A stretch of 64,000 bases of DNA, from IMG/VR virus record IMGVR_UViG_3300027542_000004, positions 32,655 to 96,654 of that record; one strand, given 5' to 3'. Shown piece by piece: positions 1 to 64,000 of the stretch; position 1 is the first letter of the stretch; each line of letters opens with the position of its first letter. Origin of the DNA: a virus (lineage: Duplodnaviria > Caudoviricetes). The position numbers were made by a program, and so were the translations under genes. The notes beneath the pieces were generated by a model. The model was not told the origin of the DNA, searched no databases, and saw only the letters and a list, made by a program, of their open reading frames with translations.

Positions 1-576
1 TATCTTCATTGGGCGATAACGAAATACCCGAATGTTGAGATACGTCAGATTCAGCACTATCAGCGTGATTTCTATGACCGATACGGATTCTTTCAGGAGG
101 GTGATGGCAATCCCGATATTAAGCCTCGCAAGGTAGGCGAAGTTGAGGAGATGGTGCGTCAGGAAACCGGCATAAAATGGGCTTTCAGTGGGATGAAAGG
201 CGTAGATGGCTATATGAAACGGATGCGTCTTCTGACATTCAAGAAACGGAATGGCACATATATCACTGATAAAGGCATGGTCTATCCGCTCGCGGTCTGG
301 ACTAACAAAGAAGTTTTGAAATACATAGAGATGCGGAATCTTATCAAGCCTTTCGTTTACAATCCGAAAGATGTAAGTCAGGGCTTCGGTGTCGATTTGC
401 GCTCGCTCCTTATCCTGCGTCAACGCTTCCCACGCGATTATCAGCGAACCATACGCGAGTTCCCATTCTGCGAGAAATTGATTTTTGATTATGAAAACGG
501 CATCCTGCCACATGGTCAGGAAAAGGAGGTCGCAGAAATAATCAAGCGCATTGAAAGAGAATCAGAAGCCGAATAG
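1..576 (+). CDS. PAPS-reductase-like (PP-loop) protein, 5'-truncated by window edge
   Basis: Frame open from base 1; SGMKGVDG..R and YPLAVWTNKEVLKY motifs; adjacent to ParB-like gene. Confidence 0.6.
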   Translation, partial: YLHWAITKYPNVEIRQIQHYQRDFYDRYGFFQEGDGNPDIKPRKVGEVEEMVRQETGIKWAFSGMKGVDGYMKRMRLLTFKKRNGTYITDKGMVYPLAVWTNKEVLKYIEMRNLIKPFVYNPKDVSQGFGVDLRSLLILRQRFPRDYQRTIREFPFCEKLIFDYENGILPHGQEKEVAEIIKRIERESEAE

Positions 577-580
577 AGAA

Positions 581-1465
581 ATGAAAGAAAATAAGATTAA
601 ACAGGCTGAGCAGCGCACGGTAAAAAGAAGCGAAATCAACTTCGCTTCCTACAATCCGCGTGTCATCAGTGATGATGCAAGAAAGAAGCTCAAGAAAAAC
701 TTGCAGACTGTCGGCTTGCTTGGCGGTGTGGTCTGGAACGAGCGCACCGGCAACCTTGTATCAGGTCATCAGAAAGTCGGCATCATGGATGCGGTCAACC
801 GCTATGATGCGGAAACGGGCAATAATGATTACGAATTTCGTGTTGAGGTCGTTGACTTTGACGATAAGACGGAAAAAGAGCAGAACCTCTTTATGAACAA
901 CCGAGCCGTGCAGGGTACATACGACGATGATATGCTGCGCGAGCTTCTTCAAGGAATAGACTATACCAATGCCGGCTTCGACGATACCGATATGCAGCTC
1001 CTCGGTCTTGGCGATTTCGGCGACTATGATATGGGCGACATGTTCGGCGACGATGGCGAAGATGCCACGGATGGCGGCGATGCTGACGCGCCGGGCGAAC
1101 CCACGGAAAGCAAAGACTGGTCAAAGGGCGATGTTGTCGGCGAGCGTGAAGACCTTGCAATCCACGATGAAATGACAAAGGAAAGCGGCGAGAATCACAA
1201 GCTCGACCGCAGCGCGGATTTTTATCAGGATAGCGAGGCCAACCAGATAGCCCGCCACAACGAAGTGCAGAAAATCAAAGACCGCATCGCAAGTCAGAAC
1301 GACGTGAACAAGGACGGCGGCATGTTGTCCTATGTAGTCATCAGCTTCAAGACACCGAGCGAGAAAGTCCGCTTCATGGAAGATTACGGCTTCGACCCTA
1401 TGGCCAAGTACATCAACGGCGAAGAATTTGTAAACAAATTGGAATTTGGCGATGATGAAGATTAA
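581..1465 (+). CDS. ParB/Srx-like N-terminal domain protein
   Basis: YNPR...LKKNL..VGLLGGVVWN..TGNLVSGHQ motif; ATG at 581. Confidence 0.8.
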   Translation: MKENKIKQAEQRTVKRSEINFASYNPRVISDDARKKLKKNLQTVGLLGGVVWNERTGNLVSGHQKVGIMDAVNRYDAETGNNDYEFRVEVVDFDDKTEKEQNLFMNNRAVQGTYDDDMLRELLQGIDYTNAGFDDTDMQLLGLGDFGDYDMGDMFGDDGEDATDGGDADAPGEPTESKDWSKGDVVGEREDLAIHDEMTKESGENHKLDRSADFYQDSEANQIARHNEVQKIKDRIASQNDVNKDGGMLSYVVISFKTPSEKVRFMEDYGFDPMAKYINGEEFVNKLEFGDDED

Positions 1466-1558
1466 CGCAAAAATTTAACTTTATTCTTTAATTTAGTATT
1501 GCGCAATTAAAGAATTTTGTTTAACTTTGCATATTATACAGACACTGACAACAGAGAT

Positions 1559-2014
1559 ATGAACTACCGATTTTTAAGCAGCATAACCGACGCGGAGGTT
1601 GCGGATTTTCGCAACAGGCTCGCGGCTGAACTGGCGACACGCATGACCGGCGACGGCAAGCGTGTTATCAGTGACGAGGCCATCGGGCAGGAGGTCAACC
1701 TTAACATCTCCACGGAAGATGCGAAGAAATATCTGCAAAGCAACGACGCGGAGAATTATGACTACGCGCAGCTTGCAGACGTTATCGCGGCCAAGTACCG
1801 CACATTCAGCGATGAAGACATCATGGCCACGCGCAAGGCGATGGTCGATAAATTCATGGCTCTTGCCGATGAGTATGGCTGGGATAAAGAACAGGCACGA
1901 CGCGATGCCAAAAAGGAGTTTTACGACAACCTTTCTGACGGAACTATCCTTGAACTTCTGCGCAATGGCGAGTCGATTGAGGATTATGTCGAATATGTAA
2001 GTATTTACGACTGA
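1559..2014 (+). CDS. Hypothetical protein
   Basis: ORF; ATG 1559 downstream of a TAACTTTG promoter element. Confidence 0.7.
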   Translation: MNYRFLSSITDAEVADFRNRLAAELATRMTGDGKRVISDEAIGQEVNLNISTEDAKKYLQSNDAENYDYAQLADVIAAKYRTFSDEDIMATRKAMVDKFMALADEYGWDKEQARRDAKKEFYDNLSDGTILELLRNGESIEDYVEYVSIYD

Positions 2015-2020
2015 TAGCGA

Positions 2021-2716
2021 GTTAAAAAGCCACGTAAGACAGATTATAACGCGAGAGTCACAAAGGCACTCAAGGGAAAGGGCGTACCTCACCTTGAAGA
2101 GCCGATGTACCGCGTATCCGCGTCGGCTTTTACAAAGGCTATAAGACGCGGCAAGGCATCGCAAGGCAGGAACGGCTGGATGGTTGACCTGCATAGCAAA
2201 AGCGAATACAAGCGGATGCGATGCTTTCTTACTCCGGACGGAAAGACAGGTGTAGCGATAAAACGCGATGGGGATGTAGTGTCTGTATTCTCCACCAGCG
2301 GAAAACGAGGCGCAATGGCAAAAATCATACCGTTTGCGGTCGCTAATGGTGGTCGCAAACTGGATTGTTATGCTTTCTCGGATGGCCGCAGTTCACTTCA
2401 CAACATGTACGGAAGATTCGGCGCAAAGGCTCACGGCAAAATGACCTTTGACCCGCAATATAATCCTGTTTTCCAACGCACGGCGCAGGCCAATCCCGGT
2501 ATGCGCAGACCCTCTCATGTCGTGGCGATGACGCTGCCGGGCAGTCTTGCCGGTGTCATGCGGGCTTACAACGCTGACAGGAAGATTGACCTTGGGCGCG
2601 TGAGGTCGTATAATGATTACGACAAGATGATGGATGACTTTCCGCGCATCTTGCACTACGCGGAAAGTCAAGCGGTGTCAGAGGCGCACTTGGCGGCGGT
2701 AAATAACCAACCCTAA
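2021..2716 (+). CDS. Hypothetical protein, GNAT-like fold resemblance; proposed GTT start (first ATG 2105)
   Basis: DGDVVSVF..AVANGGRKLDCY..L..MY..FG pattern; frame open back to TAG at 2015-2017. Confidence 0.55.
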   Translation, partial: VKKPRKTDYNARVTKALKGKGVPHLEEPMYRVSASAFTKAIRRGKASQGRNGWMVDLHSKSEYKRMRCFLTPDGKTGVAIKRDGDVVSVFSTSGKRGAMAKIIPFAVANGGRKLDCYAFSDGRSSLHNMYGRFGAKAHGKMTFDPQYNPVFQRTAQANPGMRRPSHVVAMTLPGSLAGVMRAYNADRKIDLGRVRSYNDYDKMMDDFPRILHYAESQAVSEAHLAAVNNQP

Positions 2717-2728
2717 CACTACAAGAAT

Positions 2729-3322
2729 ATGGCAAAGATTGAAGAAATCATCCCGTTCATCCTTTACTTTGAAGCCGGCGTAAACAAACGCTATCTTTCA
2801 CTTCCTCCCGAACAGATATTTGAGCAGGCGAAAAAGACGGGCTTCGCAAATGACCCCGACGATGCCGGCGGCGCGACCATGTGCGGTATCACGATAGCGA
2901 CCTACAAGGCGTACTGCAAGCGGAAAGGCTATCCCGTACCTACGGTGTTCAGCCTGCGTAACATCACATACAAGCGTTGGCGCGACGTACTCAAGACGCT
3001 TTTCTGGGACAGATGGAAAGCCGATGAAATCAAAAGCCAAGCCCTTGCGAACAACCTCGTCGATTGGGTGTGGGCAAGCGGCGTGAACGGCATCAAGATA
3101 CCGCAGAGGCTTCTCGGCGTGACACAGGACGGAATTGTCGGCCCAAAGACGATAGCCGCAGTCAACGCAGCCAACGAAGCGGAACTATTCACGAAGATTT
3201 ACGAAGCCCGCATCAATTTCGTGGATGGCATCGTGCGCAGAAAGCCGAGCCAGAAGAAATTCATCAAGGGCTGGAAACGACGTATCAACGCAATCACCCT
3301 ATCCGGGCTGAAATTCACATGA
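2729..3322 (+). CDS. Endolysin, glycoside hydrolase family 108 with peptidoglycan-binding domain
   Basis: FEAG...NDPDDAGGATMCGIT, DGIVGPKT, KFIKGWKRR. Confidence 0.9.
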   Translation: MAKIEEIIPFILYFEAGVNKRYLSLPPEQIFEQAKKTGFANDPDDAGGATMCGITIATYKAYCKRKGYPVPTVFSLRNITYKRWRDVLKTLFWDRWKADEIKSQALANNLVDWVWASGVNGIKIPQRLLGVTQDGIVGPKTIAAVNAANEAELFTKIYEARINFVDGIVRRKPSQKKFIKGWKRRINAITLSGLKFT

Positions 3323-3597
3323 TGACTTTACGCAAGAAATCCATAGATGACATTTACCGACAAGCTCAGTCAATCAAGGTTGAGCTTGCTGGTGGATGTC
3401 ATTCCAACTGGGTATCATTGATTGATAAAATCTTATATCGCTATATTGACAATATTAAAAAATCAGCGGCATACCTACATTGCAAAATAGCCAACCATAG
3501 CAGAGAATTAAACTTCAGCGCAGCCGACTTTATCAGGATTAGGAATATTGCTAATAGCCTACAAGTTTATTCCCCGGTTTACATGGGTCTGATATAA
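3319..3597 (+). CDS. Hypothetical protein
   Basis: ATGA overlap with endolysin stop. Confidence 0.6.
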   Translation: MMTLRKKSIDDIYRQAQSIKVELAGGCHSNWVSLIDKILYRYIDNIKKSAAYLHCKIANHSRELNFSAADFIRIRNIANSLQVYSPVYMGLI

Positions 3598-3609
3598 TCC
3601 AATACGACG

Positions 3610-4281
3610 ATGCCGAAGAAGCGAATTAGTAGCAAAACACCGCGCAAGCCCAAAGCCACACCCTCGTTTGATTACGAGAGTGAGGAATTTTTGTCGCAGG
3701 TCGATGCGCTTGCTTTTGAGGGCTTTTACAATACGGAAATTGCTGACGAACTGAACATTAGCCGATACGAGTTGGAAATGGCGATTTCACAATGCGAAAA
3801 ATTGCGCAACACGATAGCGTCTGCACGCGAGCGTGCGCGTGCGCGAGGCGCAGAAATGCCATCCCCGGCAATGTTTGCAAAAGTCTGGGCGAAGTGCAAG
3901 GGAAAGCGCACTCAGCTGATGAAAGAATTTGGAATCGGCTGGACGAAGCTGCAATCGTGGTTAGCGCAAGAGCCTATTTTCGTCGATATTATGGCGGAAC
4001 GCGACCTTGAATTTCTGGAACAGATAGACACCGCCAGTCGCATACTTGCGTTGGGCGGCGTAAAAGGAAAGGATGAATTTAAGGGCTGGAGTCGCTACCC
4101 TGACAGTTGGATGATACGCTACCATCTGAATACGCTTGGAAGACGCTACGGCTATGGCGAGAATCCCATACAGCCGGAAGTCGCCGATGACACTATTCCA
4201 AAGGATATTGAACAGGGTATCGACATTGATAGCTGGATTCGTCAAGAAGTGGAACAAAAGAAACGGGATAAAGAAGAATGA
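3610..4281 (+). CDS. Putative terminase small subunit (HTH)
   Basis: HTH-like EIADELNIS; directly upstream of and overlapping the large terminase. Confidence 0.65.
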   Translation: MPKKRISSKTPRKPKATPSFDYESEEFLSQVDALAFEGFYNTEIADELNISRYELEMAISQCEKLRNTIASARERARARGAEMPSPAMFAKVWAKCKGKRTQLMKEFGIGWTKLQSWLAQEPIFVDIMAERDLEFLEQIDTASRILALGGVKGKDEFKGWSRYPDSWMIRYHLNTLGRRYGYGENPIQPEVADDTIPKDIEQGIDIDSWIRQEVEQKKRDKEE

Positions 4282-5576
4282 TTATCAACCATGAGATATA
4301 TTACCCCCTTTATACTGACAAGGAACATTTCATCATCCTTGTCACGGGCGGTCGTGGCTCCGGTAAATCATTCGGAATCGGCGGTTTCTTGGAACGCCTA
4401 TCATTTGAACTGAAACGCAAAGGTCTATCAAAAGCGGAATCGGACAAGATTGTGCATAAAATCCTCTATACGCGCTACACTATGACCAGTGCGAACATTT
4501 CCATTATACCTGAATTTTTGGAAAAGATAGAGCTTGACGGCACGACCCGGTACTTCCATACGACCAAAACCGACATCATAAACAAGATGACCGGTAGCCG
4601 TATTATGTTCCGTGGCATCAAAACATCATCCGGCAATCAGACCGCAAAGCTGAAATCCATCCACGGCATCACAACCTTTGTGTGCGACGAGGCCGAGGAG
4701 TGGACTTCCGATAGGGAATTTGAAACAATCGCCTTTTCAATCCGTCAGGTTGGAATCCAGAACAGGATTATCATCATTATGAACCCTACGGATAGCAACC
4801 ACTTCATCTATCAGAAATACATCAAGGACACGCACAGGATAGAATACTTTGACGGAGTGCCGGTGCAGATTTCCACACATCCGCAAGTGCTTCATATCCA
4901 TACGACGTATCTTGACAACAAGGAAAATCTTTCGGAAGAATTTATCAGGTCAGCCCAAGAAATGAAAGAGCGCGACCCGGAACGCTACGGCCACATCTTC
5001 ATGGGTAGATGGGCAGACGTAGCCGAGGGTGCGGTCTTCAAGAAATGGGGTATCGTCAGCGAGTTTCCAAAGAACTGCAAGCATGTGGCTCGCGGTCTGG
5101 ACTTCGGATATTCCAACGATGTCAGCGCATGTGTAAAATGCGGCGTAGTAGGTAATGACCTATACATCGACGAGCAGATTTTTGAAACCGGACTACTTTC
5201 CAAAGACCTCATAAGGAAATTAAGCGAGGATGACTCGTTTGTCTTCGCCGACAGTGCCGACCCGCGACTGATTGATGAAATCGGGCTGGGTGGTGTAATC
5301 ATCTACCCTGTGGCGAAGCCAGCCGGAAGCATCATTGCCGGTATTGAAAAGATGAAATCCTTTGACAACATCTTTGTCACGAAGCGGTCATTGAACGTGC
5401 AGGAAGAATTGCGCAACTATGTGTGGGCAAAAGACAAGGATGGCAACTACATCAACATGCCGGAAGATGCCAACAACCACTCCATCGACGCGACCCGGTA
5501 TTACGTGCTTGGCTGCATCCTCGGCAAGATTCTCAAGCCGAAGAAAGTCAAGAAATCAGATTTAGGAATATTCTAA
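4278..5576 (+). CDS. terL: Terminase large subunit (PBSX family)
   Basis: Walker A GGRGSGKS, Walker B CDEAEE, nuclease GLDFG and NHSIDATRY. Confidence 0.95.
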   Translation: MIINHEIYYPLYTDKEHFIILVTGGRGSGKSFGIGGFLERLSFELKRKGLSKAESDKIVHKILYTRYTMTSANISIIPEFLEKIELDGTTRYFHTTKTDIINKMTGSRIMFRGIKTSSGNQTAKLKSIHGITTFVCDEAEEWTSDREFETIAFSIRQVGIQNRIIIIMNPTDSNHFIYQKYIKDTHRIEYFDGVPVQISTHPQVLHIHTTYLDNKENLSEEFIRSAQEMKERDPERYGHIFMGRWADVAEGAVFKKWGIVSEFPKNCKHVARGLDFGYSNDVSACVKCGVVGNDLYIDEQIFETGLLSKDLIRKLSEDDSFVFADSADPRLIDEIGLGGVIIYPVAKPAGSIIAGIEKMKSFDNIFVTKRSLNVQEELRNYVWAKDKDGNYINMPEDANNHSIDATRYYVLGCILGKILKPKKVKKSDLGIF

Positions 5577-5587
5577 CAACGCCAGAT

Positions 5588-7045
5588 ATGAATAACTACT
5601 TACAGCAAATCTTAACCTATTTCCGCAACCTCACGCTAAATGCGTCCGGGGTTAGCCGCGACCTGTATCAGCTTTTGCAGGATAAGGACATCAGCCGCGC
5701 ATTGGATATGCTCCAGAACCGCGATGATGAAGTTGACCAAGCAATCAAGGAGTATAATCCGCAGACGCATGACGTGATGAAACGCCCCAACAAATTCCGT
5801 AAAGGCGATGACCCCTATATCACGGAAAAGTTGCCACGCACACGCGCCCGCTACATCAACGACATCGAGCTATTCTTCTTGCTCGGCAATCCTATTGAAT
5901 GGAAGAAAGAAGAGGGCGACGATGAAGCCTTTTCGCTATTCACAGATTTTCTGGAAGAGCAGCACTTCAATTCACGCATCCGTCAGGCGAAACGACTTGC
6001 CGGCGCGGAAACCGAGTCAGCCCTTATCGCGCACATCTACCGCGATGATGATACAGGCGAGCGTCGCGTCAAGCTGAATGTATTGGCGCGTTCCAAAGGC
6101 TATCGCCTGCGCCCACTGTTCGACACCATCGGCAACATGACCGCCTTTGCATACGGATACGTGACGAAAGAACATGGCCGCAGTATTCAGCACTGGGATT
6201 TCCAAACACCCAAAATCCTTGCTTACTGCCGTAAGGCGCAAATCGGATGGGAAATCGAAATCTATCCCAATCCCACCGGCAAGATAAACGTCATCTACTT
6301 TCAGCAGCCAAAGGCATGGGATGGCGCGGAAGCCCGCATCAACCGCGAGGAGATGCTTGACAGTAAGACCGGCGACACCAACAATTACTTTTCCGACCCC
6401 ATCGCCGCCGCCACTGCCGACGTCATTCAGACCATGACCGACCCCAACAAGCCCGGAAAGCTCATTCAGCTTACAGGCGAAAAGTCAAGGTTTGAGTACG
6501 TCAACCCACCGCAGGCATCGCAGACACGCGACGCGGAAAAATCCGACCTTTCAAAGAGCATCCTTTTTGATACCTACACCCCGGATTTTGACACCGAGGC
6601 CATGCGTGGCTTCGGCACGCTTTCCGGTGTGGCAATCCGCAACGCTTTCATTCTTGGCTACATCAAGCGCGACAACCGCAAAGAAATCTACGATGAACTT
6701 GTGGGCCGTTTCCGCAATATCGTTATCGCCATACTTGCATACGAGCATCCCGATAAGAGAAAAGCTCTGGAGTCACTCAAAATCAAATTTGAATTTGCGG
6801 AACCATTCGCCGATGACAAGCAGGCGAAGTGGCAGTCCATCGCAAGCCTGTATCAAGCCGGTCTGATTTCGTTGGAAACCGCCGTGACCATGTTGTCGCT
6901 GACCGATGCACCAGAAGAAGAAATCGCTCGCCTCCTCGCGGCTTCCGCACAGAAGCAACAGCAGGGTCAGCAGCCTTCCGCAAACAAAGAAGACAATCCG
7001 GCACAACCCCCTGTAAATATTCCGCGAGAACCTATATCAGCATAA
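5588..7045 (+). CDS. Portal protein (SPP1-like)
   Basis: Follows terL; size and LSGVAIR motif; ATG at 5588. Confidence 0.88.
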   Translation: MNNYLQQILTYFRNLTLNASGVSRDLYQLLQDKDISRALDMLQNRDDEVDQAIKEYNPQTHDVMKRPNKFRKGDDPYITEKLPRTRARYINDIELFFLLGNPIEWKKEEGDDEAFSLFTDFLEEQHFNSRIRQAKRLAGAETESALIAHIYRDDDTGERRVKLNVLARSKGYRLRPLFDTIGNMTAFAYGYVTKEHGRSIQHWDFQTPKILAYCRKAQIGWEIEIYPNPTGKINVIYFQQPKAWDGAEARINREEMLDSKTGDTNNYFSDPIAAATADVIQTMTDPNKPGKLIQLTGEKSRFEYVNPPQASQTRDAEKSDLSKSILFDTYTPDFDTEAMRGFGTLSGVAIRNAFILGYIKRDNRKEIYDELVGRFRNIVIAILAYEHPDKRKALESLKIKFEFAEPFADDKQAKWQSIASLYQAGLISLETAVTMLSLTDAPEEEIARLLAASAQKQQQGQQPSANKEDNPAQPPVNIPREPISA

Positions 7046-7200
7046 TATCTGCCATTGTTGTCATATCTGGATGCGTCACGTCTGAGTTAAAGGCGTGGCG
7101 CATTGTTTTACGCTATCAGCGCAAAATCAGCGCGTTAAAGCAAACACTTTTATTAACAATAGTTAAAAGTAAGTATTTACTTTAATATTTTCGCTAAAAT

Positions 7201-7249
7201 ATTTGGTGGATAAAAGTAAAAGCATTAACTTTGCATCGTAATCAATAAC
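7201..7249 (+). promoter_or_regulatory. Bacteroidetes promoter plus leader; 49-bp perfect copy at 46157-46205
   Basis: ATTTG(-33)...TAACTTTG(-7)...CGTAATCAATAAC identical in both places. Confidence 0.85.
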
Positions 7250-7271
7250 AAACCCCAATAAGTAAGAAGTT

Positions 7272-7535
7272 ATGAAACTTAAAGACAATGGCCAAATCGC
7301 AATCGACTCGGCAGACATACTGAAACAGAATCGCTATCGTTTTGAAATCGATACAGAAGACATCGTGATGGGCTTCGCTAAAACGATGAAAACGACAACG
7401 CGCAACGTTCAAAAAGCAATCAACATGATTAAAAAGGTGTGCAACGACTGCGGCACTTTCATCTCGCCCAGTGTGCGCATTGTAAGCGTCAGAATGTATC
7501 AGAACAACGAACTCGTTAAATCCCTTAACGCTTAA
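7272..7535 (+). CDS. Hypothetical protein
   Basis: First ORF after promoter. Confidence 0.7.
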   Translation: MKLKDNGQIAIDSADILKQNRYRFEIDTEDIVMGFAKTMKTTTRNVQKAINMIKKVCNDCGTFISPSVRIVSVRMYQNNELVKSLNA

Positions 7536-7540
7536 TCAGT

Positions 7541-7765
7541 ATGGCAAGAAAACACGACTACATGCTATTAGGTCGCCTTTTGTGCGACTGCAAGTATTAT
7601 CTTGGCAACGGCAATCGTAAGGCCAAACATCTATGGGCTGGCGACGAGCAAGAGCAGATAGATAAGATGCGCGAGCTATGGGATGCAATGCCGGCAGACG
7701 GCAAACCAGAATGGCTCACAAGAGAACAGATTGACAACTACGCCAAACAGATGGGCGTTAAATGA
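7541..7765 (+). CDS. LPD11-like (large polyvalent protein domain 11) protein
   Basis: YMLLGRL..DC.YYLG.G......LWAG....QI..M..LW......KPEWLT.EQI. Confidence 0.75.
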   Translation: MARKHDYMLLGRLLCDCKYYLGNGNRKAKHLWAGDEQEQIDKMRELWDAMPADGKPEWLTREQIDNYAKQMGVK

Positions 7766-7766
7766 T

Positions 7767-8045
7767 ATGGCTATGGCAAAAGCAAAATACAACCTCGTTA
7801 CAACGACAAGAACAACCGCCGGCGCGGAGTCGCAGTACGTCAACCCGCTTGGCTCGGTTGAAACCGACGGAATGGAAGATGTTATCCTTGCATGGTGCAT
7901 CATCGACTATTCAAATGCCCTTATGAAGAAGCTCAGGAGTGAGGGCTACAAGGTCGCCAATGTTGAAGACTATCAAGATTTTCAATGGCGCAAAATTACC
8001 CTGTCTGACGGCACGACAATGACCATAACCACTCAAGCAGCGTAA
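7767..8045 (+). CDS. Hypothetical protein
   Basis: Tightly packed operon ORF. Confidence 0.65.
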   Translation: MAMAKAKYNLVTTTRTTAGAESQYVNPLGSVETDGMEDVILAWCIIDYSNALMKKLRSEGYKVANVEDYQDFQWRKITLSDGTTMTITTQAA

Positions 8046-8046
8046 T

Positions 8047-8280
8047 ATGTTAGCCACGGATAAGCAAATCAACTATCTGCAACAGTTAGCGGATAAGGTA
8101 GAGCGGATGCACAAGGCGCACCCCGGCGCGGTCAAGTGCAAAACCCCATACATCGACTGGCATACGGAACGACACAAGGGCGTGACAACACTGGATGCCT
8201 CAATCAGAATCAAGGCATACAAAACCATAATTCGGGAAACCAATTTTGCTTTCATGCTTCTTGGTTTCGCCCAGATGTAA
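8047..8280 (+). CDS. Hypothetical protein
   Basis: Operon ORF, ATDKQINY motif. Confidence 0.65.
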   Translation: MLATDKQINYLQQLADKVERMHKAHPGAVKCKTPYIDWHTERHKGVTTLDASIRIKAYKTIIRETNFAFMLLGFAQM

Positions 8281-8299
8281 CCCCAAAGAACAACGAACA

Positions 8300-8560
8300 A
8301 TGGCAACACTTATAAAGGCAGACGGAACGCAGACCGTCGTACACCCGCAAGCCGGCATCGGCAAAAAGTTTACCCTCAAAGAAATGCAGACCTTTGTTGA
8401 TGGCTACGTGCAATACATCTACCTTGAAAGCGGAAAGATAGCCGTGGTCAATGAAGAGGGGCGCATCATAGGGCTTAAACCTAACGCCCGCGCAAGCCTT
8501 GTAACCGGCTACAATCTTGTTGGCGATGTCTTAATTTGCGATAATGGCGAATTAGATTAG
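8300..8560 (+). CDS. DUF3846-like phage protein
   Basis: FTLKEMQ.FV.GY...VNEEG...L..N..A......LVGDVL. Confidence 0.7.
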   Translation: MATLIKADGTQTVVHPQAGIGKKFTLKEMQTFVDGYVQYIYLESGKIAVVNEEGRIIGLKPNARASLVTGYNLVGDVLICDNGELD

Positions 8561-8617
8561 GTCAAGAGCAAGAAAATCACTAATTTTGCAGTACAACTAA
8601 ACGAGAAAAGTACAATC

Positions 8618-8935
8618 ATGGTAACAATCAAGATAGAATTTGAATACGAGGGCAAGCAGCACAACCTCAAGGCGATGCTTAACAACGACCTGTCAAAGTT
8701 AAGTAAAAGTAAAAATAACAACGCCACGGAAATTGTTGATGACTTCGGCGATGATGGGCGGTGGTCTTTGTATTTTGCCGATTTCGATGATGAGCACGAT
8801 GTCGAAGTGATGATGTATCGTGATGCTGATGGCGATAAACAGCTTGAGGCTGATTATGCAATTATTTGGAACAAAGGCAATAATGGTGTCATAGAAGATG
8901 AGATTGATGTAAAATCCAGCGTTAAACACACCTAA
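8618..8935 (+). CDS. Hypothetical acidic protein
   Basis: ORF after TAATTTTG at 8581. Confidence 0.65.
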   Translation: MVTIKIEFEYEGKQHNLKAMLNNDLSKLSKSKNNNATEIVDDFGDDGRWSLYFADFDDEHDVEVMMYRDADGDKQLEADYAIIWNKGNNGVIEDEIDVKSSVKHT

Positions 8936-8943
8936 AGCATATC

Positions 8944-9222
8944 ATGGAATCCGATAATTATTACGAGGTGTTTACCAATGTCAATCATGCTGCAAGTAAG
9001 CTCTATGTGGTTGAAATGGCTTTTTCGCTTGAAGAAGCACACGAAACGCTTAAAGGCATGAAATCAAGGGTATGCGGAAAGCGACCTCGCAAATTCAAAG
9101 GTACATACGCCGATGATGAAGATGCGCCACTCGTTAACTTTGAAATTGTGCGCGTTATTGATGGCTGCGCCGAAGAAGATGCCACGTATCAGACAGATTG
9201 GTATCACGCATTACGAAAATAG
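8944..9222 (+). CDS. Hypothetical protein
   Basis: Operon ORF. Confidence 0.65.
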   Translation: MESDNYYEVFTNVNHAASKLYVVEMAFSLEEAHETLKGMKSRVCGKRPRKFKGTYADDEDAPLVNFEIVRVIDGCAEEDATYQTDWYHALRK

Positions 9223-9281
9223 AATTACTTGATGAAACAAAGATATTGATTACAAGCGTCTTCATACGCACTTATTGGGTA

Positions 9282-9311
9282 GCCTCGGCACTGCGCCGGG
9301 GCTTTTCTTTT
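9282..9311 (+). terminator. Intrinsic terminator
   Basis: GCCTCGGC-loop-GCCGGGGC followed by T-rich run. Confidence 0.75.
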
Positions 9312-9371
9312 GCACTGGCGTTCCGCGATTAAATTTGATGCTTATTTTTCTTGAAAAAAGTTGCTGAAAAA

Positions 9372-9403
9372 TTTGCACAATTAAAGTATTTACTTTAACT
9401 TTG
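9372..9403 (+). promoter_or_regulatory. Bacteroidetes promoter
   Basis: TTTG ... TAACTTTG, followed by GTAATCAATAAC leader. Confidence 0.75.
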
Positions 9404-9438
9404 CAGTGTAATCAATAACACCAATATAAGTGAACAGT

Positions 9439-9702
9439 ATGGATACGACTAAAGAACTGAACGCAAGACTTGAGATAGTAAACCTCAAGGGATACAGATT
9501 CAACACGCCCAAAGGCATCTGTACGATGCGCGGCTTCGCCTTTTTCATCAAGGGCAAGGGCTTTGTAAGATTCAAACATGACCTCCCCGGCGTACCTTAT
9601 GCGCCATGTGGCGGCAGAAAGGCGTTACTTTCAATCCTGAACAGTGGCGGCTTCGTGAACTATGACGGCTTAGAATTTACCAACCCTATCAGCGAAAACT
9701 AA
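9439..9702 (+). CDS. Hypothetical protein
   Basis: First ORF after promoter. Confidence 0.65.
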   Translation: MDTTKELNARLEIVNLKGYRFNTPKGICTMRGFAFFIKGKGFVRFKHDLPGVPYAPCGGRKALLSILNSGGFVNYDGLEFTNPISEN

Positions 9703-9708
9703 ACGACC

Positions 9709-9921
9709 ATGACAACAGAACAGCGCAAAGCGATAGCTGCGGAAGCAAAGATACCATTCTGCAACGTGGCAGCTTTCAGAAATCCCGACAATGCAAAGAG
9801 TTATCTTCGGCACACGGTCAAGATGAACATGATGATGCGCGTCAAGGGCGAATACTGGATAGTGTCGCCTGCGGAAGCTGAACGCCTCAATAAACTTGGT
9901 TACGAATACGCTAAATTTTAA
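9709..9921 (+). CDS. Hypothetical protein
   Basis: Operon ORF. Confidence 0.65.
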   Translation: MTTEQRKAIAAEAKIPFCNVAAFRNPDNAKSYLRHTVKMNMMMRVKGEYWIVSPAEAERLNKLGYEYAKF

Positions 9922-9926
9922 TCGCC

Positions 9927-10175
9927 ATGACAGCAAAGCAATCCCTTAAAAATTACATAGCCTATCTTATCGGCAAGGGTCAGAGCATCGGCTTACTTGA
10001 AGCAGTCAAGACAGACGTACCACGCGCCGACGGCATCGCCGGCACACGCGAATTTGAAATCACGGAACTTTACCGCGATGGTCGCGGTGTTTGCCACATC
10101 AGCGACGGCATCAATCGCCGCAGTGTTCACGAACTTACGGAAAGCCAGTGCAAGCATATTCTTGTTAACCTTTAA
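9927..10175 (+). CDS. Hypothetical protein
   Basis: Operon ORF. Confidence 0.6.
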   Translation: MTAKQSLKNYIAYLIGKGQSIGLLEAVKTDVPRADGIAGTREFEITELYRDGRGVCHISDGINRRSVHELTESQCKHILVNL

Positions 10176-10186
10176 TCAGCAGCATC

Positions 10187-10438
10187 ATGGGTATATTAAG
10201 ACTTAAACGAGTCCACGGAACGGATTACGAAAATTTCAATGCCGGCTATGCGCTCTACGAGGATGAAGCCGGTCGCCAGTATAGCGGATATGTAGGTCGC
10301 GGAAACACGCCAGACCCTCGTTTCTGGGCTACACTTAATCAATATTGGGAACGCGACCTCAGTATCTTCACACGCGAATATTGCGAATATCAGGGCATCG
10401 ACCGCCCACAGTACACGCAGATTGAAATCATCGGCTAA
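10187..10438 (+). CDS. Hypothetical protein
   Basis: Operon ORF. Confidence 0.6.
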   Translation: MGILRLKRVHGTDYENFNAGYALYEDEAGRQYSGYVGRGNTPDPRFWATLNQYWERDLSIFTREYCEYQGIDRPQYTQIEIIG

Positions 10439-10646
10439 CAATCTCGTCATCAGCGAAAAGCGGAAGCCGACAGCCATAATCGGCTTATAATGGGCATGTA
10501 GTCACGTCTGCCGGGATTTGAATAGCAAAAGTTAAAGCATTTACTTTGTTAAATAATCTTAAATAAAAGTATTTTTCTTATATTATTATTTGGTAGATTA
10601 AAGTATTTACTATAACTTTGTAACCGTAATCAAAACCCAATAAGAT

Positions 10647-10850
10647 ATGAAGACTACAAACAACCCCTACAAGATTGAACATGTCAGCGATTTTGGCATG
10701 GCCTATTATCAGGTAGTGCGCAAGCGCGATGAAGCCATTCTCTACGCCAATAGCAACATTGACAACATCGCCTCTTTCATTCTTGACGAGGGCATCGACG
10801 TGGCCGGCTTTGACGCAGTGCCTGAATTTGCAAACAATCACGTTTTCTAA
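10647..10850 (+). CDS. Hypothetical protein
   Basis: First ORF after TAACTTTG promoter at ~10613. Confidence 0.65.
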   Translation: MKTTNNPYKIEHVSDFGMAYYQVVRKRDEAILYANSNIDNIASFILDEGIDVAGFDAVPEFANNHVF

Positions 10851-10862
10851 ATCTGAACGACC

Positions 10863-11123
10863 ATGACCGCTACAATAGAACTTATACAGGAGGCAACCCC
10901 AAGGGGCGAATACAAGCCCACAACGCTTGACGAGCTAAAGGCTAAAGCAGACATTCTCGTTACGGCGATTGATAGCCACTATGAAATCGTGGTAAAGAAC
11001 CCAAGCATAAAGCTCAATGGGCGCGGCATCAAGCGCAGCACGTACATCGGCAACATCTTCTATGTGACCGAGCGCGTCTATAAGCAGCTATGCAAAGAAT
11101 ATAACGTAATGTGCGACTTCTAA
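10863..11123 (+). CDS. Hypothetical protein, paralog of 15350-15637
   Basis: C-terminal ~60 aa identical to the minus-strand copy. Confidence 0.8.
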   Translation: MTATIELIQEATPRGEYKPTTLDELKAKADILVTAIDSHYEIVVKNPSIKLNGRGIKRSTYIGNIFYVTERVYKQLCKEYNVMCDF

Positions 11124-11134
11124 TTTTCATCAAC

Positions 11135-11416
11135 ATGGCATCAACTCACTTCATAATATACCACAAGCAGCATGAAGACGAGGGCATCGTACTTGACGGC
11201 TTCAAATGCGCTTACAAGGGCGACAAAGATGATATGGCAAGAGTCTATCGTGAATTTTTCAACAAGGCTAAAAAGCTCGTTGAACTGGGACAGGCAACAG
11301 ACCTAAAAGAAAGTTATGACGATGATGGAACGCTTTCTTTCAAGTTTACCCGCAACGGTATCGTGATGAAGACTTTCTCATGTGAACGCAAGCGAGCCGC
11401 ATGGCTTCTCGCATAA
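11135..11416 (+). CDS. Hypothetical protein
   Basis: Operon ORF. Confidence 0.6.
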   Translation: MASTHFIIYHKQHEDEGIVLDGFKCAYKGDKDDMARVYREFFNKAKKLVELGQATDLKESYDDDGTLSFKFTRNGIVMKTFSCERKRAAWLLA

Positions 11417-11427
11417 TACACCCGGTT

Positions 11428-12111
11428 ATGACATCAAAAGAGAAAATATACGCGCAAATCCTTGAAACGCGGAACGCGATTGACAAGCTGAACGGCAACG
11501 CACCCCGTTACGACATCGACAAGTGCCTACGCACCAACTATGCGCAGACACACACAAGGGCAGAACTTAATACAGAACTGGGCATCGCCCAATCCTGCCT
11601 ACGGAACACCCGGAGCAAAAAGGCGATTGAAAAATGGTACGGCACACCCGCCGGCATCGCCTACCGCGAAGAGCGTGAGGCCAAAATCAAAAGCCTGCGG
11701 CGCGAAGTCTTGAACACCCACCGCGATACGACAAGCGACGTGCATCGCTTCATCTATCAGCACCTCGGCAAGCAGTGGCGTGTGCGCGTCATCGGCGAAA
11801 GAGCCATGACGATAGAACTACTTAACAAGGTCGGAAAGAGCCAATTCGGATACGACATTGAGTTTTACTACGGCCACGAAACATGCGACCCGGATAAGTT
11901 TGAAATCAGTTGCTCAAGTGTCGGCGGCTATGACCCAACGCAGGACTCGCGCAGGCTTGACTATTTCATCGGCCTGACCACGCTATCAAAGTACGACGTG
12001 GCTACTGAACTGAAAAGCCTCTTGAAGTCTTTCTCGGATTATTGTTACCGACAGGGCAATGAAATCTACCGACTTGAAAACGAACTTGAAAACCCACCTT
12101 ACAATGGCTAA
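11428..12111 (+). CDS. Hypothetical protein
   Basis: Long operon ORF (start 11401 or 11428). Confidence 0.7.
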   Translation: MTSKEKIYAQILETRNAIDKLNGNAPRYDIDKCLRTNYAQTHTRAELNTELGIAQSCLRNTRSKKAIEKWYGTPAGIAYREEREAKIKSLRREVLNTHRDTTSDVHRFIYQHLGKQWRVRVIGERAMTIELLNKVGKSQFGYDIEFYYGHETCDPDKFEISCSSVGGYDPTQDSRRLDYFIGLTTLSKYDVATELKSLLKSFSDYCYRQGNEIYRLENELENPPYNG

Positions 12112-12352
12112 AAAGAAAGAACCGGTATTATGCTACTTTCATTTCATGTATAACCAGTGGAATGAACAGACGGCACAAAAGGTATTTGCAGACGCTTCGT
12201 GCGGATGGCAGTACCTATGGGATAAATGGTGCCGCTTATGCGATGACTATGGGATGTATGGTGCAATAACAATGTTTTACACTGAGAGTCTTGACGGCAA
12301 TCTTCAAAAGATGCTTGCAGACGCTTCAAACGAATACTACAATGGAAAATAA
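12104..12352 (+). CDS. Hypothetical protein
   Basis: Overlapping operon ORF. Confidence 0.6.
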   Translation: MAKKKEPVLCYFHFMYNQWNEQTAQKVFADASCGWQYLWDKWCRLCDDYGMYGAITMFYTESLDGNLQKMLADASNEYYNGK

Positions 12353-12704
12353 CAAACTACCCCAGATTGATTACAATCAATTTTGTGGTGATACACATAT
12401 CACCACAAAGGATATGATGCCTGAACTTGTTGCCTATTCTATCCTATGGCACAATATGGGCTACGGAAATGACCCGGTGACACAGACTGAAACATCACGC
12501 GCTCATGTGCTTTGTCTGCCTTTCGCCCTAAAGATACGCGACAGACTGCGTGAAGATGGCAGATGGCCGGAAGATAAGAATGTAGAATACACAGGTATCA
12601 TCATATCGATACTGATGATTAAGGCTGCCGGTCTGACCCCAGAGAAACTCAAGATGCTACGCGATGTTATCACTGATGAAATCTTTAGAGCCGGTATCTT
12701 CTGA
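12342..12704 (+). CDS. Hypothetical protein
   Basis: Overlapping operon ORF. Confidence 0.6.
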   Translation: MENNKLPQIDYNQFCGDTHITTKDMMPELVAYSILWHNMGYGNDPVTQTETSRAHVLCLPFALKIRDRLREDGRWPEDKNVEYTGIIISILMIKAAGLTPEKLKMLRDVITDEIFRAGIF

Positions 12705-13036
12705 TGATGTTCAACGAAAGAAAACCTATCACAACGCTTGCAGGGGTGAAAGCCTTTGCAAGCTATCTCTTCTTTGACCTTGCGACTGCCTTTCATCCTG
12801 ATGATGACTTCACGGAATATGTCAAGCATGAAGATGGCGGAGCTGCCTTTGCATCGGTCAGGGCTGAAAGATTGAATCAAAGAATGTCGGAATGTCGCCA
12901 AGTGTGCGATGCCGCAGGTGTCGATATATGCGAGCAGATGGGTGTTGCATTAGATTATTTCAATGCGATAGCATCCGGGGCAACTCCTGACGAAGCAAGA
13001 AAGGCCACTTATTTTGATTTTGACGGCTCGCAATGA
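12704..13036 (+). CDS. Hypothetical protein
   Basis: FHPDDDF.EY motif; TGATG coupling. Confidence 0.65.
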   Translation: MMFNERKPITTLAGVKAFASYLFFDLATAFHPDDDFTEYVKHEDGGAAFASVRAERLNQRMSECRQVCDAAGVDICEQMGVALDYFNAIASGATPDEARKATYFDFDGSQ

Positions 13037-13298
13037 TGTTAGGTAGGCAGATGTACCACTTGCATAGAATAAAGCGAAATTTGGCACATCTGATGCAGAA
13101 ATAAGGGTGTTTAGGATTTACGCCACGATTGTCATTGTAAGTGTGAATGAAAAAGGATGACATTTTCGCCCGGTCATCAAGGTTGGGAATGCGCATCGCG
13201 GAAAATCGCAAATCGGTCTTTTTGTTTATTTTTTCATCATACTTTTCTTTCATTCTTCTTATTCTCTTTATTCTCTTTATTCTTATTATTATTGTTTG

Positions 13299-13354
13299 TG
13301 GCGGTTTGACCTCCTATTGGATGGCGGTTTGACCTCCTATTGGATGGCGGTTTG
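13299..13354. repeat. Iteron-like tandem repeat: 2 x 23 bp plus a partial unit
   Basis: TGGCGGTTTGACCTCCTATTGGA twice, then TGGCGGTTTG, beside a pyrimidine/AT-rich tract. Confidence 0.85.
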
Positions 13355-13444
13355 GGGTGCGGTTTGTTGGTTGTAAAATTGTAGAGTAGTGGTGTAAAAC
13401 ACACGGAAACAATAAATTGTGTTGGCGTTTTGCTGGTTGTAATA

Positions 13445-13485
13445 AAAAATCCACTGAATCCGGATATGGGCTCAGTGGATTTTCT
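13445..13485. terminator. Bidirectional terminator-like hairpin
   Basis: AAAATCCACTGA...TCAGTGGATTTT between convergent operons. Confidence 0.7.
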
Positions 13486-13505
13486 TATGCAGATTGTTGT
13501 GCCGG

Positions 13506-14123
13506 TCAGGGCATACGGTTTCCGAGGATGAAAGAATGACCATCTCCAAGCTTCCGTCTGATGATGTAACCGCCCATTTCAAGTCTGTCCCACGCTTCTT
13601 CAACGTCAATCTTGTCGATTCCGAGTGCTTTTGAAATCATGTTGTTGGTGACAACGAAAGGTACTTCTCGCGACGACCTGATGCCGTTCCGCAGATATGA
13701 ATATATCGCTACATCATAGGCGCTTAGTATGACATCTGTTGCCGGGATAATCTTTCCGCTGGCAAGGTCTTCACGCATCTCGTCTGCGAGCCTACGCGAT
13801 TCCGCGAATATGTCGGCCATCGTTTCCGGACGTTGGATGCTTTCAAGTTCTTTCCATCTTCGGATAAGGATTGCCCGCTGTCGGTCATCATACTTTGATG
13901 TGACGAATAGCGTTTGTTCAAATGTCAGTTCATAACATGGTCTTTGCTTCCCTTGCGAATCTGTGTATGAGGTGAGGGCAAAATTTCCCTCACCTACTTC
14001 AATCCAGACTTTCTCCATCTTACGGATGACCTTTAACAAATCGGCATGGCGAATATCAAGAAACTGAGCTATCTCAAGACTGGTTCTTGTTGGTTGCCTG
14101 TAAATCGTTGGTACTACTTCCAT
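13506..14123 (-). CDS. Rha-family phage regulatory protein with C-terminal HTH
   Basis: TSLEIA....RH.DLL..IR; SYTDSQGKQRPCYEL; RWKELE. Confidence 0.85.
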   Translation of the reverse strand: MEVVPTIYRQPTRTSLEIAQFLDIRHADLLKVIRKMEKVWIEVGEGNFALTSYTDSQGKQRPCYELTFEQTLFVTSKYDDRQRAILIRRWKELESIQRPETMADIFAESRRLADEMREDLASGKIIPATDVILSAYDVAIYSYLRNGIRSSREVPFVVTNNMISKALGIDKIDVEEAWDRLEMGGYIIRRKLGDGHSFILGNRMP

Positions 14124-14134
14124 AATCCTTGATA

Positions 14135-14308
14135 TTAGTCAAATTCAAATTCATCATCATAAAGGTCAATGGTGGTCCCGCTGCTGAACTGGATGACGAA
14201 CCGGTATCCGTTTCTACCGATGATGGTGCCGCGATGGTATCCGCGCCACGGCTCTTTCAATTCTACTTGCTTTCCGTATTCAGGGAAATTTGTATCTTCT
14301 TCGTACAT
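14135..14308 (-). CDS. Small hypothetical protein (57 aa, below ORF-track cutoff)
   Basis: MYEEDTNFPEYGKQVELKEPWRGY...DDEFEFD read by hand in the minus-strand operon. Confidence 0.6.
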   Translation of the reverse strand: MYEEDTNFPEYGKQVELKEPWRGYHRGTIIGRNGYRFVIQFSSGTTIDLYDDEFEFD

Positions 14309-14365
14309 TGCTGATGGGTGTTATGGGCGACCCGGATTGCAGAGCCGCCCGGTTAGACATTGTAA

Positions 14366-15007
14366 TTATGCGGTCACTGATGATTCAATCAGTTCCGTGT
14401 CGATATAGGCGTTATCAACGTTGATTTCATTACCCTCATCGTCAAGAGTCCAGACACGCGATGTCAGGATTTCAAGATGTGGCTTGTTGATGCCGCCCAC
14501 CGATGCGACCATATCATTTCCGATTTCCACGCTTACACAGAAATAGCCGGTCACTACCGGGGTGATTGCAGCCACCACTGCCGCCAGTGCGAGGGATGCT
14601 GCCTTTGAATTGAAACTTGTTACTTGCATTTTCATTCGCTTTATTGGTTGATTACATAAAAGTCTTTTCAGATAAACCATCCTCCCCCAACTGAGCATAT
14701 CTTCCGTTTCCTGAATATCCTTTGCCTCCTGCCATGCTTCGCGTATGCGGTATGATGCCTCCTTTTCAATGCGGTATTTATCCGGCTTGCCATAAGGGAT
14801 TTCTTCATCATCTGCATTATAGTGATAGACGTTACATTCATTGATAGAAACGTCACCATCCTCATCATCAATCCATCCACTGACTTCACATGACAGGGCG
14901 TTTCCGTCTTCATCATCATATTCAACAGAAGTAAAGAATCTGCCCGGCTCACATTCATAGACGGCATTGATAATAGCATCTTCAAGGTCTTTCAGGTTGG
15001 GTATCAT
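14366..15007 (-). CDS. Acidic hypothetical protein, possibly two fused genes (second start MKMQ near 14635)
   Basis: Open frame; internal leader-like TGTAATCAACCAATAAAG precedes the second ATG. Confidence 0.5.
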   Translation of the reverse strand: MIPNLKDLEDAIINAVYECEPGRFFTSVEYDDEDGNALSCEVSGWIDDEDGDVSINECNVYHYNADDEEIPYGKPDKYRIEKEASYRIREAWQEAKDIQETEDMLSWGRMVYLKRLLCNQPIKRMKMQVTSFNSKAASLALAAVVAAITPVVTGYFCVSVEIGNDMVASVGGINKPHLEILTSRVWTLDDEGNEINVDNAYIDTELIESSVTA

Positions 15008-15008
15008 G

Positions 15009-15338
15009 TCAAGCCATTTTATAGAGGTTGCATTTCTTGAAAGAACGATACTCCTGCTTCTCGGTATCATAGTACACTTGCACTGTGTCTGCCGGTCTGC
15101 GACCGCTCCCCTGCGTTTCAGGGAGGCGGTGTGGGTCAAGTGTGCCGAAAGCCTGTCTGAGCGTTCCGTCAACTTTCATAAAGAAGAATTGTACGATGCC
15201 GGTGCGCATAGCTTTTGTAACTTTGGCGTTGAGCCATGCCACCTTGAGGGCTTCTGCCATTGTGAAGCCGTTGCGTTTTACGAACATCCATGCCATTCTC
15301 ATAATGTTGGCGAGGGTTGATTTTCTTTCGTTGCTCAT
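15009..15338 (-). CDS. DUF2693/WYL_2-like SH3-fold protein, paralog of 42578-42910
   Basis: F.F.KVDGTLR.A.GTL ... YYDTEK.EYRSFK. Confidence 0.8.
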   Translation of the reverse strand: MSNERKSTLANIMRMAWMFVKRNGFTMAEALKVAWLNAKVTKAMRTGIVQFFFMKVDGTLRQAFGTLDPHRLPETQGSGRRPADTVQVYYDTEKQEYRSFKKCNLYKMA

Positions 15339-15349
15339 AGCCGTATCTT

Positions 15350-15637
15350 TTAGAAGTCACACATTACGTTGTATTCTTTGCAGAGCTGCTTGTAAACTCT
15401 TTCAGTCACATAGAAGATGTTGCCGATGTACGTGCTGCGCTTGATGCCGCGCCCATTGAGCTTTATGCTTGGGTTCTTTACCACGATTTCATAGTGGCTA
15501 TCAATAGCCGTTACAAGTATGTCTGCCTTTGCCTTTTCATCATCAAGTGTTGTGCGCTTGTATTCGCCACGCTTGATGAAATTGTCGTTAGGTACAAAGT
15601 AACCTGTTGCTGTGCCATATTCGTTTGTAGTAGTCAT
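15350..15637 (-). CDS. Hypothetical protein, paralog of 10863-11123
   Basis: Shared identical C-terminus. Confidence 0.8.
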   Translation of the reverse strand: MTTTNEYGTATGYFVPNDNFIKRGEYKRTTLDDEKAKADILVTAIDSHYEIVVKNPSIKLNGRGIKRSTYIGNIFYVTERVYKQLCKEYNVMCDF

Positions 15638-15648
15638 ATCTTATCGTT

Positions 15649-15915
15649 TTAGAAGAGTTTTACAATTACATTACCATTCTCAGCGTTGACAGAACCATCG
15701 TTGATTAAACCGCGATTCTTGGCGATTGCGATGTTAAGACCAGCCTCAGAGCAAACATCCATTGAATTTGTGAAAGGGGGCAGTTGAAAAGTAATGATTG
15801 CACCTGCCACGCCTCTCTGCCAGTTGTCGATGACGCTTGCGCGAAAAACATTCTCAAGGCGTTCAACCATGTTGGCTGATGCTTTCTTGAAGTCTATCTT
15901 ATTTGTCTTTCTCAT
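15649..15915 (-). CDS. Hypothetical protein
   Basis: First ORF after minus-strand TAACTTTG promoter (~15953-15960). Confidence 0.65.
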   Translation of the reverse strand: MRKTNKIDFKKASANMVERLENVFRASVIDNWQRGVAGAIITFQLPPFTNSMDVCSEAGLNIAIAKNRGLINDGSVNAENGNVIVKLF

Positions 15916-16135
15916 ATCGTTGGTCTTTTGTTGTCGTTTAACTTTGATGATGCAAAGTTATAGAATAAAATCTATATATGCAAATAAAATATAGTCTAAA
16001 CACTATTATTTAACAATTATTAACAATAGGCTAAAATCTATAAATAATAAAAATAATAGCGTTTAGTCTAATTTAATTTTGTAGATTAAATTTTTTTGTT
16101 TAATTTTGCACCATTAAAAATATAGATTAAAGGCT

Positions 16136-16639
16136 ATGGATATAAAGCAAAGAATAAAAGAGGCAGGGATGACCGTCAGTGAAGTGGCGGCTCGGATGCC
16201 ACGACCGGATGGAGGTGTGGGAATTGCACAGGCTTCATTATCTGCTATAATTAATGGCAATCCGACTATAAATAAATTGAAAGACATTGCCGATATTCTT
16301 GGTATATTGCTTTCGGAACTTGTTAAGGATGAATCTTCGTTAACTCAAAGGATTCACTGCCCTTATTGTGGAAAATCAATTCGTATAACATTGACAGCAG
16401 AAAAAGAAGAGCATCGGCATACACCGATAAGGAAAACTGTTGACTTACGTCTGAATACTGATGATGGTACAAAATATAGATATAAGCATCCCCATTCAAG
16501 AGAAGAAAGAATGGCTATTCTGGAACTTCAAACCTTACCGGGTGAGGATGGCATGGTTAGTGTCCTTAATACAAATCCCATTGATTCGGATGGAAACGAA
16601 GTATTTGATATAGAATATGACCGTTTGATGCCAATATAA
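16136..16639 (+). CDS. Xre-family HTH regulator with CPYCG motif
   Basis: SLSAIINGNPTINKLKDIADILG. Confidence 0.85.
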   Translation: MDIKQRIKEAGMTVSEVAARMPRPDGGVGIAQASLSAIINGNPTINKLKDIADILGILLSELVKDESSLTQRIHCPYCGKSIRITLTAEKEEHRHTPIRKTVDLRLNTDDGTKYRYKHPHSREERMAILELQTLPGEDGMVSVLNTNPIDSDGNEVFDIEYDRLMPI

Positions 16640-16662
16640 TTTTATCACAAAAATATAATAAT

Positions 16663-17271
16663 ATGAGAATATTTTCATTATTTATCGCATTTATGTTGAC
16701 TTTCAACATATTCGCGGAAGAAGTCTTAATAGGGGGTTATCACGATAACAATGGCGATGGCGAACATAATGTTATTGCTCGGCTTAAAGAAAATGGAAGT
16801 AAGATTGATTGTATCTATATTTTTGTTGCTTCAACAATGGGCAACGGATACTATCGTATAGACAGCAATAAAATTCCGGAATTTGTGACTGCATTGAGTG
16901 AAGTAAAAACAAAATTTGAGGAATGGTCAACACAAGCAATAGACAATGGCATAGAAAAATTTACGAAACAAATCAGTGTTAACTTTCCAAAGGTGGTAGT
17001 TTATCTATCTGGAAAATCCAATTTCAATTTTTCGCAAAAGCTCAATGCTCTTTTTCAAGTTGACAATGGGATTCCTTGTGTTTGGATATACGCTTCAACA
17101 TCAACTAATTTTTCCAAATATAATAACAAGAAGGAAGTTTTCTCAATGCTTTTTGAGAATCCATCTGACATAGATGGACTGATTTCTATTCTACGAGATG
17201 AAGAAACAATTTTGCAGTTAGCCCATAAAAATCTTCAAATCGAAAGGAAATTCGATGACCTCTTTCAATAG
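16663..17271 (+). CDS. Exported hypothetical protein (moron-like)
   Basis: N-terminal signal peptide; AT-rich. Confidence 0.7.
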   Translation: MRIFSLFIAFMLTFNIFAEEVLIGGYHDNNGDGEHNVIARLKENGSKIDCIYIFVASTMGNGYYRIDSNKIPEFVTALSEVKTKFEEWSTQAIDNGIEKFTKQISVNFPKVVVYLSGKSNFNFSQKLNALFQVDNGIPCVWIYASTSTNFSKYNNKKEVFSMLFENPSDIDGLISILRDEETILQLAHKNLQIERKFDDLFQ

Positions 17272-17297
17272 TTTTCAAGAATCCCTATAAACAATTT

Positions 17298-17333
17298 GCG
17301 CATCAGTCATCCGATTGGTGCGCTTTCTTTTTG
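17298..17333 (+). terminator. Intrinsic terminator
   Basis: GCGCATCAGTC...GATTGGTGCGC then T-run. Confidence 0.7.
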
Positions 17334-17410
17334 TGCATACATGAAAGGCGACACGCATCAACGCGCATCGCCATCCGGCAGTAAAAAAAAGAAAAATTGT
17401 GTAGAAAGAC

Positions 17411-18685
17411 TTATTGTTCAGAAGTTATTTCCTCATTATCAATGGTCAACGCGCAGAAGCCTTTACAAGCTCCACGGAAACCATTGTGGTATTCTTTGGC
17501 AGTCATACGCTTCTTGTTTGGCAACTGCAAAATATCAATCGAAAGCAACATATCCTGACAGGCGACCATCAGTTTGCCATTCTCCCAGAACCATTCTCCG
17601 GGTGCGCGGAAGCCGCGAGGAATGTCAGTAAGACTTGCCTTGTGAATCTTCACATCGGTTGCGGAATCTGCCTCAAGCAACCTTACCGAAGTCCATGCAG
17701 TCGGCACTGACCCTGCGATAGCCGGGGTCTTTGGATATTGTTCGCCACAAATAACTGATGAATGGGCGCGTATGAAGTTATGAACGACTTCTGCGGAATC
17801 AGTCCAACGGATAAAGGCATCATTGCGGTAGAGCTTGGGCGCATGGCTCGGTTGAAAGAAATCGCATATAAGTTCTGACTGCGGAACTCCATTGCACGAA
17901 TGACCAATACGCTGGATTGCATCATCCATCATATCCGCACCGAAATTGCGAAGTCTGATATGCACTTCTTCCGCGCTTTCTTCCGGGCCTATGTAGATTC
18001 CGAGGTTGTTGATGATTTTGCCTGTATCCACACCCTTATCGATTACGAAAGTGGTGATGCCGGTCATCGCGCTTCCGTCCTTGATTGCGGATGTGATAGT
18101 GGATGCGCCCCGGTACATTGGAAGAAGCGATGAATGGAGATTGATGACTCCCCATTTAGGTATGCGGAACAATTCAGATGGTAATATGCAGTATTCAACC
18201 ACAACTCCCAACGTGGGATTCAGATTGCGGATTTTTTGAAGAAAAGATTCTGATTTAAGTTGAAGATGCGATGGCTGATATACAAGAAGACCTGCCTCTT
18301 CCGCATAAACACTGACAGGTGATGGGCAACACTTGTTTCCGCGACCGCAAGGCTTATTCTCCATAGTCACGACAGCAGCCACATCATATCCCTTTTCAAC
18401 GAGCATCTTTAGAGTCGGCACAGCGAAATGTCCGTTTCCGAAAAATACAATCCTGATATTATTCCGATTCACCGGCTTTTCTTGGTCATATTCGGGATAA
18501 GCCGATATTGCGTCTTCCGGAACAATGCTATATCCATCGGCCTGATTGACCTTAACTAAGTAATTGCCATCTTCATCCGGGCAAAGGATTCTGCACGGCA
18601 CGAAAAACTGATTTTCAAATTGGTCGCCGGCGCAATGCCCAACCACATTTACCAAATGACCAACGCGGTATCTTGGAGCTTTCAT
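17411..18685 (-). CDS. fmt: Methionyl-tRNA formyltransferase-like protein with extra N-terminal domain
   Basis: IVFFG..F, VVT..NKP.GRG, SPV, INLHSSLLP.YRGA, TGIT, DTG, APKL, LQLPNKKRM; ATGA overlap with upstream HTH gene. Confidence 0.85.
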   Translation of the reverse strand: MKAPRYRVGHLVNVVGHCAGDQFENQFFVPCRILCPDEDGNYLVKVNQADGYSIVPEDAISAYPEYDQEKPVNRNNIRIVFFGNGHFAVPTLKMLVEKGYDVAAVVTMENKPCGRGNKCCPSPVSVYAEEAGLLVYQPSHLQLKSESFLQKIRNLNPTLGVVVEYCILPSELFRIPKWGVINLHSSLLPMYRGASTITSAIKDGSAMTGITTFVIDKGVDTGKIINNLGIYIGPEESAEEVHIRLRNFGADMMDDAIQRIGHSCNGVPQSELICDFFQPSHAPKLYRNDAFIRWTDSAEVVHNFIRAHSSVICGEQYPKTPAIAGSVPTAWTSVRLLEADSATDVKIHKASLTDIPRGFRAPGEWFWENGKLMVACQDMLLSIDILQLPNKKRMTAKEYHNGFRGACKGFCALTIDNEEITSEQ

Positions 18686-18951
18686 TTTGATGAACCGGTC
18701 TGGATGTCGATACGTGCGCCGCACTGCGGACAGATGATGATAGCGGAATTTGGCTCAAGGTAATCTGTGAATAAAGAAGATACCGGCACTTCCAGCACTT
18801 TTGCAATTCGCTCAAGCGTGGATATGTTAGGATTGCCCTTTTCATTAACGATGTTGCCGAGTGTCTGAGGGGTGATTCCCATCTTTTCCGCGAGGCTTTT
18901 AAGGGTCATGCCCTTAGCAGCGACAATGTTCTTGATTCTGAATTTTGCCAT
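18682..18951 (-). CDS. Xre-family HTH regulator with CPQCG motif
   Basis: LAEKMGITPQTL...GNPNISTLERIA. Confidence 0.9.
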   Translation of the reverse strand: MAKFRIKNIVAAKGMTLKSLAEKMGITPQTLGNIVNEKGNPNISTLERIAKVLEVPVSSLFTDYLEPNSAIIICPQCGARIDIQTGSSK

Positions 18952-19140
18952 AGTAAAAGTAAATACTGATTTGGGTAGTTTCTTAATTTTTTTTGCAAAA
19001 ATACTCTTCCATAGGTACTTATAACGAGTCTAAAGAGTGAAATATTGTTAAATACTGATTAAAACAATAGTAAATACTTGCTCAATAAATAATATTAGTG
19101 TATCTTTGCAGCGGTTTAGTTATAGACCTAATGAGAAAAG

Positions 19141-19464
19141 ATGAACCAGACAATTTGTGACATAGAAGAAGACTGGGATGATTACGCCTACGACCATAAT
19201 TATGACCTCTATGACAGTCTTGATTATGAAGATGACCCGCGTAACCTGACCGACAGACCATCGCGATTTGTCAAACGTCATATCCTGCCCGGTTTGCACC
19301 CTTTGATTGAGGAAATCCGTGCGAAGAATGGCAAGGCTAAGATGGGCGAACAATTACGATGCCCTATGTGCGGAAGAAAGTTTGTCAAGAAGTCTTATCA
19401 ACAGAAATTTTGCACAAACAACTGTAAGGTCAAATACCACAACAAACGACAGGTATGGTACTGA
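19141..19464 (+). CDS. Hypothetical zinc-binding protein
   Basis: CPMCG...QKFC...C. Confidence 0.7.
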   Translation: MNQTICDIEEDWDDYAYDHNYDLYDSLDYEDDPRNLTDRPSRFVKRHILPGLHPLIEEIRAKNGKAKMGEQLRCPMCGRKFVKKSYQQKFCTNNCKVKYHNKRQVWY

Positions 19465-19465
19465 T

Positions 19466-19963
19466 ATGGAAACAACAATAAACAAAGTTACGCCGACAAT
19501 AGAGCAGATGCGCCACTTGCAATCGCTTGGCGACAAGTGCGAGGGCGCAAGCATGGTCTATCATCCGGCATCTGCACATTCTGAAATCTTCAAGTTGGAG
19601 GTTGGAAATGTGGAACACAAGCGCGAGTTTTGGGCTGAATCCAAACGCATTGCATTAGTGGGCGAGGGTTTCTTCGACCGGATGCACGGGCGCGATGTGC
19701 CTGCATACACCGCCGATGACATTATGGCGAAATTGCCGGAATCAATTCTTATCAACGGTATCTGGCATCTCCTTTTCATAGGCAATAAGCATGTTGACGG
19801 CCTGCGTGTCTTCGCGGCATCATATTCTTTCAGGGATGATAGCGGAAGATTTGTGGCAGCGCGTCAGGATACCGAGTGGGAGTCCACAATCTTTATCCAG
19901 TTACTCTATGCCGTGTATCTGTGGTGCATTGAAAACAAACACATCAATCTTACGGAAAAATGA
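19466..19963 (+). CDS. Hypothetical protein
   Basis: Operon ORF. Confidence 0.65.
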   Translation: METTINKVTPTIEQMRHLQSLGDKCEGASMVYHPASAHSEIFKLEVGNVEHKREFWAESKRIALVGEGFFDRMHGRDVPAYTADDIMAKLPESILINGIWHLLFIGNKHVDGLRVFAASYSFRDDSGRFVAARQDTEWESTIFIQLLYAVYLWCIENKHINLTEK

Positions 19964-20175
19964 CCATTGAAGAAGTCCTTACACTGATAAGCCGCATCGC
20001 ATTTATTCGCTGTCAAGGTTGTCTGATTGCCTTTTGGATAATGCTATGGCGACAGAACAGAGCGCGGAAGAAGCGCGAAGAAGAATACAGACGTGACTTT
20101 GAAGCCTTGCAGAATCTTTCGGGCGAGGAATATTGGAAAGCCTACGCTAAATTTAAGCAAAAGTACATCAAATAA
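19960..20175 (+). CDS. Small membrane protein
   Basis: Hydrophobic N-terminus; ATGA coupling. Confidence 0.55.
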   Translation: MTIEEVLTLISRIAFIRCQGCLIAFWIMLWRQNRARKKREEEYRRDFEALQNLSGEEYWKAYAKFKQKYIK

Positions 20176-20183
20176 ATAATGAC

Positions 20184-20753
20184 ATGAAATTACTGTTTTT
20201 CGATTTAGAAACGACCGGTACGCTGGTCAACAAGCACGGAATACACCAAATGTCCGGCTTCATCGTAATCGACGGCGAAATCAAGGAGAAATTCAATCTT
20301 CATGTTCGCCCCAATCCAATGGCGCAGATTGACCCCGCCGCATTAGAGGTGGCAGGTGTGACGGAAGCGCAAATCAAGGCTTACCCTCCGATGGAGCAGG
20401 TGTACGCCGGCTTCGTTGATAAGCTATCCCAGTACGTTGACCGCTACAACAAGAAAGACAAATTCTTTCTCGTCGGCTATAACAACGCATCATTCGACAA
20501 TCAGTTTCTCCGTGCGTGGTTCATTCAGAACGGCGATAAATACTTCGGCTCATGGTTTTGGGCAAACAGCATAGACGTGATGATAATGGCGACTCCTTAC
20601 CTCGCTGAACGTCGCGCCGAGATGGAAAACTTCAAACAAGGCACGGTCGCCAAAACCCTCGGCATAGTCGTGGAAGATGACAAGCTACACGATGCACTCT
20701 ACGACATCGAAATCTGCAAAGCCATCTACGACAAGGTTTGTGGAAAGTATTAA
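20184..20753 (+). CDS. DEDDh 3'-5' exonuclease (DnaQ-like)
   Basis: FFDLETTG, GYN..FD..FL, HDALYDI. Confidence 0.92.
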   Translation: MKLLFFDLETTGTLVNKHGIHQMSGFIVIDGEIKEKFNLHVRPNPMAQIDPAALEVAGVTEAQIKAYPPMEQVYAGFVDKLSQYVDRYNKKDKFFLVGYNNASFDNQFLRAWFIQNGDKYFGSWFWANSIDVMIMATPYLAERRAEMENFKQGTVAKTLGIVVEDDKLHDALYDIEICKAIYDKVCGKY

Positions 20754-20772
20754 CCCCTAACCATCATACCAA

Positions 20773-21555
20773 ATGAGAATCAAGAAGCAAAAATCGTTCA
20801 AGAACGGTACGGTGTACTGCCTTGAGCTGGAAGACGGAATGTTGGTTGAAACAACCGACACCTTTCTGCCTTACTACACCAAAGACGCAATCGGTCGCAA
20901 GCAGAATTTTCTTGACAACAATCAGCTCGGTAGTCGTGCGGAACGCTGGATGATAGGCGTATCCACAATGAGCGGATGCCCGGTTCATTGCAAATTCTGC
21001 GCTACCGGCAACATGAAGCGTTGGCGCAATCTTACGGCTGACGAAATTGTCGGTCAGGTGGAATTTGCCATCGCACAGGCAGGATTCAACCCGGCAGATG
21101 CCCGCGAGTTCAAAATCAACTACACGCGCATGGGTGAGCCTTTCTTGAACATCGACGCAGTTAAAGAAGCCATTGCCCGCATCACGGAAAAATATCCGAA
21201 CACACATCACTACGTTTCAACCATCGGCATCGCCGGCAGCGATTTCTCTTTTGTCAAGGGGAACGTGACGCTCCAGATAAGTCTGCATAGCTTTGACGAT
21301 GACAAGCGTAACTGGCTTATCCCTTACCCCAAGAAGATGACCATCGAAGAGCTGGGGCGCATACGCACGGAAAGCAACCTTAAAACGACCATCAACCTTA
21401 CACTCGTTGACGAGTCGGATTTCGATGCTGAAAAGCTGGCGAAGTATTTTGACAAGGATTATTTCTTTGTCAAGCTATCGCCCATCAATCCCAACAGCAT
21501 ATCGGAAAAGAACAATCTCGGTAACGGTGTTATCGAGGGCGTGAACATTGTATAA
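20773..21555 (+). CDS. RlmN/Cfr-like radical SAM protein lacking its C-terminal tail
   Basis: DG..VET, VS...GCPVHCKFC.TG, RNLTADEI..Q, MGEP, VST.G, ISLH. Confidence 0.85.
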   Translation: MRIKKQKSFKNGTVYCLELEDGMLVETTDTFLPYYTKDAIGRKQNFLDNNQLGSRAERWMIGVSTMSGCPVHCKFCATGNMKRWRNLTADEIVGQVEFAIAQAGFNPADAREFKINYTRMGEPFLNIDAVKEAIARITEKYPNTHHYVSTIGIAGSDFSFVKGNVTLQISLHSFDDDKRNWLIPYPKKMTIEELGRIRTESNLKTTINLTLVDESDFDAEKLAKYFDKDYFFVKLSPINPNSISEKNNLGNGVIEGVNIV

Positions 21556-21575
21556 CCACTTAACACAACAACCAC

Positions 21576-21695
21576 ATGGAAGCAATCAAGAAACAGCTTG
21601 AATCTATGGGTTACGATTATGCGGTAGCAATCGCAACCAAGTCGGAAATCGAAAACGGTGCTGCCTGCGGACAGCTCGCAATCATCGCCGAGTAA
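21576..21695 (+). CDS. 39-aa peptide carrying the RlmN-type AACGQL motif
   Basis: MEAIKKQLESMGYDYAVAIATKSEIENGAACGQLAIIAE; own A/C-rich leader; different frame from the upstream gene. Confidence 0.85.
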   Translation: MEAIKKQLESMGYDYAVAIATKSEIENGAACGQLAIIAE

Positions 21696-21758
21696 CCCGG
21701 AAACCGGCGGCTTGAGGAGTGCTTCGGTATTCTTCAAGTCGCCATTATCCTTGAAACG

Positions 21759-22223
21759 ATGGAAAAATTTCTATTGATACTCCCGGTGGTTGGTATGATT
21801 GTCGTTGTGGGCATCCCACTATGGGCATACCTGTCTTTCAAATCATACAAGCGGAAACTGCGCCGCGTCTATGACGAAATCAAGATTGGCGACCGCTACA
21901 AGTTTGAAATGCCGCCTCTACATCCGTTTGACGAATCTCATGTTTACAAGGCGACTATTATAGGCAAGACGTTAGCCCGTGGAAAATCCCCGTGGGTGCA
22001 ATATCGCTACGATGATATGCTATATCCGCAATACGAGAATAGATTTGCCAAGACCATCACAAAAGGTCTGATGGAAAGCCTTATCGAAGAGGCGAAGAAG
22101 CACATCGCCGAACACGAAAGCAACCCCAAATCAATGGTACATCCGGAGGTTCTTGCGCATTGGAAGAAAATCGCGCAAGGCATCCCTCCTTTCGGATACA
22201 AGGTCGTAGATGAAAAATTCTGA
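21759..22223 (+). CDS. Hypothetical membrane protein, possibly chimeric
   Basis: N-terminal TM segment; abrupt change of character at YDD/MLY. Confidence 0.55.
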   Translation: MEKFLLILPVVGMIVVVGIPLWAYLSFKSYKRKLRRVYDEIKIGDRYKFEMPPLHPFDESHVYKATIIGKTLARGKSPWVQYRYDDMLYPQYENRFAKTITKGLMESLIEEAKKHIAEHESNPKSMVHPEVLAHWKKIAQGIPPFGYKVVDEKF

Positions 22224-22242
22224 CTTAATATCATAAAACAAA

Positions 22243-23373
22243 ATGAAATTTACCATCAACAGTAAGGCTCTTTTGAGCCGTCTGGTTGCCGCCGGCAAAG
22301 CCGTAAGCAACCGACCCACGATTTCCATTCTGGGCAATTTCATGTTCGCCCTTGATGGGAAGACCGTCACAATCACCGCATCCGATACCGACAACGTGGT
22401 AATATCGCGCATTGAAGCCAACGATGCCGAGGGTGCTGGTAGTGTCTGCATCGATGCAAAGCGCGTCACGGAACTGCTCAAGGCAATGCCGGATTGCCCC
22501 GTGGTGTTTGACATCAACGATTCAACCCACGCAACCATCATCCGCTACACCAACGGAAAATACAATCTGTCTGGTCTGCCCACCATAGACTATCCCATTG
22601 GCGAGGCTGACGAAACGGAAGTCAAGGGCGTATTCACAATGCCAGCTTCGCAGATTCTCAAGGCACTGGATGTTGTCGGCTTCGCTACATCCAACGATGA
22701 ACTCCGCCCCATGCTGAACGGAGTGTATTGGGATATTACGGAAGATGCCGTTACATTCGTGGCAACCGACACCCATGTACTTGCAAAGTATCGTAGTACG
22801 CAGACCGCCCCCGGCAAGGTCATGAGCTTCAATCTGCCCAGTAAGTCAATCGCGCTTATCCGTGCGTTCATCGGAAAGCAGAGCGACATAAAGCTGACGG
22901 TCAGCGAAAGATTCGTCATCTTTGAGGGTAGCGACTTCAAGGTGCGCTCTACGCTTTATAATGGAATGTACCCGAACTACAACCGCGTTATTCCCGTCAA
23001 TCAGCCCATCTCTATCACGGTTGACCGCATGGACTTCGCTAACGCTATCACACGTGTTGCCATCTGCGCTGACGCACAGACACCGGTGCTTCGCCTCAAG
23101 ATTGCAGACGGAAAGATTGACATCGTGGCGCAGGACATCAGCTTCAACATCGGCGGCGAGGAGAAAGTGACGTGCGACTACAACGGAACACCGCTTGAAA
23201 TCGGATTCAGTTCAATCTACCTCAAGGGCGTACTTAACGCGATGAACACGCAGAACGTCGTGATAAAGCTGGCGGAGGCAAGCCGACCCGGATTGTTCCT
23301 ACCCGCTGAAAACGACGAATACGGCGAACTTACGCTTTTGTGTATGCCCATAAATATCCAGCAAACGACTTAA
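22243..23373 (+). CDS. dnaN: DNA polymerase III beta sliding clamp
   Basis: 376 aa; R..LNGV, VATD.H.LA, YPNY.RVIP, IGF...YL. Confidence 0.93.
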   Translation: MKFTINSKALLSRLVAAGKAVSNRPTISILGNFMFALDGKTVTITASDTDNVVISRIEANDAEGAGSVCIDAKRVTELLKAMPDCPVVFDINDSTHATIIRYTNGKYNLSGLPTIDYPIGEADETEVKGVFTMPASQILKALDVVGFATSNDELRPMLNGVYWDITEDAVTFVATDTHVLAKYRSTQTAPGKVMSFNLPSKSIALIRAFIGKQSDIKLTVSERFVIFEGSDFKVRSTLYNGMYPNYNRVIPVNQPISITVDRMDFANAITRVAICADAQTPVLRLKIADGKIDIVAQDISFNIGGEEKVTCDYNGTPLEIGFSSIYLKGVLNAMNTQNVVIKLAEASRPGLFLPAENDEYGELTLLCMPINIQQTT

Positions 23374-23672
23374 TGGGAAAAGAAAGAGGCGATTTAGCCG
23401 TAGGCAGAAAGTTCAATTTCAGAAACCATCACATCTATGCTTGTCAACATGGGATTGATACCCAAGAGATGCTTAAACAGGTTATAAAGCAGGAAAAGGA
23501 ATGGTGCGAAAGGAGCATATTCCTTGCAATTCAGCTCCATAATCTGATTGAATATGACGTAGAGGTGGATGATAATTATGAAGTGACTATTCATGCACGG
23601 CTTCGGGGCGTTGTGCCGCCCGAAAAGATGGAAGATGTAAGACGCCAGTCTAATGAAGAAAGCAATAAATAA
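23373..23672 (+). CDS. Hypothetical protein
   Basis: TAATG coupling. Confidence 0.6.
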   Translation: MGKERGDLAVGRKFNFRNHHIYACQHGIDTQEMLKQVIKQEKEWCERSIFLAIQLHNLIEYDVEVDDNYEVTIHARLRGVVPPEKMEDVRRQSNEESNK

Positions 23673-23796
23673 AATCAAAGACATCCTATTTGGGATTTTC
23701 GCAATTATCGTCTGTCTTATTCTTGCCGTCGTGCTTTGGCTGACGGGAGATAAGATGGATGATGATTACGACCCGTGGGATTGCTATCAGTAAGCT

Positions 23797-24252
23797 ATGC
23801 AGAGAATCATTAAATTTCGCGGAAAATCCGTTGCTGACGGTACATGGGTCTATGGCGACTTAATCCACATGAAAGGACGCAAGGTTGCGATATGGCCCAC
23901 GGAAGAGAAATACGATGGTGGCGCGATTGAGGTTATACCCGCTTCGGTGGGTCAGTACACCAATTCACGCGACTGCCTCAAGAAAGAAATCTACGAGGGT
24001 GACATTGTGCGCCAGAAATGGGAAACCACAGTGATAGATGAACACGATGACGCATATTCAGCAAAAGGAACGCAGACCGGAATTGTGGTGCTACGCACGA
24101 GGGGAGTCTGCATGTCACCCTGCCTGAAAGAAAACGACCTTACGGAAGATGCGCTGCTGACAAAGAATGTACCTGTTACCGGGTGGCGTTCTGAAATCAT
24201 CGGCAATACAACCGACAATCCCTCACTATTTGAGGAAATCTGTAACCCTTAA
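23797..24252 (+). CDS. YopX-family protein
   Basis: IKFRGK....WVYGDL, VGQYT, IYEGDI, IIGN..DNP.L. Confidence 0.85.
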   Translation: MQRIIKFRGKSVADGTWVYGDLIHMKGRKVAIWPTEEKYDGGAIEVIPASVGQYTNSRDCLKKEIYEGDIVRQKWETTVIDEHDDAYSAKGTQTGIVVLRTRGVCMSPCLKENDLTEDALLTKNVPVTGWRSEIIGNTTDNPSLFEEICNP

Positions 24253-24271
24253 CCAATTAACCCCAACTGCA

Positions 24272-24973
24272 ATGAAAAAGTACATCGGTACGAAGACGCT
24301 TAACGCCGAGCCTATGACAAAGGGCGAGGCTTATGACCGTTCTTTACTGCGTGGTGGAATAACACCCGTAGAGCGTGAAATCCTCGGCTATCATGTCGTT
24401 TATCCTGACGGCTATGAAAGCTGGTCGCCCAAAGACGTATTTGATGCGGCCTACAATGTCGCCGACACATTACTTGACCGCCTTAACATCGAATACAAAG
24501 AGCTTGACAAGAAAGCCGGCAAAATCGTTGAGTTCAGACTGACGGAAGCCTATAAGAATCTGCGCGACACCGACCGCGCCATGCTTGATGTTCAGTTCGA
24601 CACCATGATTAGCTATCTGAGCATCCTCGGTTGTCGCTCTACATCAGTGGAAACAGGTCAGGGCGGCTTCTGCGGTCTTGACTTCGGCACGGCAATCCAT
24701 CTCCTTGAACGTGGATACGTCATCCGTCGCAGCGGATGGAACGGCAAGGATATTGTCGTGTTCAAGCAAGTGCCGTCAAGCATCAAGAGCGACATCATTC
24801 CCAACATGCAATCCCTGCCCCTCAAGGCTAAAGAACTTATCATGGCCGGAAACAAGCGTATAGACTACACCTCGCAGTGTCTTATCTATAACACGAAGAC
24901 TGGTCGCGCCGATAGTTGGGTTCCATCTATCAGCGACGTGTTCGCCCATGACTGGGAGCTTGTAGCCGACTAA
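24272..24973 (+). CDS. Multidomain protein with C-terminal DUF2829/Tad2-like domain
   Basis: DFGTAI..L..G...RRSGWNGK and WVPS.SD.FA.DW; N-terminal GY.V.YPDGYESWSPK. Confidence 0.75.
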   Translation: MKKYIGTKTLNAEPMTKGEAYDRSLLRGGITPVEREILGYHVVYPDGYESWSPKDVFDAAYNVADTLLDRLNIEYKELDKKAGKIVEFRLTEAYKNLRDTDRAMLDVQFDTMISYLSILGCRSTSVETGQGGFCGLDFGTAIHLLERGYVIRRSGWNGKDIVVFKQVPSSIKSDIIPNMQSLPLKAKELIMAGNKRIDYTSQCLIYNTKTGRADSWVPSISDVFAHDWELVAD

Positions 24974-25071
24974 TCAATCATCCTATCTACCACGTGTAGA
25001 AAAGGAAACGGCGGCGTAGGCCGCGACAAGTCTGCGCCGCCTGCTTTTACCAATCACTAACATCACAAGAA

Positions 25072-25212
25072 ATGAGCAAGCAAGAACTTATAGAAGCATT
25101 GGAAAGTATGCCCGACGATGCCGTACTCTTTGTGGATGGCGGCTTTTACAATCTGGTTGAGGTCAGCAATGTAAAATACGACCCGTCGCAGAATATTATC
25201 GTCATCGAATAA
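25072..25212 (+). CDS. Small hypothetical protein (46 aa)
   Basis: MSKQELIEALESMPDDA... read by hand. Confidence 0.55.
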   Translation: MSKQELIEALESMPDDAVLFVDGGFYNLVEVSNVKYDPSQNIIVIE

Positions 25213-25216
25213 AGTT

Positions 25217-25648
25217 ATGACCGAGGAAGAAAAACGCGAGGCTTACGTCCGCACGGTGTTTGCCGGAAATGATGGCGACGTGTTCACGCGAAGCGACCTC
25301 CGCGCCTACATTGAAGAAGCATGGTCTGCCGGCTATGATGAGGGTGCGCGTGATTTTGGCGACACGGTAACGAATTATCCATTTCCATTAAGCGTATGGC
25401 CAACGCCCCTTTCCCGTTTTCAAGCCGATAAGCTGGCTAAAGAATTTGAAGCCCTTGACGAGATATGCAAGGACAGCGGATGTCGGGATGCGCTTATAAA
25501 AACGCTTTTTGAAGAAGCGGAAAAACAAGCCGAAGCGTTTATGCCACGTGACCTTATCGGCTCGGTTGAATACTTCGGCGACAAGTTAAAACTATTAAGA
25601 CTGAAATCAAATGAACGAACAGACGGAAAACAGCAAAGCAACTCTTAA
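25217..25648 (+). CDS. Hypothetical protein
   Basis: Operon ORF. Confidence 0.6.
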   Translation: MTEEEKREAYVRTVFAGNDGDVFTRSDLRAYIEEAWSAGYDEGARDFGDTVTNYPFPLSVWPTPLSRFQADKLAKEFEALDEICKDSGCRDALIKTLFEEAEKQAEAFMPRDLIGSVEYFGDKLKLLRLKSNERTDGKQQSNS

Positions 25649-25946
25649 AGACTGGCTAACATTCATCATCTTCACAATAGTAATCCTTTCATTAGGTATC
25701 ATAGCCGGTTTTTCAGCGGGAAGAAAACACCCGGCAGCATCGGTTAAGGATGAATGGCTGTCAGATGTGCGCAAGGAGGTTAATCTCTTGGAGTCATCTT
25801 TCAAGGAAGCGGAAGAAGAATATCAGTTTGGCATCGAACTGCGCGACTCCATCATTACCGCCATGAAGCGCGAAATCAGAAAAGGCGACAACGCCGAAGT
25901 TCCTATCAAAGTAAATATCAACATTACCGATGATAATAGCAAATAA
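25611..25946 (+). CDS. Hypothetical membrane protein
   Basis: Single TM segment. Confidence 0.6.
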   Translation: MNEQTENSKATLKDWLTFIIFTIVILSLGIIAGFSAGRKHPAASVKDEWLSDVRKEVNLLESSFKEAEEEYQFGIELRDSIITAMKREIRKGDNAEVPIKVNINITDDNSK

Positions 25947-26379
25947 AGACCTTGTAAGTGGTGATTACGTCAATCTTGATGCTGCTATTGCCTTGAGTAA
26001 GGTTGGCTATGACGTGCCGACGCATACTCATTACACCGGATATAAGGGTTACGGAAGCGTCAGCCTTACATCCAACACTGAAAAGCTGACAGGTGTAGGC
26101 AGTATGGTTGATAGACCCATCTTGCAAAAGGCGGTGGAATGGCTGCGCGAGCGTCGCAACATCTGCCTACGCATCAACTACGTCATGCAGACGCGCAAGT
26201 GGTTTTTCGACTACCTGAATATGAAAGATGGGAGCTATGACGATAGCACATCCACCTACGATGACACAACGGGCTATTACGATAGTTACAACGATGCCGT
26301 CAACGCCGGAATAGTTGCCATCTGCGAACACATCAAGGACAATGAAGATACGACAGGCGAAGAAAATCCTATTGGGTAA
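25930..26379 (+). CDS. Hypothetical protein, related to N-terminal part of 36871-37674
   Basis: P.L..A..WLR....I.. and Y..YE/NDA motifs. Confidence 0.65.
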   Translation: MIIANKDLVSGDYVNLDAAIALSKVGYDVPTHTHYTGYKGYGSVSLTSNTEKLTGVGSMVDRPILQKAVEWLRERRNICLRINYVMQTRKWFFDYLNMKDGSYDDSTSTYDDTTGYYDSYNDAVNAGIVAICEHIKDNEDTTGEENPIG

Positions 26380-26548
26380 GAATACATCCCGCGACTGCTA
26401 CCGCCGTATGCGCCCCGCCTATGAACGCGAAGACGGCACTATGGTATTTCCATCATGGCATGACATTCCACGGATAGCAAGGGTGAACAAACGACTACTC
26501 AGATACATTAACCGATTAAGCAATGAAGACAAAGAAAAACTTCTTTAA
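26342..26548 (+). CDS. Hypothetical protein
   Basis: MKIRQAKK start. Confidence 0.55.
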   Translation: MKIRQAKKILLGKNTSRDCYRRMRPAYEREDGTMVFPSWHDIPRIARVNKRLLRYINRLSNEDKEKLL

Positions 26549-27356
26549 GGGTAAATCCTTATACCGACCCACCGGCAAGGCTGGCGAATATTCCGCTTGG
26601 GCTTGCAACTTCTATACCGGGTGTTCAAATAACTGTTCATACTGCTACTGCAAGCGTGGCGTTATGAGCCATGTATGGAGCGAAGAGCCGATGTTTAAAA
26701 AATGCTTCAAGGACAACGACCATGCCATAGCGGTGTTTGAAAAGGAAATGCTCGCAAACATCGACGAACTGCGTAAGACGGGCATCTTTTTCAGCTTCAC
26801 TACCGACCCCATGATACCCGGCAAGACGCTTGAGCTTACGATGGAAGCGGTCAGCCTTGGGCTGCGTAATGACGTGCCGGTGCAGATACTTACCAAACGT
26901 GCGGATTGGCTTGATGCCGAGACGTGGAAAGCCATGTGCGCTACCATCAATCCCGACTACAAGAAAATCGCCATTGGCTTCACACTGACAAGGCGTGATG
27001 ACCTTGAGCCGGGTGCAAGTCCGCATACGGAACGCATAGCCGCCATGAAGCGTTGTCACGAACTGGGATGTCACACTTTCGCAAGTATTGAGCCGATTGT
27101 CGATATAGCCAATTCGGAATGGGCGATGAGTGATGCCTATCCCTACTGCGAACTGTTCAAGGTTGGTCTGATGAGCGGCGGCGCGAAACCCGACAAGCAC
27201 GAACTGAAAACACTTGTTGACAGATGGAATAGCACACTTGACAAGTCAGGCAAGAAGATATATTGGAAGCAGAGCGTAGTTGACTATCTGGGCGATGATT
27301 TCACGTTCTGGATGGACTCCTGCGTAGATGCCGACTACAACATATTCGACTATTAG
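26523..27356 (+). CDS. Radical SAM protein, spore-photoproduct-lyase-like family
   Basis: YTGCSNNCSYCY, TTDP, ILTK, LEPGAS..ER, SIEP. Confidence 0.8.
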   Translation: MKTKKNFFKGKSLYRPTGKAGEYSAWACNFYTGCSNNCSYCYCKRGVMSHVWSEEPMFKKCFKDNDHAIAVFEKEMLANIDELRKTGIFFSFTTDPMIPGKTLELTMEAVSLGLRNDVPVQILTKRADWLDAETWKAMCATINPDYKKIAIGFTLTRRDDLEPGASPHTERIAAMKRCHELGCHTFASIEPIVDIANSEWAMSDAYPYCELFKVGLMSGGAKPDKHELKTLVDRWNSTLDKSGKKIYWKQSVVDYLGDDFTFWMDSCVDADYNIFDY

Positions 27357-27405
27357 TATTGTTTTAAGGTAAATAAGATTGTTATTATAAATTGTACTTT
27401 TGCGG

Positions 27406-27436
27406 AGCGTGTCGTTGTGAAACGGTGCGCTTTTTT
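27406..27436 (+). terminator. Intrinsic terminator
   Basis: AGCGTGTCGTT-GTGA-AACGGTGCGCT plus T-run. Confidence 0.7.
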
Positions 27437-27560
27437 CGTTCTATTCCGTAGAAAGTTACGACCAAATAAATAAAGTCGTGAGTGTGCGTTTCCTTAATAA
27501 TGTGGTTGCTTTATTTAGTCGTAGTTTTGCGTAGAATACTTAAACCCCAAACTACATCCA

Positions 27561-28307
27561 ATGAAAGCTAAAATCTTTGCAAAACTAAAACAGGAGTATT
27601 CCTCTCTTGGGTTAGGCGATGAATATCTGATGTCAAAAGCCGATTCCCTTGCAGCGACCGGTCTTGTGACTGACGATAACATCGATGCTGTCGTGGCTTG
27701 CCAGCGTAAGGAGCTTGAGGGTCTTCAGAAAGCCAACGATAAGCGCGTCACTGATGCGCTTGAAAAAGAGCGTAAGAAGCATGAAGAAGAAACTCGCAAA
27801 AAGGAGCAGGAAGCCGAAGAAGCCCGTCGCAAAGCCGAGGAAGAAGCCGCCGCCAAAAAGAAAGGCGAGCATACCGACCCGGTTACAAACCCCGACGTTG
27901 AAGCCCTCCGCAAGCAGGTGGAAGAGCTGACCGCCGCCGGCAAGAAGCGCGACGAAGAATATGCGGCCAACCTGAAAACGCTTACCGAATCACGTGACAG
28001 TCTTGGAAAGCAGGTCAAGGAACTTGTTGACAAGAACGCCGCATCGGAAGCAGCCGCAGCCAAGGCAGCACGCAATGCGATGATAATGGCGAAAGCCAAA
28101 GAGTTGGGCGTTCCCCAGTGGCGTATCGACGAGGGCTTCACAATCGCGGAAGACGCGAGCGAGGAGGTCATCACCGAAACGCTGACAAAGGTTGCGAACA
28201 ATATCAACACAAACATCCTGCCGGGTAGTCGTGGCGGATTCCCCCTCGCCGGCAACGAGCCGACTAAGGAAGACCTCGCTTCGATAGCTGCAAGCCTTGT
28301 TAAGTAA
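27561..28307 (+). CDS. Capsid scaffolding protein
   Basis: Coiled-coil, E/K/A-rich; upstream of capsid genes. Confidence 0.75.
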   Translation: MKAKIFAKLKQEYSSLGLGDEYLMSKADSLAATGLVTDDNIDAVVACQRKELEGLQKANDKRVTDALEKERKKHEEETRKKEQEAEEARRKAEEEAAAKKKGEHTDPVTNPDVEALRKQVEELTAAGKKRDEEYAANLKTLTESRDSLGKQVKELVDKNAASEAAAAKAARNAMIMAKAKELGVPQWRIDEGFTIAEDASEEVITETLTKVANNINTNILPGSRGGFPLAGNEPTKEDLASIAASLVK

Positions 28308-28329
28308 CAACTAAACCCCAACGAGAATT

Positions 28330-28776
28330 ATGAAAAATGACATCTCACCCAACAAGGAAACGGTTGTCTTCGGTAATGATTCCTCAGTAATCCGCAAGTA
28401 CATTGCCGGCATCGCCGGTGGTCGTACACTGGACTGCTCGGATTTTGTCGATGACACTGTTCTCGCCGGCCACGTCATCATCAAAAAGGCCGACGGAAAG
28501 TATGCCCCGATGCCCGTCATCGCGGCTGTTCCCGCGAAGCCCGCACAGGGCGAAAACCCTACTGTTGCGGCTCAGCCCGCCAAGTACGGCACACTCCCTA
28601 CCGGCGCATCCTACGCCGGCGTTCTCTATCGCTCAATCAGTAAGAAAAACCCCGCTGCTTCCATTATGACGATAGGTATTGTCAATCCCGACATGACCCC
28701 CTATCCCATGACAGACATCCTGACCGCGTTCACGGCTGCCTGCAAAATTTCCTTTGAAAAGGACGAAGAAGCATAA
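28330..28776 (+). CDS. Head decoration/fibre protein
   Basis: GGRTLD...AGHVII; between scaffold and capsid. Confidence 0.7.
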   Translation: MKNDISPNKETVVFGNDSSVIRKYIAGIAGGRTLDCSDFVDDTVLAGHVIIKKADGKYAPMPVIAAVPAKPAQGENPTVAAQPAKYGTLPTGASYAGVLYRSISKKNPAASIMTIGIVNPDMTPYPMTDILTAFTAACKISFEKDEEA

Positions 28777-28791
28777 AAACCGAGTATCTGA

Positions 28792-29880
28792 GTTAAACAG
28801 TCATTCTATTTCGATTACGCGCAGAAATACTTCCCCGGCCTCGTTCTGGCCGTGGTTGAACGTCTGAACGAAAAGCGCAACAACTCCGCGCAGACGTATC
28901 TCTACAAAGAGAAACTTCGCCCCCAGTTCTCGCTTGATGGTCGCTGGGCTTCCATTCTTGCCGAATACACCCGTGTAGCCGCCGACGTTGTGGCACTTGA
29001 CTCCGAGCTTCCGCTCAAGAGCCGTGACACGCTGGAGGTTGCTTCCGGCACTATCCCCAAGATAGGTATGAAGCTCTACCTGACCGAAAAGCAGATGAAG
29101 GACGTTGATTCGATGATTGCACAGGGTCTTCCCCTTGAAACCATCATCAACAACATCTTCGCCGACACCCCCCGTTGCATCGAGGGCATCTGGGAGCGCA
29201 TCGAAGACATCTTCCTTTCCGAGCTTTCGTCCGGCGTGGGCATTTCCGAACGTAACAACGGCACCGGCGTGCGCATCAACATGAACTTCTATGAGGCCAA
29301 TCAGTTCCTCGTATCGGCTCTGTGGAGCGCAACTACCGCCACACCGCTTGACGACATTCAGAAAGTCGTTGACAAGTCCATCGAAGACTCCAACACCATC
29401 ATCGACGCATACGCCGACGATACCGCCCTCCAGCTTCTTTACAAGAACGGTCAGGTGCGTGCGCAGTTTGCCTTTGACCAAGGCATCGCCATGACTGCAT
29501 CAACAGCCATCCCCGTGCTTGACCTTTCCAAGCTCCAGCAGCTTTTCCTCACCAAGTGGAACATCCGTCTGCACCGCGTTTCGCGCCGTGTGAAGACCGA
29601 GCTTAACGGAGTTAAGCAGAACCACAACCCGTGGAAGAAAGGCACTATTACCTTTGTCTGCGATGAAGAGCTTGGCTCGCTTGTATGGACTAACGTCGCC
29701 GAAGTCAACCGCCGTGTTGATGGTGTAGTCTATCAGGTAGCCGACGAATACATCCTTGCAAAGAAGTATTCCAAGACAGACCCCCTCCGCGAGTTCACCG
29801 CTTCCGAGGCTATGGTTGTCCCCGTGTTGAACAACGTTGACCGTATCTATACGCTCGACTCTCAGACTGTTCAGGAATGA
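28792..29880 (+). CDS. Major capsid protein (GpE-like); proposed GTT start (first canonical start GTG 28852)
   Basis: AADVVALDS.LPLKSR, IPKIG, DP.REFT...A.VVPV; frame opens right after TGA at 28789-28791. Confidence 0.85.
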   Translation, partial: VKQSFYFDYAQKYFPGLVLAVVERLNEKRNNSAQTYLYKEKLRPQFSLDGRWASILAEYTRVAADVVALDSELPLKSRDTLEVASGTIPKIGMKLYLTEKQMKDVDSMIAQGLPLETIINNIFADTPRCIEGIWERIEDIFLSELSSGVGISERNNGTGVRINMNFYEANQFLVSALWSATTATPLDDIQKVVDKSIEDSNTIIDAYADDTALQLLYKNGQVRAQFAFDQGIAMTASTAIPVLDLSKLQQLFLTKWNIRLHRVSRRVKTELNGVKQNHNPWKKGTITFVCDEELGSLVWTNVAEVNRRVDGVVYQVADEYILAKKYSKTDPLREFTASEAMVVPVLNNVDRIYTLDSQTVQE

Positions 29881-30215
29881 AAGCAACCGTCCTCGTACCT
29901 TTCCGCGACAAATACGACCATGCAGTCGTGTATGCGCCCGGAGATGTAAAGGAATTTGACAATGACCGCGCAGTGGCACTGGCCGCTCGCGGTCTTGTCG
30001 AACCCTTTGCAGAAGCTCCCAAAGAACCCGAAGAAAAGGCAGAAGCCGACGCGAAGCCCGCCAAGCCTAAAGGTAAGGGCAAAGGTAAATCCACCAAAAA
30101 GGAAAAGGAAGTCGCCGATGCAGCTCCCGAAGCCGATAAGGTAGAAGCCGATGCCGACACCGAAGCTGACGCGCCCGAAGAAGCAGAAGCCGAAGATTCC
30201 AACGATAACGAATAA
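29877..30215 (+). CDS. Small head-associated protein
   Basis: PFRDK...Y..G....R...L...GLV plus low-complexity tail. Confidence 0.65.
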   Translation: MKATVLVPFRDKYDHAVVYAPGDVKEFDNDRAVALAARGLVEPFAEAPKEPEEKAEADAKPAKPKGKGKGKSTKKEKEVADAAPEADKVEADADTEADAPEEAEAEDSNDNE

Positions 30216-30220
30216 TACCG

Positions 30221-30562
30221 ATGACAATACGCGCTTACATAACCGATAAGTTGAAAGCCTACGGAATCACGGAGGCGCAGCTTGTCGATTTGTATATTTC
30301 GTCCGGGTTGAAACTTGACTCCGATGTCATGGATAACGACCCCACCGCAGTAGGCATTGCACTGACGCAGACGCTTGAGGAGTGCATCCTTGCGCCGCGA
30401 CTGTCAAGTGTAAGCGAAAGCGGGTTTTCGATGTCGTGGAACTACGACTCCGTGGGCAAGTATTACCTTTGGCTTTGTCGTAAATGGGGCGTGACCCCTA
30501 ACGATGATGTCTTGGGTATGCTTGGCATTTCCACTATTATAGACCGCACCGATAATTGGTAA
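30221..30562 (+). CDS. Head-tail adaptor
   Basis: Position; SVSESGFSMSW. Confidence 0.7.
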   Translation: MTIRAYITDKLKAYGITEAQLVDLYISSGLKLDSDVMDNDPTAVGIALTQTLEECILAPRLSSVSESGFSMSWNYDSVGKYYLWLCRKWGVTPNDDVLGMLGISTIIDRTDNW

Positions 30563-30566
30563 AAGC

Positions 30567-30896
30567 ATGTACTACGCACCCCACATATTGCAGAAGCGCA
30601 TTATCGCCGAGGAGAAGTCGGATGAATTTGGAAGACCTATTCCAGAAGAAGCTGGCGACTCTTGGGTGGAAGTGTGCCGATGCAGATGTGACCACAATGG
30701 GGATAAAGAAGTCAAGATGCCCGATGGCACGGTCGTAACGCCGGAATATCATGTTGTCCTTGAGGACAACGAACCGGATATTGAAGTCGGCGATTACGTG
30801 CGTTGTCTGAAAGCAGACGGAACTATCCGTGGCGAGGGTCGTGTCATTAAGCCGAAAACATTAAACTATCTGCCTTATGCGGAGATCTATCTGTAA
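30567..30896 (+). CDS. Head closure/stopper protein
   Basis: Position; DEFGRPI, CRCRCD. Confidence 0.65.
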   Translation: MYYAPHILQKRIIAEEKSDEFGRPIPEEAGDSWVEVCRCRCDHNGDKEVKMPDGTVVTPEYHVVLEDNEPDIEVGDYVRCLKADGTIRGEGRVIKPKTLNYLPYAEIYL

Positions 30897-31185
30897 GTTT
30901 GACTTTAGCGACGTGCGCCCGGCTTTAGCTCGCTTTCATCGTGATATGCGTAAGCAAGTTGAGCGCGTCGGTCAGGAAGCAGTGGATTACGCGGTTGAGC
31001 ATGGCGATTACCATGATGTCACCGGCGAAACGCGCAGAAGCAATCGTTACAAGGTTGATGCCAACAACAATCTGACCATCTACAACGAGTGCGACCACGC
31101 CGCAGAACTTGAGGCAAATGGCAAAGATGTAATAGAAAATGCGGCCTTATTCGCAGAACAACGACTTAAAGAGATTTTTGAATGA
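30877..31185 (+). CDS. Neck/tail completion protein (HK97 gp10-like)
   Basis: Position; Y.DVTG..R.S. Confidence 0.6.
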   Translation: MRRSICKFDFSDVRPALARFHRDMRKQVERVGQEAVDYAVEHGDYHDVTGETRRSNRYKVDANNNLTIYNECDHAAELEANGKDVIENAALFAEQRLKEIFE

Positions 31186-31580
31186 TTACCACCACTGACG
31201 CAGCAAACATCCTTTACACCGCCTGCAAAAATATCTTTGGGATGCCGGTCTATCAGGCTGGCAACATTCCCGCCGGTAAAGTAGGCAAGGATGGCCGTGT
31301 AGTCATCCATGCAAAAGAGTATACCCCCGGCTCTACATGGAAGAAAGGATTCATCGAAGTCAATTTATTTGCCGCTGATACGCCACACGGCAACGCCGAT
31401 TTAACCCGGCTTAACGAGCTTGAACGCATGGCGACCAAATTCCTCAAGGATATGGGATGGCATGACGGAACGGCTTACCGCTTTGAAGTGGCTTCTACGA
31501 TACCGATGGAAAATGCCAATCTGAAAGCCCACTACATTAACACCAAAGTGCTTTTCAAAGTGCTTAATACAATGGAATAA
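31182..31580 (+). CDS. Tail terminator-like protein
   Basis: Position before tail tube. Confidence 0.6.
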   Translation: MITTTDAANILYTACKNIFGMPVYQAGNIPAGKVGKDGRVVIHAKEYTPGSTWKKGFIEVNLFAADTPHGNADLTRLNELERMATKFLKDMGWHDGTAYRFEVASTIPMENANLKAHYINTKVLFKVLNTME

Positions 31581-31605
31581 TTAACCCCTTAACACCCATA
31601 CACGA

Positions 31606-32151
31606 GTTGAAAATTCACCTAAGATTTGCGCAGTAGGCATCAAAAAGCTGTACTATGCTGACCCCAGCAAAGTGACCGCAGACCTTACCGGCGCACTCCT
31701 TGCCGCCCTGCTCAAAGACGCGGCCACAAAGGAGGTCAAAAACATCCATCAGGACACGTGGACTATCGAGGAAAGCGAGTCTTCGCAGGATGGATACCGC
31801 AACCAGCTTACCGGTTCTATCTACCGCATGGGAACAAAGACTATGGGCGACGTGACGTTCAACTGGACTATCGGCCAGTACGACTACGCCACTAAAGCCG
31901 AGTTCCTTGGTGGTGTCGTTACCGGAAAGTCGTGGAAACGTCCTCGCGGCATCGTCGAAATCCACAAGACCCTCATCGCGCTGACCGAAGACAATCAGTA
32001 TTGCGTACTTCCCTACGCCAACGTAGCCGGTCGCGAGGCCAACACTGACGGTGCTGTCGGCATCGGCATTGTCGGCACTGCAATGGAGCCGGAAAACGAT
32101 GCGGTTTCGTCCGAATACTGGTTCGACTCTTCCGAGGTCGTGACCGCGTAA
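31606..32151 (+). CDS. Major tail tube protein; proposed GTT start (first canonical start GTG 31672)
   Basis: NIHQDTW, Y.NQLTG..Y, GQYDY.TK; frame open back to TAA at 31582. Confidence 0.75.
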   Translation, partial: VENSPKICAVGIKKLYYADPSKVTADLTGALLAALLKDAATKEVKNIHQDTWTIEESESSQDGYRNQLTGSIYRMGTKTMGDVTFNWTIGQYDYATKAEFLGGVVTGKSWKRPRGIVEIHKTLIALTEDNQYCVLPYANVAGREANTDGAVGIGIVGTAMEPENDAVSSEYWFDSSEVVTA

Positions 32152-32186
32152 GCAAAACCGATTCATCTGAAATGTTTGTAAGTGAG

Positions 32187-32218
32187 ATGGGGTGCGCCGA
32201 CAACGTACCCCATTCTTT
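32187..32218 (+). terminator. Hairpin/terminator after tail tube
   Basis: ATGGGGTGCG...CGTACCCCAT then TCTTT. Confidence 0.6.
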
Positions 32219-32238
32219 ATAAATCTAAAGTAAATCAA

Positions 32239-32640
32239 ATGGAAGCACAAAATACCGAAAACAACGATGGCGCACGGCTGGTTGCAAGTGCTATCGTCGG
32301 TCTTGACTACCGTACAATATTTGTCAACGATAAGTCTTACATCATTGAGCCACCCACAATCGCAAAGATAGCCGGGGCGACATTCTGGCTGCGCGACATG
32401 GGCGACGGAAAGACGCTGCGCGAAATCATCATGTCGCTGTCAAAAAGCGAAAATCTTACAAGGGCGTTATCGTGGTTCATTCAGGGCAATGAAGACCTCA
32501 GTGAAGAATTGACAAAAGGCACTATGGACGAAATCGTAAATGGGATTGAAGTCGCCTTTTCCATGATTGAAGCCCAAAATTTTATGAAGCTATCAGCTTT
32601 ACAGAGGAGCGCAAGTCTGCTGGTAGCAAAACCGAAATGA
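32239..32640 (+). CDS. Tail assembly chaperone
   Basis: Position; Y.I.PPTI.KIAGA. Confidence 0.65.
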   Translation: MEAQNTENNDGARLVASAIVGLDYRTIFVNDKSYIIEPPTIAKIAGATFWLRDMGDGKTLREIIMSLSKSENLTRALSWFIQGNEDLSEELTKGTMDEIVNGIEVAFSMIEAQNFMKLSALQRSASLLVAKPK

Positions 32641-32846
32641 TTGGCAACGAGTGTATGCTCGGCCAAATCGCGTCTTTTATGGAAGCTCTCTGCCTCACCT
32701 ACGATGAGGTTGTCTATAAAATTCCTTACCGCAATCTGCTTGTCATGCAGAAAGACAAGATACATCCGTGTACCGGAACTATCATAAGCAAGACAACAGG
32801 TAAAGACATGGCTTCGCGCCGCCGCCAGAATAAGCGTGGCGGTTAA
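32637..32846 (+). CDS. Tail assembly chaperone, second part
   Basis: LGQIASF.E.L.L.YDEV...IPY.NL..MQ.DK. Confidence 0.65.
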   Translation: MIGNECMLGQIASFMEALCLTYDEVVYKIPYRNLLVMQKDKIHPCTGTIISKTTGKDMASRRRQNKRGG

Positions 32847-33415
32847 GCCATCGACCTTTCCAACGCAAGCATGTCATCCTGCGTCATAAACGTGGATAGA
32901 TAACGATAATCAACTTGGAAATTAGCCGGCAGTAAGTCGGCTAATTCTGTCTTATAGTATTCAATCCATTCATTAGGGTTCATGCAGAGCGAAAGGTTCG
33001 CCATCAGCTCCGATATTATCGCGTTATCCTTTCCGCTTGGGAAGCGAAGCATACGCTCAAGAGTGCGCTTCATCAATTCCGTGGCGTTGTTTGCACGATT
33101 GGATAAGGTATTGACCACATCCTGCAAATCATTCAGGCTGGATGCAGTAAAGATTCCGCGCCGGCACTTGACCATCGCCACAAATTCATTCTCAAAGGGC
33201 GTATTGGGTGTGAACGAAGAAACAAACAGGTCGCCGAACTGAACGCCGAGCGCATCCGCGACTTTCACAAGTGCGTTTACGGAAAGACTTCTACCGCTAA
33301 GAATGTTGGATATGTGTTGCGGAAGCACTCCCATCTTATCAGCAAGTGCCTTATTCGTCATCCCTTTCTGGGCCAAAATTTCACGTATGCGTAGTTTGAT
33401 ATTCTTTCTGCTCAT
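32843..33415 (-). CDS. Xre-family HTH regulator with C-terminal extension
   Basis: LRIREIL..KGMT...LADKMGV....IS.IL.G. Confidence 0.85.
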   Translation of the reverse strand: MSRKNIKLRIREILAQKGMTNKALADKMGVLPQHISNILSGRSLSVNALVKVADALGVQFGDLFVSSFTPNTPFENEFVAMVKCRRGIFTASSLNDLQDVVNTLSNRANNATELMKRTLERMLRFPSGKDNAIISELMANLSLCMNPNEWIEYYKTELADLLPANFQVDYRYLSTFMTQDDMLALERSMA

Positions 33416-33572
33416 TGCCTGTTTCGTAATTCCATTGCAAAGGTAACAATTCCAAATCAAAACTAAACAATATTAGTGTATTAAATAATGTTAAATACTT
33501 ATTTCAATCAGTATTTAATTTTGTAGATACATTATTATTGTTTACCTTTGCGGTGTAAATCCTTATCAAGAT

Positions 33573-33821
33573 ATGGCGAGATATGCACTGCGAAATCAAG
33601 ACAAGATAGCCGACAAACTCGGCAAGGCACGGCTTGATATGCTACTGGCGACAATCAAGAGCGACAACGCCCATCCGGTTGAAGTCGGTATGCAGGGTGG
33701 CTACAAAATCCTTGAGTTCACGGATGCCACATTCAGCAAGGCGAAGCATTTGTTTGCGGTTGTCGGTGGAATGTATGACGTAGTGCAGTTGGCGTACATA
33801 TCAAGTTCGGGATTAAAATGA
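33573..33821 (+). CDS. Hypothetical protein
   Basis: First ORF after TACCTTTG promoter at ~33543. Confidence 0.65.
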   Translation: MARYALRNQDKIADKLGKARLDMLLATIKSDNAHPVEVGMQGGYKILEFTDATFSKAKHLFAVVGGMYDVVQLAYISSSGLK

Positions 33822-33834
33822 AAAGAGTAAACCA

Positions 33835-34224
33835 ATGAAAAGAGAAATCTTAAATTGCCTGACCTACATGGCAAACCGGGCGGCAGAAACCGTGGCCTAC
33901 GGCGATTGCTGGGGCGCAAAATTCTGTCAAAAGGAAGTCAAGGAAGCCCACGACAAGATGGTTGAGGAGCTTCGCAAGCACATCGACTGGAGCAATCTTA
34001 CCGTTGACGACTGCAAGGAACTGCGCTTCAATCTGTGGTCTGACAAGCTACCGATATGGCTAATCCCGATATGGCTGCTTGATGTAATCCCCGCCGGCAC
34101 GGAACTGACGAGCATCAGTGGCGAAAAGGTTGTCTTCAACACCAAAGAAGACATCGACATAGACACGCGCTGCGGCTGTCTTACATACGGAATCTACCCT
34201 AAAGCCGCAAGCAATGAAGCCTAG
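33835..34224 (+). CDS. Hypothetical protein
   Basis: Operon ORF. Confidence 0.7.
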   Translation: MKREILNCLTYMANRAAETVAYGDCWGAKFCQKEVKEAHDKMVEELRKHIDWSNLTVDDCKELRFNLWSDKLPIWLIPIWLLDVIPAGTELTSISGEKVVFNTKEDIDIDTRCGCLTYGIYPKAASNEA

Positions 34225-34678
34225 TGACATCCTGTTTAGGGCAAAGCTGTTGAATAATGACTACCGTCACGGCGAGCCTGTCCCCAAAGGTACATGGTTT
34301 ACCGGATGGTATTATCAGCTTCAACTTGCTACGGAAGCACAGCATCGCCTCGTTCTACCACGCGAGAAAGGCTTTCAGGGTCAATCCGAGATGGATATAG
34401 ACCCCGATACCCTTTGCCAGTTCACGGGCCTGCACGACGCAAACGGAACGCCAATATTTGAGGGCGACATCTTCACAGTCAATGGTCATTATCCCAAGAA
34501 GATAGAATTTAGACCAGAACACGCCGCGTTCTGCATGGCGAATCTTGATGAGCTTGATAAGCCATACCTTGAGCCGTGGCAACGGATACGTCCTGATTGG
34601 TGGAACGACTATAAGCGCGAGATTCGTATCATCGGCAACGTCTTCGATAATCCCGAACTACTGAAACAACAATCTTAA
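34214..34678 (+). CDS. YopX-family protein
   Basis: ILFRAK, QFTGL.D.NG..IFEGDI, IGNVFDNPELL. Confidence 0.85.
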   Translation: MKPSDILFRAKLLNNDYRHGEPVPKGTWFTGWYYQLQLATEAQHRLVLPREKGFQGQSEMDIDPDTLCQFTGLHDANGTPIFEGDIFTVNGHYPKKIEFRPEHAAFCMANLDELDKPYLEPWQRIRPDWWNDYKREIRIIGNVFDNPELLKQQS

Positions 34679-34690
34679 TAAACCGACAAC

Positions 34691-35395
34691 ATGTTACCAA
34701 AACAAGAAATCCTATTGTCGCCCATTCAGCAGGTAAGGCTGGAACTCTACCGCGAGCTTGGCGACGAAGCAAAAGAAGCGTTTGACTTCATTATCGGCAA
34801 TGATGCCGCTTGTGGAGTCGCAGCCCCGGAAAGCGTTGCGCCCGCAAATCCCTATAAGGATGCGGATGGTGTTTACATCATCTACAAAGATGGCTCGTAT
34901 GAGCTGTTTACCGGGCATAATGGCAAGGAAAACGTCAAGTATGTAGGCTTAATCTACAATGGCCGTCATATCGCTGTCGCGCTTAACAATCTCGGTGGCG
35001 AAGATAAAGAATATCAGTTCTTGAAAGACGGAGCAAGCGCACCGGTAGAATCGGTTTACTACACACGTCAGATGGGCATCTGCGCCTTTGAAGACTTCGC
35101 CGGTAAAGCCAACACCGAACACATCAAGAATGAATACGACTCGGAAATCCCGTTCGACTTGCTTGAGAATGGCGAATATATCCCGGCTATGGGCGAATGG
35201 GGTTTACTGATGATGTTCGCTTCGCGCATCAATGAAGCACTTGTGTACGTCGGTGGAACGCCCTTAAAGGGTTGGCTTTGGTCATCCACCGAGAACAGTC
35301 AGTACTACGCTTGGTACGTCTACTTCAATGATGGCGACACCAGCTACCTCAACAAGTGCAACAGTAACTCGGTGAGGGCGGTCGCCGCATTTTAA
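34691..35395 (+). CDS. DUF1566/C-type-lectin-fold protein with DGR-VR-like C-terminus
   Basis: YIP..GE and WSSTE....AW.V.F..G.....K.....VRAVAAF. Confidence 0.8.
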   Translation: MLPKQEILLSPIQQVRLELYRELGDEAKEAFDFIIGNDAACGVAAPESVAPANPYKDADGVYIIYKDGSYELFTGHNGKENVKYVGLIYNGRHIAVALNNLGGEDKEYQFLKDGASAPVESVYYTRQMGICAFEDFAGKANTEHIKNEYDSEIPFDLLENGEYIPAMGEWGLLMMFASRINEALVYVGGTPLKGWLWSSTENSQYYAWYVYFNDGDTSYLNKCNSNSVRAVAAF

Positions 35396-35403
35396 TTGTG
35401 TAC

Positions 35404-35429
35404 GTGGGCAGTCGTTTTCGACTGCCCAC
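35404..35429. repeat. Perfect 11-bp-stem hairpin directly downstream of the VR-like region
   Basis: GTGGGCAGTCG-TTTT-CGACTGCCCAC. Confidence 0.9.
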
Positions 35430-35454
35430 CTAACGGAAACTAAATCTATAAGCG

Positions 35455-35679
35455 ATGACCGCCTTTGAACAAATAATATACAACATCGTAAAGGAACTGC
35501 AAGACAAGTGCGTGGCCGAACACCGCGCACCTGTCTGCGTATCTATGCACGAAATCAACAAGGCTTTAATGGAACATGCTAAAACCGCGTTGAATGGCTT
35601 TGTCACGGATGGAACAATGACGTGGCATCAGAATCTTAACAAAATCCCGATGTTTACAATCCAAAATCCAAAAGACTAA
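35455..35679 (+). CDS. Hypothetical protein
   Basis: Operon ORF. Confidence 0.6.
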   Translation: MTAFEQIIYNIVKELQDKCVAEHRAPVCVSMHEINKALMEHAKTALNGFVTDGTMTWHQNLNKIPMFTIQNPKD

Positions 35680-36137
35680 TGGCTTTCCTCGGCAAATGTG
35701 CTATTCACGCAAGCAATCCCCGGATATGGCGTAAGCTGATAAACTTCGGCTTACACCTCAATCCGTGCGGAACTACGATGATTGCAAGGAGCAAGAAAAA
35801 TCACATCTGCACCGTAGTGCAAAACGGCTCTTTCTTCAATGCTACGGAAGACGAAATTAGCGAGGGCGTACACGATTGCGAGGATAACGATGAATTATTC
35901 TTTGCGCTTGCAGCCCTGCGCGATGATAGCGACATCAATCAGTGGTTTATCTATGACAATCGGGCGTGGAATGATGATAATCCTGTCCGGTGTTGGTTCA
36001 TCTGCAAGCAAGAAAGCATTGAAGATGATATGTGCTACGATTGCATGTTTACGGATTGCGAAAAAGCCACGGAACGCGAGCTTATACTACACTTCAACGG
36101 CGATGATGATGACGAAATCGTACTAAATCAGCAATGA
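35679..36137 (+). CDS. Hypothetical protein
   Basis: ELF.ALAALRDDSD..QWF motif. Confidence 0.7.
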   Translation: MAFLGKCAIHASNPRIWRKLINFGLHLNPCGTTMIARSKKNHICTVVQNGSFFNATEDEISEGVHDCEDNDELFFALAALRDDSDINQWFIYDNRAWNDDNPVRCWFICKQESIEDDMCYDCMFTDCEKATERELILHFNGDDDDEIVLNQQ

Positions 36138-36138
36138 C

Positions 36139-36447
36139 ATGAAACCCATCGTAAAAAGATTAGCCACCGCCTACGCCGACGGAATGGCGCAGTTTGAACA
36201 CCATCGCCTTTACTGCATCGATGACTTCGCCGCCGGCATGGAGGCATGGGCAGAAATCAAGCGTGACAAGAACGGCTTCGCTACGGAAGATTGCCTTGAT
36301 GAAATGTTCGCCTACATGCCTTTCGTAATCTACGATAGCCGCGACAACGACATTGAAGCGGTTTGTCAGGATGACTGGCGCGGCGACATTGAGAAGCATA
36401 CATATTACACCCATTGGAAACCAATTATAACACCAATAACGAAATGA
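36139..36447 (+). CDS. Hypothetical protein
   Basis: Ends in THW.P. Confidence 0.6.
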   Translation: MKPIVKRLATAYADGMAQFEHHRLYCIDDFAAGMEAWAEIKRDKNGFATEDCLDEMFAYMPFVIYDSRDNDIEAVCQDDWRGDIEKHTYYTHWKPIITPITK

Positions 36448-36677
36448 AGACAAAGCTATTCATGGCCGCGATACTGACGCTTATTCTTGAGTCATGCACA
36501 TCATCGGCTACACACGAAGACTGGCAGAAGATGCAAGACAAGGAATGTGCGTCACGCATCACAAAGTTCAACTACGAGGGGCATAGCTATCTGCTTTACC
36601 GATATGGCAAAGAGGGTGTTGGAATAACCCACGACGCGAATTGCCAATGCTATCGCATCCCGGATTCAGACTATTAA
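36444..36677 (+). CDS. Small putative lipoprotein
   Basis: Signal peptide ending in SC; FNYEGHSY, H..NC.C. Confidence 0.6.
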   Translation: MKTKLFMAAILTLILESCTSSATHEDWQKMQDKECASRITKFNYEGHSYLLYRYGKEGVGITHDANCQCYRIPDSDY

Positions 36678-36700
36678 CAACCCACACAACGAATATCGGA

Positions 36701-36874
36701 ATGAAAACAAAGACAATCCTTAAAGTCGTGGCGGTCATCGCCCTGCTTTTTATCGGCAATCGCTTCTACAACCACGTTACCGCATGGGGTGGAATCGGCA
36801 TCATGGTGCTGGCTCTGCTTCTGGCGGTTTACTTCATATTCAAACCAATCAACAATAACAAGACAACGATATGA
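36701..36874 (+). CDS. Small two-TM membrane protein
   Basis: Two hydrophobic segments. Confidence 0.6.
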   Translation: MKTKTILKVVAVIALLFIGNRFYNHVTAWGGIGIMVLALLLAVYFIFKPINNNKTTI

Positions 36875-37674
36875 AAGAGAAACAATACATCACTTACGAA
36901 CAAGCAACCGCCATAGCTCAAACCGGCTTATGGGATTGCGAAGATGCCGATGCAGTATATTTTGACTGCGAGGAACGTAACAAACACGCCGTACCGTCAA
37001 CCATAGAAGAAATAGACAAGCTCTTTGAAGGCGATAAGGTGGAAATAATTGTCTGCCCTCGCTTCACGCTTGCAGAGGCTATCGACTGGCTGCGCGATTA
37101 CGCCGGCATCCACGTTCAGATAAACAACGTGAAACGCAAACAGTGGTCATACGACCTTGTTGACATCAACAGATTGGAGAATGAAGACGGTACACCATAC
37201 AACTTCGTACCGGAACGCGAAACCACACCCATCTTCAATACCTATGAAGAAGCCGTATCGGATGCCATCGACAAGGCGGTGGAAATCTACACGCCCACAG
37301 AAGAAGAGCTGAACATGGATGACGGTCAATTCCCTACGATGTCAGAAGAAGAATACAACAAGCTCCGCGATGAAATCGAAAATTCGGACATGTATGACGG
37401 TCGCGGAAAATACGACGTGTACGAATGTGAGGGCTGCGACCATCATCTTATCACGACCTATGCAGTCAAAGGCGTAACCCCGTTTGTCGTCACTTGCCCC
37501 AAATGCGGAAAGGGAATGTTGCACGTCCGAACCCTCAAAGCCGCATCCGCTGGCGAGAATGTCATCAAGTGGATACGCCCTACCTATGAGCAGTATTGCA
37601 AGCTGTCATACGGCTATCGTGACCATATCGGCAATGGCGGTCTAATCTTGGAAACAGTCATCAAAAACGACTAA
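36871..37674 (+). CDS. Two-domain hypothetical protein with C-terminal zinc ribbon
   Basis: Y.CEGC...GVTPF...CPKCG. Confidence 0.7.
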   Translation: MKEKQYITYEQATAIAQTGLWDCEDADAVYFDCEERNKHAVPSTIEEIDKLFEGDKVEIIVCPRFTLAEAIDWLRDYAGIHVQINNVKRKQWSYDLVDINRLENEDGTPYNFVPERETTPIFNTYEEAVSDAIDKAVEIYTPTEEELNMDDGQFPTMSEEEYNKLRDEIENSDMYDGRGKYDVYECEGCDHHLITTYAVKGVTPFVVTCPKCGKGMLHVRTLKAASAGENVIKWIRPTYEQYCKLSYGYRDHIGNGGLILETVIKND

Positions 37675-37677
37675 ATC

Positions 37678-37914
37678 ATGGATAAGAAAACAGCAGAAAA
37701 GGCAAGCAAGCTCCTTAAAACACTGGAGCGTCTTGAAGAAATCCGGCAAGCCACGGAAGAAAGTAAATCGCATTGGTGGTCATTTCTTACGCCAGACGTA
37801 AAACGGCTCACTGATAACGATGGGTTGATGATGCCAGAAATCCTGCGCAACGAGTTTAAGAAAGCCGTGGAAAGGGCTATCGAAAAGACTAAAGTCAAAC
37901 TTGACAAGCTCTGA
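37678..37914 (+). CDS. Hypothetical protein
   Basis: Operon ORF. Confidence 0.6.
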   Translation: MDKKTAEKASKLLKTLERLEEIRQATEESKSHWWSFLTPDVKRLTDNDGLMMPEILRNEFKKAVERAIEKTKVKLDKL

Positions 37915-38037
37915 ACCATGACGAATCTATCCATGCGATTGCAGGCTGCGATGGCGCAAGACGAGAAACTATGGAAGCAGATTAGGCTTCTGCAAGCCAC
38001 AGAAGAATTTGAGGCTGCGCTATGACGCTACGCTTCA

Positions 38038-38382
38038 TTGATGGATGAAATCAACGGCAGAGAGGATGGCGAAACCTTGAAGCTGATTGTGAAAGTCCTG
38101 AAAGAGGATGTGGGGCTTCCTATTCACAACATCCCGTCGGAATTTCATACAGAGGAGCTACAAAATGCGTTGGCGCAGTTGCAAGAAGCCATTCAGCAAA
38201 GGTTTGAAATCCACGAAGACGAGATTGTATTCCTTCAGAAGCAAGTCGAAACTTTCAAAAAGGCAATCAGAAAACAGAACAAGCAAAACTACCACATATT
38301 AAAAACCATAGGCAGACCAATCCCCGGCCATCAGCATCAGTCGGCATGGAATAGAACAAGGTCTAACCCCAAATTAAGATAA
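38038..38382 (+). CDS. Hypothetical protein (5' end uncertain)
   Basis: ORF preceded by a short fragment at 37918. Confidence 0.45.
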   Translation: MMDEINGREDGETLKLIVKVLKEDVGLPIHNIPSEFHTEELQNALAQLQEAIQQRFEIHEDEIVFLQKQVETFKKAIRKQNKQNYHILKTIGRPIPGHQHQSAWNRTRSNPKLR

Positions 38383-38386
38383 AGAT

Positions 38387-39631
38387 ATGTTGGAACTACG
38401 AGAATACCAAGACGAAATATCATCAAAGGCGGCGCAGTTGCTTGAGCAGTACAAGATGTGCTACCTCGCAATGGAATGTCGCACCGGCAAGACGCTGACC
38501 GCACTGGCTACGGCGTTGAAATATGGCGCAAAATCCGTACTTGTCTTATCAACTGTTAGAGCCCTACGAAGTATCTATGCAGATTATAACATGATGCGTC
38601 CTACTTTTACAATGGATGCCATCAACTATGAATCGGCTCAGAAGTGCCTCGGAAAACACTATGACCTTGTTATCCTTGATGAAGCGCATCGGCTCGGCTC
38701 ATTTCCCAAACCCAGCCAGCGCACAAAATTAGTCAAGATGCTATGCAAGGGATTGCCGATTATCTACCTTTCAGGTACGCCAACCCCAGAATCATTCTCG
38801 CAGTTGTATCATCAGTTTTGGGTAAGTTCATTCTCACCATTCAACCTATTCACTACTTTCTATAAATGGGCGAAAGTATATGTGGAGCCGGGATTGAAGA
38901 AAGTGGGGGGGCATGTTCTGAATGACTACTCCAATGCGCGAAAGGATAAGATTGATGCAGTGACTAAAAAACTGTTTATCGACTTTTCTCAGGAAGAGGC
39001 GGGATTTGATGCTAAGATAGAGGAATACACATTGACAGTACCAATGTCTAAATGGACTGAAAACGCATTGAGCCACCTCAAGAAGAAAAGAATCCTTTCG
39101 TGGGATGATGTCAATATCTTGGGGGATACCCCGGCAAAGCTGATGTCTAAGCTGCACCAGTTGTCATCCGGCAGCGTGATTGACGAGTGCGGAACGCATA
39201 TAATCACCGACTATTCAAAGGCAAAATACATCCGTGATTACTTTGCCGGTAAGAAAATCGCCATATTCTACGTCTATAAGACGGAGTTAGACCTGTTGAA
39301 AAAGGCATTTCCGCTATGGACTGACGTGCCGGAAGTGTTTCAGCGGCATGAGGGCAATGATATGGTTTATCTGGGTCAGGTGCGGAGCGCAAGGGAGGGT
39401 GTCCGTCTTGATACTGCTGACGCACTCATCTTCTATAACCTTGAGTACTCCTATCTTTCCTATGAACAAGGCAGGAATCGTCTGTCATCCAAAGAAAGGA
39501 TTACCCCGGCACAAGTGTATTTCATCTGTTCTGACTGCGGAATAGAGCAGGATATTCTTGAAGCAGTCCACGGTAAAAATGATTTTACATATTCGTATTA
39601 TAAAGCCAAAAGTAAAAATAGACTATTTTGA
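38387..39631 (+). CDS. SF2 (SNF2-like) helicase
   Basis: LREYQ, TGKT, DEAH, LSGTP, EG..L, Q.R.R. Confidence 0.9.
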   Translation: MLELREYQDEISSKAAQLLEQYKMCYLAMECRTGKTLTALATALKYGAKSVLVLSTVRALRSIYADYNMMRPTFTMDAINYESAQKCLGKHYDLVILDEAHRLGSFPKPSQRTKLVKMLCKGLPIIYLSGTPTPESFSQLYHQFWVSSFSPFNLFTTFYKWAKVYVEPGLKKVGGHVLNDYSNARKDKIDAVTKKLFIDFSQEEAGFDAKIEEYTLTVPMSKWTENALSHLKKKRILSWDDVNILGDTPAKLMSKLHQLSSGSVIDECGTHIITDYSKAKYIRDYFAGKKIAIFYVYKTELDLLKKAFPLWTDVPEVFQRHEGNDMVYLGQVRSAREGVRLDTADALIFYNLEYSYLSYEQGRNRLSSKERITPAQVYFICSDCGIEQDILEAVHGKNDFTYSYYKAKSKNRLF

Positions 39632-39635
39632 TTAT

Positions 39636-40235
39636 ATGGTTTGCTATAAGAATACATCCAGTTACAATCTGCCTAATGAAGAATGGCTTGATATTTGCGG
39701 ATATGAGGGCTTATATCAAGTTAGCAATTTAGGTAGGATAAAGTCTTTGGGTCATCTAATACCGACAAAAGGAGGTGTGTATAGAAAATCCAAAACAAGA
39801 ATATTAAGGCAGAAGTTAAAGAAGAATGGGTATTTGGAAGTAATGCTATCCAAGAATGGTCAAAAGAGAATATTCTTAATACATAGGCTCGTTGCTTTTG
39901 CCTTTTTAGGCAAACCTCAAGGAAATAGAAATGTAGTCAATCATAAAGATGAATGTCCTCGCAATAACACGATATGGAATTTAGAGTGGGTATCGACAAA
40001 AGAAAATGTCAATTATGGAACAGGACTACTACGAACAAGATTGCATTTGATGAATCATCCGAATACATCACGACCTGTTATAGCAACATCGCTTAGAAAT
40101 GGAGATATGTTTAGATTCCCCAGCGTGTCAGAAGCCGCAAGATTCTTAGGATGTAGCCCACTGCGGATTTCATATCTATGCAGAGGAAAAGGAAGATATA
40201 ATGATAATGAATATAGTTGGAAATATGAATCTTGA
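39636..40235 (+). CDS. NUMOD4-HNH homing endonuclease
   Basis: EEW.DI.GYEGLYQVSNLGRIKS, HRLVA.AF, VNHKDE...NN...NLEW. Confidence 0.92.
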   Translation: MVCYKNTSSYNLPNEEWLDICGYEGLYQVSNLGRIKSLGHLIPTKGGVYRKSKTRILRQKLKKNGYLEVMLSKNGQKRIFLIHRLVAFAFLGKPQGNRNVVNHKDECPRNNTIWNLEWVSTKENVNYGTGLLRTRLHLMNHPNTSRPVIATSLRNGDMFRFPSVSEAARFLGCSPLRISYLCRGKGRYNDNEYSWKYES

Positions 40236-40464
40236 AAGCAAAATACAGAATAAGATAATCAAAAGATACAAAGCAATGGGCTATTTGGTTGTAAAAATTA
40301 GCCTATGTAATCTTAATGGTTTCCCTGACCTTATGCTCCTCAAGGATGGCAAAGCATCATTCGTAGAAGTCAAACGACCCGGACAAAAGCCACGACCACT
40401 ACAAGAATACAGGCTCAAGGAGCTGCGCGATGCCGGCTTCGACGCTTTTGTACTGACGGAATAG
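40225..40464 (+). CDS. VRR-NUC domain nuclease
   Basis: ES.IQ, GFPDL, FVEVK.PG....PLQ. Confidence 0.9.
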   Translation: MNLESKIQNKIIKRYKAMGYLVVKISLCNLNGFPDLMLLKDGKASFVEVKRPGQKPRPLQEYRLKELRDAGFDAFVLTE

Positions 40465-40592
40465 ACATACTCTTTTCATAAATTGATGGATGGCTGTCAT
40501 CGTGAGATGGTGGCCTATCCGTTTACAAAAGAAATGCGCCACGGTGGAATAGACCACTATGGCGCAATCTTTATCGCTATTGGTAGCGATTA

Positions 40593-40846
40593 TTATCTAC
40601 AAGATATGAAATCGTCAGGCGCGATAAATCCTTTTGCTTCCATGATTCCAATAGCTACTTCGGCATCTATTTCCGAGCAATCATACGCTATACTGATACA
40701 ACCCTCGGATACATAGCCAATAGTCGGCAAGAACTCACCAAACCCCTAAAGACAATATGCGAGGCAAACACCTGCAACGCGCTGTCGGCCTTTACCCATT
40801 GTCGGATGGCTTTATCATAAGCCTTACGCATTTCCTTGTCTTTCAT
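40593..40846 (-). pseudogene. Frameshifted small gene
   Basis: MKDKEMRKAY...FRG then a second frame GEFLPT...DFISCR; ATG-to-stop span 254 bp, one base short of a whole number of codons. Confidence 0.55.
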
Positions 40847-40852
40847 AACCTA

Positions 40853-41605
40853 TTATTCAATTCTGATATAGACGCGATACCAGCTATATTCGCGGTCAAA
40901 GGCATCCGTGAACGTAATCGGGTCTTCTGAGTCGGCTTCACATACCGGCTCAATGGTGTACTGGGCAACATTGGCTTCAAGGGATTTATCGCCGCACACA
41001 AACGTTACTGTTTCCGTCTTCTTTGGTTTAAGTGCCTTCGTACCGAAAAGCGCAAGGTTATCATTGGTCAGATTAAAGAAAACCGAGTCAGCTTCGCCAT
41101 CCTGCAACTGATTGATGAAATCGCTGCATAAGGGGATTGTCATGTGTGTTCCGTCACGTGTGATAGGCGGCACGTCCACACATTCAGGCAGATTGTCTTC
41201 CGTAATGTCCGGCAAGTCAAAGATGCCCAGTTTGCCCTTGACATTAAGAATAGGCTCTTTGAATAGCTTCACATCGCGCATGACCCATTTATATTCCGCG
41301 CCGTGGCCCTCTTGCGCCCAGATTGAGAAATTCTCTTCTTCGCACCGGTCTATGGTCGCCACGCCTACGATGGCAGACGTTGGCATATCTGCGATTGCCG
41401 GGATTATTCCCATATTCTGCGCGTTTTCTATTGGGTTCGCCCATACCAGCGGCATGGTGTTTTCGTCGATGTTGTGCTTCCGTGCGCCAACATGAATAAG
41501 AACGCGCATAGGTGTTGACTTCAACGCCCATTTGCGGTTTTCCACATCCTTGATACCGGCACATATCAAAGACCCCCACGGCTGCTGAATTGAAAATGCT
41601 TTCAT
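40853..41605 (-). CDS. ASCH domain protein with C-terminal extension
   Basis: SIQQPW..LI..G.KDVENR.W, VLIH, KGKLG.F. Confidence 0.88.
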   Translation of the reverse strand: MKAFSIQQPWGSLICAGIKDVENRKWALKSTPMRVLIHVGARKHNIDENTMPLVWANPIENAQNMGIIPAIADMPTSAIVGVATIDRCEEENFSIWAQEGHGAEYKWVMRDVKLFKEPILNVKGKLGIFDLPDITEDNLPECVDVPPITRDGTHMTIPLCSDFINQLQDGEADSVFFNLTNDNLALFGTKALKPKKTETVTFVCGDKSLEANVAQYTIEPVCEADSEDPITFTDAFDREYSWYRVYIRIE

Positions 41606-42027
41606 TGTTTGTTGTTTATTTTATTGAAAATTTGGACTGCTTTTATCCTTCCATTTCCGTAAGGCTTACTTTGTTGACATAGATTTGTATTCAATGGCGG
41701 TTGAAATACTGCCAAAAAGTCATTTTCATCTGGCTCATCCTTAGAATTGATTTCTGAAAGTGAATATATAGAAAAATCATCATTCTTCTTAAAAGCTGAT
41801 GCCAACTTAGGGAGATAGTTATCTTTCACTTTCCCAAGTTTTGTTTTGCAATGAAATTGCATCCGTTGATAACCCACATTACTTTTACCTATATAGTAAG
41901 AGCCATCACCAAACACAATCATATAAACCAAGTAGAACCTATCACGCAAGCATCTGGGCGATTTATACATGACAGTGATGTTTCCGTCCTTACACTCTAT
42001 CAATTTCTTTAACGATGAACAATCCAT
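41602..42027 (-). CDS. GIY-YIG nuclease-like protein
   Basis: VY.I.....YYIGKS....R...H ... E......P.LN. Confidence 0.7.
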   Translation of the reverse strand: MDCSSLKKLIECKDGNITVMYKSPRCLRDRFYLVYMIVFGDGSYYIGKSNVGYQRMQFHCKTKLGKVKDNYLPKLASAFKKNDDFSIYSLSEINSKDEPDENDFLAVFQPPLNTNLCQQSKPYGNGRIKAVQIFNKINNKQ

Positions 42028-42035
42028 TGACCTAT

Positions 42036-42332
42036 CTATGATTTTGGTGAATCATCATTTGCCACCACGGTAGGATTTAACCTGTATGTAGTTCCGCAGT
42101 TTGGGCAGGTAAAAGTGTTGGTATATTCTTGGCAGACAAGAACACCTACCGGCACACCTATTATATCCGCAATCTCTTGAAGCGTAGCCAATGTTGGATT
42201 CCCATTTATGATTTGGGATGCTGCGCTTTGAGTAATGCCTTTCTGACCATTCCTTCCGGTCATTTGCGAGGCAAGACGTTCAACAGTCCATCCTCGCTCC
42301 TTCATTACGATTCTTATAAAATTATTTGCCAT
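42036..42332 (-). CDS. Xre-family HTH regulator with CPNCG motif
   Basis: SQIINGNPTLATLQEIADIIGV. Confidence 0.85.
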   Translation of the reverse strand: MANNFIRIVMKERGWTVERLASQMTGRNGQKGITQSAASQIINGNPTLATLQEIADIIGVPVGVLVCQEYTNTFTCPNCGTTYRLNPTVVANDDSPKS

Positions 42333-42577
42333 AAGTTTTAACTGTATGTTTAGATGGTGCAAAATTAGTAAAAAATATTCAAACTACAAAATAAAATATT
42401 AGACATAACGAATAATTTTGCTTAAATGTTAATTTATACCTTAAAATTACCCCTATTTGTTAATAGTTGTTAAATGATTAGATAAAACTAATAAAATATT
42501 TGATAGTATAAGATAAAACTTATAACTTTGCATCGTGATTAAGAAAGACAGTTATTCACCCTGTAATAATAAGGAGT

Positions 42578-42910
42578 ATGAAGACAACAAGAAATAACCT
42601 GAAAGAAATCATGTCGATGGCATGGGCGTTTGTGAAGCGCAACGGCTTCACTATGGGCGAGGCACTTAAAGTCGCATGGCGCAACTACAAGCTGAAAAAC
42701 GCTATGCACGGCAAAATCGTAAAGTTCTACTTTCAAAAGGTAGATGGCACTTTGCGCGAGGCTTACGGCACATTAAAGGAGAATCTCCTGCCGGCTACAC
42801 AAGGCACTGGCAGACGTGCCAACGACACAGTGCAAACGTACTTCGACACCGAAAAAGGAGAATGGAGATGCTTTAAGAAAGCAAACCTCGTGCGCATCGC
42901 TAACGCATAA
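42578..42910 (+). CDS. DUF2693/WYL_2-like SH3-fold protein, paralog of 15009-15338
   Basis: KFYFQKVDGTLREAYGTL...YFDTEKGEWRCFK. Confidence 0.82.
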   Translation: MKTTRNNLKEIMSMAWAFVKRNGFTMGEALKVAWRNYKLKNAMHGKIVKFYFQKVDGTLREAYGTLKENLLPATQGTGRRANDTVQTYFDTEKGEWRCFKKANLVRIANA

Positions 42911-42989
42911 GACATCAAACCGGGGATGCTGTCAGCCACGGCATCCCCAGCCCCAAACATCAAACGTAATCAATAACACCAATAAGACA

Positions 42990-43229
42990 ATGAAAATAAT
43001 CGCTAACATCTTCTATGTAGGCCAAATCGTATTCTCAGCCGCCCTCGCTTTATGGGCGTTATACATGGCACTACGCGGCCTCTTTACCGGCGGGCCACTG
43101 TTCGTAACTATCTGCTTCGCCGTAATGACATGCACAACCTATTGCCTCATGTACGTGCCAAGTGTGCGCGAATACAAGGAGCATAAGGCAAGCCACAACA
43201 AAAAGACACAGACAGAGCAAAATGACTGA
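42990..43229 (+). CDS. Small two-TM membrane protein
   Basis: Hydrophobic; preceded by the shared leader motif. Confidence 0.6.
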   Translation: MKIIANIFYVGQIVFSAALALWALYMALRGLFTGGPLFVTICFAVMTCTTYCLMYVPSVREYKEHKASHNKKTQTEQND

Positions 43230-43650
43230 ACCGCAGACCGACATACAGCAAGACGTTGACCGCGTGGAAATCAGCGACACCCTTATTGACTTGATTGTCG
43301 ATAAGATGGTCGATGAAATGAATAAGCGGATAGCCAATATTCAGCCAAGCGATGACCCCTCGGCTGAATACGGCGAATACTGGACAAGCGGAAGCTATGA
43401 TAGCGATGACTATTTAGAACTGGACGAGCCGAATGATGAATACGGCATATCATACAAGTTTGAGCTATCGTGGGAATACCGCGAGTGGACTGAATATTGG
43501 ACTGACCCGGTATGCTACCCATCGTTTGACGAAATGCGGAATGAAACCGGCTACGTCTATGACATAGAAATCGACACCCCGGATGGCGATGCAGTCAAGC
43601 AAAGCATCTGCGACGCTATCGCAAAGAAAGTAAACGAAATAATCAAGTAA
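43222..43650 (+). CDS. Highly acidic hypothetical protein
   Basis: D/E-rich ORF. Confidence 0.65.
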   Translation: MTEPQTDIQQDVDRVEISDTLIDLIVDKMVDEMNKRIANIQPSDDPSAEYGEYWTSGSYDSDDYLELDEPNDEYGISYKFELSWEYREWTEYWTDPVCYPSFDEMRNETGYVYDIEIDTPDGDAVKQSICDAIAKKVNEIIK

Positions 43651-43652
43651 AC

Positions 43653-44066
43653 ATGAGCTTATACAACCTTATAAATGGCGTTAATCCCGCCACGTTTTTC
43701 ATCTTGCCAATGCTCGGCAAGCACCCGGATGAATATCCCAGATTCAGGGATTGCTTCGTAGGGGAAGAAGATACCATCGTCGTACTTACCCGCGTAGGCG
43801 GCGCAAACCGCAACACAGGCTATGGCGAAGACAAGATAATGGGACACCCCAATTTCATCAAGACTTACGATGATGATTTTGATAACACCTACGGCTATTA
43901 CGTCTATTCAGTGCCTGACCGCTGGCGCGAAGACTACAACAAAATCATCAATGGCAAAACGCTATTCGTATCGGAAGAATACTTTAACGAGATGCTGCGC
44001 GTATGGCCTAACCTTGAAGACAAACTGCGGAACATGTTTCATCGCCCCAAAACCGAAGAGAAATGA
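43653..44066 (+). CDS. Hypothetical phage protein
   Basis: RFRD, TR.GG.NR, HP......DD.FD.TY. Confidence 0.7.
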   Translation: MSLYNLINGVNPATFFILPMLGKHPDEYPRFRDCFVGEEDTIVVLTRVGGANRNTGYGEDKIMGHPNFIKTYDDDFDNTYGYYVYSVPDRWREDYNKIINGKTLFVSEEYFNEMLRVWPNLEDKLRNMFHRPKTEEK

Positions 44067-44530
44067 CGAAGCGTAAATCATCTGCGGAAGCTGCTGCGGA
44101 TTATGCCGCAAAGGACTACTATATCGCACAGCGTACCGACCTACTGAAATCCGCGTTTAACGCCGGCGCATCGTGGCTATTCAATAATCAATGGCACGAC
44201 GTGTACGAAGAAGCACCGCCCAAATCCGGGCAATATCTCGTCATCTACCTTATGGATAAGGGCGAGAATGAACCGCCGGAAAAGCGATACGTTCAGGTGT
44301 TCGACATCCTTGTGTATTTCAAGGATAATGAAGACGAGGGCTTATTGCCGTGGGGATTAGAAGATGAATTTGAATACCTCGCAAACGCCATAACACATTG
44401 GGCGTTCATCCCCAAAACGCCACCTATAACAACGCTGGAGGATGGGCTTTATTTAGGCGAAGCAAAGCCTTACAATCCCGAAATGCACCGGCGTGATTAC
44501 AATAACCTACCAGAAGAATATCAGAAATGA
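44063..44530 (+). CDS. DUF551-like protein
   Basis: W......P...G.YLV ... ITHW...P. Confidence 0.6.
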   Translation: MTKRKSSAEAAADYAAKDYYIAQRTDLLKSAFNAGASWLFNNQWHDVYEEAPPKSGQYLVIYLMDKGENEPPEKRYVQVFDILVYFKDNEDEGLLPWGLEDEFEYLANAITHWAFIPKTPPITTLEDGLYLGEAKPYNPEMHRRDYNNLPEEYQK

Positions 44531-44874
44531 AACCTATAAAATTTACATGGACGCAGACCCGTGACCCGCATTTGGCATCATTGGTCAAGACAGACCCGGA
44601 ATTTGCGGAACGAGTCAGAAAGTCAATAACCAACCTTGAGAATTGGCTTGAAAAATGTGCCGACAAAGGCAACTGGGATGAAATTGAAATGTCAATCCCT
44701 TGCAATCAGTTTGTCAACAATGACATCTTGATAAATGATGTCGGGAATGAAGACCGCATGTTTCTTTTCGTGGTACTGAATAGCAAACCAATAGAAGAAA
44801 TTATGAACAGCGTAGTCACGGAACATTATACGCATCTTGTCTATCTTGACTTGATGGACTCAATCAAAGGATAG
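44527..44874 (+). CDS. Hypothetical protein
   Basis: Operon ORF. Confidence 0.6.
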   Translation: MKPIKFTWTQTRDPHLASLVKTDPEFAERVRKSITNLENWLEKCADKGNWDEIEMSIPCNQFVNNDILINDVGNEDRMFLFVVLNSKPIEEIMNSVVTEHYTHLVYLDLMDSIKG

Positions 44875-45126
44875 ATGGCACGACTGGATGAAGAAAGGCA
44901 AAAAGCGTTAGAGCCGGAACGCATACGCCACGCAATCAAGAAAATCACCGCCCTCGGCTATGAAATAACCGCGCAGGATAACACATCTATAAAGTTTATC
45001 CACAACGGCAAGACCGTGACATTTTACCCTTATAGCGGATGGGCGACCGGCGCAAGCATCAAAGATGGTAGAGGCTTGAAACATCTGCTATCATCACTGA
45101 AATCAAATCATCAACCAAATAAATAA
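44875..45126 (+). CDS. Hypothetical protein
   Basis: FYPYSGW..G....GRGL. Confidence 0.7.
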   Translation: MARLDEERQKALEPERIRHAIKKITALGYEITAQDNTSIKFIHNGKTVTFYPYSGWATGASIKDGRGLKHLLSSLKSNHQPNK

Positions 45127-45133
45127 TTGCACT

Positions 45134-45367
45134 ATGGCAGAAACAACCAACAAGAGTGCGGAAGTCGAAATCATCGGCGCAGCCGCAGAATCGTCAGAAA
45201 GCGAAATCGCACGTCTGACCGCAGAAAACAAAGAGCTGAAAGCTCGCGTAGAAACCCTTACACGCGACCGCGACCAGTATCTCAAGTGGTGGGGCGAAAG
45301 CAACTCGGAAAAGAACCGTCTGCTCAACGTCACAAAGTCACTTGTCGCATACAGCGGCCTCATCTAA
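45134..45367 (+). CDS. Small coiled-coil protein
   Basis: Heptad pattern. Confidence 0.6.
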   Translation: MAETTNKSAEVEIIGAAAESSESEIARLTAENKELKARVETLTRDRDQYLKWWGESNSEKNRLLNVTKSLVAYSGLI

Positions 45368-45453
45368 TCATCCCACTGTCGCCCGGTTGTATGTTGAAGC
45401 CGTGCAGCCGGGCGACCATTTAAATCCAAAATCAACTTAATCAAAGACCAGAT

Positions 45454-45720
45454 ATGAAAGCAAAAGAAATCATCGACAAGGAAGATAGAATGATGGCAAA
45501 CATCCGCGAGCTTATCCCTAAAATTGTGGGCATACGCCTTGAAGCCCAGAAAGCTGCATCGTGGATAAATAAGTATGACGCGGAACTTGCCACCGCATCA
45601 GAAGAAATGTCGGAAGCAATCGATGCCCTTTATCGTGCGGAAACCGCAATGGGCAATGCGCATCAGTATCTTCTTGTGTCGCAATCTACCATTAAGCACG
45701 GTCTTGATGCGGAAGCGTAG
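45454..45720 (+). CDS. Hypothetical protein
   Basis: ORF with A-rich leader. Confidence 0.6.
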   Translation: MKAKEIIDKEDRMMANIRELIPKIVGIRLEAQKAASWINKYDAELATASEEMSEAIDALYRAETAMGNAHQYLLVSQSTIKHGLDAEA

Positions 45721-45764
45721 CCGTTTATCATGGCCATGTGGAAAGAATTTACTATCTTTGCACC

Positions 45765-45888
45765 GCCATTCAAAGCTGGGAAGCTGACGGATGGCACTCA
45801 ATAGGTCTTCATACTTTTTGTTGACTTATTGGGTTATTGATTACACCGTGACCCCGGAAGCATCCACTACCGGGGTCACACTTTTTTG
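45765..45888 (+). ncRNA. Candidate trans-acting antisense sRNA
   Basis: TATCTTTG at 45753-45760; 5' hairpin; middle complementary to shared operon leaders; terminator GTGACCCCGG/CCGGGGTCAC plus T-run. Confidence 0.65.
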
Positions 45889-46156
45889 CTCAAGCGGATG
45901 CCGGCGACCTACTACACACAGGTCAATAAATCGCCATAGCCACGTCAAGACCATCAAGAGGCTAAATCCATCATCGCAACATCAGAAACGCGCCAGACGC
46001 GCCCAATAAGGCTTAAAGCGTTTACTATTATCGCTATCAAGACCACATAAAAGCAAACCCTTTTATTATTATAATAAGGTGTAATCAATGTAAAAGCATC
46101 TGCAATTACTAATAAATGTTAAATATAAGTGTTTGCTTTAATTTTTAGGTCAAAAA

Positions 46157-46205
46157 ATTTGGTGGATAAAAGTAAAAGCATTAACTTTGCATCGTAATCA
46201 ATAAC
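46157..46205 (+). promoter_or_regulatory. Promoter/leader, identical to 7201-7249
   Basis: 49-bp perfect direct repeat. Confidence 0.85.
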
Positions 46206-46239
46206 CACAATAAGTTAAACCCCTTAAACCCCAAACGTT

Positions 46240-47115
46240 ATGAAGACTCTTAACGACGAAATCAACGAAATCAAGGCTGCTAACACCAGCAAGAACTCAA
46301 AGAAAGCCGCCCTTGCCAAACTGGGCATCACACCCTACGAAATCGACATCATACTTGAGGGCGTTGAGTGCGCCACCCGTGGCCGTTTTACATTTGGCGT
46401 TGAGATAGAGTGCTTCGTCAATAGTGGCGCAATCAGAACAGCCGCAGAACACACCGGCATGGCCTACGAATACGAGGGCTACAACCACCGCGACGGTCAC
46501 GACTACTTCAAGTTTACCACTGACGCATCAGTGCGCGGCATGGCTGACCCCATCGAGTGCGTGTCACCGGTGCTTGCAGGCGTGAACGGCAAGAACACCC
46601 TTAAAAACGCCGTCAAGACGCTTAACACCGCCGGCGCAAACGTCAATCAAACATGCGGTCTGCATGTGCATATCGGTGCATCTAAACTGACCGCAAAGCA
46701 ATACTGCAACGTGTTTGTAAACTACGCCTACCTTGAGGCCGTCATAGATACCTTTATGGCCCGCTCGCGTCGCGCTGACAACGCCGGATACGCTCACACG
46801 CTGCAAGACCACATCTTCTATCTTGAAAGTGCCGTGACGGTTGAAGACATACGACGTGCCCTCTGCAACGACCGCTACCACAAAGTCAATGCCGAAAGCT
46901 ACCGCCGTCACAAGACCATCGAGTTTAGACAGCACGCCGGCACGACCAACTACGAAAAAATCATCAACTGGGTTAGCTTCTGCGGAAAGCTCGTCATCTG
47001 GTCAAAGAAAAACCGACTGACCGCCCCGGTAGCAAGCATCGACGAGATACCATTTCTCAACGCAGAGGAGAAGTCATTCTTTAAGGCACGTGCAAGCCAC
47101 TTTGCAAGCCTTTAA
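46240..47115 (+). CDS. Amidoligase family protein (COOH-NH2 ligase type 2)
   Basis: FGVEIE, DAS, E.VSPVL, CGLHVH.G, TIEFRQH.GT. Confidence 0.88.
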   Translation: MKTLNDEINEIKAANTSKNSKKAALAKLGITPYEIDIILEGVECATRGRFTFGVEIECFVNSGAIRTAAEHTGMAYEYEGYNHRDGHDYFKFTTDASVRGMADPIECVSPVLAGVNGKNTLKNAVKTLNTAGANVNQTCGLHVHIGASKLTAKQYCNVFVNYAYLEAVIDTFMARSRRADNAGYAHTLQDHIFYLESAVTVEDIRRALCNDRYHKVNAESYRRHKTIEFRQHAGTTNYEKIINWVSFCGKLVIWSKKNRLTAPVASIDEIPFLNAEEKSFFKARASHFASL

Positions 47116-47207
47116 GACATCAATCAGGGTCAGGGGTTGAAACATACCCCTGACACCGATTAAAACCCCTACAAGCATTTCTAAACATCAAAATAAAGAA
47201 TATCATT

Positions 47208-47768
47208 ATGTGCGTCATCATAGTAAAGCCGGCAGGCGTTAAAATGCCAGAAAACGACATCATCAAGGCAGCCTACAAAGCAAATCCCCACGGTTGCGGT
47301 TTCATATCCCCATCAACCTTTTATAAGGGGATGAGCTTCGATAGTTTCAAAAGACAACTGAAAAAGGTATCAGATGAAGAGCCTTGCATCATACATTTTC
47401 GCCTTGCGACACATGGCTCAATCAAGCGAGCCAACTGTCACCCCTTTAATCGTGGCGATGTATGGTTCGCACACAACGGAATACTAAGCATCATACCGCA
47501 GGGGGATATGACCGATAGCGAAACCGCTTTTCAGAATATCATCTACCCGGCTATTGAGAAATTTGGCTATGGGTCTATGCAGATGGATAGAGCCGTTTCA
47601 AAGGTCATTGGCTATTCAAAATTTGCCTTTTTGCAAGGCGATAAACTGAAAATGTATGGCGAGTTCATCAAGCAAGATGATGGATGCTATTATTCAAACT
47701 TGCGCTTTATGCCTTATGTGGGCTGGGTACGGAATAGCCGTCACCGGTCTTACGCAATGGGTTATTGA
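47208..47768 (+). CDS. Class II (Ntn) glutamine amidotransferase
   Basis: N-terminal MC, NPHG.G, HFR.ATHG, HPF, HNG, TDSE. Confidence 0.88.
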   Translation: MCVIIVKPAGVKMPENDIIKAAYKANPHGCGFISPSTFYKGMSFDSFKRQLKKVSDEEPCIIHFRLATHGSIKRANCHPFNRGDVWFAHNGILSIIPQGDMTDSETAFQNIIYPAIEKFGYGSMQMDRAVSKVIGYSKFAFLQGDKLKMYGEFIKQDDGCYYSNLRFMPYVGWVRNSRHRSYAMGY

Positions 47769-47900
47769 TTACATAAAAGTCATGGGGTTTAACCTATGCT
47801 TCGCCCTGACATTGGGCGAAATTACGACTACTTTTCAAAGGTAGCGATTAAGCGAGGTAACATTTGGGTTACTTCGCTTTTCTTTTGCGTCTTTTGCAGT

Positions 47901-50723
47901 ATGCTAACGATATACGATACCGCAAACGAGATACGTTTTCAGACACCCATCAATAAAGGCTCTAAAAGGGTCGTAGAGTTGATGGGGTCTGATTATGTTT
48001 TGCTTAAATTCAGCGTTAGCAAGCCTATTTACTTTCAGTTGGGCGATTGGTGCGATGTGCCGGGTTTTGGCCGCTTTGAATTGGTTGAGTTGTATAATCC
48101 CACTTACAACAAATCAACCGGGGGCTATGATTATGAATTAGAACTTGAAGCCTATTATTGTAAATGGCGAAATAAGATTTTCAAGTACACCCCTGAAACC
48201 GGTGGTCGCGAGGCTTCGTGGAGTCTTACTGCAACCCTTGATGTGCATTTAGGCGTATTTGTGCGCAATCTTAAAGCATTAGGATATAAGTACAACGAGC
48301 AGGAGTTTATCTTTTCAATAGATAGCACGGTCACGCAGTCAGCAAAACTTCTGACCTACAACAATACGGATATGATAACCGCCCTTAATATGATGGCGGA
48401 AGCGTGGGAGTGTGAATGGTGGATTGAAGACCATGTGATTTATTTTGGCAGATGTGAAATTGGCACACCGATTGACTTTGAGCAAGGCGTGAATGTGGCT
48501 GACATATCAAGTTCAGGCAATAAGAATGTTTACGCCACCAGAATCTATGCTTTTGGCTCAACGCGGAATATTCCCGTAAACTATCGCCCCGTTGATGAAA
48601 CCGTGGTTGTCAATGGCATCGTGCAGAAACGACTTATGCTCCCTGTCGGAACTCCCTATGTGGATGCTTATCCCAATATGCCGACTGAGGCAGCAGTGGA
48701 GCAGGTGGTGGTCTTTGATGACATATATCCACGGACTGACGGAACGATTGACTCTGTAAGCACATATACCGATACTGTCACAAACGATGATGGTACGACA
48801 AACACGGAAACATTCTATCGATTCAAGGATAACCATATTCAGTTTTCGCAGGATTACATTCTTGAGAATGAGGAACTTCACATCATTTTTCAGTCTGGTA
48901 AATTGAACGGATTGGATTTTGGCGTGATGTTTAATCCCCTCGGAGTGTCTGAAAAATTATCAGATGGTTCTTGGAATCCTGATGCGCAACTTTGGGAGAT
49001 TGTGGCAAATGAAGATTACGGAAGAAAGCTCCCCGATACGGTTCTATTGCCACAAGTTGGTGATAAATACGTCCTTTATGGATGGGATGCCACTAAAATA
49101 GCGTCATTGGGACTTATTGAAGATGCCGAGCAGGAACTACTTAAACGTACTGAGGAATATATAGCGAAAACGAAAGTTGACCCCAATAGCTATCCTTGTA
49201 CGATGATGTCGGATTGGATGAAAGAGCAAGGAGAAACACCTACCGGCTATTATTTCCCATTTGGTCTTGGCGACTGTGTGAATCTGATTAGTGATGCTTA
49301 CTTCGTTAATGGAAGCAGACAATCTCGCATTGTGGGGTATGAATGTCAGCTTGATTATCCTTATGACTCGCCCATAATCACAGTAGGTGAAACCCCTTCT
49401 ATATCACGATTAGGCGCGTTGGAAGATACCATTGAATCATTGACCTTGAAAGGACAGACTTTTGTAGGTGGAGGTAATGGTGGAGGTGGAAGCACGGTGT
49501 ATCTGATTACAACAAACGACACAACGACTCCAACCAATCGCAATGCCTTTTCTTCGCTTCGTTCATTGAAGGAATTTCTTAGTAAGACGAAAGCTGACCG
49601 TACACCATATCCCTTGAATGTCGGTGGAAAGCTGACAGGAGAGAAAGGTGTGCAGTTCGGTGATAGTTTTGCGGATGGTCTTACGGGCTTTGGTGGAATG
49701 GTAGATGAAGATGGCAATGGCTGGCTTGAAAGTCTTTCTCTTCGCAGATTCCTTGAGGTTCCTGAACTACGCTATAACCGTGTTGAGATTCAGATTGGCA
49801 ACAAGTGGAACGCTCCCGGTGGTGGTATCGTAGAACAGTGCATACCTGACCTTGATTCAGATGGCAATCCATTGATGACCGGTACTGTCATTCTTCATCT
49901 TGAGGATGGAGAAATCGGTACTGTTGCGATTGATGACATCTGCATGGGTATTTTCCACGACGGATATACACAATCAAACAACTCAACGGCAGACTATGAT
50001 GATTCCATTGGAAATTTTCATTTTGCCGGCTTCTATACTGCATATTTCAGAATCACCGACATTTTAGAAACTGGTCGCAATAGCAAATTTCGCTATATGC
50101 TCCGTGCGGTGTCGGATAGATGGAAGATGAAGTTTCATCCTTGTGAGGCTATGCACTTTGTAGGTTATGGAAACTTCACCGATACCAACCGTCAGACATC
50201 CCGATATTCTACCCGGACTTATGAACGCTATCTTAAAGGCGTGAATGATTGGGAATTTACCGCCAACAATATCGGTGCGCAGTTTGGTGACTTGAGTAAT
50301 CTCTCCGTATTCGGATTGTTTATGACCGGTTATTCTGCATATCTGAATAACATCTATATGACTGGTGTCATAGAACAAACTCAAGTGCTTCCCATCCGAA
50401 TGGAAATTACGACAAATGGTGACGGCTTCCTTGCTTATGGCGAATCAATGGAAGTAACGTGTCGGGTCTATCAAGGGTGGAAAGAAATAACCGACCAGAT
50501 AACCGATTGGACTATTACACGCGATAGCGGTGAGGCTGTGAATGATGCTGCTTGGCAGCTTAAACAAAAGGTAAAGGATTTTGACGGAACAATAACCCTT
50601 ACATACACAGATACAGATAACGACCTCGGTACAAATCCGAACTCAATCAGCACCTTATTCACGATGGTTGCAAAAATTGACGGGGATGATGTGGCGCAGG
50701 CTCAACTAATAGCAGCACCATAA
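47901..50723 (+). CDS. Tail tip/baseplate-hub protein (Bacteroidales type)
   Basis: ATRIYAFGSTRN.P, VVFDDIYPR, D.DGNG.LESL..R.FLEVPEL; ATG 47901. Confidence 0.8.
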   Translation: MLTIYDTANEIRFQTPINKGSKRVVELMGSDYVLLKFSVSKPIYFQLGDWCDVPGFGRFELVELYNPTYNKSTGGYDYELELEAYYCKWRNKIFKYTPETGGREASWSLTATLDVHLGVFVRNLKALGYKYNEQEFIFSIDSTVTQSAKLLTYNNTDMITALNMMAEAWECEWWIEDHVIYFGRCEIGTPIDFEQGVNVADISSSGNKNVYATRIYAFGSTRNIPVNYRPVDETVVVNGIVQKRLMLPVGTPYVDAYPNMPTEAAVEQVVVFDDIYPRTDGTIDSVSTYTDTVTNDDGTTNTETFYRFKDNHIQFSQDYILENEELHIIFQSGKLNGLDFGVMFNPLGVSEKLSDGSWNPDAQLWEIVANEDYGRKLPDTVLLPQVGDKYVLYGWDATKIASLGLIEDAEQELLKRTEEYIAKTKVDPNSYPCTMMSDWMKEQGETPTGYYFPFGLGDCVNLISDAYFVNGSRQSRIVGYECQLDYPYDSPIITVGETPSISRLGALEDTIESLTLKGQTFVGGGNGGGGSTVYLITTNDTTTPTNRNAFSSLRSLKEFLSKTKADRTPYPLNVGGKLTGEKGVQFGDSFADGLTGFGGMVDEDGNGWLESLSLRRFLEVPELRYNRVEIQIGNKWNAPGGGIVEQCIPDLDSDGNPLMTGTVILHLEDGEIGTVAIDDICMGIFHDGYTQSNNSTADYDDSIGNFHFAGFYTAYFRITDILETGRNSKFRYMLRAVSDRWKMKFHPCEAMHFVGYGNFTDTNRQTSRYSTRTYERYLKGVNDWEFTANNIGAQFGDLSNLSVFGLFMTGYSAYLNNIYMTGVIEQTQVLPIRMEITTNGDGFLAYGESMEVTCRVYQGWKEITDQITDWTITRDSGEAVNDAAWQLKQKVKDFDGTITLTYTDTDNDLGTNPNSISTLFTMVAKIDGDDVAQAQLIAAP

Positions 50724-51928
50724 TGGAAATATCAAAAAAAAGAATAAGAATAGACTATGCACCTCTTAACGTGGCTGTTTCGGTGGTCAACATCACCCCT
50801 AACAGTCCGGTGGTGCAAGTATATAATGGCTTTACAAATCAGTATGAGCCTAATCGCGCACTTTCACCAACAGTGATTCTTCCTCAAGTAGTGGCAAGTG
50901 CCGCAGATAATAGTTGGGGCGACCCACATTCAAATCACGCTCTTGCTGATATGAAGTGGTTTGCCAATGGTGAAGACATTTCCACGCTTCCTGAATGGGA
51001 AAATCTTTATTCTATCAATCAGACCGGCTCACTACGTGGTGCGCTTTCAGTAATGCGCAACTTCTCACCGGGTGAACAGGTATCATTGCATTTTGAGGGA
51101 GTCCTTGCAGACAATCGATTAGGCGTTAACATTCCTATCAAGACCGAGCCTATTGTGTTATCATGCTCTGACAAGTCGCATAATATGTATTCACTTGGCA
51201 TAGGTGACGATATGATTATCCAATACAATCCTTTCAAGGATAAGCTTTTCCTCTATGAATATAAGACATCCCACGGATTGCAGACAGCATCATCATCAGC
51301 GCAGACAGCCGCAACGGATGAAAACGCCTATAACCGCGTTATCCCGGTATCCTTATACAGTGGTGATAAAGTCATAACAACAGGATATAACATAAAATTA
51401 TTCCGAGTGAATACCGCTACATCATTCACTGAATTGACCGCAGGAGAAGATGAAGTAATCGCTATTGCACCCACTCAGATAACATTAGACTTACGTCTGA
51501 TTCATAAATCTGATTATGTGATTCGGGCCTATGCGGAAAATAGAGAAGTGGCAATGGTTCAGTTCTCGGTCAATCGTCTGAATCCACGATACACAATCCG
51601 AATGACAAACGGAACAGACATTAGCCCATTTGACACGATGCGCTATGACGAGGTTATGGTGGATTATGACGGAAACGTTGTGGATTGTCCGGGTAGCCTT
51701 ATCAGGATTCTTTGGTATGCTGATACCTACGCTAAAACCAATGTGCTTCTGAATGAGGGTGATGTAACACAGTTTCTTCTTTCATTGACCGGAATAGGCT
51801 CGTCTTACAACGATTCGTGGATTGAACTGCATACTATGTCAGAACTCAAGGAAGCACACTGCATTGCAACCGATGAAAACAATGACATCTTTACGGATGA
51901 GAATGGTAACGATTTAATTTTCAACTGA
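50723..51928 (+). CDS. Minor tail protein
   Basis: Position; QVY......YEP.R...P. Confidence 0.7.
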   Translation: MEISKKRIRIDYAPLNVAVSVVNITPNSPVVQVYNGFTNQYEPNRALSPTVILPQVVASAADNSWGDPHSNHALADMKWFANGEDISTLPEWENLYSINQTGSLRGALSVMRNFSPGEQVSLHFEGVLADNRLGVNIPIKTEPIVLSCSDKSHNMYSLGIGDDMIIQYNPFKDKLFLYEYKTSHGLQTASSSAQTAATDENAYNRVIPVSLYSGDKVITTGYNIKLFRVNTATSFTELTAGEDEVIAIAPTQITLDLRLIHKSDYVIRAYAENREVAMVQFSVNRLNPRYTIRMTNGTDISPFDTMRYDEVMVDYDGNVVDCPGSLIRILWYADTYAKTNVLLNEGDVTQFLLSLTGIGSSYNDSWIELHTMSELKEAHCIATDENNDIFTDENGNDLIFN

Positions 51929-52137
51929 TGAATTACATAATTGCAGACAAAACAAAGGCCGTTAACTACGGATTCCAAGTTGAAACCCATGTATGTAATG
52001 GGGATATGATGTGTATCAATGAAAAGGAATTGATGAACTCGGTTTGTATTTCCGGTACACTTAAAGAACGTGCTGATAAATTGAATGGCGTAGTGTGCGA
52101 CCAGTATGATGCACTTGCTTTTATCAACAATAAATAA
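51928..52137 (+). CDS. Hypothetical protein
   Basis: TGATG coupling within tail operon. Confidence 0.6.
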   Translation: MNYIIADKTKAVNYGFQVETHVCNGDMMCINEKELMNSVCISGTLKERADKLNGVVCDQYDALAFINNK

Positions 52138-52149
52138 ATCTGAAATAAT

Positions 52150-53181
52150 ATGTCTTACAGCGCACAAGGTAGTATTACAATTAAGCGATTAAGGAATGGT
52201 GATACATTCTTTATTTCGCTTGAAATCGCCAATGGCATCCCCCTCTATCAAGGTGTGGATGACAAGTCAGGCACAGTATCTCCTGATTGGACGGTTGCAG
52301 CCAACCAACCTATCATCGTTCCCAATGTGACATCTGCAAGAGGCGCATCTGTGGCTTTGTCATTCCACCAATGGCAATACAACGGAGTCACCCTTAATTT
52401 TAATAGTACAACTGATGCGGATGGGTATCGGCTTGACAGTACGGGAGTGTTCAAGATGAACACAATCACCGGGGCATTACGAATCGTTAAGAACCTTGCA
52501 AGTTCAACTAATATCGCCAACGATACGCTTTCTTATTCTTGCGTGGCAACCGTAGGCGGTACGGAATACAACCTGCAAAAATCCATCGATGTGCTTATTC
52601 AGACTGTCGGTGCTACTTCTTATGCCGGTTATGTAAACGCAACCACCGAGCAGCTTACATCCGACATCACTTCAACCGTGCTTTCCACTAAGTTATGGCT
52701 TGGTGCATCGGAACTGACCAACTATTATGTGAAATGGTATAGGGATAACACCCTTTGGAGTGCTAAGAACGGTATGAAGTCCATCACTGTCACAAATGCG
52801 GATGTTGACGGCACTCAGTTGTTTATCGCTGAATTTTATAAGGATTCTTCCAGCACAACCCCAGTATTCAGAGCCGGAATACGCATTATCGACACATCGG
52901 ATGACTATCAAGTTATCTGCTTCATTTCTTCTACACAAAAGGATGTTGATACCGGTAGCCCTGTAACAGTCAAGGCGAAGATAGTTCGCTTCCTGCCCGA
53001 TGGCTCAAATCAAGAAATCACGCCAACTGGTGTAAAATGGCGAATGGATGTGATGGATAGGAAAACATGGTCAGTCGTCAAGACTGCAAATGCCAACACA
53101 ATTCAAGTCACCACAACCGAAACCGACCGTAATGGTGAAATGGGTGATGTTGAAGTCGTGGCAGAAGCAGAGTGGAATTAA
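52150..53181 (+). CDS. Minor tail protein with Ig-like repeats
   Basis: T/S/V-rich beta repeats; AQGSITI.R N-terminus. Confidence 0.7.
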   Translation: MSYSAQGSITIKRLRNGDTFFISLEIANGIPLYQGVDDKSGTVSPDWTVAANQPIIVPNVTSARGASVALSFHQWQYNGVTLNFNSTTDADGYRLDSTGVFKMNTITGALRIVKNLASSTNIANDTLSYSCVATVGGTEYNLQKSIDVLIQTVGATSYAGYVNATTEQLTSDITSTVLSTKLWLGASELTNYYVKWYRDNTLWSAKNGMKSITVTNADVDGTQLFIAEFYKDSSSTTPVFRAGIRIIDTSDDYQVICFISSTQKDVDTGSPVTVKAKIVRFLPDGSNQEITPTGVKWRMDVMDRKTWSVVKTANANTIQVTTTETDRNGEMGDVEVVAEAEWN

Positions 53182-53210
53182 CACTAACAACTTAATACAA
53201 ACGCAATAAT

Positions 53211-54545
53211 ATGGCTAAAAAGAATCTTGGAAACGCCACACTTGTGCCTTCTATTCAGAAGAATAACGGTGTGATGGTTGAGGTAAATGGTTCTGTCCGC
53301 AGAATCACCCTTGACAACTTTATGAACTCAATGAACACCGATGACGAGCAGTTGCTTCGTCAGATAGCATGGGGTGTTCCTATTAAGCAAGGCACCAGCA
53401 GTCCAGAATGGGGCGTTATCGGTAATACCGGTATGTGGAACGAATACAAGTCTATGGTCGGTCGCTATCTCGTTACCAACGATGGTAAAGCTGCCAAACT
53501 TTCGCCCGTCAACTCAGGTGTCTTTGCTGACGGAACTACCCTTGATGAAACAAAGGGTCATGTGATGGTCATTGCTCCCCGGCTTTACTACACAGTTAAG
53601 CGTGATGCCGCGTCTGGGGTTGATTACCTTTGGATGTCGATGCTTCCAATCGGAGGGCATTTCATCGGTGATGCGGACGGAGGTGATTACATCTGCGTAG
53701 GCGCATATAAGGCTTCGCTTGCAGGAGCAGCATTGACTTCTCGTTCAGGAGTAAGACCCGCTGGTTCGCGTACAATCTCGCAGTTCTGGACTGATGCACA
53801 GGTAAACGGAAAGAACTGGGGTCTTGTCAACTATGACCATCGCCGCTTTATGATGATGCTTTGTCTTTCGCAGTATGGTAGCCCCAACGCGCAGGATAAA
53901 ATCGGTCAGGGCGTTAGTGGCTCGGGCGGTTGGAAAGACCTTTGGGTAGGTACTACAAGCCTCCTTACCGGTGCGACAAAATCACTCGGTGATAACAACG
54001 GAAAGATAAACATTACAGTCACGAATGGCACGGTTGTAGGCGTGGATTGCTCACGTGTCAATCTGAACGGATTTGAAGACGCATGGGGCTGGCAGTGGGA
54101 GATGATTCAGGGTGCATACTTCGGAAATTCTGAAAACACTGCTCAAACGGGAAACGAGTTCTATATCTATGAGGGCAACCGTATGCCGTCATACGCTGAA
54201 TTGGCTACACACCCATCGGGTAAGTATCGCCAGACTGTCAGACGCACCCTTTCAGCAAACAGTGAGGGATATGTCACAAAGATGATGCTTGGCGAATACT
54301 TCGACCTTATCGCAACTACTTTGGGCGGAGGAAGTAATTCATACTGGTGCGACTATGAATATGCCAATAACACTGGTCAACTGCTGCTCTGGGGTGGTGC
54401 TGCGGATCGCGGTTCGTCTTGCGGTCTCGGTTACGTGCACTCGCGGCACGCTTTCTCGCGCTCGTATGCGTATTGCGGCTCTCGCCTTGCTTATTATGGC
54501 CCCCTTACCTTTATGGACGGAAAGCAACTGATGGCTACTGTCTGA
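53211..54545 (+). CDS. DGR target protein (putative receptor-binding tail protein)
   Basis: G.E..WG..WE and GG......CG......GSRL C-lectin-like end; contains the VR. Confidence 0.88.
   Translation: MAKKNLGNATLVPSIQKNNGVMVEVNGSVRRITLDNFMNSMNTDDEQLLRQIAWGVPIKQGTSSPEWGVIGNTGMWNEYKSMVGRYLVTNDGKAAKLSPVNSGVFADGTTLDETKGHVMVIAPRLYYTVKRDAASGVDYLWMSMLPIGGHFIGDADGGDYICVGAYKASLAGAALTSRSGVRPAGSRTISQFWTDAQVNGKNWGLVNYDHRRFMMMLCLSQYGSPNAQDKIGQGVSGSGGWKDLWVGTTSLLTGATKSLGDNNGKINITVTNGTVVGVDCSRVNLNGFEDAWGWQWEMIQGAYFGNSENTAQTGNEFYIYEGNRMPSYAELATHPSGKYRQTVRRTLSANSEGYVTKMMLGEYFDLIATTLGGGSNSYWCDYEYANNTGQLLLWGGAADRGSSCGLGYVHSRHAFSRSYAYCGSRLAYYGPLTFMDGKQLMATV
54381..54486 (+). repeat. DGR variable region (VR)
   Basis: 106-bp ungapped match to TR; 14 mismatches, all at TR adenines. 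Confidence 0.96.
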
Positions 54546-54713
54546 TGGAACGTAAGTAAAGTTTCAGATAAGCAAAGTCTTACCAATAATTAAAAAGAAC
54601 ATTGACATTCTGAAAAACCATTACAAAAACCGAATCGTGCCAATAAATGCGTCAGCGTATTTCGGTGCGTGCAGCGTGTACGGCACGATTTCGGTAGGTA
54701 GATGGGGAAGAGC

Positions 54714-54819
54714 CTGCTGCTCTGGGGTGGTAATGCGAATAACGGTTCGTATTGCGGTCTCGGTTACGTGAACTCGAGGAACGCTTTCTCGAACTCGAAT
54801 GCGAATTACGGCTCTCGCC
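54714..54819 (+). repeat. DGR template region (TR)
   Basis: Non-coding AAC/AAT-rich copy of VR between target gene and RT. Confidence 0.96.
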
Positions 54820-55132
54820 AAACTTGAATGAAAGGGGTAAAACCCAATCAGATAAATTTCCCCAGAGCCTTGACCCTGCGCTTATAATGAACTACGCAGC
54901 GTAACGGATTGAAAGATTATCCGTGAAGTCAGAACACATATTGCGGAAAGGTCTGCACCTTGCAGCAGACAAGCGGTGCAAGTAGGATGCGAAAGCATTT
55001 CGGAAGCTCCGGGCAGAGAATCCAAGCAAGCCATCTTGCATTTCTCGTTGGATTCTATTATTGAACTTGAAGAAAGTTAGTTTGGCACAAATAAAAATTA
55101 TATATCCGGTTTTTCAGAACACTTAACAACTG

Positions 55133-56334
55133 ATGATGACTATCAAGCCATTTGAAGATATACAATGGGAATCAATGACCTATGAAGAAATTGATTCGCT
55201 TCTTATAGAGCGTATCCGCATCTATGAGGAAGCCATTGCTATGCGTGGCGGTAAGCGTCCAAAACGTGAGGGCTTCATAATGGAACGTATTGCCAACATC
55301 GACAATCTACGTCTTGCTGACCGAAAGGCACAAGAGGGCAAGGCAAAACGTCTCATCATCGTCAATGGAAAAGAGGTAAGGATACCAAATAAGTACATTC
55401 AGGCACACAATGAAAACGCAGAAGCCGAATTGCGTGAGTTGCAAAAGATGATTCTGACCTTGAAATTTCCACCGCCTAATTACAGAAGTGAATATCTCAG
55501 GACTGATGCAGGAAAGGTAAGGGAGCTTATAAAGCAGAATTATTATCCGTGGCGAATATTGCAACACGCCATCATGCTGGTTGTATCCCCTCGGATTTTC
55601 GCAAGTCTGATAATGGATACTTTTGCCTGTATCAAGGGTAAAGGTTTGCATTTCGGTGTTAAACGTGTTCAGCGGACTTTGCGCAGACATCCTGAACTTA
55701 AATGGTTTTGGAAAACTGATTTTAAGAAATACTATCAGAGTCTGCCTCATGACCTTGTAAGGTCATCTTTGGAACGCCTTTATAAAGACAAGATGTTTCT
55801 TCGACTAATCGACATGGTAATACTTGCCTATGATAGTGGAGAAGAAATCATAAAAGAATTGGAAAATCAATAAAGCAAACTTTCGCACGAAAAGCAAAAC
55901 GAATAACAGATGAAAAGCGTAGGCGTGAAGTCCTTGCCTCCTATTGGGGATGGTGTAAATGGGGTCACTGCCGAAACTTATGGAACAAATTAACGAATAA
56001 CGACATGAGCTTTGCAGATATAGGAGTATCCGGTCGTGTTACGACAAAAGACGGTCAACAGTTCTTCGATGTTAAGAAGATAAAGATTGATAGCATTCTT
56101 AATCTTCCCATCAAGGTGGAAAAGTTTCAAACCGATGTCAAAACCCAACATGGTAATGGAAGATATGTTGTTCTGATTGAATACAATGGTGAGAAGTGTA
56201 AATTTATCACCAATTCTTTCACCTTGAAGAATATGCTTGACCAAGCAGCCAAGATAGAAAACGCCTTTCCGATTTCAACCGTTATCAAGAAACGTGACAT
56301 CGGAGGCAAGTTTCCCGATTACTATTTTGAATAA
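55133..56334 (+). pseudogene. DGR reverse transcriptase with internal deletion; N-part 55133-55873, C-part ~55864-56334 in another frame
   Basis: RILQHAI, ACIKGKG.H and KTDFKKYY.S present; GxPIG and YxDD absent; KSIKQ...ASYWGWCKW thumb continues in frame into the 56005 ORF. Confidence 0.82.
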
Positions 56335-56354
56335 TCCCTAAAACAATCAGCACA

Positions 56355-56759
56355 ATGAAATGTAACTATCAATTTCCAACAGTTCCCGATTCGGGAATTA
56401 TCGCGTATCCCGAGGGCAGTATCCTCCGCGTCTTCTACGACATCACCCCGGCACCTCTCGCTCCACGTGAATCAGAGGAAGAAGAAAACGAGGATGCGGA
56501 CATCCCCCAGACTTATGACTGCAATCAGGTTGATGTGCAGGGTCGCACCTATAACGACATTGTGAGTGCTATCGTCAGCGATAAGTATTCCAACGATGAT
56601 GTTCAGGCGATTATCGCCAACTATACAGAGGTTATGGATGAAGATTCTGACATCGACGAGGAAAAGCGCGAGGAGTATATCTCCGAGTATTCTGACTATC
56701 AGCAGTGGCGAAAGCACGCTAAGGCTATTGCCAACGAAGTTCTTGAACATTTAGACTGA
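56355..56759 (+). CDS. Hypothetical tail-associated protein
   Basis: Y..IVSAIV..KYS.D...AI..N ... EY...Q.WR..AK. Confidence 0.7.
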   Translation: MKCNYQFPTVPDSGIIAYPEGSILRVFYDITPAPLAPRESEEEENEDADIPQTYDCNQVDVQGRTYNDIVSAIVSDKYSNDDVQAIIANYTEVMDEDSDIDEEKREEYISEYSDYQQWRKHAKAIANEVLEHLD

Positions 56760-56774
56760 ACCTAAACCAAGCCT

Positions 56775-59399
56775 ATGCTACACGCACAGGGAAGCATCAC
56801 TATCAGGCGCAGGCCAAAGGACGGCAATCCGGGAGCGGATGCCGTCCGCTACTGGCTTGTGCCGAGTGTATCCCAAGTTAAGAAAACAGATGATGGAAAA
56901 TATCATCCAACCTCCGTTACTTGTGAAAAACGCAAGCAGACAGGTAATTCAAGCCCCATTGTCACATCTGAGGGTACATTGAAGTATCAGATTGGATATA
57001 CTGATAATTCTACCAGCAACCTCACAAATTATTCCTCAGCTATAACCATCCCTGCAAATTGTCAATGGATTAAGTTTGTGCTTTATGTGAATAATATTGA
57101 TGTTGCTACTGAAACTGTGCCGGTTGTGGCAGATGGCGAAAGTGTCTTTATCTTAGACCTTGACAATGAAATGCAGGGTATCCCTTGCAATTCATCTGGT
57201 ACGCCTACAATTACAGGTACACTTGCTTCCACAAATTCAACTGTATATAAAGGAGCAAGTGTTGATACCGGCTGGACTTTCAGCAAGCAAGATTCCGGAT
57301 GCACATCATCCATCAACTCATCTAACGGAAAGGTTGACGTGTCTGCCATATCAGCGGACAAAGCCTCCGTTACTATTACTGCCAAGAAAGGCACTCAAAC
57401 CCTTAGTGCGGTCATGTCCTTGTATAAGGTTAAGGCTGGAAATGATGGGAACAGCCCCGTCATATACTCAATCGAAGCATCGGTAAGTGCAATCAGTAGA
57501 AATGCTTCAGATACCTTATCTCCGACTTCCATCACAGCATATAAAAATAAGACTGTTGGGACTGCCACAACACGAACCACAGAAAAGACCCTTAAATATA
57601 AGCGAGAGGGTCAGGATTCTACTGAAATCACGTTAAGCGATACAGGTGGCACAATAACCAATATCAGTGCTTCCTGCACAGCCATTCTTTTGAAGTTGTA
57701 TGACACTGATGGGGCAACTTTATTAGACAGTGAAAGAATACCCATTGTCAAGGATGGTAAGAATGGTGAAGACGGTGACGATGCCGTCCGCTACTGGCTT
57801 GTGCCGAGTGTATCCCAAGTTACGAAAACTGCGGCAGGCGTTATATCCCCTACGACTGTTTCATGCAATGTGATGAAACAAGTGGGAGATGCACAGGCTG
57901 AATCGGTAACAGACCTTTTCGCCATATATAGAACCATCGGCACATCAAATATTATATCGCTATGGAAAAAATACACTCCTAATACTGATATAACCATTTC
58001 CGCTTCAACCAAACAAGTGATATTCCAGCTTTATAAAACAGGAAGTGTTACGGCCGGTGTAGTATCAGGAACGGGTGCGATGTTGGACACAGTAACAATT
58101 CCGGTTGTTTTTGATGGAAAAGAGGGAAATCCCGGGCCGCAAGGTCTTCAAGGCTGTATATTCAGACGTTCCAAATTTGCCACCGGATTTGAGTATCATA
58201 ATGATTCAGCACTGACGGATACGGGATTAAGGTATATAGATTTAGTGTATCTTATGACAGATAACACCATATATGCTTCTCATGCTAAGTGGTTTAGATG
58301 TAAAAAGACCCATTCATCTACTGAAAGCAATGCTCCACAACTCACAAACAATGGAACTGAGTCTTGGCTTGAATTTTGGGAGCCATTAAATACTATGGTT
58401 CCTATATATACACCCTTATTGCTTGCTGATGATGCAATAATTACTTTAATGCAATCCAATCAAATTCTGATAGAGAATGACGAGGGTGTGATTACCGCCG
58501 GTATGTCAGGTTCTTTGGCTGGTAAGAAGATTCGTATATGGGCAGGTTCAACAACACCGGATAACGCACCCTTTAGGGTTGATGTCGATGGTAATCTGGT
58601 AGCAACCAAGGCTGACATATCAGGAACTATCAATGCCACATCTGGAAAGATTGCAGGATTCAATATTTCAGGCAGTGCTTTGACAAATGGCCCAGATTTC
58701 TCAAATGATGCCTGTATTATATTCCGTAATGATACCCACAAAACATTTGCTGGAATTGGTGGCAATGTGCTTCCCGCAACAACAGGGAATAGAGCCGTAG
58801 CGCGATTTGAGAATGAGGATTCTAATAATTTTTGGGGTCTTGGTAGAAATATCGCTATGCTTCTTTCTGCTAAAAATGCAGATATAAATCATGCGTTTCT
58901 TGGCACTGGCAATGGCAATCTTGACGGTTGGATTAGTGGTTATCATTATAGTAAATATACTATAAATAGTAGCAATACAATTTATGATGGTTTTTTGAAA
59001 ATATCAAAAAATAACAAGTGGATTGTCTATGCAACTGGTTCATCTTCCGGTATAACACTTCCAACCCTATCACAAGTTCGTAAAGCTCTTGGAATAGGTA
59101 CATCTACGCCATTCTGCATAGAGTTTATTGTTGTTGCTGACTTGAATAGTCAGAATGGCTTCAATATTTATGGTAGATGTAAAAAAGAGGTTACTGTCAA
59201 TGGAGCAAAACAAACACCTTATTTTACCGGTGAATATCCTACTATGACACATTGGAATAATGGTAGGTATGACAACCTTGAGATGGGTGCTGGTGATGCT
59301 GTAACGTTCCTACTTGTTTATGACCCCAATAAAACAGGCGTGCTTGATAAATCCTATACACTGATGTATACAGCAAGGATTATTAACAGACAAAACTGA
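56775..59399 (+). CDS. Tail fibre protein
   Basis: Repeated DG..G.DAV.Y modules, collagen-like GxxG, RIWAG...APFRV. Confidence 0.82.
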   Translation: MLHAQGSITIRRRPKDGNPGADAVRYWLVPSVSQVKKTDDGKYHPTSVTCEKRKQTGNSSPIVTSEGTLKYQIGYTDNSTSNLTNYSSAITIPANCQWIKFVLYVNNIDVATETVPVVADGESVFILDLDNEMQGIPCNSSGTPTITGTLASTNSTVYKGASVDTGWTFSKQDSGCTSSINSSNGKVDVSAISADKASVTITAKKGTQTLSAVMSLYKVKAGNDGNSPVIYSIEASVSAISRNASDTLSPTSITAYKNKTVGTATTRTTEKTLKYKREGQDSTEITLSDTGGTITNISASCTAILLKLYDTDGATLLDSERIPIVKDGKNGEDGDDAVRYWLVPSVSQVTKTAAGVISPTTVSCNVMKQVGDAQAESVTDLFAIYRTIGTSNIISLWKKYTPNTDITISASTKQVIFQLYKTGSVTAGVVSGTGAMLDTVTIPVVFDGKEGNPGPQGLQGCIFRRSKFATGFEYHNDSALTDTGLRYIDLVYLMTDNTIYASHAKWFRCKKTHSSTESNAPQLTNNGTESWLEFWEPLNTMVPIYTPLLLADDAIITLMQSNQILIENDEGVITAGMSGSLAGKKIRIWAGSTTPDNAPFRVDVDGNLVATKADISGTINATSGKIAGFNISGSALTNGPDFSNDACIIFRNDTHKTFAGIGGNVLPATTGNRAVARFENEDSNNFWGLGRNIAMLLSAKNADINHAFLGTGNGNLDGWISGYHYSKYTINSSNTIYDGFLKISKNNKWIVYATGSSSGITLPTLSQVRKALGIGTSTPFCIEFIVVADLNSQNGFNIYGRCKKEVTVNGAKQTPYFTGEYPTMTHWNNGRYDNLEMGAGDAVTFLLVYDPNKTGVLDKSYTLMYTARIINRQN
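56838..57822 (+). repeat. 43-bp perfect direct repeat (56838-56880, 57780-57822)
   Basis: GATGCCGTCCGCTACTGGCTTGTGCCGAGTGTATCCCAAGTTA twice. Confidence 0.9.
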
Positions 59400-59409
59400 T
59401 AGAACGAAT

Positions 59410-59691
59410 ATGAAAATAGACTTCTCAAGAATTGAAATCTTCACGGATGTGGCGCATAAGAATTGTTCCATTTGTGACTTGCGTACACAATTTGCAGATG
59501 TGATATACAATATGGGGCAAGGTGTCGCCGCTCACGCTTTGGCTTTGAAGATATATAATTCAGACGGCCCAACAAACTATACCGACAAGGAAATTCAACA
59601 GATTGAAACCTATATGACCTTATGTAGTCCAGCTTTCATTGATGCAATGAACCGACTTCTGGGACATGAAGCGGAAGTAGTAACAGACTAA
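59410..59691 (+). CDS. Hypothetical protein (possible fibre chaperone)
   Basis: FAD.IY....G.AAHALA.KIY.S.G. Confidence 0.7.
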   Translation: MKIDFSRIEIFTDVAHKNCSICDLRTQFADVIYNMGQGVAAHALALKIYNSDGPTNYTDKEIQQIETYMTLCSPAFIDAMNRLLGHEAEVVTD

Positions 59692-59694
59692 ATG

Positions 59695-59728
59695 AAATCC
59701 CATCTAACATTGATTAGGTGGGATTTTT
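59695..59728 (+). terminator. Intrinsic terminator
   Basis: AAATCCCATCTAA...TTAGGTGGGATTT plus Ts. Confidence 0.7.
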
Positions 59729-59859
59729 ACGACTATTAGATAAAGTCGTAGATTGACGGTGGTTATAATTCTTTAGTTAGAGGAATATAAATACCTTTGG
59801 TTGTCATCTTATTGTAGAATGGCAACCGATTGTAATAACATTTATAAAGACGACAAGTA

Positions 59860-60351
59860 ATGAACGACAATAATCTATTTAGTTCGATTTTTGCTGTATT
59901 GGGTGCTTCCATAACATCCTTTTACGCGCATCTCGCCCCTTGGCTTCTACTGGGCATGATTCTTGTTATCGCAGATTTAAGATTCGGCATCATGGCTGCT
60001 AAAAAACGTGGTGAGAAGATACGTTTTTCACGCGCCATCCGGCGTACCATAAATAAGATGGTCGATTACTTGTGCTGGGTTACACTCGCAGAAGTATGTA
60101 GTATGACCTTTGAGATAACGATTGGTGTACCTGTCATAAGTATGGGTATGCTATTTATCATTTATGGTATTGAGATAAATTCTTGTGTCAATAATTATCT
60201 TGAATATAAAGGCATTAAGAAGAAATTCAATTTTTACAAATTGGTTGGCAAAGAGGAACTTCTTGATGATGTCACCGAAGAAAAGAGGAAAGTGACAATC
60301 ATTGAAGAAAGAGAAGTAACAAAGACATCCCCTAAAGATGATAATCAATAA
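59860..60351 (+). CDS. Holin (phage holin family 4-like)
   Basis: Three hydrophobic segments; DL.FG..AA..RGE....S.A.RRT..K..DY. Confidence 0.8.
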   Translation: MNDNNLFSSIFAVLGASITSFYAHLAPWLLLGMILVIADLRFGIMAAKKRGEKIRFSRAIRRTINKMVDYLCWVTLAEVCSMTFEITIGVPVISMGMLFIIYGIEINSCVNNYLEYKGIKKKFNFYKLVGKEELLDDVTEEKRKVTIIEEREVTKTSPKDDNQ

Positions 60352-60364
60352 TAAAGGGTAGTAT

Positions 60365-60637
60365 ATGGAAAAACAGCTCACATTTAATAAAGACCCTAAA
60401 GGGCATTATATAACGGAGTTCTTGGCAACTGGCAATGATGCTGTACATATTTGTAGAACATCTGGCGCCACTTTAAGAGTTATGGCAGCCATTGGCAATT
60501 TACCGCCCATTCCTATCGTAAAATTTGGTGATGATAGTCCGAAAGACTTGATATTTGAAATTGGCATCTGTGCTGGTGTCAAAGTTTCTATTGTATCACA
60601 ATCGGAAGTAACAGAAGCGCGAATGATTGAATCATAA
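60365..60637 (+). CDS. Hypothetical protein
   Basis: Operon ORF. Confidence 0.6.
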   Translation: MEKQLTFNKDPKGHYITEFLATGNDAVHICRTSGATLRVMAAIGNLPPIPIVKFGDDSPKDLIFEIGICAGVKVSIVSQSEVTEARMIES

Positions 60638-61647
60638 TGGAGAGGAGTTCAGTAAAAATATCCTTGCTCAAAATAGGGTTGTCTAATGTTAGGCTACCCC
60701 AGACACATCTTGCCTTTCATAATCCTTGTACTGTTGAAGTCAAGAAGCCCGTTTTGAAGCAAGAGAATGGTTTCAATTTCTGTCTTGAGAATGGGAAGTC
60801 TTTATTGCTTGAGAAAGATGGAACAAAGTCTTTTGAAGTCATCCCAACAAGGACTCCGGATAATATTATCCTTGAAAATAACAAGAATACACTCCTTGAA
60901 ACAGGTTCAACAATCAAACAAGAAAATAACAACATCAATATGGAAGATAAAGACTTAAAAATAAGTGAACTTATTCCCACTCTTCAACTTGACGGAAACG
61001 AAATCATCCCTTTTGCCAAAGATAATGCTAATGGCAGTTTTCTTGTATCTCTGCTAAAAGCATTTGTAACCGAAGATGTTGCCCCAAAATCAGCATTGAA
61101 TGGGAAACAGAACAAACTGACACCCGGTTACGGCATCGAGATTACAGCAGAAAACGAAATACGGACGAAACTTGATGTATCTCCGTTTGAAATCGTTGAT
61201 GAACTTCCAACATCTGACATCAAGAATAAAATCTATTGCGTACCAGACCCCGATGGAGAAGTCGGCAAGAATGAATATATTGAGTATCTTTGGCTTGGCG
61301 ACCATTGGGAAATCGTTGGCAAATTTATGCCAAAGGTTGACCTCACGCCTTATCTAAAAGCTGCGGATGCTGAAAGGATATATGCAAAAATCTCGGATAT
61401 TCCTGATGTTAGTGGTTTCATTACAACCCAGACATTCAATCTTCTGATTGCGCGTGTGGCCCAGTTGGAAACAAAAATGACTTCGGTTAATACGAAGCTC
61501 TCCTCAATTCCTGAAATCCCGGCTAATGACCAGTGCGCCTATGCAATGCAGAATGGTCAGTGGTCAGAGATTGCCGGAGCTAATGAGGCCGTGGTAACAA
61601 TGACTACGGAGGAAGATACTTCATCTGTTCAGACTTCCAGCGATTAA
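60637..61647 (+). CDS. Hypothetical virion-associated protein
   Basis: KQ.KLT.G.GI.I, V.ELPT.DI...IY, Y.EY.W....WE..G. Confidence 0.65.
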   Translation: MERSSVKISLLKIGLSNVRLPQTHLAFHNPCTVEVKKPVLKQENGFNFCLENGKSLLLEKDGTKSFEVIPTRTPDNIILENNKNTLLETGSTIKQENNNINMEDKDLKISELIPTLQLDGNEIIPFAKDNANGSFLVSLLKAFVTEDVAPKSALNGKQNKLTPGYGIEITAENEIRTKLDVSPFEIVDELPTSDIKNKIYCVPDPDGEVGKNEYIEYLWLGDHWEIVGKFMPKVDLTPYLKAADAERIYAKISDIPDVSGFITTQTFNLLIARVAQLETKMTSVNTKLSSIPEIPANDQCAYAMQNGQWSEIAGANEAVVTMTTEEDTSSVQTSSD

Positions 61648-61663
61648 ACAATTACCCTCTAAT

Positions 61664-62218
61664 ATGAAATCCAAGTTTGTTATCTTCCTTATGGCAATTT
61701 TGTTCATAGGGATGTCGGGATGTCGAAGTCAACGTTATATCCCGGTGGAATCATCCAAGACTGATAGTATTTCACAAAATTCAGAGATTTTGATGCAGCG
61801 TGTTCAGAATCTTCTGAATGAAATCCGAGTGTTGGAACAAAGACGTGATAGCATCTCTGCCCGTGATAGTGTCGCAGTCAGGGATAGCATTGTGCTTCAT
61901 ATTAACGAAGCTGGGGATATAATTTCTAAGGAGCGATACCGCGACCGGATACAGAAAAGCGACCGAACGACTACAACGGAAAATAATAAAACAACAGAAA
62001 TTACTCGTCAATATATCGATAGCCTACTGACAGCACAAAAAACGGAACTGATGGCCCTGATAGAAGAATCCAATCAAATGCCTATGCCGGTTGAAAGACA
62101 GTTGTCAAAATGGGAACAGGTCAAGCAAGAAGTCGGAGGTATTTCTATTGGCATCCTTGTTGTGGTCATAGTGATTGCTGTGATATGGCTAATCAAGAAA
62201 ATAAAGAATCAAAGATAA
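61664..62218 (+). CDS. Lipoprotein with C-terminal TM segment (unimolecular-spanin-like)
   Basis: Lipobox MSGC; C-terminal hydrophobic helix followed by KK. Confidence 0.65.
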   Translation: MKSKFVIFLMAILFIGMSGCRSQRYIPVESSKTDSISQNSEILMQRVQNLLNEIRVLEQRRDSISARDSVAVRDSIVLHINEAGDIISKERYRDRIQKSDRTTTTENNKTTEITRQYIDSLLTAQKTELMALIEESNQMPMPVERQLSKWEQVKQEVGGISIGILVVVIVIAVIWLIKKIKNQR

Positions 62219-62316
62219 TGGCAAACTTTTCTCATTTTGGTTTATTTTGATTCAGGCTCGTTGGGAAACGCACCTGAAAGAAACAAGAAAACGCCCCAAA
62301 AAGGACGTTTTCTTTG

Positions 62317-62340
62317 TTTCTGCCCCACTTTCTGCCCCAC
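62317..62340. repeat. Tandem 12-bp repeat, probable integrase arm-type sites
   Basis: TTTCTGCCCCAC twice, about 35 bp inside the tRNA 3' end. Confidence 0.6.
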
Positions 62341-62374
62341 TATTTTGCAAGTGGTTGATTTTCAGTAAGGGTTG

Positions 62375-62461
62375 CGGAAAGACAGGGATTCGAACCCTGG
62401 GTACACAGAAGTGTACAACGGTTTTCGAGACCGTCCCGTTCGACCGCTCCGGCATCTTTCC
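62375..62461 (-). tRNA. tRNA-Ser (anticodon CGA), prophage integration site
   Basis: GGAAAGA/TCTTTCC acceptor stem, ACGGT-CTCGAAA-ACCGT anticodon arm, long variable arm, GGTTCGAATCC. Confidence 0.95.
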
Positions 62462-62701
62462 TCGGTCGTTTTTGATAGCGGTGCAAAATTACTACTTTTT
62501 TTTGATATCGACGCTATTTTTTTAAATTTTTTTCAATCTTTTATTAGCGGATCGTCTTGTTTGTTCAAGTTTTATTCTGTCTGATAATGCTTTAGAAACG
62601 CCTGCGTTTTGACAAAAAAATTGCAATCCTTTCATGGCAGAAGTGTGCGTCTGATGGATGAGACGAAGAATATATTTCCATGAATAACATCCGTTTCTTT
62701 A

Positions 62702-63877
62702 TTATTCATTGTCAAGATGAATAAGTCTTTTGAAACATTTGATCAATTCTGCATCGCCTGTGTGTTTGCCTTTATCCTCACTGATTTTGCACGTCTGACA
62801 ATAGAATGGCCAAGACTCCGTGATTTTGACATCTGTGAGTTTTATGACGATGTTCATTGGCTTTATTCCATCGAAGTCATTGGTGAAGTGCGTGCCAATT
62901 CCGAAGGATGGAATACATTTCCCTTTGGCATACTCCTGTATCTCCAATGCCTTGTCCACGTTTAGGCCGTTGCTGAAGACCACCTGCTTTGTGGTCGGGT
63001 CGATTTTAAGGGATTCATACTTGCTGATTATCAAATCAAGCTGCTCGAAATTGTCGCCGCTGTCAACCCTAAGCCCTTTGAACATGTTGGCATAATCCTC
63101 GGAGAAATTCAAATTGAATATCTGCCAGCCATACGTGTCGTAAAGAAAAATACCCAAAGCTCCACGATAGGTCTGCGCCCATCTCTCCATTGCTATATGG
63201 TTTGCCATTTGCGGGCCATACATCCCGGCAATAGCACTGATGAATTCATGGGCCATAGTCCCGATGGGAGTGAGGTCGTATTTCATTGCGAAGTAGACGT
63301 TGCTTGTGCCCATGAAACATCCCGGCATACTTCTTGAACGTTGGCATTCCGCCATGGCACCAATCGTCAGATCCTGGGCTTTGAGTGAAGCCCTCCGTCG
63401 TGTCCCCATGTCGCTGAATGTGCAGCCGGCTTCAAGCAGTCTCTTGGCCTTTTCATGGGATTTGTCGTAATATCCGGCAAAATCAAATTCCGCAGCCTGC
63501 CCCGTCATTTCGTAGTATAGCTCGGAGATTATGGCCAGAACCTTTACTTCAAGCAGAATTGTATTGCTCCAGCATCCTTCAAATTCCACAAGCAGATGTC
63601 CTTCCTCATTCTGTGAAGCCTTTACCCAATGACGACTGTATCGGAATCCACGCAAGAAGTTGTAGAACCATGCCGGGATATACCGGCATCTGTAGCGCAT
63701 AAATGCAATTTCTTCCTCTGTGATGGTCAAGGTTTCCAAGAGTGCGACCTGCCGCATCAACTCTTCTGCAAAGCCGGAAGGGTATACCGTATTGTTGCGG
63801 TCGTTGAATCTGTATTTCACCTGAGCACGTGGAAAGTTTTCAATCACGGCGCAGCACATTGTGAATTTATATAACAA
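62702..63877 (-). CDS. pncB: Nicotinate phosphoribosyltransferase (host), N-terminus apparently disrupted
   Basis: LYKFTM, D.GTRRR, GTSN, GTMAHE, R.DSGD, SFGIGT. Confidence 0.88.
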   Translation of the reverse strand: MLYKFTMCCAVIENFPRAQVKYRFNDRNNTVYPSGFAEELMRQVALLETLTITEEEIAFMRYRCRYIPAWFYNFLRGFRYSRHWVKASQNEEGHLLVEFEGCWSNTILLEVKVLAIISELYYEMTGQAAEFDFAGYYDKSHEKAKRLLEAGCTFSDMGTRRRASLKAQDLTIGAMAECQRSRSMPGCFMGTSNVYFAMKYDLTPIGTMAHEFISAIAGMYGPQMANHIAMERWAQTYRGALGIFLYDTYGWQIFNLNFSEDYANMFKGLRVDSGDNFEQLDLIISKYESLKIDPTTKQVVFSNGLNVDKALEIQEYAKGKCIPSFGIGTHFTNDFDGIKPMNIVIKLTDVKITESWPFYCQTCKISEDKGKHTGDAELIKCFKRLIHLDNE

Positions 63878-64000
63878 TAGTTCGTTAAAAATCTGAATTA
63901 GAAATTTATGCTGTAAAACATATCCATATTATTGATTTCCAACAAAATAAGTGTCAATAAAATTTGGTCAAGTGCCAAATTTTTCGTAACTTTATAGTTG

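Follow-up and report, generated by a model that had tools for sequence, protein, structure and literature searches.

The window, by which we mean the entire 64-kb stretch of phage DNA analyzed here, contains what is probably a structured small-RNA gene of ~123 nt (45765-45887, plus strand) carried by a Muribaculaceae prophage. On the plus strand, positions 45753-45887 comprise a -7 box of the Bacteroidota type (TATCTTTG), a pair of hairpins, a stretch left single-stranded and, at the 3' end, an intrinsic terminator (Table 1). An earlier note on this DNA had described the -7 box, the 5' hairpin with its inner AGCT/AGCT stem and GGGA cap, a U-rich middle and a 10-bp terminator stem with a T run, and all of these were present in the sequence, the U-rich stretch lying after hairpin 1. 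This terminator serves the upstream operon (genes to 45720) as well: no other was found between the stop codon of that operon at 45718-45720 and 45848-45887, and the element sits between this last stop codon and the terminator that it shares with the operon. A simple terminator scan missed the stem-loop at 45848-45879 because its loop is longer than the 8-nt limit of the scan.

Table 1. Features of the candidate small-RNA gene, the shared leaders and the further anti-leader copies (positions in the window).
Feature	Position	Strand	Description	Basis
Promoter + leader, operon 7272-9222	7202..7274	+	Predicted net binding -16.9 kcal/mol, rank 3	
Second, rearranged anti-leader piece (ATTGATTAC, GTCTTCAT, ACTTATTGGGT)	9241..9311	+	Directly 5' of the terminator of operon 7272-9222	
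Promoter + leader, gene starting 9430/9439	9372..9441	+	Predicted net binding -21.7 kcal/mol, rank 1	
Promoter + leader (variant GTAATCAAAACCC), gene at 10647	10589..10649	+	Predicted net binding -15.5 kcal/mol, rank 4	
Leader without promoter	42966..42992	+	Behind hairpin 42921-42947; predicted net binding -14.8 kcal/mol, rank 5 of 156	
Upstream block GTGGAAAGAATTTAC-TATCTTTG-cacc	45736..45764	+	Conserved; holds -7 box TAnnTTTG (45753-45760)	
Hairpin 1	45765..45795	+	7-bp outer stem GCCAUUC/GGAUGGC; inner stem AGCU/AGCU; tetraloop GGGA	Fold
Hairpin 2	45796..45834	+	ACUCAAUAGGUC paired with GACUUAUUGGGU	Fold
Mini-ORF ATGAAGACCTATTGA (MKTY*)	45798..45812	-	Unconserved; judged non-coding	
Single-stranded seed UAUUGAUUACACC	45835..45847	+	Unpaired in minimum-energy and centroid folds	
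Intrinsic terminator	45848..45887	+	10-bp G+C-rich stem (arms GTGACCCCGG, 45848-45857, and CCGGGGTCAC, 45870-45879), then T run TTTTTT (45882-45887)	Fold
Promoter TTTG-N20-TAACTTTG + leader GTAATCAATAACCACAATAAG.. + start codon, amidoligase gene (46240-47115)	46158..46242	+	Predicted net binding -18.1 kcal/mol, rank 2 of 156	
Third anti-leader copy, GGTTATTGATTAC	47760..47772	+	Lies across the GATase-like gene's stop codon; 3' end of the amidoligase-GATase pair	

Read as its reverse complement, the element resembles a 5' leader (GTAATCAATAAC..CAATAAG..ATG) found after each of six near-identical phage promoters. This had been reported earlier for the reverse complement of 45806-45846, which is GTGTAATCAATAACCCAATAAGTCAACAAAAAGTATGAAGA and does resemble the shared leader. 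Five of the leaders are inside the window and the sixth is ~2 kb before its start, at position 30655 of the 96.6-kb record; the leader at 42966 sits inside the operon whose 3' end is the element, and it is a predicted target in cis or in trans. When the anti-leader was aligned locally with the six leaders the scores were 38-45, compared with 12.4 ± 3.1 for random 60-nt windows of the record. The 13-mer GTAATCAATAACC occurs nine times in the window with up to two mismatches, a count that none of 100 shuffled sequences reached (1.78 ± 1.36). Seed and leader share a perfect 13-mer match, as the seed together with the stem bases GGU gives GGUUAUUGAUUAC (45832-45844), which is exactly complementary to leader bases +1 to +13. 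The loop of hairpin 2 (UUCAUACUUUUUGUU) bears an anti-start-codon CAU (45810-45812). Hairpin 2 hides most of the complementarity, of which only TATTGATTACACC (45835-45847) is left single-stranded, and this locking away was counted against reading the element as a small RNA.

Binding of the RNA to the 156 start regions of the record was predicted as cofold net energies, which replaced RNAduplex-type energies because the latter, taking no account of accessibility, gave long meaningless duplexes. The six leader genes occupied ranks 1-6 (-21.7 to -11.5 kcal/mol), the best non-leader start region had -9.7 kcal/mol, and the median over all 156 was -2.9 (sd 3.2). The mean for the six leaders was -16.4 kcal/mol, and when the core of the RNA was shuffled it was -7.0 ± 1.7, with none of 60 shuffles reaching the observed value. 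Complementarity to several translation-initiation regions is therefore beyond chance. The earlier note had further claimed that the complementarity covers the starts of the genes at 10647, 42578 and 46240; the genes at 10647 and 46240 are indeed among the top-ranked targets, but for the gene at 42578 the leader match is confined to the surroundings of the start codon (score 23), and the predicted binding ranks 10th of 156. In three host genomes GTAATCAATAAC has 23 copies, 18 of them in the prophage region, and the likely targets are therefore phage genes. The genes of the target operons belong to no family of known function, with the exception of the amidoligase, the GATase-like gene and a DUF3846 gene. 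Overall, we give an even chance to the element being an anti-leader sRNA that acts in trans to repress several operons of the phage.

The TAnnTTTG consensus of the -7 box matches the promoter consensus described for Bacteroides (PMC7366714), and it occurs only 36 times on the plus strand of the 64-kb window. In all nine distinct variants of the element it stands 4 nt 5' of hairpin 1, despite a diverged upstream flank, and this spacing is the same as that in the leader promoters (TAACTTTG, 4-5 nt, then G), on the basis of which we predict that the 5' end of the RNA is at 45765. No -33 TTTG was found upstream of the -7 box of the element. A second way to draw the upstream block is as a "hairpin 0" (GUGGAAAGA..UCUUUGCAC) whose 3' arm overlaps the -7 box, and this would fit an RNA starting further upstream, that is, a 3'UTR. 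In hairpin 0, 93.1% of the alignment cells pair, and its count of compensatory pairs was reached by 256 of 500 shuffles.

The 3'UTR alternative is that the RNA is never separate and instead forms the structured 3' end of an operon transcript, which extends from the 42499 promoter, through the 42966 leader, to the terminator. Pairing with a 5' or internal leader of the same transcript would then auto-repress translation or close the mRNA ends for stability, for which 5'-3' UTR pairing, reportedly found in Staphylococcus icaR, would be a model. We consider this unlikely, for reasons that have to be set against several observations in its favor. Since there is no terminator from the stop codon at 45720 to the element, read-through transcripts must contain the element, and binding of the 42966 leader is predicted at -14.8 kcal/mol. 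In addition, the record has three anti-leader copies (9241-9253, 45832-45844 and 47760-47772), and all of them are at the 3' ends of leader-headed modules, such that three of the six modules end in such a copy (leader 7238 with 9241-9253, 42966 with 45832-45844, and 46194 with 47760-47772). Two of the three copies are without a promoter. All 10 relatives that have the region retain TTGATTACA at 47760-47772, where the GATase-like gene stops, and four of them retain the full 13-mer. On account of this placement, cis pairing or a DNA-level repeat fits these copies at least as well. However, the invariant TAnnTTTG at the spacing of real promoters in 9/9 variants, which in hairpin 0 falls partly in the loop rather than the stem, and the failure of the hairpin 0 compensatory pairs to exceed those of the shuffles, argue against a purely cis-acting element. 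So does the prediction that four leaders on other transcripts bind as strongly as, or more strongly than, the leader of the operon itself. For the piece at 9241-9311 no promoter box was seen. That its predicted binding was not leader-specific, apart from that to the 10647 start, also speaks against the cis reading. Neither this piece nor that at 47760-47772, nor hairpin 2 or the sixth leader, had appeared in the earlier note.

Several lines of evidence point to the plus strand as that of the RNA. The element folds on that strand at -54.8 kcal/mol (z = -8.6; none of 200 shuffles was as good), compared with -40.9 kcal/mol (z = -4.4) for the minus-strand RNA of the window, and the folding energy was lower on the plus strand in 9/9 variants. 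The alignment contains 28 G-U cells, with 98.1% of cells pairing on the plus strand versus 88.5% when read on the minus strand. Coding readings of both strands were rejected. The minus strand had been said to encode only MKTY* and to have no promoter box, and this held, with no TAnnTTTG on that strand from 45000 to 46400. The mini-ORF gives MKTY* in the window type and in L003, reads on in L005, L016 and L018, and gives MRQ* in L021; an ORF on the plus strand (45791-46009) has lost its ATG in 5/9 variants, and window-type variants differ by a 1-nt indel.

The nine variants were obtained from 16 loci and the window, all of them in prophages of Muribaculaceae and related Bacteroidales, and wherever the flank is long enough, the same 88-aa gene is on one side of the element and the amidoligase gene on the other. 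Of the 269 cells of the structure 98.1% pair, and 11 of its 31 pairs change on both sides; the paired fraction, the number of compensatory pairs and the covariation score were each reached by 0/500 shuffles, in an alignment that had been fitted to the structure model, and in slid controls 33-44% of cells paired. In hairpin 1, whose tetraloop is GCGA in variant L003, two-sided changes were found in 3/6 outer and 1/3 inner pairs. In hairpin 2 they were found in 5/11 pairs, with 98.9% of cells pairing, and L021 has a wholly different hairpin 2 sequence that is still paired. The 8-pair terminator stem had 100% of cells paired and two compensatory pairs. The seed is the most conserved part of the RNA, and the core TTGATTACA and the GTT at the foot of hairpin 2 are invariant, such that a conserved structure is combined with an accessible seed. 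Together, these data support a conserved, structured plus-strand RNA element with a conserved -7 box and terminator. They bear out in part the inference of the earlier note, in which a single RNA silences many early operons for lysogeny maintenance, timing or superinfection immunity.

A search of the phage collection by blastn with 45300-46400 gave no match. An exact-pattern scan of IMG/VR for the seed region found six loci, comprising three known relatives and three unrelated coding matches, and a looser three-block pattern found ten loci, among which only the three known relatives match model R1. Among 151 genomes of the family of G001, model R1 matched G001 alone, together with one false match (a terminator after a chaperonin gene), and it had no match in Bacteroides phage BS-TP2, the closest isolated phage by terminase (67.5% identity).

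The same comparisons bear on whether the element is a functionless relic, an inverted duplication of a hairpin-leader-start module that by chance came to lie before a terminator. The minus strand does read like the 42966 module (hairpin, leader, then ATGAAGAC), and the rearranged copy at 9241-9311 has probably decayed. A relic is nevertheless extremely improbable, as compensatory changes keep the RNA structure in lineages whose amidoligases are only 69-80% identical, the seed is the most conserved part, and it is the ORF that has decayed while the RNA fold is intact. The outcome that the earlier note had named as a refutation, relatives revealing an inverted remnant of a normal gene start, was accordingly not borne out.

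The seed falls into four lineage-specific 13-mer classes (AATAACC, AAAACCC, AATAACA and AGTAACC), and the first 13 nt of the neighboring amidoligase leader mirror it exactly in 9/9 variants. The L005 clade has, 54 kb away, a leader with 19-20 nt in common as well. By contrast, the seed variant of L003 matches the adjacent amidoligase leader only, and four other leaders keep AATAAC, a pattern to be expected from local gene conversion or from a recombinase site. For the AGTAACC class the comparison consists of one leader, as no further phage leaders were found in the other contigs of G003. The seed co-varies with the shared leaders.

This co-variation might also arise at the level of DNA. The seed (45832-45844, minus strand) and the amidoligase leader (46194-46206, plus strand) form a 13/13 inverted repeat with 349 bp between its arms, in a segment that encloses the terminator and the promoter at 46158-46189. 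Invertons are common in Bacteroidales, and the segment could be an invertible promoter switch of this kind, or a recombination scar maintained by gene conversion, with the complementarity as a by-product. The arms are identical over 13-17 nt in 9/9 variants and across all four lineage-specific classes, the L003 variant is common to the adjacent seed-leader pair only, and the size of the segment, its flanking repeats and its enclosed promoter suit an inverton, being like the short perfect inverted repeats that surround promoter segments of a few hundred bp in the invertons of Bacteroidales. Furthermore, inverted junctions would resemble normal modules (a promoter, leader and ATG on the minus strand, and a hairpin and leader as at 42966). 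With the seed as a repeat arm and the further copies at 3' ends, neither of which the earlier note had taken into account, cis-acting or DNA-level readings also fit. We nonetheless find a DNA-level origin improbable. A single orientation was found in 16/16 loci and the window, and the inverted-junction pattern had no match in IMG/VR, although both are weak tests in that assemblies hide minor forms; likewise, no strand-changing joint was present in the contigs of four sequencing runs that were probably of DNA, and contigs drop rare forms. There is no Resolvase in the record, and its only Phage_integrase match is ~78 kb away, at 350-886 of the record; a recombinase, if there is one, may be a host-encoded invertase. 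A DNA repeat would also leave the -7 box, hairpin 1 with its GNRA loop, the strand bias of the G-U cells and the compensatory changes of hairpin 2 unexplained, and, unlike an inverton arm, the seed is part of a conserved, structured and terminated RNA. The idea of cassette mobility via the repeats was rejected: in the one module difference examined, G156 lacks window positions 9714-10848, and the break points (9713/10849, with a 19-bp overlap) are not at repeats. A role of the leader core as operator DNA (a dimeric HTH site) found no support, the core being only weakly palindromic as judged by eye (6/10).

The order of promoter, ~120-nt structured RNA and strong terminator ahead of a block that reaches the tail genes (47796-54545) and the holin is reminiscent of the lambda PR'-6S RNA-tR' arrangement and the HK022 put RNAs. 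The element could accordingly be the short terminated transcript of a regulated read-through module, with antitermination control of downstream late genes as its real role. This is very improbable in our view, as a separate consensus promoter at 46158-46189 serves the downstream block, no antiterminator gene was identified, and the exact complementarity and co-variation of seed and leader would remain unexplained.

If the element is instead the trans-acting anti-leader sRNA that we favor, its transcription would start at a -7 promoter of its own, of the sigma-ABfr type, and some of the RNA might in addition be cut from read-through transcripts of the upstream operon. The RNA would consist of a 5' hairpin with a GNRA-type cap, a second hairpin, the 13-nt single-stranded seed and the intrinsic terminator. 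Its exposed seed (UAUUGAUUAC) would pair with the extreme 5' ends (GUAAUCAAUA..) of the mRNAs from the six near-identical phage promoters, and the pairing would spread, by the opening of hairpin 2, across CAAUAAG to the start codon, where CUUCAU in the hairpin 2 loop faces AUGAAG. The resulting duplex would block translation initiation and might perhaps be exposed to RNase. By such base pairing the RNA probably damps the messages of all six promoters; the outcome would be a joint down-regulation of small accessory-gene cassettes and of the amidoligase-GATase pair, with a possible role in timing or immunity. A more far-reaching version, which seems to us rather doubtful, is that, in a phylum without Hfq, one prophage-encoded master anti-leader RNA constitutes a system of immunity and specificity: it would recognize the 5' extremity common to all accessory or early promoters of its phage type and hold these down in the lysogen and in superinfecting kin. 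Diversification of seed and leader would then create heteroimmune lineages, and the 3'-end copies would add cis pairing.

On our comparison, no known RNAs come closer to the element than two immunity RNAs, c4 of phage P1 and CI of phage P4. The c4 RNA of P1 and P7 (immI) is a ~80-nt structured antisense RNA whose loops pair with repeated sites over a ribosome-binding region, and its complementary bases set the specificity of immunity. RNase P releases it, and its target sites are on the c4 transcript itself, upstream of icd-ant. The element matched no family of Rfam 15, which includes phage antisense RNAs: at gathering scores only a tRNA was found in the window, and E values up to 10 gave four chance-level matches in 45650-45950, the best being rncO (E 0.27; 15.8 bits versus a gathering score of 43).

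The P4 CI RNA is a small antisense RNA that acts on repeated complementary sites (seqA/seqC) to shut down phage genes, and it lies within, and can derive from, the transcript that it controls (PMC4825925). The element is located where read-through transcripts of the operon with the complementary internal leader at 42966 would pass. CI differs in being produced by processing only and in causing premature transcription termination in one operon of a proteobacterial satellite phage, whereas the element has a candidate promoter of its own and has as its sites the extreme 5' ends and start codons of up to six separate operons. There is no sequence or Rfam relation between the two, and the phylum of the present host differs in being without Hfq and ProQ, the classical sRNA chaperones; extended seeds are thought usual in Bacteroides (PMC7366714). 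Among the trans-acting sRNAs of Bacteroides, GibS is like the element in its sigma-ABfr -7 promoter, which in the element is a candidate one, and in its intrinsic terminator, single-stranded extended seeds and independence of Hfq, but it is chromosomal and regulates metabolism (PMC7366714). There is no homology to GibS, and R1 matches are confined to this prophage lineage among the 151 genomes searched. DicF, IsrK and svsR are likewise prophage-encoded small RNAs that act by base pairing, svsR limiting infection by other phages (PMC12803456). They act mostly, however, on host genes or on a single phage gene, in Hfq-containing enterobacteria, whereas the motif complementary to the element is concentrated in the phage. 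A literature search turned up no description of a regulatory RNA in any Bacteroidota phage.

If the proposed function is correct, a single RNA would control a whole set of phage operons via their shared 5'-terminal leader, in a compact device for timing or immunity. It would also present a natural case of seed-target co-diversification that is directly testable with compensatory mutants. Should the repeat instead turn out to act as an inverton or as a clamp between 5' and 3' UTRs, the regulatory layout would remain unusual among phages. Muribaculaceae are a dominant family of the mouse gut, and the RNA would give a handle on prophage regulation in them. Experiments are feasible, as the prophage or a close relative was found in the records of three cultured strains, Lepagella muris NM04_E33, Muribaculaceae isolate-036 and Paramuribaculum intestinale DSM 100749.

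The interval 45753-45888 very probably holds a conserved, structured plus-strand RNA element that is complementary to leaders shared by several phage genes. Its -7 box, hairpin 1 and terminator with T-run were all located where the earlier note had placed them, and the reverse complement of 45806-46 read, as claimed there, as the leader followed by ATGAAGA. The fold contained in addition a helix absent from that description, hairpin 2. The plus-strand RNA 45765-45888 had a folding energy of -54.8 kcal/mol (z = -8.6), and the minus-strand fold was poorer (-40.9, z = -4.4). The loop of hairpin 1 is GGGA, or GCGA in the relative locus L003, caps which we take to be of the GNRA form.

Table. Features of the element, the leader promoters, the anti-leader (leader-complementary) copies and the right end of the window
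Feature	Position	Strand	Basis or setting
-7 box TATCTTTG	45753-60	+	sequence
Hairpin 1	45765-95	+	sequence, fold
Hairpin 2	45796-45834	+	fold
Unpaired 13 nt UAUUGAUUACACC	between hairpin 2 and terminator	+	fold
Terminator stem-loop, then T6	45848-79, 45882-87	+	sequence, fold
Promoter family TTTG-N20-TAACTTTG, conserved spacer	7202-7233, 9372-9403, 10589-10620, 46158-46189; record ~30620	+ in window	
Anti-leader copy	9241-53	+	before terminator of operon 7272-9222
Anti-leader copy	45832-44	+	in element
Anti-leader copy, perfect seed 13-mer GGTTATTGATTAC	47760-72	+	across GATase-like gene stop codon, 1.57 kb 3' of matching leader 46194
tRNA-Ser(CGA)	62374-62461	-	right end of window
Nicotinate phosphoribosyltransferase gene	62702-63877	-	right end of window

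Relatives were sought via two neighbours of the element, the amidoligase gene beside it and the 88-aa gene upstream. The element was present in all five of the six IMG/VR loci that extended far enough upstream, in six of 19 loci from GTDB genomes (two were too short upstream and 11 differently arranged) and in all three metagenome loci; in total, 16 loci and the window gave nine distinct sequence variants. In the 11 differently arranged loci, from more distant relatives, the amidoligase gene directly adjoined that of a CI-like repressor, without the element. Alignment to R1, a covariance model built of the element, had 98.1% of 269 cells paired and 11 of 31 pairs changed on both sides (three in hairpin 1, one in its inner stem, five in hairpin 2 and two in the terminator), figures inflated by the fitting; an unfitted MAFFT alignment gave the same helices with nine compensatory pairs. 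None of 500 shuffles attained the observed paired fraction, compensatory-pair number or covariation score, and slid controls had 33-44% of cells paired. These compensatory changes would be left unexplained if the element were a functionless relic, which we consider less likely.

The plus strand was assigned based on 28 G-U cells, the paired fraction (88.5% on the minus strand) and a folding energy lower on the plus strand in 9/9 variants. Coding was rejected on either strand. The minus-strand MKTY-stop, previously described as all that this strand encodes, is present in the window but is not conserved, being replaced in the L005 clade by a frame that stays open and in L021 by MRQ-stop; the plus-strand ORF 45791-46009 has lost its ATG in five of the nine variants. 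A 1-nt indel between window-type variants also counts against coding.

Because Muribaculaceae and further Bacteroidales, Paramuribaculum intestinale and Lepagella muris among them, appear in the record titles of related genomes, we applied the Bacteroidota promoter grammar; according to an excerpt of PMC7366714, TAnnTTTG occupies -7 in it, and a TTTG near -33 is variable. A scan of the window with TTTG-N18-22-TAnnTTTG returned seven plus-strand and two minus-strand sites. Near-identical promoters make up four of the seven (7202, 9372, 10589 and 46158); 4-5 nt 3' of each comes GTAATCAA[TA]AAC..CAATAAG..ATG, and the family heads cassettes of small ORFs. A fifth leader, at 42966, lies behind a hairpin and has no promoter, and a sixth promoter and leader are at record position 30655, ~2 kb before the window start. 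By the spacing rule of the element's promoter, leader transcripts would begin at the G of GTAATC. The shared leader was therefore real, in view of these promoters and of nine copies of its 13-mer (<=2 mismatches) where 1.78 +/- 1.36 were expected. Its match to the anti-leader also held for the six leaders (alignment scores of 38-45, where random windows scored 12.4 +/- 3.1), but for gene 42578, another start that the earlier note had named, similarity of the 42499-promoter leader was confined to the start-codon region (score 23). The leader-headed genes are mostly small ORFs without a family match, the exceptions being a DUF3846 gene, the amidoligase gene and the GATase-like gene; calling them "early" is a guess. 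The promoter repeat is also a break point of public-run assembly contigs (loose ends 46152-46213). At 42921-42992 (+), a G+C-rich hairpin lacking a T run precedes the promoterless leader in mid-operon, a layout matching the element's minus-strand reading; processing or re-initiation may take place there.

The unpaired stretch of the element (the seed) and the last three stem bases are perfectly complementary to leader bases +1 to +13. CAATAAG has its complement in the 3' arm of hairpin 2, and the CAU in the loop of that hairpin faces the start codon. Net binding was predicted for 156 start regions across the whole record as the cofold energy less that of each RNA folded alone, so that the cost of opening hairpin 2 was counted. 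The six leader genes took ranks 1-6, with values of -21.7 (9430), -18.1 (46240), -16.9 (7272), -15.5 (10647), -14.8 (42990) and -11.5 (the gene after record 30655); the best other region reached -9.7, and the median over regions was -2.9 (sd 3.2). With the RNA core shuffled, binding to the six leaders averaged -7.0 +/- 1.7, compared with -16.4 observed, which 0/60 shuffles attained.

Comparison of the variants indicates that the seed co-varies with the leaders in four 13-mer classes: GTAATCAATAACC (window, L001 and L002), GTAATCAAAACCC (L003), GTAATCAATAACA (L005, L016, L017 and L018) and GTAATCAGTAACC (L021). The adjoining amidoligase leader carries the same 13 nt as the seed class in 9/9 variants. 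In the L005 clade this identity extends to 17 nt (13 in L017, whose one mismatch falls at position 14, where the two RNAs would form a G-U pair), and a leader 54 kb off has 19-20 nt in common with the seed. Based on these sequence comparisons, the best single reading, with an even chance of being correct, is that the element is a trans-acting repressor of several operons. The RNA would pair from the message 5' end towards the start codon, and leader-headed messages would be repressed jointly; we favor repression over activation because the start codon would be covered and the leaders are A-rich. Since 18 of 23 copies of the 12-mer GTAATCAATAAC in three host genomes are inside the prophage, any targets would be phage genes, unlike those of the prophage sRNAs DicF, IsrK and svsR, which act mainly on host genes.

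Alternatively, the seed-leader identity may reflect a DNA-level repeat, maintained by local gene conversion or by an inverton. A 349-bp segment with the terminator and promoter 46158-89 is bounded by the seed and the amidoligase leader, which are the arms of a perfect 13-bp inverted repeat, and the AAAACCC of L003 is confined to this adjacent pair while four other leaders keep AATAAC, as such a process would predict. The record's three minus-orientation leader-core copies, all at 3' ends of leader-headed gene modules, suit this reading too. An inverton, however, is opposed by the single orientation in 16/16 loci and the window, by the lack of IMG/VR matches to the inverted-junction pattern and of a strand-changing joint in public-run assembly contigs, and by the record having no Resolvase and its only integrase-family match 78 kb off; it would also leave hairpin 1, the strand bias and the promoter box unexplained. 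In the one module difference examined, genome G156 (holding L078) lacks 9714-10848 (1.13 kb, including promoter 10589 and leader 10626) with a junction overlap of 19 bp, and its break points are not at leader repeats, contrary to a DNA-level repeat.

The same three copies would fit 5'-3' pairing in cis. At 47760-72, TTGATTACA is kept in 10/10 relatives and the full 13-mer in four; this may be a cis 5'-3' pairing site. The anti-leader piece at 9241-9311 (+) is rearranged (ATTGATTAC, GTCTTCAT, ACTTATTGGGT), is identical in the two relatives' records holding it (three loci) and lies directly 5' of the operon terminator; it has no promoter box. Its predicted binding is leader-specific for the 10647 start only, which argues against cis pairing.

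TAnnTTTG lies 4 nt 5' of hairpin 1 in 9/9 variants and is kept although the sequence just 3' of the upstream stop codon is divergent. The box-to-hairpin 1 spacing equals the box-to-leader spacing at leader promoters, which predicts an RNA start at G45765. The -33 TTTG is absent from this candidate promoter, and RNAalifold drew a hairpin 0 (GUGGAAAGA..UCUUUGCAC) in which the -7 box forms the 3' arm; this hairpin has 93.1% of cells paired and three pairs changed on both sides, but these changes represent one split between two clades, and 256/500 shuffles equal its compensatory-pair count. Both features suit the cis, 3'UTR reading, and because of them the RNA may arise from its own promoter, from the 3'UTR of the operon that starts at the 42499 promoter and includes the 42966 leader, or from both. 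The candidate RNA promoter (45748-45764, +) reads TTTACTATCTTTGCACC, and that of the CI-like HTH gene (42036-42362), at 42360-42390 (-), reads TTTACTAATTTTGCACC; in L021 the RNA promoter is identical to this 17-mer. This weakly hints that the RNA and the CI-like repressor have a common promoter type.

A read-through module like lambda 6S or put is less likely, as it would not explain the conserved complementary seed. By working principle, the trans-acting repressor would be closest to the P4 and P1/P7 RNA immunity factors. The P1/P7 c4 RNA and the P4 CI RNA are both small phage RNAs that hold phage genes off through short complementary sites present in repeated copies. According to an excerpt of PMC4825925, processing of the immunity transcript yields the P4 CI RNA, whose pairing partners are seqA and seqC. 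In contrast to both, the element has its own candidate promoter, its predicted targets are 5' termini of several separate operons, and its host phylum is a different one, described in an excerpt of PMC7366714 as without Hfq and ProQ. The element is outside both families, based on this layout and host phylum and on an Rfam search that gave no family match. A limited literature search found no regulatory RNA of Bacteroidota phages and no shared-leader antisense RNA. RNA regulation is almost unexplored in this phylum and phage group, and the element is accessible in lysogens, as the prophage or a close relative is present in records titled as cultured strains.

The window, the final 64 kb of the 96.6-kb record, encodes a terminase, portal, capsid protein, several Cro/CI-type HTH proteins, a helicase, tail proteins, a DGR-type reverse transcriptase and a holin. 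The tRNA-Ser(CGA) and nicotinate phosphoribosyltransferase genes are probably host flank at the right prophage border; the sole integrase-family match is at the far left (record 350-886). The reverse transcriptase (phrog_1423, E 4e-35) adjoins large tail-fibre-like proteins (55133-55873, + and 56775-59399, +), and together they are probably a diversity-generating retroelement. The first gene of the operon ending at the element (42578-42910, +) encodes a WYL_2 protein with an Sm-like SH3 barrel (PF10902, E 7e-25), and a role as the element's RNA-binding partner is pure speculation. The Amidoligase_2 gene and a class-II glutamine amidotransferase-like gene (46240-47768, +) are directly 5' of tail genes, and 24167-24973 (+) encodes a protein with a Tad2-like (anti-Thoeris) domain and a crAss001_48-related domain.
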